A stretch of 32,000 bases of DNA from Acaryochloris marina MBIC11017 (GTDB taxonomy: Bacteria > Cyanobacteriota > Cyanobacteriia > Thermosynechococcales > Thermosynechococcaceae), in NCBI RefSeq assembly GCF_000018105.1, contig NC_009925.1, positions 5,280,001-5,312,000 of the forward strand, given 5' to 3'. The position numbers and the translations under genes are program-made. Below, piece by piece: positions 1 to 32,000 of the stretch (the first letter of the stretch is position 1; the number at the start of each line of letters is the position of its first letter). The notes under the pieces were generated by a model. That model did no database searches. It was given only the letters and a program-made list of their open reading frames with translations, and had not been told where the DNA came from.

Positions 1-553
1 TTGGATCAGGACTATTCCCCACAGCTGTCACTAATGCTTCTGCTGGGATAGTATCTGAATGATTTCCAGCACTAAAACCTCTTACAGGAATCTCAATGGT
101 GCATTGCCCTGGTGATCCAGCAGGTATCGTTCCCCCTGTGATGGCGACGGAACCTGGGCTTCCGGTAGGGGTACCCGTTGTGATGTTGACGGTACTGCCG
201 CAATCATTAAAGGTTGCCGCTGAATCGAACACCAAATTTCCGGGTGCGGATGGCAAAGTATGGTTGAGGCTAGTTATGGATACTGGATTCCCCGTACTAT
301 TGCGGAAGGTTAACCGATATGTAACCGGGTCTCCAGGGGGACTTTCTACAGGATCAAACGCATTCAAAAGAGCTAAGTCTGCGTTGGGCATTGCAACAAC
401 GGGGTCATGAAAGAAACCCATATGAGCAACTAAGGCACAGAAGAATGCACTAAAGGCCAGAATCAATCCTCTTTTGGTCGAGCGACCCAGGCCATTTAGC
501 CAAGCTTGCCAAGACACAAGATTGAACTTTGGGAAACGAATGCGTTTCAACAT
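1..553 (-). CDS. Secreted/cell-surface repeat protein, DUF11-like; 3' end lies beyond the window edge
   Basis: Not in the ORF track because no stop falls in the window. I translated the minus frame by hand: ATG at 553-551 with an in-frame stop just upstream at 574-572, and it stays open to position 2. N-terminus MLKRIRFPKFNLVSWQAWLNGLGRSTKRGLILAFSAFFCALVAHMGFF is signal/anchor-like. It is followed by ADLALLNAFDPVESPPGDPVTYRLTFRNSTGNPVSITSLNHTLP, which resembles the DUF11/TIGR01451 conserved repeat. The listed + ORF 96..410 is its antisense shadow. Confidence 0.6.
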   Translation of the reverse strand, partial: MLKRIRFPKFNLVSWQAWLNGLGRSTKRGLILAFSAFFCALVAHMGFFHDPVVAMPNADLALLNAFDPVESPPGDPVTYRLTFRNSTGNPVSITSLNHTLPSAPGNLVFDSAATFNDCGSTVNITTGTPTGSPGSVAITGGTIPAGSPGQCTIEIPVRGFSAGNHSDTIPAEALVTAVGNSPDP

Positions 554-864
554 AGAAAAATAATTTTTGGTTCAGGGGTGTATTGCCACAGTTCCATCCA
601 GGGTAAAACACCTTTGATGGAGTCCCTATTACAGGAGAAAAAGCATGAATTATTCGTCCAATCTCCTGCTGTTTTGTTAGATAGTCGCCACTTACACCCG
701 CGAATCTCAACTAATAAAGGGCAATTCTCGATTTCGCTCCAATAGTATTCCCAGAGATAGGCCAACTCTTCAATAAATTCTAGATTTCCTTTAAAAGAGT
801 TTCCTGAGAGAGCAATAAGTTTCTCAAGAGCAGTTTTATGCTTATGAGCGCACAAAAAGTACAT
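547..864 (-). CDS. Hypothetical protein (weak call)
   Basis: 105-aa ORF in AT-rich DNA that overlaps the start of the downstream gene by 7 nt. There is a stop 2 codons upstream of its ATG. I recognise no motif. Confidence 0.2.
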   Translation of the reverse strand: MYFLCAHKHKTALEKLIALSGNSFKGNLEFIEELAYLWEYYWSEIENCPLLVEIRGCKWRLSNKTAGDWTNNSCFFSCNRDSIKGVLPWMELWQYTPEPKIIFLC

Positions 865-1034
865 TTTCTTTCAGCCAGAATAAAATATCCTTCCGTAGAG
901 TTTCATGCCTTAAATCAATTTAAAAGGCTAAATCTTTTCGTTTTGGCCCTCAAACAATCTCTTTACATGAAGAAGTTTTCTATTCTTTTTATTGAATATA
1001 TCTTTATCAATTAAAGACCTGAACCTGACATCCG

Positions 1035-1056
1035 TATCTAAATGTTGATTTAGATA
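1035..1056. repeat. Perfect 9-bp inverted repeat (TATCTAAAT-gttg-ATTTAGATA)
   Basis: Read directly: arm 1035-1043, loop 1044-1047, arm 1048-1056. The core octamer ATCTAAAT recurs at 1247-1254 and, as its complement, at 1414-1421. Confidence 0.7.
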
Positions 1057-1564
1057 TAATCCTTGAAAATCTTTGAACTTATATTTTGTTTTAACAGGAA
1101 CCAGCCAAAAGCTTTACCAATATGGCATTGAGGCTTTTACAAATCCAGTGAATTATTTGTGGAAGAAGATTTATCTAGGAATAAGTTTTCATAAACAAAA
1201 GGCATAAAAGCAATCTTTTTCAGGTGCAAAACAGCCTGTGTCCTAGATCTAAATATAAAAACTCTCTTTCCCTTAGCCATCGAACAGATAGCTAGAAATT
1301 ATACGCAGTCTTATTGGCAGGTTAGCGACTGAGATACAGGCTTTATTTTTATGGCAACAAATTCAAATTTCTTATTTTTATTGCCAATAATTTCATGCGT
1401 CAACAAATGATCGATTTAGATAATTTTTTACCCATCCTGTTAGAGACCCTTTTATATCAGCAATAAATTTAGCTTCGCTGGCAGATTGCTATCACCCAAA
1501 CAGAAATATAAAGCATCAAGTCAGCTGCTTTTGGGTTAAAACTTTATCCTATGTCCAGAAAAAA

Positions 1565-4024
1565 ATGTTCCCTTGTTCCTCCATCCAAAAAGTATTAGCA
1601 AGCAAATCTCCATTAACAAAGAAAGGTAAGAATTTGCGACCTTGGTTAACCAGGCTCCTTGTAACTGCAGCCACCACCTCATTAGCCTTTTTCCCAACTG
1701 CAGCACAGGCCCAACGTACGTTTACGACTCGCAATGCTTTTCAGCTGAGAGGACGAACCACTATATTTGGTAATCCTGTAACTACCTGCTCTACAACAGT
1801 AGGGCCCAATTCAGGAAACTGTACTACTGCCCAACAAACCACTTCAACACCTGGGAACAACGGACTACTAACAAACAATGCCTACTGGATGGACTATGTT
1901 GATATTGATAGTGATATTGATACCTTCAACTCTTCCTCCGCTACCTATAACTTCCCAACTGGCAACCCTGGTTTTCAAATTGTTTGGGCAGGACTTTATT
2001 GGGCAGGGGATACATCTCAAGGTGGTACTTTCAATGGCAATCCAGTGGGAGTAGAAGCGCCTACACCATCGAACAGGGGGCAAATGTTGCTAAAAATACC
2101 TGGTTCTTCAATTTACCAAACCATTAACGCAACTACTCTGGATGTAATTAGCAGTACTCGCTATAGCGCTTTTGCTGATGTCACTAGTCTTGTTCAGTCA
2201 GGTGGCAGCGGAACTTATACGGGAGCGAATATCCAAACTGGAAAGGGCGAAGATCGCTATGGGGGTTGGGCCCTGATTGTCGTATATGCAGATGACACCG
2301 AGATTTTGCGCAGTATGACTATCTTCGATGGTTTTCAGGGAGTAGGAAGTAGTTCACCTTTGACAACAACTATTAGTGGTTTTCTCACCCCTAATGCTGG
2401 TCCCTTTGAATCCTCGATTGGTGCATTTATAAGCGAAGGTGATGTTGGTTTTTTTGGAGATCAGTTTCTAATTGATGGAGATGGCAATAATTCTGATGGG
2501 GATGCCACAGATCAACCATTTGTAAATGTTAGTGACTCTGAAAATCCTGCATCTAACTTCTTTAATAGTTCTAGTTCACTCTTTGAGACTCGGATTGGCA
2601 CCAGTACCAATGTAAATACTCCGGATGGCAAAATGCTGGGACCTATAGGAAGAAATCCTGCCTTTCCAAATTTATTGGCGATGGATATAGACATCGTAGA
2701 GGCCGAAGACAACTCTGGCACTGCTATTATGCAAAACAATGCCACTGAGGCAGGCTTACAGTTTACAAGTCAAGGTGATGTCTACTATCCCACGGCGTTT
2801 TTCTTCAGTGTGGAGGTCTTTCAACCCGTCTTAACCCAAAACTTTACTAAGACGGTCACGGATGTTAACGGGGGTGATCTCAACCCTGGTGACATTTTGG
2901 AATACACCATTACCTACCAGAATACGGGAAATGACAATGCCACAGATGTCGTATTAACGGATGCCATCCCCGCAAATACTACCTATGAAGCAGGGTCACT
3001 GAGAATTCTGACCGATCCTGATCCAGGCATAACTACCCCACTAACGCAAACAGACACCTTAAATGACGACCGGGCTGAATTTGATAGCACCAACAATAGA
3101 GTCGTTTTTAGGTCAGGTATTGGTGCCGATAATACCAATGGCGGAAATGTTCCCTTCGATGACCCCAATGTTGCTGGAGCTGTCGATGACACGGTTTCCG
3201 TGAGCTTCAGAGTTCGTGTTGACTCTGGTATTACAACCTTTCCCACTACTATTTCTAACCAAGCTGTCATTGACTACGTTGGCGAGTTCTCAGGTACACC
3301 TTTTACTGGTAATAGTGATGACCCAACCACACCCTCAGAACCAGATGATCCAACCGATATTGATGTAGTTGAACCTACCGATCCGAATTTGATATTGATC
3401 AAGCGGATTACCCGTATCAACGGAGTGACAACCAACGGTGCAGTTGATTTAGACGTCTATATAGATGACGTGAATAGTCCCTATGACGACAATGTCGATG
3501 AGGTTCCTCCCTTTGCGGCACAACCCGATCCAAACCAAGACGATACAACTAACTGGCCCGATGCCGATTCCCTGAATGGGCCGGACGACTATCTCAAGGG
3601 AGTTATTGATGCAGGGGAGGTCCAACCTGGAGACGAGATTGAATATACAATATATTTCCTATCAACTGGAGGGGTTCCCGCGAGAACAGTGCAATTGTGC
3701 GATCGCGTTCCCGCATTTCAAACGTTTGTGCTCGACGCTTATAACGCAGAAGCCCCAGCACCTAGTGGAGGTGTGGGAGCGAGTAGAGGCATTCTAGTCG
3801 ATTACAATAATTCCGTTTTAGCCTACACCAATGATGGAGATGGTGACACTGCGCAGTTTTACCCACCTGGTTCGACTTTACCTGCAGCTTGTAATGGTTC
3901 ACCTGCCCAATCAGAAGATAACGGAGCCATTGTGGTGGACCTAGGCGATTTACCCCAAGCGACAGGTCCTGGAAATCCTGCCACATCATATGGTGCAGTC
4001 CGTTTTCGCGCAACGGTGAAATAA
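1565..4024 (+). CDS. Large secreted cell-surface protein with DUF11/TIGR01451-type conserved repeat domains
   Basis: 819-aa ORF. The N-terminal signal-like segment is LLVTAATTSLAFFPTAAQAQ. A classic DUF11 motif NPGDILEYTITYQNTGNDNATDVVLTDAIPANTTYEAGSL lies at about 2881-3000. A second, looser copy VQPGDEIEYTIYFLSTGGVPARTVQLCDRVP lies at about 3620-3715. There are Asp-rich stretches such as IDGDGNNSDGDATD and DPNQDDTTNWPDAD. Confidence 0.8.
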   Translation: MFPCSSIQKVLASKSPLTKKGKNLRPWLTRLLVTAATTSLAFFPTAAQAQRTFTTRNAFQLRGRTTIFGNPVTTCSTTVGPNSGNCTTAQQTTSTPGNNGLLTNNAYWMDYVDIDSDIDTFNSSSATYNFPTGNPGFQIVWAGLYWAGDTSQGGTFNGNPVGVEAPTPSNRGQMLLKIPGSSIYQTINATTLDVISSTRYSAFADVTSLVQSGGSGTYTGANIQTGKGEDRYGGWALIVVYADDTEILRSMTIFDGFQGVGSSSPLTTTISGFLTPNAGPFESSIGAFISEGDVGFFGDQFLIDGDGNNSDGDATDQPFVNVSDSENPASNFFNSSSSLFETRIGTSTNVNTPDGKMLGPIGRNPAFPNLLAMDIDIVEAEDNSGTAIMQNNATEAGLQFTSQGDVYYPTAFFFSVEVFQPVLTQNFTKTVTDVNGGDLNPGDILEYTITYQNTGNDNATDVVLTDAIPANTTYEAGSLRILTDPDPGITTPLTQTDTLNDDRAEFDSTNNRVVFRSGIGADNTNGGNVPFDDPNVAGAVDDTVSVSFRVRVDSGITTFPTTISNQAVIDYVGEFSGTPFTGNSDDPTTPSEPDDPTDIDVVEPTDPNLILIKRITRINGVTTNGAVDLDVYIDDVNSPYDDNVDEVPPFAAQPDPNQDDTTNWPDADSLNGPDDYLKGVIDAGEVQPGDEIEYTIYFLSTGGVPARTVQLCDRVPAFQTFVLDAYNAEAPAPSGGVGASRGILVDYNNSVLAYTNDGDGDTAQFYPPGSTLPAACNGSPAQSEDNGAIVVDLGDLPQATGPGNPATSYGAVRFRATVK

Positions 4025-4044
4025 TGGCTGGTCCGACTGGAGTC

Positions 4045-4061
4045 TACTGAATATTTCAGTA
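4045..4061. terminator. Small hairpin between convergent genes (possible bidirectional terminator)
   Basis: TACTGAA-tat-TTCAGTA, a 7-bp AT-rich stem lying between the stop codons at 4024 (+) and 4073 (-). There is no clear U-run. Confidence 0.25.
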
Positions 4062-4072
4062 TCAGATTAGTT

Positions 4073-5284
4073 TTAGCGAATCGCTAGTTCAATCTTAGTC
4101 CCAGCACTGCGTAGACGATCTGCAAGGATATCTCCTAATCCAGTTGATGGAGTTAATATGCCACCACGGTGTTTACCGGGTAACTGATCGGCCTGAGTCG
4201 CTAAACACAATGCCGACTCACATAAAAACTTTACCGTTGAGCGGTTCCCCGGATCGCCTTGATTGTAAATCAGGCCCCGTACCTGTTGACCATTGCTAGC
4301 CTGTCCGATCAGTTCACACCGGAACCAGCCTTCATCCATCACCTGGGTCGAAGGGCCGCTGCCGGGTTGAGGCAGTCGGGACTGTAGCAGCGTTCTGGCC
4401 CACCCTTGGCTTAAGGCCAAACCAAATACTCCTGTTGCCAATGTAGTGCCAAAGGCAGCTAACGGTCCACCGAACTTTAGATATTCCTGATAGGCAAAAT
4501 GGGGACCGTAGGATTCTTGCCATTGATCGAAGAGGGCACTACTACGTCTGACCACACGAGTATTGACAGGTCCCATAAAGAAAGGGGCAATCCAGGTCTG
4601 CAAGTCTGAGTCATACTGCGGTCCTTTGGGGTCTTGGCTCAAGGGGACGATATCGGGAGGGGACTCTTCTTGGGGATTGAGCAAATAGGGGTCCGCCATT
4701 TGGGAGGACTCCCCTGACTGCATTAAGTTGATGGCCGACGCCAAGGTGCCGCCATTAAAGCCGCCTGCCGCTTTGAAGCAGGCTTTGACTTGTCGACAGG
4801 AGACGCCCAATTCTTGCTGCATAAACCGCACCACTAAGTAGGTGCCGAGGTCCGAGGGCACCGAATCAAACCCACAGAAGGGAATAATGCGGGTGCCATC
4901 CGCTGAAGCTTTGGCATGGTAGCGCTGGATCAATGATTTGACCCAAGGGGTTTCGCCGGTGATATCGACATAGTGAGTTTGCTTACGGACACAGGCATCC
5001 ACCAAGAAATCCCCATATAAGGCAAATGGACCCGCCGTATTGAGAATGACGTGGGCCTGTCCCGCAATGGTATCTAGTCCTTCTTGGTCCTGACTATCGG
5101 CCACCAAAACATCCACCGCAGCCGCACAGTCCGCTTTAACCTGCTCAAGTTTTTGGCGATTCCGACCTGCGATCGCCCATCGGATTTGCTCGCCCACATT
5201 TTGGGCAAAATATTCAACCGTCTGCCGCCCAGTAAACCCGCTCGCTCCGTAGAGGACGACGTCATAGGGTCGAGAATTACTCAT
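4073..5284 (-). CDS. Saccharopine dehydrogenase-like NAD(P)-binding oxidoreductase
   Basis: 403-aa ORF. N-terminal Rossmann motif YDVVLYGASGFTGRQTVEYF. Length and overall pattern are typical of the saccharopine dehydrogenase / trans-acting enoyl reductase family. Confidence 0.85.
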   Translation of the reverse strand: MSNSRPYDVVLYGASGFTGRQTVEYFAQNVGEQIRWAIAGRNRQKLEQVKADCAAAVDVLVADSQDQEGLDTIAGQAHVILNTAGPFALYGDFLVDACVRKQTHYVDITGETPWVKSLIQRYHAKASADGTRIIPFCGFDSVPSDLGTYLVVRFMQQELGVSCRQVKACFKAAGGFNGGTLASAINLMQSGESSQMADPYLLNPQEESPPDIVPLSQDPKGPQYDSDLQTWIAPFFMGPVNTRVVRRSSALFDQWQESYGPHFAYQEYLKFGGPLAAFGTTLATGVFGLALSQGWARTLLQSRLPQPGSGPSTQVMDEGWFRCELIGQASNGQQVRGLIYNQGDPGNRSTVKFLCESALCLATQADQLPGKHRGGILTPSTGLGDILADRLRSAGTKIELAIR

Positions 5285-5428
5285 ACAGGGTCCAAGTCAA
5301 CGGCTCTTTAATCGTATACCGATTAACCTTTTGCTAGGTTGAAGGAAAATCATCTTAAGGCTAGGGTCAGGATTTTCCAAACCTAGCTTGACCTGAGATG
5401 ATGGATCCGTCTGAATCCCTAGCTAACT

Positions 5429-5719
5429 ATGCAAGATATCAAAGATAAACTCGCTGAAGACATCGCGGATATTGAATGGAAAGACCTGATTCCCCATTCT
5501 CAACGGGATGCCATTATTGTGGTGACGCCTCATTTAGATCTGCTGGATGTGGGAGTTGCGATCGCAAGCGACAATACTCAATCCGTCCAGCATTGGATTA
5601 GCGAAAGTTTGATTTATAAGCCCTCAGCTCAACAGTTGAGCAACTGGAACGCCCAACCCGATACAAAATTCAGCACCTTGATTGTGCAACCCTTTGTTCT
5701 CGTTGCTCAGAGCGATTAG
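5429..5719 (+). CDS. DUF2288 family protein
   Basis: 96-aa ORF. The pattern IEWKDLIPHSQRDAIIVVTPHLDLLDVGVAIASDN...VQHWISESLI...LIVQPFVLVA matches my recollection of the DUF2288 family. No HMM was run. Confidence 0.55.
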   Translation: MQDIKDKLAEDIADIEWKDLIPHSQRDAIIVVTPHLDLLDVGVAIASDNTQSVQHWISESLIYKPSAQQLSNWNAQPDTKFSTLIVQPFVLVAQSD

Positions 5720-5772
5720 AGTATATGTGCAAACAATCCCAGCCACCGCAACGGTGACTCATACAAAACTTG

Positions 5773-6123
5773 ATGCGATTTCTGTCCAGCTTGATAGAGA
5801 TCATCATTGTGATTCTCTGTCTCCCCTTCTACCTATTGGTCTGGTCATTCATCGTCGCTAACGAGGCGAAAGCTGCATCTCGAATTAGGCAACGGCAGTG
5901 CCCTAACTGCAATGGTCTCTTCAACGCAATAAACCGACGTTCGCTAATTCCATGCGGTGTCCGATTTCGACTATCAAAGGGCTCATGTGTGGATAGGGAG
6001 CGACTACCTTCTTGGTCAATCACATGTCCAAATTGTAAGACGACTATCTGTTTCGACCAACAGATCAGAATCACATCATGCAATATCGGTAACCACATTT
6101 CCCATGGTTTGAACAACCAGTGA
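5773..6123 (+). CDS. Membrane-anchored protein with two CPNC zinc-ribbon-like motifs (hypothetical)
   Basis: The ATG at 5773 directly follows the TTG used by the track. It has a hydrophobic N-terminus LIEIIIVILCLPFYLLVWSFIV and two Cys pairs (CPNCNG, CPNCKT). A 111-aa antisense ORF (5829..6164) competes with it. I prefer the + ORF because of the TM segment plus paired CxxC. Confidence 0.4.
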   Translation: MRFLSSLIEIIIVILCLPFYLLVWSFIVANEAKAASRIRQRQCPNCNGLFNAINRRSLIPCGVRFRLSKGSCVDRERLPSWSITCPNCKTTICFDQQIRITSCNIGNHISHGLNNQ

Positions 6124-6325
6124 ACTCTGCAGCAAGTAGCCCTCGATAGCCCAATAATCAACAAATGATATTAGGTAACTACGGTTGGCTCATAACTCCA
6201 TCTCAACGCTAAAATGCCTTGTCTCAGAGCGGTTTCTATTTTCCGTTAGTCGTTCGTAATTGCCTGGTGAACTTGGTCATTAGAATTGAGTTCGACATAA
6301 GCGTTGTCCTACCTGATAACTAAAG

Positions 6326-6354
6326 TTGACACTCTATAACTTGTTAACTATAGT
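6326..6354 (+). promoter_or_regulatory. Near-consensus sigma70-type promoter of the toxin-antitoxin operon, flanked by direct repeats AGTTGACA
   Basis: TTGACA (6326-6331), a 17-nt spacer, then TATAGT (6349-6354). The toxin ATG at 6361 is 7 nt after the -10 box. The 8-mer AGTTGACA occurs at 6324-6331 and 6352-6359. Confidence 0.5.
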
Positions 6355-6360
6355 TGACAG

Positions 6361-6657
6361 ATGATTGAGGTTCGTCAAACGGACATTTTTGCCAAGTGGT
6401 TCAATAATCTGCGAGATCGCAAAGCTAAAGCTCGTGTACAAGCACGTATTGACCGTATCGAGATTGGTAACTTTGGCGATGTTGCCCCTGTGGGAGAAGG
6501 CGTTAGCGAACTCCGCATTCACTATGGTCCGGGGTACAGGGTTTACTTTGTACAGCGCGATTCAGTTGTTGTCATCTTGCTCTCTGGTGGTGATAAAAGC
6601 TCCCAAAATGCTGACATTAAAAGGGCTAAGGAAATTGCTAAACAGTTGGAGGATTGA
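6361..6657 (+). CDS. Type II toxin, RelE/ParE superfamily (HigB-like 'addiction module killer protein')
   Basis: 98-aa ORF. FAKWFNNLRDRKAKARVQARIDRIEIGNFGDVAPVGEGVSELRIHYGPGYRVYF is the typical pattern of the TIGR02683-type killer protein. The toxin gene comes first and abuts the antitoxin gene (TGA-ATG). Confidence 0.85.
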   Translation: MIEVRQTDIFAKWFNNLRDRKAKARVQARIDRIEIGNFGDVAPVGEGVSELRIHYGPGYRVYFVQRDSVVVILLSGGDKSSQNADIKRAKEIAKQLED

Positions 6658-6954
6658 ATGATGCCCATAAGCACAACCTATTGGGATTCTGCTGCACATC
6701 TCAAAACAGACGAAGATATTCAGCTCTACCTAGAAGCCTGCATTGAAGAAGCAGAAGATGATCCTGCTTTAATTATTCATGCCCTAGGAGTTGTCGCCAG
6801 GGCGAAAAACATGAGTCAACTCTCCCGAGAAACAGGTTTGAGTAGAGAGGGCCTATATAAAGCGCTGTCAGTTGATGGCAACCCCACGTTTGCGACTATC
6901 GCTAAAGTCACTAAAGCACTCGGATTCAAGCTAACCATTCAGCCAACGGCTTAG
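6658..6954 (+). CDS. HTH antitoxin (HigA-like 'addiction module antidote protein')
   Basis: 98-aa ORF. HLKTDEDIQLYLEACIEE...ALGVVARAKNMSQLSRETGLSREGLYKALSVDGNPTFATIAKVTKALGFKL is the characteristic TIGR02684-type HTH antidote pattern. It starts immediately after the toxin stop. Confidence 0.85.
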   Translation: MMPISTTYWDSAAHLKTDEDIQLYLEACIEEAEDDPALIIHALGVVARAKNMSQLSRETGLSREGLYKALSVDGNPTFATIAKVTKALGFKLTIQPTA

Positions 6955-7153
6955 TCGTCGATAATTTCAGCTTTAACTAGCGCTTGCACGGGACATTCGG
7001 TCAGCATGACCATTTCTGTATCTCTTGATTGGTATCATGCCCATGAGCGAGGCCATTTTATCCAGTTCCAGAGTGTTGTTTTACTCCTCTGTAAGCATTG
7101 CAAAATTTGGATGAATAACAAAGGCTGTAAGCTAATGTGCCACCACACCACCA

Positions 7154-7585
7154 ATGAAAATCAAAATTATCAAGTTAACAGAATCAGCCCAAGTCCCTCG
7201 CTATAGCCATGCTGATGATGCAGGACTAGATCTATTTGCCATCGAAGCCCAGAAAATCTTGCCGGGTGCATCTGCCCTGATTCCCACTGGAATTGCCATC
7301 GAGTTACCACAGGGAACTGAAGCCCAGGTGCGTCCGCGCAGTGGATTAGCCCTCAAGCATTCCATTACGGTATTGAATTCGCCGGGAACCATTGATGCGG
7401 GGTATCGCGGTGAAATTGGGGTGATCTTAATTAACCACGGTCAAGAAACCTTTCAGGTGGTTGAAGGGATGAAAATTGCTCAAATGGTGATTGCACCAAT
7501 TATGCGAGCCGAGATTGAAGAAGTAACTGAATTAAGCGCCACCCAAAGAGGGGAAGGGGGATTTGGCTCAACTGGATATGCTTAA
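7154..7585 (+). CDS. dut: dUTP diphosphatase
   Basis: 143-aa ORF with the dUTPase motifs [32 protein letters not shown] and C-terminal [10 protein letters not shown]. Confidence 0.95.
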
Positions 7586-7672
7586 AGCGGGTCAACGGGA
7601 CACACAAATGCTTGGCCAAGCTTTGATGGGGAAGGGGATATCCAACCTTAAGGTAGTGAGGTAAAGCAGTGA

Positions 7673-7945
7673 TTATCGATGGGGTTTAACAATTGTTTTG
7701 TTGGGTCCCTTCACAACAGTACCTTTGGGGCCACTGGAGACAGTACGCTTAGGGCCATCGTAAAAAGTTCGCTTCGGACCACTATAAAACGTCCGTTTGG
7801 GGCCACTATAGAAGGTGCGCTTGGGACTCCGAACTAAGGTTCTTTTAGGACCTTTCCGGATAATGGGTTTCGCATTAGCTGGGATCGCAATTCCAGCGGA
7901 ACCCAGTACTAGAATAGCTGCTAAAACAAGGGATTTTTTAGTCAT
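7673..7945 (-). CDS. Small secreted basic protein made of seven tandem octapeptide repeats ([G/S]PKRTxxx)
   Basis: 90-aa ORF. Signal peptide MTKKSLVLAAILVLGSAGIAIPANA. The repeats are GPKRTLVR SPKRTFYS GPKRTFYS GPKRTFYD GPKRTVSS GPKGTVVK GPNKTIVK, at about 7685-7852. Confidence 0.7.
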   Translation of the reverse strand: MTKKSLVLAAILVLGSAGIAIPANAKPIIRKGPKRTLVRSPKRTFYSGPKRTFYSGPKRTFYDGPKRTVSSGPKGTVVKGPNKTIVKPHR

Positions 7946-8251
7946 AAGTCAATTGTGTAACGCTACTGCTTAGACTGGCGCTATTCCAAAAAGGTTCAAA
8001 GATTAGTGAAATTTTTTTGCTCTTTCATCTCTCCAGCAATCTGACACCCAAATCTTTACAGGATAAGCCCTAGAGAGAATTCTACAGTTTCAAGAGAGAG
8101 CAGGTCTAAAGGGAAAAGGGCAGATGCTCTATCAGTCATTTTAAAAATAAATTGCCCCGGGAACGACAATTACGGAGTCTAAAGTCGCGGATCCCCGGAG
8201 CACACACATGATAATAACTTATGATACCCATAAAATTGCATTGTTGCAAAT

Positions 8252-10729
8252 CTATGTAAAAATTGCTCCACCCATGAGTTTTTGATAGCGAAGATTTAAT
8301 TCGGATTGCATCAGGGGCCAAGCCCCTAAAGTGCTGTCTTTTTCCAAAACTTTTTCAGCCGCTTGACGGGCTAATTCTAAGGTCTCTTGATCGTCCACTA
8401 AGCTGGCTAGGGCGAGATCAGGCAGCCCCGATTGGCGGGTGCCTAGAACTTCCCCTGGCCCCCGAAAGCGGAGATCCATTTCGGCAATAAAAAAGCCATC
8501 TTGGGACTGCTCCAATACTGCTAACCGCTGGCGAGCCGTTTCCGTTTTGGAACTATTCATCAGTAGGCAATAGGATTGATGGGCTCCTCGACCGACTCGA
8601 CCTCGGAGCTGATGGAGCTGGGATAGGCCAAACCGATCGGCATGTTCAATTAACATCACCGTGGCATTGGGAATATCGACGCCCACTTCCACTACAGTGG
8701 TTGAAACCAAAATATGCAGCGTATGCTCCCGGAACTGGGAAATCACCTCCTCTTTTTCCGCCGAAGTGAGCCGTCCATGCAGCAGCCCCACCTGGAAGTT
8801 GGGGAAAATGGTGGTTTGAAGACGATCATGCTCTTGCACCGCTGAGCGCAGATCGAGTTTTTCAGATTCCTCTACTAGGGGTAAGACAATATAAATTTGC
8901 CGTCCCTGGGCGATTTCCCGTCGCATGAGGTCGTAGGCATGGGCACGATCGCGGGTCGTTAGCATCGTCGTCTGAATCGCCTGTCGTCCCGGTGGCAGCT
9001 CGTCAATCTGACTGACATCCAGGTCGCCATGGAGGGTTAGGGCCAGGGTGCGGGGAATAGGGGTGGCAGTCATGGTGAGCACATGGGGATGCTGACCTTT
9101 TTGCTGCAGCAGGGCTCGCTGCTGGACGCCAAAGCGATGTTGTTCGTCAATGACAGCTAAACCCAAGCGATCAAACTCCACGTTGTCTTGAATCAGGGCA
9201 TGGGTGCCGACGAGTAAGGGTAGTTCCCCTGTTTTGAGCTGTTCAGCAATTTGTCGGCGTTTGGCTGCTTTGGTGGAGCCCGTCAGCAAATCAACGGGTA
9301 GATGCAGCTGGTTAAACCATTCCACGAGCTTATGATAATGCTGCTCAGCCAGAACTTCCGTGGGGGCCATCAGGGCGGTTTGATACCCAGATTGAATGGC
9401 TGATAGAAGGGCAATCACCGCCACTACGGTTTTACCTGACCCCACATCCCCTTGAACCAGGCGGTTCATCGGCTGAGTAGATTGCAAATCCGCCAAAATA
9501 TCTTGAACAACTCGCTTTTGCGCCCCGGTTAGGGTAAAGGGCAATACCTCATAGAACCGTTCCAGTAATTCCCCATGCACGCTTAAGGGCACACTTTCTT
9601 GGGTCTGGCGCTGCTGTTGGCGGCGGACTAGCATCCCAAGCTGCAGATAGAAGAATTCATCGAAGATTAAGCGGTGGCGGGCTCGATCTAGGGCATCACT
9701 ATCGGGGGGGAAATGCACATCTGCGATCGCACTCGGCAAATCCGTCAAATTATTCTGCTGCCGCAGGCCCTCTGGTAACGGATCGCGGAGGCTTTTTGCA
9801 GCAGGCAAGGCTGCCACCACCGCTCGCCGTACCAGATCCGGGGTGACCCCTTCCGTCAGAGCATAGATGGGCACCACTCGACCAATGACCATGGACTCAA
9901 TTTTGTCCCCAGAATGGTTAAGCACCTCCAGGTCAGGGTTATCTAGGGTGATGCCATACTTGCTGCTTTTAACCAAACCAGAAGCTGCCACCACCGCTCC
10001 AGGAGGGTAAAGACGCTTTTGTTGTTCTTGCCAACCTCGACTGCGAAACCGATTGCCGGCATAGAAGCGGCTGAGTTTTAACTGGCCCGTGGCGTCTTTG
10101 ACCACTAGCTCAAAGATGGTGAGCTTGGGATTGCGGGGACTACTAAAGCAATTCACCCGCCGTACCGTCGCCACCAAGGTAACCGTTGCCCCTTCCTCTA
10201 GGTCCCGAATCGACACCTGGCGGGCATAGTCAATATGGTCACGGGGATAGTAGAACAGTAAATCCCGCACGCTAAACAGCCCTAGCTTCTCTAATTTCTG
10301 AGCGCTTTTAGGGCCAATTCCAGACAAAGACAGAATGGGCAGATCGAGGGATAGTTTCTGGGGGGTGGCCTTGAGTTTTTGGGTGGCTGGCTTCCGGGGC
10401 TTGGGGGGCGGATCTGTGGCCTGACGGTAGTCTTTCTGGGTGGAATAAAGAAGACGTCGAGTTTCAGCCACTAGGTGCTGGCGCTGATTCAGGGTCAGGT
10501 CTGCGTAACCGCCAAACTTCTGAGCCGTAGACTGCCACCGTTCTTGTACCGCAGACTCGGAATGGGGCGGGACCGTGCTGGCCAAACTCTGTTGGAGAAA
10601 TTGACTAAAGCGAAATTGCTTGCCTTCTAGGTCACAAAATCCGCGATCCGCTTCTACAGAGAGAGCCTGTTGCAACCTCACCCAATCGGGAAGGTTGGTG
10701 GTGGACACAACTGGAACAGAATCACCCAT
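8252..10729 (-). CDS. recG: ATP-dependent DNA helicase RecG
   Basis: 825-aa ORF with Walker A GDVGSGKT, DEQHRFG, TATPIPRTL and QLHQLRGRVGRG. The wedge/OB region and C-terminal TRG-like segment fit RecG architecture. Confidence 0.95.
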   Translation of the reverse strand: MGDSVPVVSTTNLPDWVRLQQALSVEADRGFCDLEGKQFRFSQFLQQSLASTVPPHSESAVQERWQSTAQKFGGYADLTLNQRQHLVAETRRLLYSTQKDYRQATDPPPKPRKPATQKLKATPQKLSLDLPILSLSGIGPKSAQKLEKLGLFSVRDLLFYYPRDHIDYARQVSIRDLEEGATVTLVATVRRVNCFSSPRNPKLTIFELVVKDATGQLKLSRFYAGNRFRSRGWQEQQKRLYPPGAVVAASGLVKSSKYGITLDNPDLEVLNHSGDKIESMVIGRVVPIYALTEGVTPDLVRRAVVAALPAAKSLRDPLPEGLRQQNNLTDLPSAIADVHFPPDSDALDRARHRLIFDEFFYLQLGMLVRRQQQRQTQESVPLSVHGELLERFYEVLPFTLTGAQKRVVQDILADLQSTQPMNRLVQGDVGSGKTVVAVIALLSAIQSGYQTALMAPTEVLAEQHYHKLVEWFNQLHLPVDLLTGSTKAAKRRQIAEQLKTGELPLLVGTHALIQDNVEFDRLGLAVIDEQHRFGVQQRALLQQKGQHPHVLTMTATPIPRTLALTLHGDLDVSQIDELPPGRQAIQTTMLTTRDRAHAYDLMRREIAQGRQIYIVLPLVEESEKLDLRSAVQEHDRLQTTIFPNFQVGLLHGRLTSAEKEEVISQFREHTLHILVSTTVVEVGVDIPNATVMLIEHADRFGLSQLHQLRGRVGRGAHQSYCLLMNSSKTETARQRLAVLEQSQDGFFIAEMDLRFRGPGEVLGTRQSGLPDLALASLVDDQETLELARQAAEKVLEKDSTLGAWPLMQSELNLRYQKLMGGAIFT

Positions 10730-10763
10730 AGACGTTGCAGCGATATTGCCCCCATTGTAATGA

Positions 10764-11294
10764 TCAATGGAGATCTTGAGATCGGTTCATGGCAGATGGC
10801 AACAGCTCATATTGCCAGATGGGCATGCCGTTGAGGGAGAGAGTCATCGTTTTCTGGCTACCCAACCGTTGGGCGACCCGTTGCGATCGCACATTCTCGG
10901 GATGAATCAAGCTAATCAGGGTGGGGCGCTGTAACTGATTAAAGGCCACATCGACGGCTGCTTTGGCACTTTCTAGGGCATAGCCATATCCCCAGTGGGA
11001 TCTGGCCAGCATCCAGCCCACTTCTAACCCCGGCCATCCTTCGGGATAGTAGAGGCCGACTCGGCCAATCAGCGTTTGTGTGGCTTTTTCCTCTACCGCC
11101 CATAAGCCATAGCCTCTAATAGCCCAATGCCCCAACACCATGGCCATATTTTTCCAGGCTTGGGCTCGAGATAAGGTTTCGCCAGCCCCAACATAAGCAA
11201 CAACCTCAGGATCTGCCAGCATGGCTGCATAGGCATCTAAATCAGCAGCGCCAAACTGTCGCAGATGAAGGCGTTCTGTTTCTAATATCTGCAT
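10764..11294 (-). CDS. GNAT family N-acetyltransferase (RimJ/RimL-like)
   Basis: I prefer the start at ATG 11294 (MQILETERLHLRQF, the usual N-terminus of this family). The track ORF extends to a TTG at 11339 and would then overlap the upstream stop by 4 nt. The body WGYGYALESAKAAVDVAF is typical of GNAT. Confidence 0.85.
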   Translation of the reverse strand: MQILETERLHLRQFGAADLDAYAAMLADPEVVAYVGAGETLSRAQAWKNMAMVLGHWAIRGYGLWAVEEKATQTLIGRVGLYYPEGWPGLEVGWMLARSHWGYGYALESAKAAVDVAFNQLQRPTLISLIHPENVRSQRVAQRLGSQKTMTLSLNGMPIWQYELLPSAMNRSQDLH

Positions 11295-11335
11295 CTTGGG
11301 GGTAAGGGTTCTAAAAAGCGATGGCAGTGTCAGCC

Positions 11336-14032
11336 TCAATTCACCAGCAATGCCGGTTGGGGCAAAGTCTGCTTAATATCCTGTTCTGACATTTGATATT
11401 GCAAGCTTTTAGCCTGAAGTTTGCTAGTGGCTTCCAGAACCGGGAGGGGAGGGCTAATCAAGAACCCCTGTACGGTTTCACATTTTAAAGACTTCAGCAA
11501 TTCTAACTGTTCAGGGGTGTCTACCCCTTCTGCCACCACGCTTAAATGCAGCCCCCGTCCTAGAGAAAGCACCGCATTAATCACCTCTAGCTCTTTAGCA
11601 TCCGACGTCAATCGTTTGATAAAGGATTGATCAATTTTTAGGGTATCTAAGGGGAGCTGGGTGAGATAGTTCAGAGACGAAAAGCCCGTACCAAAATCAT
11701 CCATGGCAATCTTAATTCCCATCCCCTGAAGCTGTTTCAAGACTTGTTGGGCCAGAGGAATATTCTTAATGGCAATGGTTTCGGTAATTTCTAATTCCAA
11801 ATATTTAGGGTCAAGCTGGGTTTGCCTTAACACCTGGGAAATAGTTTCCACCAAGGTGGGGTCATAAAATTGCCGAGCCGATAAGTTAACGGAGATGGTC
11901 AAGGGCAGACCAGAGATCCGTTGCCACTCCACGATTTGTTGGCAGGCCACTTCCAACACCCATTTGCCAATTTGGACGATGAGATCCGACTCTTCAGCCA
12001 GGGGGATAAAGGTGGCGGGAGACACCAGCCCCTGCTCAGGATGTTGCCAACGAATCAGCGCTTCTAACCCGGTAATTTCCCCAGACTGCAAATTGATTTG
12101 GGGTTGATAGAACAACATGAATTCCTGACGTTCTAACGCATGACGGAGGTTATTTTGGAGGGCAAACAACTCCGTGGCTTCCGAATTCATATCGGCATCA
12201 TACACTTGAAAAATGCCCCGCCCTTGTTCCTTACATTGATAGAGGGCAACGTCAGCATTTTGCAAGAGCACTTCTGCTTCTTGACCATCATCCGGAAAGC
12301 AGGCAATACCGATACTGGCATTGATGTAGATTTCATGATGATCAATTTTCACCACTTCCTTGAAGGCATCTAAGATCCGCTGGGCAGTCCTTGTTGCATC
12401 GGCAATGGTTCTGATCTTTGCTAGTAAGAGGGTAAATTCATCACCGCCCCAACGAGCCACCGTGTCTCCACCCCGTAAACAATGTTGCAATCGATTGGCA
12501 ACTTCTTTTAGCAGTTCATCTCCGACGGAATGACCCAAGGTATCGTTAATGGTTTTGAATTTATCCAGGTCCATAAACATGACCGCCAGATTATCTTGAT
12601 TGCGGCGGGCATCCGTTAGGGCATGATCCAACCGTTCGGCAAAGAGCACTCGGTTGGGCAATCCCGTTAAGGCATCGTGAAAGGCTTGCCGATGAATAAT
12701 TTCATCCTTATCCTGTCGCTCTAGGGCTGCACTGACGCTAGCTGCCATGGTTCGTAGAATGGCCTCTTCTTGGTCAGACCATTGGTAATGGTCATTACAG
12801 TCATGGAGTTCTACAAATCCCCAAAAGTTGTTTTTGACAATGATGGGAACTGCGAGAACCGATTGAACCTTCTCTTGGGAAAACACGGTTTGTTCAGCCG
12901 TCGAGAAGCTCTGAGTGACACCACTAATGGCAGCACCGCCCGCTAACGTGGTGTACCATCGCTGCAGATGGGGATTGCTATAGAGCTGATTTTGCCGATG
13001 TTCTAAATGACGAATTGAAGCAATCTGAGGGCCAGTCCATTCGTAGCGAATGCTAGTGGCTAACCGATGGGTCTCTGCATGGACATGGTTCTCGCTAATA
13101 CAGATGCGATCCACTCCGGCGGTGGTGCCAAATTGGGCAAGAGCTGCATCAATGGCTTCTTCATAACTGCCATTGGCGAGCAGGTGGGTGGTGGCTTCGG
13201 CAACGCTTTGCAACAACCGATCTCGCTTGAATAATTCCGCCTCAACTTTTTTCCGTTCGGTGATGTCGGATAAGCAACAGCGGATCAGACCATTCTCAGA
13301 GATAAAGTGAATGGACTGTTCATAAACCTGCTCGTCAACCGTCACTTCCCGGCTAAGGATTTTTTGTTTAGAGGATTGGGTGAGGGCAATGAGTCCTTGA
13401 ACCGTGGGATGGTCTACCCCTAGAACTTGCAGGCTGGGAAAAGCGTTGTAGGCAGCGGGGTTGATATAGGTCAAATCTCCTTTGAGATTGACTTCAAACA
13501 TGGGGCTGGGCAAAATTTCGGGAAAAGAGGCTAAGCGAACCAAAGAGGTTGCCCCGAAACTCGGAGGCTCATCCCCTTCATGGACAAAGGTTTCCCGAGG
13601 ATTAATATCTCGGGTGACGGCTTCTTCAAAATCGAAGTTTTTGCAAAAATCGCCAAATTCGAGATCGGTCAATGCCCCTAAAACGAGGTATTTGGCCTTC
13701 ATTTGGCGGCCAAACACAATCCGATCGCCATGATTGAGCTTAGTGGAGGCACATTTCTCGCCATTCACAGAGGTGCCGTTCGTGCTGGGCTCTCCCTGCA
13801 AGTTGCCATCAATCAGCATAAATCCGTAGCTATTGGGATCCGCATTGGTTACTCGCAAAAACAAGGCATGCTGACGAGAAATCCCTTGGGAGCGGACGAC
13901 GATGGAATTGGTTAGATCACGGCCAAGGAAATAGGAAGATTCTTCCAAAGGCACTAAGCGAAAACCATCTAAATCCTCAAGGATTAAGAGATGCCGGATT
14001 TTGCGTTGCGGGTCATTGAGGTCTGTTGGCAC
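11336..14032 (-). CDS. Multidomain c-di-GMP signalling protein: FHA - PAS - GAF - GGDEF - EAL
   Basis: 898-aa ORF. N-terminal FHA pattern (YFLGRD...ISRQHALF...DGNLQGEPSTNGTSVNGEK). Intact GGDEF (ARWGGDEFTLL). Intact EAL elements (EALIRWQHPEQG, DDFGTGFSSLNYL). Confidence 0.9.
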   Translation of the reverse strand: MPTDLNDPQRKIRHLLILEDLDGFRLVPLEESSYFLGRDLTNSIVVRSQGISRQHALFLRVTNADPNSYGFMLIDGNLQGEPSTNGTSVNGEKCASTKLNHGDRIVFGRQMKAKYLVLGALTDLEFGDFCKNFDFEEAVTRDINPRETFVHEGDEPPSFGATSLVRLASFPEILPSPMFEVNLKGDLTYINPAAYNAFPSLQVLGVDHPTVQGLIALTQSSKQKILSREVTVDEQVYEQSIHFISENGLIRCCLSDITERKKVEAELFKRDRLLQSVAEATTHLLANGSYEEAIDAALAQFGTTAGVDRICISENHVHAETHRLATSIRYEWTGPQIASIRHLEHRQNQLYSNPHLQRWYTTLAGGAAISGVTQSFSTAEQTVFSQEKVQSVLAVPIIVKNNFWGFVELHDCNDHYQWSDQEEAILRTMAASVSAALERQDKDEIIHRQAFHDALTGLPNRVLFAERLDHALTDARRNQDNLAVMFMDLDKFKTINDTLGHSVGDELLKEVANRLQHCLRGGDTVARWGGDEFTLLLAKIRTIADATRTAQRILDAFKEVVKIDHHEIYINASIGIACFPDDGQEAEVLLQNADVALYQCKEQGRGIFQVYDADMNSEATELFALQNNLRHALERQEFMLFYQPQINLQSGEITGLEALIRWQHPEQGLVSPATFIPLAEESDLIVQIGKWVLEVACQQIVEWQRISGLPLTISVNLSARQFYDPTLVETISQVLRQTQLDPKYLELEITETIAIKNIPLAQQVLKQLQGMGIKIAMDDFGTGFSSLNYLTQLPLDTLKIDQSFIKRLTSDAKELEVINAVLSLGRGLHLSVVAEGVDTPEQLELLKSLKCETVQGFLISPPLPVLEATSKLQAKSLQYQMSEQDIKQTLPQPALLVN

Positions 14033-14186
14033 GGATCATGGTGTCGCGACGTTACAATGGTCGTCCAATTTCAGGTTGATCGACATCAGTAAAACTATCG
14101 ATTTTCTGGGGTGATCCGCATTTCCGCCCCAGATATCTAGATATTTCTACTGGCTATTGGCAAGAGCAAAGGACATTATTGCCACG

Positions 14187-16130
14187 TTATTCCTGCTGCT
14201 CATCGGCATAAAAGCGATAAAACAGGTAGGCATCATCAAAGGGATGCTCATCCAAAACGTGATGAATAATCCGTTTTCGCATCAGAAGCCGACCAATGCG
14301 TAGGGCTTCTTTGCGGGTGGCTCGTTGAGTCCGCATCAGCCAAATCACAGCTTCCGAGCCCACAAAACATTGGGGATAAATATTCAGCCGATGACGACGA
14401 TCTTGAATATCCAGTCCCTGTTCTCCTTTCATCTGGGCCACGAGTTCTGGCAGGTTGATTTGGGGAGCGGATGGCCGGGAGATGGGCTGAGGGCTAGGTG
14501 GGGGGGAAGCCAGGATCGGTTGGGATGGCGGTTGCGATCTCACGGAGTCTGGATAGTACAAATGAGGGGCATTCTCTGTCCGCTGCTGCACGAGCAAATC
14601 GATCAGCTGCTCTAGATGGGGCGATCGCACATGCAAATCCCGCTGGGGAAACGGAATTTCGATCTGGTACTGGCGGAGCATAGCTTCGATACGGAAATAC
14701 AAATCGCTTTTTAGACGATACTGCTGCCGAGGTTCACGAAACCATACCAAGACTTCAAAGTTCAGGGCACTCTCTCCAAACCCCAGAAACTGAACTTGGG
14801 GTTGAGGATGGGCCAGAACTTCTGGATGATGGCTGACGGATTCAATCAGGGCCGTTTGGACGCGATCCACATCACAACCATAGGCCACGTCCACGGGCAG
14901 GTGTAGGCGGGAGACGGGGCTGCTATGGCTCCAGTTCACCACTTCTTTTTCTAAAAAATGGGAGTTGGGGACGATGATCGTCACTTCATCGTGGGTGCGC
15001 AGTTCGGTGCTTCGGGTCCCAATTTTCTCGACGGAACCCACTAGCTCTCCCACCTTGATGAAATCTCCGGCTTCGATGGGGCGATCCAGAAGCAGGATGA
15101 TACCGCTAATAAAGTTGCTGACGATATTTTGGAGACCAAAGCCAATGCCCAAACCTAGGGCACTGCCGACAATAAGCAGGGCACCGATATCCACCCCCAA
15201 CACTTGGAGGATGACTACCACTCCCAACCCGGTGAGGACATATTGGGTGAGAATTGCGATCGCATCTTGCAATCCCCGATTCACACCCAAGAGCGGCAAG
15301 ATTCTCGACTTGAGTAGCAGTGTCAACCCCCGTACAATCACCCACAACCCCAGAATCAATCCCACCACAATCAACAGGTCAACAATGCCGTATCCCTGTT
15401 CCTGCTCTTTCAGGATCAAGATGGGTTCGTCAAAGCTCCGTAACACCAAGTACAGCAGGGTACGGAATTGGGGGAATAGTTCGCAAATATAGTAACCCAC
15501 CCCAACCCAAACCAAGAGCTGAAGGCTCGTCAACCCCAATAGCGCCAGAGGGCGCTTCGTATCCTGCATCGTTCGCAGCTGCTGCCGCCGCCAGCGCAGC
15601 CGGATCCATTGAATACCGCAGTGCAGGAGAATCGCTAGCAACACCCCCAGCCCACTCTTGAGGATGGCTTGGCGTCGATAGCTCGGGGTGCGTTCCTTCA
15701 GACCCGTGGCAATCGCCCGATTAATCGTGCGCTGCCACCCCACGGCTTGTTCCATGGCATCCTGGCCCAACATGACATCGCGATCCGTCACCGTTAAGAG
15801 GTGACGGTCGGCTAAACGCAAGGTCGGTAAAGCGCCTGGCGTCACCTTCACTGTGGGAACACCAGGGGAATCCTGGGCTGCTGCAAAATCTCGTATCGCT
15901 TGGGCTAAGCTATCGTTGGCCTGCTTAGCCCGATCTTTTGCCGAGAACTCCCTGAGCTTGCTGACTTGAAACAGGACTTTGCCATCTAGCACAATTGGAG
16001 CGGTATCGAAGCTGCGACCAATGGTAATCTCCGCTCGGGATGGCAGGGAAAATCCAGTCAGGAAGAGGGTCAGACTGAACAACAGAATTAGAAAGCCTTG
16101 AACGGGCCGAAATGGTCGTCGATACAGCAT
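14187..16130 (-). CDS. MscS-family mechanosensitive channel with Pro-rich linker and C-terminal DEP-like domain
   Basis: MscS core (FISGIILLLDRPIEAGDFIKVGELVGSVEKIGTRSTELRTHDEVTIIVPNS). C-terminal CFVGSEAVIWLMRTQRATRKEALRIGRLLMRKRIIHHVLDEHPFDDAYLFYRF resembles the DEP signature. I prefer ATG 16130 (MLYRRPF...). The track uses a TTG at 16145. Confidence 0.85.
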   Translation of the reverse strand: MLYRRPFRPVQGFLILLFSLTLFLTGFSLPSRAEITIGRSFDTAPIVLDGKVLFQVSKLREFSAKDRAKQANDSLAQAIRDFAAAQDSPGVPTVKVTPGALPTLRLADRHLLTVTDRDVMLGQDAMEQAVGWQRTINRAIATGLKERTPSYRRQAILKSGLGVLLAILLHCGIQWIRLRWRRQQLRTMQDTKRPLALLGLTSLQLLVWVGVGYYICELFPQFRTLLYLVLRSFDEPILILKEQEQGYGIVDLLIVVGLILGLWVIVRGLTLLLKSRILPLLGVNRGLQDAIAILTQYVLTGLGVVVILQVLGVDIGALLIVGSALGLGIGFGLQNIVSNFISGIILLLDRPIEAGDFIKVGELVGSVEKIGTRSTELRTHDEVTIIVPNSHFLEKEVVNWSHSSPVSRLHLPVDVAYGCDVDRVQTALIESVSHHPEVLAHPQPQVQFLGFGESALNFEVLVWFREPRQQYRLKSDLYFRIEAMLRQYQIEIPFPQRDLHVRSPHLEQLIDLLVQQRTENAPHLYYPDSVRSQPPSQPILASPPPSPQPISRPSAPQINLPELVAQMKGEQGLDIQDRRHRLNIYPQCFVGSEAVIWLMRTQRATRKEALRIGRLLMRKRIIHHVLDEHPFDDAYLFYRFYADEQQE

Positions 16131-16265
16131 CTCAGAGATAGGCAAACTTGCACCTCACCCATTATTCAAGGGTGACATGATAAGAGTCTGAAATCATGCT
16201 GATCTTTTTGGAATGGTGTGCTGACGTCGAACTGTTACACCAGCGTAGGCTATCGGGATAGCCCC

Positions 16266-16760
16266 TCAACAATGGTCATTGCGAATTTTTCCACTGGGAA
16301 AAATGGTTTGGCAATAGCGGCTATAGCTGACATCAGCCCCACTCATATCCGCCCCTCGTAAGTTGGCCCCTTGCAGATTGGATTCACTTAGATCCACGCC
16401 GCTCAGATCAGCATTCTGGAGATCTGCATCGGTCAGATTGGCTTCACTCAAATCCACGCCGCTCAAATCGGCATCCTTGAGATTGGCCTTTGTGAGATTA
16501 GCGGCACTTAAGTCCACCCCACTCAAATCGGCCTTGTGCAGATCGGTTTGGGCTAGGTTGGCATCGCTCAGATCCGCACCACTCAAATCAGCTTGGCTCA
16601 GATTAACCTCACTCAAGTTACAGCCACAGAACTCAGCCCCACTAAAATCGGCTTGGCTGAGATCCAGCTGATGCAGATCCAGGGCCGTGAAATCGGCTCC
16701 GGCAAATCGCCGTTCTCCGGCTGCGTAGCGACGGCTTAATTCGTCTCGACTGAGTTTCAT
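16266..16760 (-). CDS. Pentapeptide repeat protein
   Basis: 164-aa ORF with a long run of A(D/N)LSx pentads (ADLSGADLSDANLAQTDLHKADLSGVDLSAANL...). Confidence 0.9.
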   Translation of the reverse strand: MKLSRDELSRRYAAGERRFAGADFTALDLHQLDLSQADFSGAEFCGCNLSEVNLSQADLSGADLSDANLAQTDLHKADLSGVDLSAANLTKANLKDADLSGVDLSEANLTDADLQNADLSGVDLSESNLQGANLRGADMSGADVSYSRYCQTIFPSGKIRNDHC

Positions 16761-16798
16761 AGGTTTACTGGCGTTGCTGACGTTTCAACCATAGCTTA

Positions 16799-16810
16799 CT
16801 CCCTTCCCGC
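16799..16810. repeat. IS630 left terminal inverted repeat
   Basis: CTCCCTTCCCGC, the perfect reverse complement of 17948-17959, preceded by TA. Confidence 0.8.
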
Positions 16811-16841
16811 TGTAAAATGGGGAAAAGAGCAAATAGTCACA

Positions 16842-17375
16842 TTGAATCGAACACAAGCCTTTCTGGACAAGCCTTTTGATGCGGATGAGTGGCAGAAATT
16901 CTACTACCGCAATCAACAACACTACATTCGACAGCGCTTGACCGCGATCAAATTGCTGAATGAAGGACACAGTCGTACCCAAGTGAGCGAACAAGTGGGG
17001 TGTAGCTATGATACGTTAACGCGTTGGATGGACAAATATCTCGATGGTGGACTCCAGGGCTTGGTCCAACCCATTCGACATCAAAAACCTAGTCGGTTGA
17101 GCCCAGAGGAACAACAACAACTCAAAGAGATGGTTCTGACGCAACGTCCGACAGACTATGGTATTGACCGCAATATGTGGACAGGTGCAATTTTAGCCGT
17201 TGTGATTGAGCAGCGTTTCGAGGTGCAGCTGAAAGATTCGCGTATCTACGAATTGCTATCAGAGTTGGGGTTATCTTACCAACGCGCCCATCGTGACTAT
17301 GCGAATGCTGACCTGAACGCCCAGAAAGAGTGGGTGGCGGCTGTTAAAAAAACTGCAATCACGACAATCGGATGA
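16842..17375 (+). CDS. IS630 transposase, N-terminal HTH part (orfA)
   Basis: 177-aa ORF with HTH-like segments (HSRTQVSEQVGCSYDTLTRWMDKY; WTGAILAVVIEQRFEVQLKDSRIYELLSELGLSYQRA). It ends shortly after an A7 tract (17346-17352). Confidence 0.8.
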   Translation: MNRTQAFLDKPFDADEWQKFYYRNQQHYIRQRLTAIKLLNEGHSRTQVSEQVGCSYDTLTRWMDKYLDGGLQGLVQPIRHQKPSRLSPEEQQQLKEMVLTQRPTDYGIDRNMWTGAILAVVIEQRFEVQLKDSRIYELLSELGLSYQRAHRDYANADLNAQKEWVAAVKKTAITTIG

Positions 17376-17382
17376 GCGCATC

Positions 17383-17940
17383 TTGTTCTTTGACGAATTT
17401 GCGGTGTCTGAGCGTCCTAGGTTGTTCTATGGCTGGGCAGAACGCAACACTCGTCCACAGGTCAAGAGTAATGAGCGGGCTCGCAACAAGCTCAATGGGT
17501 TACTGTGCGTCGATGCCCACAGTGGCGAAGAGTATTTCGCTCTGAGCCCACAGGCTAAAACAGAAGATATCTCTGAGTACTTTGCAGACCTATGTCTGGA
17601 TAGCGTTGAGCTGGGCTACACTCAACTGTGCCTTATTCTCGATAACAATCCGACCCATAAGGGCAAGATGCGCTCCCAACTCGCTATCCATCTAGAGCAG
17701 ATGGGGCTCACCCAATCGATTCAAGTTGAGTTTTTATATTTGCCGTCCTACTCTCCCAAGTTGAACTTGGTTGAATATGTGATTCACTTACTACGCTTAC
17801 GATGTCTGCACCATCTCCCTCTTGGAACGACCCTGACACAGATCAAACAACAGCTCCATGAGTTCTTTGCTGCTAACCAGTTTCTATCGGCTGAACAAGT
17901 TCAAAACAGCCTGAATTTTATATTTTCACTTGTTCCATAA
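17383..17940 (+). CDS. IS630 transposase, DDE catalytic part (orfB, +1 frame relative to orfA)
   Basis: Contains ILFFDEF, LILDNNPTHK and LPSYSPKLNLVEY (DDE triad context). This frame is open from 17317, so it overlaps orfA across the A7 tract. The true product probably begins by frame change rather than at the listed TTG. Confidence 0.8.
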   Translation: MFFDEFAVSERPRLFYGWAERNTRPQVKSNERARNKLNGLLCVDAHSGEEYFALSPQAKTEDISEYFADLCLDSVELGYTQLCLILDNNPTHKGKMRSQLAIHLEQMGLTQSIQVEFLYLPSYSPKLNLVEYVIHLLRLRCLHHLPLGTTLTQIKQQLHEFFAANQFLSAEQVQNSLNFIFSLVP

Positions 17941-17947
17941 TCTTATG

Positions 17948-17959
17948 GCGGGAAGGGAG
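17948..17959. repeat. IS630 right terminal inverted repeat
   Basis: GCGGGAAGGGAG followed by TA. Confidence 0.8.
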
Positions 17960-18012
17960 TAATTTCCTAAACTAGTAGCAACGAAGGGGCAGACGTCGGA
18001 AGGGCAAGGATC

Positions 18013-18828
18013 ATGAAGCTAAACTATCGACAAATTTTGCTAGGGTCCTTTAGTTGGCCCAGATTGATTCTGGCTCCTTTGCTGATCTACGTTTGCGTTG
18101 GGCTGTACGTCTTTTTCAGGGCAGACAGCATGATTTTTCTGCCCCAGCCCGCCAGTTATCGAGATACAGACGAGGTCCTAAAGCTCCCCGTCAATGACCA
18201 AGAGCAGATCTCGGCCCTCTACTTTCCCAATCCCCAGGCGACCTTTACGTTGCTGTATATCCACGGCAATGCCGAAGATTTGGGAGATATTCGCCCTCGA
18301 CTAGAACAGCTCCAACAGTCTGGCCTCAGCGTGTTTGCCTACGATTACCGAGGCTATGGCACCAGTGATGGACAGCCCAGTGAAAGCAATGCTTACCAGG
18401 ATGCGAAACAAGCCTATACCTATCTAACCCAGGAGTTGGGGGTAAAGCCCCAGCGGTTGTTAGTCCAGGGGCGCTCCCTGGGGGGCGGATCTGCCGTCTA
18501 TTTGGCGACCCAATATCCTGTGGCAGGGGTGATTTTAGAAAGCACATTTACATCAATCTTTCGAGTGGTGGTGCCCATCCCGATTTTTCCCTTCGATAAG
18601 TTCACCAGTCTGGATAGACTAAAGCAAGTCAAAGCTCCTGTATTGGTGATGCATGGAGAAAACGATCAGGTGATTCCCATTGACCATGGTAGGCAGCTGT
18701 TTGAAGCAGCGTCTGGACCCAAGCGATCCTTGTGGGTGGCAGGAGCAGGTCACAATAATTTTCCTCAAGTCGCTGGTGAGCGGTATTTCCAGGTGTTGAA
18801 AGAGTTTCAACAGCTCGTTCTGGACTAA
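18013..18828 (+). CDS. Alpha/beta hydrolase (membrane-anchored, S9/S33-like)
   Basis: 271-aa ORF with an N-terminal TM, nucleophile elbow GRSLGGG, VLVMHGENDQVIP and a GAGHNN histidine region. Confidence 0.85.
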   Translation: MKLNYRQILLGSFSWPRLILAPLLIYVCVGLYVFFRADSMIFLPQPASYRDTDEVLKLPVNDQEQISALYFPNPQATFTLLYIHGNAEDLGDIRPRLEQLQQSGLSVFAYDYRGYGTSDGQPSESNAYQDAKQAYTYLTQELGVKPQRLLVQGRSLGGGSAVYLATQYPVAGVILESTFTSIFRVVVPIPIFPFDKFTSLDRLKQVKAPVLVMHGENDQVIPIDHGRQLFEAASGPKRSLWVAGAGHNNFPQVAGERYFQVLKEFQQLVLD

Positions 18829-19064
18829 GTAGCAGTGCAGCACATCGAAACCTTCGGTTTATTTATCCCTTTGACGTCAATGCTCGGGGGTGGATCCGTT
18901 GGTTTCAGGGTAAAAATGGGGCAGACTGACGGGGTATCGATGGGGCTCCAAATCAGAACTAAGCCTGAGAAAGCATCTATTTGGTGGTACGGTGGGGAAT
19001 CTTTAATCAGATCAGGCTATTGGTTTCAAGCCGGTTTACCCCATAGAGAGAGGAAATACCAATT

Positions 19065-20249
19065 GTGCATCAGCAAAGAATTCTGTGGGTACAAGTCTTT
19101 GCCCTAGCTCTAGTGCAAGGGGCAATTGTATTGATGTGGGTGATCTACAACCTTTATCTGGGAAAACTGCTGGGTGAGTTTGGATTTACCTCTGTATTTA
19201 TCACGGGTGTCTTACTGCTGGAAAACGGTCTGGCGATGCTGATGGAACCCCTAATGGGAAACTATTCTGACCGCGCCCAACGCTGGCTAGGCAGTCGATT
19301 TCCATTTATTGCCGCAGGGGTGATTTTGGCATCGGGATTACTGATGGCGACGGCGATGCTGGTCACCTTTGGTCAGCCAGAGGGAATCTTTCGCTGGCTT
19401 TTACCGATATTACTCGTGACCTGGGCCATTTCCATGACGGTGTTTCGCAGTCCAGCTCTGTCCTTGCTGAGCCGCTATGCCTTTGGTAGTGGTTTACCGC
19501 AAGCGGCAAGTGTATTGACCGTAATGGGGGCGATTGCTGGGGCAATGGGGCCTTTGGCCAATAAATATATTCTGGAGTTAGGGCCAGGGATTGCCTTTGG
19601 CCTAGCGTCACTCATTTTGCTAGGGGCTGCGGCCATTCTCAGGTCTGTCAATACAGAGGTGAAGATGCCCCATCAACCTTCTGGCGTTGGGGCTCGTCCA
19701 TCCATCAGAAATTTAGCCCTGGTGTTTACAGTGGGATGGGGCACCTCGTTGGGGTTTCGATTATTGATGACGACGTTTCCCAAAATCCTCAAAACCATTC
19801 CAGGCCAAAATGTAGGCCTAACAATGGGCATAATCTTTATTGCCTTGGGGATAACGGCCATTCCAGCGGGAACGGTGGCTCGTAAACTGGGGAATCGTCA
19901 AGCCATTCTCTTAGGATTACTGGGATTAGCCCTAACGTTAGTCGTGATGAATGGGGTAGGCCAGACTTGGGCAGCGGTGGGCGTAGCGATAGCCGTTGGT
20001 ACCTGTTTGAGTTTGGTGAATAATGGCACGTTGCCCTTTGCCCTATCGATGGTGCCTGCCCAGAAAGCGGGATTGGGAACCGGGATGTTTTTTAGTGGTG
20101 GAGCCTTGTCTGCCAGTTTATTCGGGGCTTTTTTCCAACAGCCAGATGCGCTGTCCCCCTTAGTGATGACGACTGTCGCGATTGTTAGTTTTGGGGTAGC
20201 GATGATTGCGATCGCATCTAGCAAGCCCCCCTCTCTACCATCGACATAA
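19065..20249 (+). CDS. MFS transporter
   Basis: 394-aa ORF with about 12 hydrophobic segments. GTG start, with the purine-rich GAGAGAGG about 11 nt upstream. Substrate unknown. Confidence 0.75.
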   Translation: MHQQRILWVQVFALALVQGAIVLMWVIYNLYLGKLLGEFGFTSVFITGVLLLENGLAMLMEPLMGNYSDRAQRWLGSRFPFIAAGVILASGLLMATAMLVTFGQPEGIFRWLLPILLVTWAISMTVFRSPALSLLSRYAFGSGLPQAASVLTVMGAIAGAMGPLANKYILELGPGIAFGLASLILLGAAAILRSVNTEVKMPHQPSGVGARPSIRNLALVFTVGWGTSLGFRLLMTTFPKILKTIPGQNVGLTMGIIFIALGITAIPAGTVARKLGNRQAILLGLLGLALTLVVMNGVGQTWAAVGVAIAVGTCLSLVNNGTLPFALSMVPAQKAGLGTGMFFSGGALSASLFGAFFQQPDALSPLVMTTVAIVSFGVAMIAIASSKPPSLPST

Positions 20250-21797
20250 ATTGGGACCCGAATTTTCCAGTTCAATCACCCGAAAATCCAGCAAATACAT
20301 CTCCCAATTGCGACGAGGCGTTTGCCATTCAGGATCCTGAACAATGTTGGGGCTGTCGTAGGTTTGCCCCTGATATTCAAACACAACAGGTACAGTCTGA
20401 CCCGCTTGGGTCCAGTCGTAAATCATTTTCTTGAACTCAACCACGGGGAGGGCACTGCCCTCTAGCTCTGCATTTTTTGGATCCATGTCTACCACTTCTG
20501 GTGGCAAGTTCAAGATCCAGACCACATCTTCTTGATAGCCCCAGCGTTTGAGGGGATTGGTGGCTAGCAGTAAATGGTTGGAGCGGGGGCCTTCGGTGCG
20601 GAGATTGCTGAACATGGAGAAGGTTCCTGCGGTGCGAAGTCCTAGATAGGGCATCAGGCCGAAGCAGCAAAGCCCAATCAAAAACACCGCCATAAATTTG
20701 GGCATGGAGGCATTGAGCACGGGGAGTCCTTGCCAAGCAGGTCTATCTTTAGGGGTAAAGACCTGGGTGAGTATCGGCCAAAGGAAAATGACTGAAGCAA
20801 GGTTAAAGATGGCCCCAGCGATAACTTTGATGTCGAAATCCAAATAGGCAAGGTAATACAGGGCAGAGAATAGACCTGCCATCACATTGAGGCCAAAATA
20901 CAGGTGTGCTCGGTGAATCTGCCGTCCCCTCAAGGAGATCTCGGATTGCTCTTGCCAAAGTTGAAGGTAGCGATCGGGAATAAAGGTAAAGAGTAGGCTT
21001 CCGGCTAGGGCACTAAAATCGACAAAGCCGATCATGGCGATAAAGGCATGCATTAGCCAGGAGAGCAGCAGAATCGGAGCCTGCAATCTGGGCACAAATA
21101 GCAAGAGACTCCCCAACAATTCCCAAGCGAGAACGAAGTAGATATTCGTATGCAAGATTAGGTCGGGTAGTAGGACGTAATCTTGATAGGCAAAGCCAAA
21201 ATAGTAAAGCAGAATGCCGCCACAGGTGAGTAAAGCGAGCAGCAGGATTTTTGGGAGTTTTGAGGATTGGAGTCTGTGGCGAATCAGTCCCTGCCAAAGT
21301 CCAAACAAGGCCAGGGCAATCACGATAGCCATAACTGGAATACCCAGGAGATTGGATTGGATCATATCCAAAATCCGATACAGCATCATGCTGGAGCAGG
21401 ACACTTGGGGATTGAGAAAGTCGGTGTTGAGTTTGTGGAATCCAGCCCAGAAGTAAACGCCAAGCAAGGAGGCTCTAAGGAGGGGACGCATCATGGCGTA
21501 GTAGCTTTCTGCGCTGGCCTGTTTGAACCAGGCGTAGACCATGCCTGCCATCAAAGCGAGGTTGAGGTAAATCAGGAAGTTGACGTGGTTGGCGACGTCA
21601 GGGAAGCGAAAAATTAGGAAATAGGCAGTAGAGAGGACCAGGAAGGCAAAAAACTTGATCCGGGTTATGCGGGTGAAGACGAAGACGGTGAGTAATGCCA
21701 AAAAAGCGAGGGCAAAGCCGGGAGCTTTCCACTTTTCCTGCATTTCTAGCAGGAAAGCGGTCATGTAGAGGAGGGTGAAGATGGAGAACGAACTCAT
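20235..21797 (-). CDS. Polytopic membrane protein of unknown function with soluble C-terminal domain (possibly HTTM/VKGC-like)
   Basis: 520-aa ORF with many TM segments. The stretch GLRTAGTFSMFSNLRTEGPRSNHLL loosely recalls HTTM-domain proteins. The family call is tentative. Confidence 0.65.
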   Translation of the reverse strand: MSSFSIFTLLYMTAFLLEMQEKWKAPGFALAFLALLTVFVFTRITRIKFFAFLVLSTAYFLIFRFPDVANHVNFLIYLNLALMAGMVYAWFKQASAESYYAMMRPLLRASLLGVYFWAGFHKLNTDFLNPQVSCSSMMLYRILDMIQSNLLGIPVMAIVIALALFGLWQGLIRHRLQSSKLPKILLLALLTCGGILLYYFGFAYQDYVLLPDLILHTNIYFVLAWELLGSLLLFVPRLQAPILLLSWLMHAFIAMIGFVDFSALAGSLLFTFIPDRYLQLWQEQSEISLRGRQIHRAHLYFGLNVMAGLFSALYYLAYLDFDIKVIAGAIFNLASVIFLWPILTQVFTPKDRPAWQGLPVLNASMPKFMAVFLIGLCCFGLMPYLGLRTAGTFSMFSNLRTEGPRSNHLLLATNPLKRWGYQEDVVWILNLPPEVVDMDPKNAELEGSALPVVEFKKMIYDWTQAGQTVPVVFEYQGQTYDSPNIVQDPEWQTPRRNWEMYLLDFRVIELENSGPNLCRW

Positions 21798-21910
21798 CGG
21801 TTGGCTTGTTGATTACTGTGTTCCCCCGTGGTGATGTTGTCAGCTATCGCGGCTGAGCATTCGCTATCTTTCCAAAATAAACTTGATTGTCGAAAGAGCA
21901 GTTTTTATGC

Positions 21911-21921
21911 CTTAGTATATT
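21911..21921. repeat. Left copy of 11-bp direct repeat CTTAGTATATT bracketing the AIPR gene
   Basis: Identical 11-mer at 21911-21921 and 23973-23983, both inside the AT-rich flanks. Confidence 0.35.
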
Positions 21922-22092
21922 GGCTGAGGAGCATCCTAAGCATGGCAAAGCAATTGATAGCTACTTTGACACAAGTACTGAATAACAAGCTATTTAAGAA
22001 AACTGAACTGTAGGTGTTCAACCTGTTAATCCAGCCTCAGGAAATATTAGATTATTGAGAATCTCATAAAGAGGCTCAATGTAGCCAATAAA

Positions 22093-22116
22093 AGCTAAGT
22101 CCTTAGCTAAGTCCTT
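22093..22116. repeat. Tandem duplication of a 12-mer (AGCTAAGTCCTT x2) just 3' of the AIPR stop; may double as a weak terminator
   Basis: Read directly. On the minus-strand RNA it gives GCUAAGGACUUAGC followed by UUUUAUU. Confidence 0.5.
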
Positions 22117-22123
22117 ATGGCTC

Positions 22124-23854
22124 CTAATTTTTCTTCAATCTTTTTATCATTAAAGCCTTCAACTCATTAGTATGCAGAGTTCTTTTTAATCTATCTTTTG
22201 TGGCCCATCCACCTTCTTCAATAACGCTTTTACATATTTCATAGTATTCAAGATGCTCATCACGTGGCTTATTTAAAGCTTCAATTATTTTGGTGAAATA
22301 TTTATTAATTCGCCTGGAATTTACTTCAGGCACTTTCTGATTGCCATTAATAGCATATTTTAACAACATAAGTGTATGCCATCTATATTTTCCATAGTTT
22401 CCTGGGAGCTTCTTGCTATTAAAAAGTCTAACAAATTTATATAAAGCTAATGTTGAACAGTAGTATGTTATTTCATTTTGATTATCTTCAAAAAGCCTAT
22501 CCCCCGACTGTTCAAATATCTGTGTTGGGTAGCTAGATGCAGTATGTGGAATTTCTAAGAACATTGAAGCAAATGCACGCGCAACTGTTCTTATGTCAAA
22601 TATCTTTGTGTCATTAATAGTTTTCCCTGCATATTGATTTTCTCTTCTCTCAAAATATATAACTGAATCAGACTCGCTTTCATCATTCCAACTATTAAAA
22701 TAGCTTTCGACTGATTTTGATTTTGCCTTTAAAGATAGAAATTTTTCATTAGAGACATAACTCTGATTATTTGTCGCTTCAACAATTTTATTAACTATTT
22801 CTGGGTTATCTACTTCGATTACTTTTGCTGTAATCATTGTATTTTCACCTAAGTAGTTTTTGTTCCTATATAAAACATGGCTACTTTGACACCCATTAAC
22901 AATTTGATAGTTTGATAAACTAATTGAATCACTTTGTACTCTCACATCAGGTGATACTATAGTTATTCCATTATTTAATAGTGCAAAATATTCTTTGAAT
23001 TTTTCATTTGATAAAGTTTCTTTTATCTTCATATTTACATCATTACATTCCCCAAGATATGCTCGAACATTTTCATCAAATATTCCGCTTCGCATTTTCC
23101 CGTCTTCTCCTTCAAGTAAAGACTCCACATAATTCTTGGCTGGGATAATAGCGATATAGGATTCTTCTACTTCTTTCATTTCATTATATGAGACATATCC
23201 TTTAACTTTTACTATTGCTTCAACAGGCTGATGAATTGAAATCCATATTTTAATTAATTCATCACGATCTACTTTGCTACAAACTACTTGCTCAAAAACT
23301 CCAATGCCTCTAATTTTTCTGCGAGAAGTTTTGAGAGATGCTTCCAGCTCTGTCTCATTATTCCAAACACCTGTAGTCACATAATATGTGTATGCATTTG
23401 GCTTGCCATTTTTTACTTTATCAACATTTTCAATTATAGATGCAAAAATCTTTGTAGCCTCAGCCAGAATTTCATCTTGGGGGAACTCTGGTTCTTCAGA
23501 TGAGAAATCAAAGACTCCTTCACTAAAACTAATGATATCTCTTTTTTCAAATGAATCAGAGGTTTTAGACTGAATAAAAACAATATCAATTTCGATGCTC
23601 TTTTTATGAGTTTGAAATAGAGACTCAATTTCTTCAGTAGTAGTTATCAACTCTCCGTCGGCAATAATCGCAATACCATCAATCCCAGCATCTTCCTCGG
23701 TAGTAGTTACATCAGAAACATCAAACTTCCCTGAGAAAAATCGACTTACAATACAATAATTAACGAACATTTCAAATTGTTTTGAAATATCTGGCTCTTC
23801 AATCCCTTTTGTCTCTAAGAACTTCTTTAAATGTGTTTTGATAATTCGATGCAT
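22124..23854 (-). CDS. AIPR-family (abortive infection phage resistance-like) protein
   Basis: I prefer ATG 23854 (MHRIIKTHLKKF...), which has GGAGG 6 nt upstream. The track starts at a TTG inside that SD. Motifs I associate with Pfam AIPR: FEMFVNYCIV...EEDAGIDGIAIIADGELI near the N-terminus, and NVRAYLG...FALLNNGITIVS...YQIVNGCQSSHVLY centrally. About 30% G+C. Confidence 0.8.
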   Translation of the reverse strand: MHRIIKTHLKKFLETKGIEEPDISKQFEMFVNYCIVSRFFSGKFDVSDVTTTEEDAGIDGIAIIADGELITTTEEIESLFQTHKKSIEIDIVFIQSKTSDSFEKRDIISFSEGVFDFSSEEPEFPQDEILAEATKIFASIIENVDKVKNGKPNAYTYYVTTGVWNNETELEASLKTSRRKIRGIGVFEQVVCSKVDRDELIKIWISIHQPVEAIVKVKGYVSYNEMKEVEESYIAIIPAKNYVESLLEGEDGKMRSGIFDENVRAYLGECNDVNMKIKETLSNEKFKEYFALLNNGITIVSPDVRVQSDSISLSNYQIVNGCQSSHVLYRNKNYLGENTMITAKVIEVDNPEIVNKIVEATNNQSYVSNEKFLSLKAKSKSVESYFNSWNDESESDSVIYFERRENQYAGKTINDTKIFDIRTVARAFASMFLEIPHTASSYPTQIFEQSGDRLFEDNQNEITYYCSTLALYKFVRLFNSKKLPGNYGKYRWHTLMLLKYAINGNQKVPEVNSRRINKYFTKIIEALNKPRDEHLEYYEICKSVIEEGGWATKDRLKRTLHTNELKALMIKRLKKN

Positions 23855-23972
23855 TTCCCCCTCCAATTTATATGCAATTGTTTTTTGATAGCTAGAATTT
23901 AGATTTTAATATTTTTGTATTTACTGAGCTGTACTCACAAGATGTTTATTGTATGCCAAACACATTTGCAAG

Positions 23973-23983
23973 CTTAGTATATT
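23973..23983. repeat. Right copy of 11-bp direct repeat CTTAGTATATT
   Basis: See the left copy. Confidence 0.35.
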
Positions 23984-24193
23984 ACCACTTATTTTGATTT
24001 TATTTTAAAAATAGCAAGCGAAATATAATTCTAATTTACCTATAGCCTGAAATAAAATCACTCTTTTTTAGCTCCATGTCAATACTAAACATAATGAATA
24101 CCAAGGTAATATATCTAGCTATGTATTGAAGAACAAAGAAAAAACAATTCATGTCAGATTATATAACTCTGCATATAGAATGCATATTTTGAG

Positions 24194-25087
24194 ATGCTTT
24201 CCTCATTTGCTTGCAGACCGCTAGGTTTATTTATTGGCTTATCCACGCTGGATATAATTTATCTCGCCTCTGGTCCTCCCCAAGCCAACCAAAAACTAGT
24301 TGCCCTAGATAGCCTAATTTCAGCAGGCGGTCCTGCCACTAACGCCGCTGCCACCTTCGCCCATCTCGGCAATTCCGCCCATCTCCTCTCTGCCATGGGC
24401 CAACATCCCATTACCCAACTGATGCGATCTGACCTCGCCAGCGTCAGCCCATCCATCCTCCATACCGACCTCACCCCCACACAAACTCAATCCCCTCCCG
24501 TCTCCTCCATCGTGGTCACCCAAACCACCGGAGAACGCGCCGTCATCTCCCTCAATGCCCAACGCCAAATCGCCCAGCCTGACCAAATTCCCCAGGATCT
24601 ACGGAAAAAGCTCACCACCACCGATATTATTCTGATGGACGGTCATCAAATCCCCGTCAGCCTCGCCATTGCTCAACAAGCCACCAATATTCCCACCGTC
24701 CTAGATGGGGGCAGTTGGAAACCTAGCCTAGAAAACCTGCTGCCCTATATCAATTACGCCATTTGCTCCACTGACTTCCATCCCCCCGGCTGTGAGGACA
24801 CCCAAGCCACAGTGGAGTACTTAAAACAGACCTTACCAGACCCCGCTCATATTGCTATTACCCAGGGCGATCAGCCCATTCTCTACTGGGATGATACCGA
24901 AGGAGGGTCCGTACCCCTCCCGCAAATTACCCCCGTTGATACCTTAGGGGCAGGCGATATCTTTCACGGTGCTTTTTGCCACTTTATCTTGGGCAGCGAT
25001 TTCCCCCAGGCTTTAGCCCAGGCTGCTCATGTCGCATCAACCGCTTGTCAGTTCTTTGGCACTCGGGCTTGGATGCAATCCTATTAA
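24194..25087 (+). CDS. PfkB-family carbohydrate kinase (ribokinase-like)
   Basis: 297-aa ORF with N-terminal GLSTLDIIY and the C-terminal PfkB signature VDTLGAGDIFHGAF. Confidence 0.85.
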   Translation: MLSSFACRPLGLFIGLSTLDIIYLASGPPQANQKLVALDSLISAGGPATNAAATFAHLGNSAHLLSAMGQHPITQLMRSDLASVSPSILHTDLTPTQTQSPPVSSIVVTQTTGERAVISLNAQRQIAQPDQIPQDLRKKLTTTDIILMDGHQIPVSLAIAQQATNIPTVLDGGSWKPSLENLLPYINYAICSTDFHPPGCEDTQATVEYLKQTLPDPAHIAITQGDQPILYWDDTEGGSVPLPQITPVDTLGAGDIFHGAFCHFILGSDFPQALAQAAHVASTACQFFGTRAWMQSY

Positions 25088-25151
25088 ACTGGGCACCCTT
25101 TGGGCATAACTCCGGTCTATAGGATTAGACATTCTCCTCCCCCTACAAAGC

Positions 25152-26051
25152 ATGAAGCAGATAACGTTTAGACTTGGGCAACTTCTTTTGATGGGGGTGG
25201 TTTCCCTTAGCTTTGATCTGCCGATAGCTTCGGTGCGATCGCAACCTGCATCCCAAACCGCAACCGTCCAGTTTCCCCAAGCCGACAAAAACCAGCTCAC
25301 TCAGCTTCTCCAGCAAGCTCCTCAACTCCAACAACAGCCTTGGCCGCAACTCCTCCAAACCCTGGCCGCCAAATTCGAAGGAGCCACCTACAAAGGGGGA
25401 CTACTGGATCAAAGCCCCAAAGAAGAACTAGTCCTCTCCCTCAGCCAGTTCGACTGTGTCCTCTTTGTCGAAACTGTCCTCGCCATTGCCCGCACCCTAA
25501 CCGTAGAGAACCCGTCTCCCCAAGTCTTTAGCAATGCCGTTCAGACTCAACGCTATCGCCAAGGACAAATGCAAGGCTATTGTAGTCGCCTCCATTATTT
25601 CTCTGATTGGATTGCCGATAATCAGCGACGCGGATTAGTCGAAAATATTACCCCCGCCCTGGGGGGCATCCCCCTCAACAAATCCCTCAACTTTATGAGC
25701 CAGCATCGCCAGAGCTACCCACAACTCCAGAACCAAGCCAACTGGCAATGCATCCAGGCCGTGGAGACTCGGTTGCAGGCCTTGCCCTTGCACTATATTC
25801 CCCAAGCCCAAATCAGAAAGATTGAATCGTCTCTAAAGCCGGGAGATATTATTGCCGTGGCTACAGCAGTTCCAGGTTTAGATGTCACCCATACGGGCCT
25901 GGTTTACCAAACGCCTAATCAAACCAAAGGACTGATTCATGCCTCTCCTGGCGGTAGCGTCCGTATTGCCTCGGATTTAGCCACCTACGTTGCCAATGTC
26001 GATCAATCCATTGGGATTATTGTGGCTCGCCCTCAAAATCCCCAGCAATAA
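25152..26051 (+). CDS. Secreted DUF1460-like (amidase-like) protein
   Basis: 299-aa ORF with a signal-like N-terminus. LVLSLSQFDCVLFVETVLAIAR and GLIHASPGG resemble the DUF1460 / N-acetylmuramoyl-L-alanine amidase-like family as I remember it. Confidence 0.5.
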   Translation: MKQITFRLGQLLLMGVVSLSFDLPIASVRSQPASQTATVQFPQADKNQLTQLLQQAPQLQQQPWPQLLQTLAAKFEGATYKGGLLDQSPKEELVLSLSQFDCVLFVETVLAIARTLTVENPSPQVFSNAVQTQRYRQGQMQGYCSRLHYFSDWIADNQRRGLVENITPALGGIPLNKSLNFMSQHRQSYPQLQNQANWQCIQAVETRLQALPLHYIPQAQIRKIESSLKPGDIIAVATAVPGLDVTHTGLVYQTPNQTKGLIHASPGGSVRIASDLATYVANVDQSIGIIVARPQNPQQ

Positions 26052-26159
26052 ATGAAATTAGGGTAAATCTCTGAAAACGCTAGTGAGCGTGGGATTAGGT
26101 CTGTGATCCGAAAGGTTGTGATTTTTCAGCGGGAGTGAGATTGTAAAAAAGTCCGCTCA

Positions 26160-26759
26160 ATGTTCGCTATGTTACCTAAGAAGTTTATCCCTCTGTTTTG
26201 TGCTGCGATCGCACTCGTCTTTTTTGCCAGTTGTTCCACCTCAACCCCCACGAGTACAGCCCCTAGCTCTGCTCCCCAAGACGAGACTGTCGCTGCAGCG
26301 GAACCCTTAACCGTCGCCCTCGCGATTCTTGCTCCTACAGAAGGCAATCAGGTCAGTGGATCGGTTAAATTTCGGCAAATAGAGGATAAAGTCACCATAG
26401 CTGTGAACCTGAAAGGATTGCAGCCTGACTCAGTCCATGCTTGGCATATCCACGAGTTCGGCGATGCTTCTAGTCTAGATGGCAAAGCCATGGGCGGTCA
26501 CTACAACCCGGAAGGAAAGCCCCACGGACTCCCCAATAATCCTGAACGTCATGCAGGGGATTTAGGGAACCTCAAGGCCGATAGTCGAGGGGAAGTGATA
26601 AGAGAAATTAACGTCAATAACATCACTATCAATGGTCCCAAGAATCCTATCCTAGGACGGGGGATGATTATCCATGCTGAGACGGATGATGGTGGTCAAC
26701 CCACAGGCAATGCTGGCAGCCGAATTGCCCAAGGTGTGATTGGCCTACCCAAAGCCTAA
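26160..26759 (+). CDS. sodC: Cu/Zn superoxide dismutase, probable lipoprotein
   Basis: HAWHIHEFGD, GGHYNP, HAGDLGN and IIHAETDD are the copper/zinc ligand motifs. The N-terminus ALVFFASCSTS is lipobox-like. Confidence 0.9.
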   Translation: MFAMLPKKFIPLFCAAIALVFFASCSTSTPTSTAPSSAPQDETVAAAEPLTVALAILAPTEGNQVSGSVKFRQIEDKVTIAVNLKGLQPDSVHAWHIHEFGDASSLDGKAMGGHYNPEGKPHGLPNNPERHAGDLGNLKADSRGEVIREINVNNITINGPKNPILGRGMIIHAETDDGGQPTGNAGSRIAQGVIGLPKA

Positions 26760-26761
26760 CA

Positions 26762-27217
26762 GTGTCCCCTGTCTCCATTCAACAAAGCGATCCAACCCAT
26801 CCATCAGCCCTTCGCCTGATTTAGCAACTGGACGCTTACTTGAACCGGATCTATCCACCGGAAAGTAATTACCTCATGTCTGCAGAAGCCCTCAGGCAGC
26901 CCCATATCCAGTTTCTCACCGTGCAGAAAGGCGAAACGGTGGTTGGTTGTGGAGCCTTGGTGAATCATGGCGATTATGGAGAAATCAAACGCTTCTTTAT
27001 CCAACCTGAATTTCGAGGAATGCAGCTCGGCGTTCAACTGCTTCATGCTCTGGAAACACGAGCTACTGCGCTGCACTTACCCTGCCTCCGCTTAGAAAGC
27101 GGAATATTTCAGCCTGAGGCGCTGGGGCTATTTACCAAATTGGGCTATCACCAACGAGAACCTTTCGGCCAGTATCAGGCAAATCCCTACAGTGTGTTTA
27201 TGGAGAAGTCTTTGTAG
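26762..27217 (+). pseudogene. GNAT acetyltransferase interrupted by an in-frame TAG at 26822-26824
   Basis: Hand translation from GTG 26762 gives VSPVSIQQSDPTHPSALRLI*QLDAYLNRIYPPESNYLMSAEAL...VGCGALV...RGMQLGVQLLHALE. The 20 codons before the stop are in frame and look like the normal N-terminus of this small GNAT family. The track ORF (26840..27217) starts at an internal TTG. Confidence 0.6.
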
Positions 27218-27897
27218 CGGTTCCATCTCCCTTCATGATCCCAAAGATTTTCTATCGAAAACCCCAGTAAGGTCCATTTTGGTTGTTTTTGTATCAAACG
27301 CTACAGTGGTTAACACCTTTTAACGTAAATACTGTATTACTCGTGACAGTGGACCTAATCTATTAACTTATTGAGAGTTATAGGTGATGGGGCTAGATCG
27401 AAACCAATTGATATAATGCCGACCCGCTATCAGCACTAAGGGCATAGAAGGCTATCATTACAGCTCATATTTCTAGATGAGTCGTGGTTTCTGCGCGGGT
27501 TAAACACTTATTACGGAGAGGGGGAAGACGAATTTTTTACTTTAAAAAGTTCCTGGCTACTCACTCCCACCGATCCTTTTAGATGAGTGAAGCCTTAATC
27601 TTTATTAAATTCTGAACTTGTTCCTTATTTAATAATGAATTGAAATTACAGATTGTCGCGAATTACACATTGAGGAATAAAAAAGTTTAGTGTACGGAAT
27701 TCATGACAAACTCGATCGTTATAATTAGTCAAAGTGACTGATATAAAGTAATAATCAAAAAGCAGCCTTTGTTAGAATCTACTTTCCTTACTCTAAAGCG
27801 AAATAGTTATTTCTTACTACTGATTGAGCATTAAAACAAGGATTAAGTTCAAGGCTCATCATCCTACTAAACAACACTATGAGGGGGAACAAGTCAT

Positions 27898-28632
27898 ATG
27901 GATCATCAACCGAGCGAAAGTTCCGCCTCAAGCGAGCTCTTGATGTCACCCCAACAGTCTTTTCTAGAATTTTCTCCGTCTAAACAAATGCAAGAAATCC
28001 TTCAGCAATATGAACGGATGCTGGAGCAACAACAAAGCCAAATCGAATATTTGAATTTTGAATTGCAATTATTGCAATCTGAAAGACCTTTGCCTTTTAA
28101 AGGCAATCAGATTTGGTTGAAATTCAAGAAATTCATATCAAGTATCCACGGTAGTTCAAAGGTTCAACCACGTTTTTCTCTAAGCCAAATTCTGTTTACG
28201 TATATCGGGAGTTTCTTGGGAATTGCAGCGTTGGCCTATCTAAGTACGGTATCCGACTACCCTCTGATTGCGGCTCCCTTTGGTGCCGCTGCAGTGCTCG
28301 TATTTGCGGTGCCGAATAGCCCCCTAGCTCAACCCCGAAATTTAATTTTTGGCAATTTATTAGGGGCAATTGTCAGTGTGGTGATGGTTTATCTGTTTGG
28401 TTCTGAACCCTGGGTAATGGCGTTATCCGTTGCGACAGCCATTAAAGTGATGCAGCTAACCAAAACCCTCCACCCTCCTGGAGGCGCTGTGGCTCTAGTG
28501 GGGGTCATGAGTCAAGCAACCTGGAATTTTGTACTCACACCTGTTGTCGCCGGATCAATTGTTTTACTCTTCTGCACGTTTGCGTTTAATAATCTAATGC
28601 CAGAACGGTCTTATCCTCGTCACTGGTTATAA
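27898..28632 (+). CDS. HPP-family membrane protein with ~95-aa hydrophilic coiled-coil-like N-terminal extension
   Basis: The motif LHPPGGAVALVG plus four hydrophobic segments are characteristic of the HPP family. The SD GAGGGGGA precedes the ATG. The N-terminus QEILQQYERMLEQQQSQIEYLNFELQLLQSE is not membrane-embedded. Confidence 0.75.
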   Translation: MDHQPSESSASSELLMSPQQSFLEFSPSKQMQEILQQYERMLEQQQSQIEYLNFELQLLQSERPLPFKGNQIWLKFKKFISSIHGSSKVQPRFSLSQILFTYIGSFLGIAALAYLSTVSDYPLIAAPFGAAAVLVFAVPNSPLAQPRNLIFGNLLGAIVSVVMVYLFGSEPWVMALSVATAIKVMQLTKTLHPPGGAVALVGVMSQATWNFVLTPVVAGSIVLLFCTFAFNNLMPERSYPRHWL

Positions 28633-28676
28633 AGCCTTTAGTGTTGAACATTATTTAGATCTCGGATAGGTATCGA

Positions 28677-29096
28677 TTGGCACATCAATTAAGAAGAATA
28701 AGAAAAAGGGTTCGTGTTGATATTTTAGGGGTAGTGGTTACCAACGCTATTATTATGGCAACCCCTTCCTCCAATATAGAATTTGTTAAAAATATTACTC
28801 TGACCTTTGCGAATATCGTCATGTTTATCCTGATTTGGGATGCTTATTTTGACGATAAATTATCGAGAAAAAGCCCCTGGGGAATTATCAAAGATCTATT
28901 GACCGTCACAGCAGTCAGCACTATCACTACTTTTATTACCTATCAAATTCTGATCAAAAAGATCACTCCCTTAATTATTACCTGGGGGGATCTAGGATGG
29001 ATCGTAGGAGGAGGGGTTTCTGGTATTGCCACAACCATTTTGGGAGTAATATGGGCATTATACTGTGACGATCTTTATCGCAATTCTACTGCTTGA
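28677..29096 (+). CDS. Hypothetical small membrane protein
   Basis: 139-aa ORF with a TTG start and basic N-terminus (RRIRKRVR), then about 3 hydrophobic segments. A sampled line (28741-28800) has 20/60 G+C. I recognise no family. Confidence 0.4.
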   Translation: MAHQLRRIRKRVRVDILGVVVTNAIIMATPSSNIEFVKNITLTFANIVMFILIWDAYFDDKLSRKSPWGIIKDLLTVTAVSTITTFITYQILIKKITPLIITWGDLGWIVGGGVSGIATTILGVIWALYCDDLYRNSTA

Positions 29097-29413
29097 AGAG
29101 ATAAAAAATCTCTAATAAATATATAGAAGAAACAGCCATCTTGCTGATTATTTCCTTTAACCTTGATTGGTTCACAAACAGACTGAATTCAGATTAAACC
29201 TCTAGATATTGGGTTCCCCAATGGAGATCAGCATAGTCAAAAGATGAGGATAGGCAGTGCTGAACCTCATCTACTTGCGGTCTCTTCACGCCCAGCATGG
29301 CATGAATTCTCTATACTTCTATAATGCAACCCCACATAATTGCCATCCAAACAAGGTGATCTTTTCATCTTGTCCGGCCCTGGGGAAAACCATTATCCTG
29401 ATTCTCGTCCTGC

Positions 29414-30337
29414 ATGCTTCCATCTTTTTTACCCCCCGGCGTTGCTCACCTGACTGAAGACACCTCCATTGCGCTGGCACAACAGATCCAGCAAGCAGCC
29501 ATTACCACCCCCCTTCTTCCTGACCCGATCCTGACCACCTATGTGCAGCAAGGAGAAGGAGAGACTCCTCTCGTGCTGCTGAATGGTTTCGATAGCTCCC
29601 TCTTAGAGTTTCGACGACTGATTCCCAAACTGGCACCCCACACGGAAGCTTGGGCCTTGGATTTGCTGGGGTTTGGCTTTACGGAGCGACCCGAGGGGGT
29701 TGAGTTTAGCCCCACGGACATGAAGACTCACCTCTATAGCTTTTGGCAACAGATGATTCAACGGCCCATGATCATTGCCGGGGCGTCGATGGGCGGGGCA
29801 ACGGCCCTAGATTTTGCCCTTACCTATCCCGATGCTGTGGAAAAGCTGGTGCTGTTGGATAGTTCCGGCTATGCTCCCTCTCCCAAAGCCACCAAATTCA
29901 TCATGCCGCCCTTTGATCGCTGGCTGACCAATTTTTTGCGTAGTCCTCGGGTCCGACGTTGGGTCAGTGTGCAAGCCTATTGCGATCGCAGCTTCGTTAC
30001 CCCCGATGCTGAATGCTGTGCATCTTTACATCTAGAGGATCCAAGTTGGCACCGCGCCTTGGTTGGCTTTACCAAAAGTGGTGGCTACAACTTCCTCTAT
30101 GACACCATCAAAGACATCCCCCATCCCACCCTGATCCTCTGGGGTAAAGCGGACAAAATTATGGGGGTCAAAGATGCTGACAAGTTTGATCAAACCATTG
30201 CCAACAGTCAGCTGATTTGGATTCCAGACTGCGGTCACGTCCCCCATTTAGAACAATCTCAACTTACCGCTGACTATATTTTGGAGTTCTTGGTAACGCC
30301 TGCAAATACCCCAATATATGCAGAGAACGGAATTTGA
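29414..30337 (+). CDS. Alpha/beta hydrolase
   Basis: 307-aa ORF with LLNGFDSS (oxyanion region), nucleophile elbow GASMGG, LILWGKADKI and the DCGHVPHLEQ histidine region. Confidence 0.85.
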   Translation: MLPSFLPPGVAHLTEDTSIALAQQIQQAAITTPLLPDPILTTYVQQGEGETPLVLLNGFDSSLLEFRRLIPKLAPHTEAWALDLLGFGFTERPEGVEFSPTDMKTHLYSFWQQMIQRPMIIAGASMGGATALDFALTYPDAVEKLVLLDSSGYAPSPKATKFIMPPFDRWLTNFLRSPRVRRWVSVQAYCDRSFVTPDAECCASLHLEDPSWHRALVGFTKSGGYNFLYDTIKDIPHPTLILWGKADKIMGVKDADKFDQTIANSQLIWIPDCGHVPHLEQSQLTADYILEFLVTPANTPIYAENGI

Positions 30338-30358
30338 GGGCCCATAGAGCACGAGCAG

Positions 30359-30595
30359 CTAGCTTGAGATCAGCTGTGATGATTGTCTTTGTTCTAGCCC
30401 TTGCTGCTGTCTTCTTTTCTCAAAATAGATGTTGACTGGATTCTGTTTATTCTCAGTTTCCAATTGGGCACTCAATTGATCTAGGACAGCAATTTGCTCA
30501 TCAAATTGAGCACAAACCTCACGCATTCTGGCAACTGAACGCGCTCTCCTTTCAGGATCAGGAATTCTGGGTTGGTTGTTCATCATAGATTCCAA
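30359..30595 (-). CDS. Hypothetical small protein (helical, charged)
   Basis: 78-aa ORF with no motif I recognise. It lies 18 nt downstream of the preceding small ORF on the same strand. Confidence 0.35.
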   Translation of the reverse strand: MESMMNNQPRIPDPERRARSVARMREVCAQFDEQIAVLDQLSAQLETENKQNPVNIYFEKRRQQQGLEQRQSSQLISS

Positions 30596-30613
30596 TTTCT
30601 CTTGATTTCCTGA

Positions 30614-30949
30614 TTACTGGCCTCTCCTGCATCTGTAATAGCCTGAGCTTGAGATATTGATCGGAGAAGTAAATCTAGAAGTAGCTGCTGGTTGAGATTC
30701 AGCAATCTGAAGCGAGAGCCGATAAAGCTTAATGTAATAAGAAGTTGCCCGTTCTCTCACATTTTGAAGTTCATCTAGCTCTGGTATGGTCGCTTCTGTC
30801 TCTCCAAATTGGGTAAAGATTACAAATGAAAATTTTGTCGCCTCATTAATAATTTTTAGTAATCGCTGCTGCAAGTTGAAGATGATATTTAGTGTTTCTG
30901 CTGATAAATCGGCCATTGGTTCTATTAGGTGAGTTGAAGCCTCAGTCAA
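30614..30949 (-). CDS. Hypothetical small protein
   Basis: 111-aa ORF from a TTG. An alternative ATG at 30915 gives MADLSAETLNII.... No motif recognised. Confidence 0.35.
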   Translation of the reverse strand: MTEASTHLIEPMADLSAETLNIIFNLQQRLLKIINEATKFSFVIFTQFGETEATIPELDELQNVRERATSYYIKLYRLSLQIAESQPAATSRFTSPINISSSGYYRCRRGQ

Positions 30950-31019
30950 TCTTCCATGAGAAATAGATCTGTCAAAGTTTAGAACAATGGCAGGGGCTTC
31001 ACATCAAAGTGCTACATCC

Positions 31020-32000
31020 TTAATCCAACTGTTCTTCCCCAATATCGGCTAGGGCCAAAGGCGCATCTCCAGGGGTACGTAGGTTTTCCACGAGAGCCTG
31101 AATCTCAGGGGGTGGGGGTGGGGTTAACCGAGACACCACCAGGGTAACCACTAGGTTGATAAGCATGCCCAAGGTGCCGATCCCCTCTGCTGAAACCCCA
31201 AAGAACCAGGGAGACATACCGTAGAATTTCACACCTAAAATATAAACGGTGGTAAATAACAGGCCTGATACCATGCCTGCGATCGCACCTTCTCGATTGG
31301 TTCGTTTATCAAAAATCCCCAGCAAAATCACCGGAAAGAAGCTTGCCGCCGCCAAACCAAAAGCAAAGGCCACCACCTGAGCCACAAATCCTGGTGGATT
31401 GATTCCAAAATACCCGGCAATCAAAATGGCAAGCCCGACCATTATTCGGCCCACCATCACCCGCTCTCCTTCAGACGCATCTGGCTTGAGGAGCTTGTAA
31501 TAAACGTCATGGGCAATGGAGCTAGAAATCACGAGGAGCAAACCGGATGCCGTCGATAGAGCTGCCGCTAAGCCGCCCGCAGCCACCAACGCTACCACCC
31601 AAGGTGCAAGCTTGGCCACCTCTGGAGTGGACAGGACAATAATGTCGGGGCTAATTTTGACATCGCTCGTCTCTTCCGTAGGCGTCCATTCAATGGTGCC
31701 GTTCCCATTTTTATCTTCTAGGGTCAGCAACTTGGTCGTTTGCCATTTTTGTACCCAATCCAACTGTTGTACCTCTGCAATCGGCTGATTATGCAAGGTC
31801 CCAATCAGGTTATAGCGGGCAAAAGATGCGATCGCAGGGGCAGAGGTATATAGCAAAGCAATAAACAGCAAGGCCCAACCTGCAGAGTAACGAGCCGCCC
31901 GCACATTTGGCACCGTATAAAACCGGACAATCACATGGGGAAGCCCCGCCGTCCCCACCATCAAAGCAATGGTGATAAACAACACATCCAGCATGGATTT
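31020..32000 (-). CDS. actP: Cation/acetate symporter (sodium:solute symporter family), C-terminal part; 5' end lies beyond the window
   Basis: The frame stays open past the listed Met to position 32000. GTAGLPHVIVRFYTV is the ActP-type SSS motif. Multiple TM segments. Confidence 0.75.
   Translation of the reverse strand, partial: KSMLDVLFITIALMVGTAGLPHVIVRFYTVPNVRAARYSAGWALLFIALLYTSAPAIASFARYNLIGTLHNQPIAEVQQLDWVQKWQTTKLLTLEDKNGNGTIEWTPTEETSDVKISPDIIVLSTPEVAKLAPWVVALVAAGGLAAALSTASGLLLVISSSIAHDVYYKLLKPDASEGERVMVGRIMVGLAILIAGYFGINPPGFVAQVVAFAFGLAAASFFPVILLGIFDKRTNREGAIAGMVSGLLFTTVYILGVKFYGMSPWFFGVSAEGIGTLGMLINLVVTLVVSRLTPPPPPEIQALVENLRTPGDAPLALADIGEEQLD

What the first reader, a model, noticed from the sequence alone, without database searches (positions are those of the whole stretch)
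21870..24193. Solo AIPR-family abortive-infection-like gene on a ~2.3-kb low-GC islet between core genes
Composition shifts sharply here. I counted 17/60 G+C in 22381-22440 and 19/60 in 22801-22860, against 30/60 in the flanking line 21301-21360. The block holds one long ORF (22124-23854, minus) with a strong SD (GGAGG 6 nt before the ATG). That ORF carries the motifs I associate with Pfam AIPR: EEDAGIDGIAIIADGELI near the N-terminus and NVRAYLG...LLNNGITIVS...IVNGCQSS centrally. There is no integrase, no methylase or restriction partner, and no second ORF over 60 aa. None of the 13 HIP1 octamers I found falls inside the block. As far as I know, AIPR is named only by homology to Abi proteins and its mechanism is essentially undescribed. 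A single-gene copy dropped into a cyanobacterial chromosome is therefore the best candidate in this window for an uncharacterised anti-phage module.
Basis: partly seen in the sequence, partly recalled or inferred. Interest (0 to 1): 0.7.

Follow-up and report, generated by a model that had tools for sequence, protein, structure and literature searches.

The report
Acquired AbiU phage-defence gene islet
A 2.3-kb AT-rich insert in the Acaryochloris marina chromosome carries one intact gene of the known AbiU (AIPR) anti-phage family; it sits in a slot that is empty or holds other defence-like genes in related strains, so it is a genuine but ordinary example of a swapped-in defence gene whose biochemical mechanism is still unknown.

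Summary
Window 21892-24222 is the lowest-GC stretch of the window (31.9% against 48.4%; GC3 of the gene 23% against 48-60%). It carries one real gene, 22124-23854 (-), 576 aa.

The gene matches Pfam AIPR (E=3e-40). It also matches the PADLOC AbiU model over its full length (E=1e-110). This is therefore the known single-gene AbiU system, founded by Lactococcus AbiU1, not an unnamed module.

The islet is acquired:
- An Acaryochloris-like relative has the membrane gene and PfkB directly adjacent, with a 220-bp spacer.
- A. marina AP026075.1 (about 94% nt identity in the flanks) has a caspase-GUN4 pair between exactly the same breakpoints.
- NIES-2412 has that pair plus a transposase and a toxin-antitoxin pair.

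The closest homologues (75-83% aa) are in low-GC metagenome contigs and marine gammaproteobacteria, where the gene is likewise a low-GC solo gene.

The protein has an N-terminal E28/D59/Q95-x-K97 motif, a restriction-endonuclease-like signature shared with a lactococcal plasmid protein that appears to be AbiU1. Its C-terminal AIPR domain resembles ParB, DUF262 and DndB folds. The likely mechanism, an inference, is a self-contained sensor-nuclease.

Verdict: a new member of a known kind, of modest interest.

The parts
21892..24222 (.). Acquired low-GC islet. It is the variable cargo of the slot between the 520-aa membrane gene and PfkB.
   Evidence: blastn homology with three relatives stops at 21890/21891 and resumes at 24223-24228. 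GC is 0.319 against 0.484. It shares no sequence with the cargo of L027 or L028, or with the spacer of L024.
22124..23854 (-). abiU gene (AIPR family), 576 aa; the stop codon is 22124-22126.
   Evidence: ORF. Pfam AIPR E=3e-40. PADLOC AbiU E=1.1e-110. 100% identical to 'AIPR family protein [Acaryochloris marina]' P0001. omega about 0.05 against the closest homologues.
23860..23864 (-). Shine-Dalgarno-like GGAGG, with a 5-nt spacer before the ATG.
   Evidence: Read from the sequence. Homologues also start MHRII, which supports the ATG at 23854 over the TTG at 23866.
23480..23854 (-). N-terminal domain, residues 1-125: predicted PD-(D/E)xK (Mrr-type D...QxK) nuclease core with E28, D59, Q95 and K97.
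   Evidence: These four residues are invariant in 71 homologues and in the lactococcal AbiU1-like protein. In the AF2 model they lie on helix 23-37, strand 60-65 and strand 89-97. There are weak Mrr_cat and DUF4365 hits in 3 of 71 members each. The literature assigns AbiU-1 to the PD-(D/E)XK superfamily and reports a FokI-like fold.
23105..23479 (-). Middle alpha/beta region, residues 126-250, of unknown role.
   Evidence: AF2 model with pLDDT of about 80-96 in this region. No Pfam match.
22277..23080 (-). AIPR domain (Pfam match, residues 259-526). Invariant residues are N262, R264, G268, N294-G296, T298, Q317, N320-Q323, T361, N362, Q364, R403 and R404.
   Evidence: ParB/DUF262/DndB-like fold hits in BFVD with probability 0.90-0.99. 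Weak PDB hits to Spo0J 1vz0 and BrxU 7p9m.
23855..24193 (.). AT-rich (GC about 0.27) region between the divergent abiU and PfkB start codons. It presumably holds both promoters.
   Evidence: Promoter-like matches are no more frequent than in shuffles. No Rfam family. Only chance-like ORFs of 38 aa or less. Not conserved in homologous loci.
24194..24222 (+). First ~10 codons of PfkB, supplied by the islet.
   Evidence: The window protein starts MLSSFACRPLGLFIGLSTLD, whereas relatives start MTNAGLFIGLSTLD. Nucleotide homology begins at about 24223.
21892..22123 (.). Non-coding tail 3' of abiU, including the 12-bp tandem duplication AGCTAAGTCCTT x2 at 22093-22116.
   Evidence: The hairpin is not significant (z = -1.45). 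No terminator-like match in this tail: the region's only one is at 22312-22331, inside the abiU CDS on the + strand.
20235..21797 (-). Left flank: core 520-aa membrane protein, with no Pfam match.
   Evidence: Orthologues at 87-89% in Acaryochloris MAGs and about 42% in other cyanobacteria.
24194..25087 (+). Right flank: core PfkB-family sugar kinase.

Best explanation
The block is a horizontally acquired, single-gene AbiU (AbiU1/AIPR-family) anti-phage defence locus in Acaryochloris marina. It sits in a strain-variable slot between two core genes.

How it arrived. The slot exchanges cargo without any integrase, probably by homologous recombination in the conserved flanks. This is inferred.

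How it works. The 576-aa protein most likely acts alone as a combined sensor and effector.
- The N-terminal restriction-endonuclease-fold domain (E28, D59, Q95-x-K97, the Mrr/MspJI-type D...QxK variant) would be the effector. It would cut nucleic acid, most likely DNA, during infection. That would fit the delayed phage transcription reported for lactococcal AbiU.
- The C-terminal AIPR domain is a divergent ParB/DUF262/DndB-like fold followed by a helical bundle. It would be the regulatory or recognition module that keeps the nuclease silent until a phage cue appears, either a nucleotide or a feature of phage DNA.

Shown here: family identity, acquisition, intactness, purifying selection, motif conservation and fold resemblance.
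Taken from the literature: the phage-resistance phenotype of the family founder.
Inferred: nuclease activity, the trigger, and whether the outcome is abortive infection or direct restriction.
For: Identity.
- Pfam AIPR 139 bits.
- PADLOC AbiU 369 bits over the full length.
- A Lactococcus cremoris plasmid protein of 589 aa scores 590 bits on the same model. It is followed by a 341-aa gene, as I recall the published AbiU1/AbiU2 pair to be (my recollection; I could not read Dai et al. 2001). It aligns with the window protein at 27% identity over the AIPR domain and shares E28, D59, Q95 and K97.

Acquisition.
- GC 0.319 against 0.484, and GC3 0.23.
- Empty site in L024-L026. Different cargo at identical breakpoints in L027 (flanks 93.6-93.9% nt identity) and L028.
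- Nearest homologues are outside the genus: 82% in 33%-GC contigs, and 75-78% in Shewanella, Saliniradius and Halomonas.
- In Shewanella algae the gene is also a low-GC solo islet, 0.34 against 0.54.

Functionality.
- Full length, with all invariant residues of 71 homologues retained.
- omega about 0.05.
- Confident AF2 model: pLDDT 84.7, pTM 0.78.

Domains.
- The E/D/QxK motif lies on the alpha-beta-beta-beta elements expected of a PD-(D/E)xK core.
- BFVD Foldseek after a phage AIPR protein (E=1e-13): DndB-like, GmrSD-N/DUF262 and ParB/Srx proteins at probability 0.90-0.99.

Phenotype of the founder: EOP reduced by 10^-1 to 10^-2 and phage transcription delayed (Dai 2001).
Against: - No experiment exists on this protein or on any cyanobacterial AbiU.
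- Identity to the lactococcal protein is only 27%, and BLASTP detects it only in the AIPR domain.
- Foldseek against the PDB gives no significant match for the full model or for the C-terminal model (best E 0.07 and 0.3). A profile search of PDB sequences finds nothing. The fold assignments therefore rest on weak or predicted-structure matches and on published statements.
- The ParB-type DGx(H/Q)R arginine is not conserved; the motif reads NGCQ[S/T].
- Mrr_cat is hit by only 3 of 71 members, at E>=0.02.
- The reported protection by lactococcal AbiU is modest.
- No promoter or terminator signal stands out above chance.
Confidence: 0.75

Rival explanations
1. The protein is a defence gene, but it works as a direct restriction enzyme rather than by abortive infection. 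It would be Type IV-like, dependent on DNA modification or on NTP. The ParB/DUF262-like AIPR domain would bind or hydrolyse NTP and scan DNA, as in GmrSD/BrxU. The Mrr/MspJI-type D...QxK nuclease would then cut modified phage DNA, and the cell would survive.
For: - The D59...Q95-x-K97 variant is invariant. By my own knowledge, not tested here, it is the motif of the modification-dependent enzymes Mrr and MspJI.
- GmrSD N-terminal (DUF262) proteins are the most frequent named class among the BFVD fold hits (ranks 11, 13, 14, 16 and 47, plus a DUF262 protein at rank 22; rank 48 is a GmrSD C-terminal protein). BrxU 7p9m appears among the weak PDB hits.
- Makarova et al. link AbiU1/AIPR to RM systems.
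- The review notes that many 'Abi' labels are historical.
Against: - No Pfam DUF262, DUF1524 or Mrr_cat match reaches threshold.
- The DGQQR arginine is absent.
- The only phenotype data describe delayed phage transcription and weak, broad protection, not classical restriction.
- All fold matches are weak.
Confidence: 0.3
2. The gene is a passenger with no current function in this host. It would be either a recently arrived, poorly expressed foreign gene that is silenced or on its way to decay, or a selfish, addiction-like gene kept for its own sake.
For: - Its composition has not shifted towards the host: GC3 is 0.23 in a host with GC3 of about 0.55. This codon usage is a poor match for the host.
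- No recognisable promoter or terminator stands out above chance.
- The gene is absent from close relatives with no evident cost to them.
Against: - The ORF is intact and full length, and keeps every family-invariant residue.
- omega is about 0.05 across the clade.
- A strong SD lies in front of the ATG.
- The identical protein is recovered from five independent sequencing runs.
- The islet also supplies the start codon and upstream region of the core PfkB gene, so the region must be transcriptionally active on at least one strand.
Confidence: 0.12
3. The protein is not a defence gene. It would be a ParB/DndB-like DNA-binding regulator or partition-type protein, for example a regulator of a DNA-modification system encoded elsewhere.
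For: DndB-like and ParB-like proteins are among the fold hits. Makarova et al. relate the DndB N-terminus to AbiU1/AIPR.
Against: - There are no dnd, ssp or partition genes in the 32-kb window.
- The full-length match is to the AbiU defence model, not to DndB.
- The conserved nuclease-type motif is hard to explain for a pure regulator.
- The gene is patchy, mobile and low-GC in unrelated hosts. In one homologue context it lies next to a TIR gene, and the same slot in relatives holds defence-like or toxin-antitoxin cargo. This is typical of defence genes.
Confidence: 0.05

Closest known systems
AbiU (AbiU1/AbiUi) of Lactococcus lactis plasmid pND001; DefenseFinder/PADLOC system 'AbiU'
   Same: - A single protein of about 580 aa.
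- Full-length match to the PADLOC AbiU model.
- The same two-part layout: an N-terminal E...D...QxK motif and a C-terminal AIPR domain, with the N-terminal motif residues (E28, D59, Q95, K97) invariant across both.
- A low-GC mobile gene.
   Different: - Only 27% identity, detectable by BLASTP only over residues 230-465.
- It is chromosomal, in a cyanobacterium, rather than on a lactococcal plasmid.
- No AbiU2 (HEPN) gene lies downstream. That partner is not required for resistance according to the review.
- The phenotype here is untested.
MzaE of the MZA system (an AIPR-family component of a five-gene system)
   Same: It shares the AIPR domain: NCBIfam MzaE local hit at E=8e-8 over residues 253-346.
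   Different: - The score is 31 bits against a cut-off of 1050.
- No MzaA-D-like neighbours are present.
- The N-terminal half is different.
GmrSD/BrxU Type IV restriction enzymes (DUF262 ParB-like NTPase plus DUF1524 HNH nuclease)
   Same: The logic is the same: a ParB-superfamily domain is fused to a nuclease in one polypeptide. There are weak fold resemblances.
   Different: - The domain order is reversed.
- The nuclease is of the PD-(D/E)xK type, not His-Me.
- No Pfam DUF262 or DUF1524 hit was found.
- The DGQQR motif is replaced by NGCQ[S/T].
Integrase-less chromosomal defence hotspots between core genes (as described for Pseudomonas, Acinetobacter and E. coli; e.g. PMC11723918, listed)
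   Same: A fixed pair of core genes flanks alternative cargo that is mostly defence-like. Four states were seen at identical breakpoints: AbiU; caspase-GUN4 (PADLOC hits to PD-T4-6 and caspase); that pair plus a toxin-antitoxin pair and a transposase; and empty.
   Different: - Only four haplotypes were sampled here.
- The slot holds one or two genes rather than a multi-system island.
- Whether the alternative cargo really acts in defence is unknown.

Membership tests
Pfam AIPR (PF10592) | HMM match above the curated gathering score | tested here: met
   139.2 bits against a cut-off of 25, E=3e-40, residues 259-526 on profile positions 1-282 of 308. All 71 aligned homologues also match.
AbiU (PADLOC PDLC02357 / DefenseFinder AbiU) | Full-length match to the AbiU protein model | tested here: met
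   E=1.1e-110, 369 bits, residues 2-562 on profile positions 3-527 of 537. A lactococcal AbiU1-like protein scores 590 bits on the same model.
AbiU (PADLOC PDLC02357 / DefenseFinder AbiU) | Same architecture and conserved residues as the lactococcal founder | tested here: met
   F27, E28, F30, D55, D59, Q95, K97 and F102 are invariant in an alignment with the L. cremoris pC42 589-aa protein. The AIPR domain aligns at 27% identity, E=1e-20. Caveat: I could not retrieve the original pND001 sequence and used a plasmid homologue of the same length.
AbiU (PADLOC PDLC02357 / DefenseFinder AbiU) | Confers phage resistance (reduced EOP, delayed phage transcription) | not testable with these tools
   Known only for Lactococcus (Dai 2001, via PMC13064643).
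AbiU (PADLOC PDLC02357 / DefenseFinder AbiU) | Single-gene system with no obligatory partner | tested here: met
   No conserved neighbour across the window, L029, L030/L031, L033 and L034. No supported second ORF in the islet.
PD-(D/E)xK nuclease superfamily (Mrr-type D...QxK) | Catalytic motif on the alpha-beta-beta-beta core | tested here: met
   E28 lies on helix 23-37, D59 at the start of strand 60-65, and Q95 and K97 at the end of strand 89-97. All four are invariant in 71 sequences.
PD-(D/E)xK nuclease superfamily (Mrr-type D...QxK) | Significant profile or structure match to a known member | tested here: inconclusive
PD-(D/E)xK nuclease superfamily (Mrr-type D...QxK) | Metal-dependent nuclease activity | not testable with these tools
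   -
ParB/Srx superfamily (DUF262 / DndB-DGQHR-like) | Fold similarity of the AIPR domain to ParB-superfamily proteins | tested here: inconclusive
   BFVD: DndB-like E=5e-3 at probability 0.99; GmrSD-N at E=1e-2 and probability 0.90-0.98; several ParB/Srx and DUF262 proteins. PDB: Spo0J 1vz0 at E=0.65-2.4 and BrxU at E=1.8, none significant. The assignment is asserted in PMC3632139.
ParB/Srx superfamily (DUF262 / DndB-DGQHR-like) | Conserved DGx(H/Q)R or GxxR arginine motif | tested here: not met
   The equivalent strand-to-helix motif reads I-V-N320-G-C-Q323-[S/T], with no arginine. The invariant arginines lie elsewhere: R264, R403 and R404. The positional equivalence is my inference.
MZA system (MzaE) | NCBIfam equivalog score and MzaA-D neighbours | tested here: not met
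   31 bits against a cut-off of 1050. The neighbours are housekeeping genes.
Integrative genomic island (integrase/att-bounded) | Integrase or recombinase gene, flanking direct repeats, tRNA target | tested here: not met
   No such gene lies in or next to the block. No flanking repeats beyond chance. No tRNA in the window. The nearest transposase, an IS630-like element, is 4 kb away and is a separate insertion.

The most novel reading that the evidence does not exclude
Two linked readings are not excluded by the evidence.

(a) AbiU proteins may be NTP- or DNA-modification-gated nucleases. A degenerate ParB-like switch (the AIPR domain, lacking the canonical arginine) would control an Mrr-type D...QxK nuclease. 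This would be a mirror-image analogue of GmrSD. It would reclassify a widespread 'Abi' system, abundant in marine archaea and bacteria, as a new type of Type IV-like restriction.

(b) The junction between the membrane gene and PfkB may be a dedicated, integrase-free defence-exchange hotspot of the Acaryochloris pangenome. Its incoming cargo also rewires the promoter and start codon of a core sugar-kinase gene.
Probability: 0.25. Interest if true: 0.6.

Novelty: new member of a known kind. Interest (0 to 1): 0.3.

Why it matters
AbiU is one of the more frequent defence genes called in genomes. It is reported in about 4% of RefSeq bacterial genomes and in 21% of dark-ocean single-cell genomes. 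Even so, its mechanism is unknown, and Foldseek and sequence searches of the PDB returned no structure with significant similarity.

This copy is a clean natural example for three reasons:
- It is a single gene.
- Its insertion boundaries are sharply defined.
- Natural empty-site and alternative-cargo alleles exist in close relatives.

It would therefore be convenient for testing AbiU function in a cyanobacterium and against cyanophages. It also documents a small defence-exchange slot in Acaryochloris. It does not reveal a new kind of system.

Tried and rejected
- Empty-site search through the membrane gene in species-representative genomes. The three Acaryochloris MAGs found have different genes upstream of the membrane gene and no PfkB within 10 kb. 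They could not serve as an empty-site control. Orthologues of PfkB gave the answer instead.
- Solved-structure relatives. A profile search of PDB sequences found nothing. Foldseek against the PDB, with both the full-length model and a separately predicted C-terminal model, gave no hit at E<0.001. Only the viral predicted-structure library gave interpretable fold matches.
- Hidden partner or regulatory RNA in the islet. No Rfam family. Promoter-like and terminator-like matches are at chance level. The 3' hairpin is not significant. The small ORFs look like chance products of AT-rich DNA. The flanks of the gene are not conserved in homologous loci.
- Remnants of the alternative cargo (caspase-GUN4, Y1 transposase, TA pair) in the window. 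None were found.
- Target-site duplications or inverted repeats at the islet ends. None were convincing.
- HIP1 depletion as evidence of foreignness. Rejected as underpowered, since only 1.0 site is expected.
- MzaE/MZA membership. Rejected.
- Literature on Acaryochloris and abortive infection. Nothing relevant was found. Dai et al. 2001 itself is not in the held library.
Full report
**1. The observation**

Its three hand counts of G+C (17/60, 19/60 and 30/60) are exact. The block is the lowest-GC 2.3-kb stretch in the window:
- GC is 0.319 for 21892-24222, against 0.484 for the rest.
- The next-lowest non-overlapping stretch is 0.396.
- Background stretches of this size have mean 0.484 and sd 0.034.
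- Third-codon-position GC of the ORF is 0.23, against 0.48-0.60 in six neighbouring genes.

The block holds one long ORF, 22124-23854 on the minus strand, 576 aa. GGAGG lies at 23864-23860, which leaves a 5-nt spacer before the ATG. Homologues begin with the same MHRII, so the ATG is the start, not the TTG four codons upstream.

All 13 HIP1 octamers are confirmed, against 0.3 expected by chance, and none lies in the block. Only about one would be expected there, so P of zero is 0.36. The HIP1 argument therefore adds nothing.

Two small corrections apply:
- Four mechanical ORFs of 61-71 aa overlap the block. Three are embedded in the abiU coding sequence and one straddles the left edge. None has support.
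- Comparison with relatives places the true boundaries at 21891/21892 and about 24222/24223. The right boundary is about ten codons inside PfkB.

**2. What the gene is**

The protein matches Pfam AIPR (PF10592) at 139 bits against a cut-off of 25, E=3e-40, residues 259-526. It also matches the PADLOC AbiU model almost end to end, E=1.1e-110, profile positions 3-527 of 537. NCBIfam gives only a local, far sub-threshold hit to MzaE, 31 bits against 1050.

An identical protein is on record as 'AIPR family protein [Acaryochloris marina]' on a 6.50-Mb replicon. The window therefore comes from an A. marina chromosome.

I compared it with a Lactococcus cremoris plasmid protein of 589 aa. That protein is followed by a 341-aa gene, which is how I recall the published AbiU1/AbiU2 pair (I could not read Dai et al. 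2001 to confirm the lengths), and it scores 590 bits on the same PADLOC model. BLASTP aligns it with the window protein only over the AIPR domain, at 27% identity and E=1e-20. A multiple alignment nevertheless shows that the N-terminal residues F27, E28, F30, D55, D59, Q95, K97 and F102 are invariant between the two.

The gene is thus a divergent but architecturally complete member of the AbiU family.

**3. It was acquired, into a variable slot**

Orthologues of the flanking PfkB kinase were traced to their contigs. Four states exist at the same junction:
- **Window type.** AbiU is present. Five independent sequencing runs carry the identical protein; the four contigs that extend far enough show the same neighbours.
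- **Empty.** Contigs L024-L026 (PfkB 90% identical) have the membrane gene and PfkB next to each other, separated by a 220-bp spacer.
- **Caspase-GUN4.** A. marina AP026075.1 (L027) has a 133-aa gene and a 563-aa Peptidase_C14-GUN4 gene.
- **Caspase-GUN4 plus more.** A. marina NIES-2412 (L028) has that pair plus a Y1 transposase and a Gp49/HTH toxin-antitoxin pair.

The flanks of L027 are 93.6-93.9% identical to the window at the nucleotide level. The homology breaks at exactly 21890 and 24223. The other relatives break at the same bases. The alternative cargos share no sequence with the window's islet, and no remnants of them are present in the window.

The caspase-GUN4 protein matches the PADLOC models PD-T4-6 (3e-36) and caspase (6e-13). 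The slot therefore tends to hold defence-like genes.

There is no integrase, no tRNA and no flanking repeat. Exchange by homologous recombination in the conserved flanks is the simplest explanation, but it is an inference.

More distant Acaryochloris MAGs have a different gene order upstream of the membrane gene.

**4. Where it came from**

The nearest homologues are not from Acaryochloris:
- 82% identity in metagenome or run-assembly contigs that are themselves 33% GC and lack HIP1. One lies next to a TIR/ThsB-like gene and one next to a ParA-like gene.
- 83% to a partial Phormidesmis MAG protein.
- 75-78% in Shewanella algae, Saliniradius and Halomonas.
- Only 59% in Scytonema and Microcoleus.

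In S. algae the gene is again a low-GC solo islet, 0.34 against 0.54, among core genes. In another lineage it sits beside a Y1 transposase-like gene.

Only the coding sequence is conserved between loci, at 73% nt identity. The flanks are not conserved.

Against the closest homologues, synonymous sites are near saturation (dS about 2.1), whereas omega is about 0.05. The gene has been under strong purifying selection, and none of the sampled homologues is the immediate donor.

No neighbour is conserved across the five contexts examined. The 'solo' description therefore holds.

**5. The protein and its likely mechanism**

*Conserved residues.* An alignment of 71 homologues at 37-83% identity shows two clusters of invariant residues:
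- F27, E28, D59, Q95 and K97 in the N-terminal part.
- N262, R264, L267, G268, N274, F290, N294-G296, T298, Q317, N320-Q323, T361, N362, Q364, F386, R403, R404, P436 and E461 in the AIPR part.

*Model.* The AlphaFold2 model is confident, with pLDDT 84.7 and pTM 0.78.

*N-terminal domain.* The model places E28 on a helix, D59 at the start of a strand, and Q95-x-K97 at the end of the third strand. This is the canonical layout of a PD-(D/E)xK nuclease core. By my own knowledge, the D...QxK variant is the one found in Mrr and MspJI. Further points:
- Direct database support is weak. Mrr_cat and DUF4365 are each hit by only 3 of 71 members, at E>=0.02. Foldseek against the PDB gives nothing significant.
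- Three publications independently assign AbiU-1 to the PD-(D/E)XK or FokI-like nucleases.

*AIPR domain.* Makarova et al. state that AbiU1/AIPR/COG1479 contains a ParB-superfamily nuclease domain. My tests are consistent with this but not decisive:
- Against predicted viral structures, the model hits a phage AIPR protein at E=1e-13. It then hits a run of DndB-like, GmrSD-N/DUF262 and ParB/sulfiredoxin proteins at probability 0.90-0.99 and E of 5e-3 to 1e-1.
- Against the PDB, a separately predicted C-terminal model (pLDDT 86.5) gives only weak hits. These are several chains of Spo0J 1vz0 and BrxU 7p9m, at E of 0.65 or more.
- The signature arginine of the ParB/DUF262 DGx(H/Q)R motif is absent; the sequence reads NGCQ[S/T].
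- A profile search of PDB sequences finds no relative with a solved structure.

*Best-supported reading.* The protein is a self-contained sensor-effector. An N-terminal restriction-type nuclease would be held in check by a ParB-like AIPR module plus a helical C-terminal bundle, and released by a phage cue. This fits the delayed phage transcription and the 10- to 100-fold drop in EOP reported for lactococcal AbiU (Dai 2001, as summarised). Nuclease activity, the trigger, and the choice between abortive infection and direct (Type IV-like) restriction are all inferred.

**6. Local consequences**

The insert splits what is, in the empty allele, a 331-bp divergent promoter region. Two things follow:
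- Only 94 bp of ancestral sequence remain upstream of the membrane gene.
- PfkB has lost its ancestral upstream region and its first codons. The window protein starts MLSSFACRPLGLF..., against MTNAGLF... in relatives.

PfkB must now be expressed from the AT-rich 339-bp region it shares with abiU. That region has no Rfam match, no excess of promoter-like sites, and only chance-like small ORFs.

**7. Comparison with what is known, and verdict**

The gene is a member of the AbiU/AIPR family on every feature I could test. These are the HMM matches, the architecture, the conserved motif and the single-gene organisation. Only the phenotype cannot be tested here.

It is not an MzaE, because the score and the neighbours both fail. 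It is not a GmrSD enzyme, because the domains and motif are lacking. It is not an integrase-bounded island.

It undersold what is known in two respects. The family founder was characterised experimentally. AbiU is also a standard entry in defence-system catalogues and is common in marine prokaryotes.

What remains open is the mechanism of the whole family, not the identity of this locus. This is a new member of a known kind. Interest is modest at 0.3. It is raised slightly by the cleanly defined hotspot with natural empty and alternative alleles, and by the absence of any solved AIPR structure.

Noticed in passing
window 16799-17959: An IS630-like element forms a 1161-bp insertion. It has an HTH ORF at 16842-17375 and a DDE_3 ORF at 17383-17940, which look like one transposase split in two. 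A. marina AP026075.1 is contiguous across this point (L027 1593/1594). It is a separate event from the abiU islet, 4 kb away.
   Followed up: partly
L027 5522-8017; L028 4119-8011: The same slot between the membrane gene and PfkB holds different cargo in other A. marina strains. There it carries a 133-135-aa gene plus a 544-563-aa Peptidase_C14 (caspase)-GUN4 protein. That protein hits the PADLOC models PD-T4-6 (3e-36, C-terminal part) and caspase (6e-13). NIES-2412 also has a Y1 transposase and a Gp49/HTH_3 toxin-antitoxin pair. This may be an uncharacterised caspase-type defence pair.
   Followed up: partly
window 24194-24222: The first ~10 codons of the core PfkB kinase lie inside the foreign islet. 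The window protein starts MLSSFACRPL-GLFIGLSTLD, whereas relatives start MTNA-GLFIGLSTLD. The insertion therefore replaced the gene's start codon and its whole upstream region.
   Followed up: partly
window 22093-22116: A perfect 12-bp tandem duplication, AGCTAAGTCCTT x2, lies immediately 3' of the abiU stop codon. The local hairpin followed by UUUUAUU is not significantly stable (z = -1.45).
   Followed up: yes
window 24036-24152 (-): A 38-aa hydrophobic ORF (MNCFFFVLQYIARYITLVFIMFSIDMELKKSDFISGYR) lies upstream of abiU on the same strand. It is probably a chance ORF in AT-rich DNA, because the region is not conserved upstream of homologous abiU genes.
   Followed up: partly
window 20235-21797 (-): The 520-aa multi-pass membrane protein flanking the islet has no Pfam family. 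It is nevertheless conserved at 41-44% identity in Pleurocapsa-like and other marine cyanobacterial MAGs. It is a conserved cyanobacterial membrane protein of unknown function.
   Followed up: no
L033 103-870; L030 4973-5521: The closest abiU homologues have different neighbours in different hosts. One sits next to a TIR/ThsB-like gene in a 33%-GC contig, and another sits next to a Y1_Tnp (REP-associated transposase-like) gene. This fits a gene that travels alone between defence islands.
   Followed up: partly
window 501-1800, 27217-27898, 28501-29300, 30401-30900: These are further stretches with GC below 0.40, none as low as the islet. The stretch 27217-27898 is a long intergenic region between the GNAT and HPP genes, and a gap of the same length is present in A. 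marina AP026075.1, so it is not an insertion. The others were not examined.
   Followed up: no
window 1565-4024 (+): An 819-aa ORF begins in a low-GC stretch. It has only short DUF11, DUF7619 and DUF7927 repeat matches and is probably a surface or cell-wall repeat protein.
   Followed up: no
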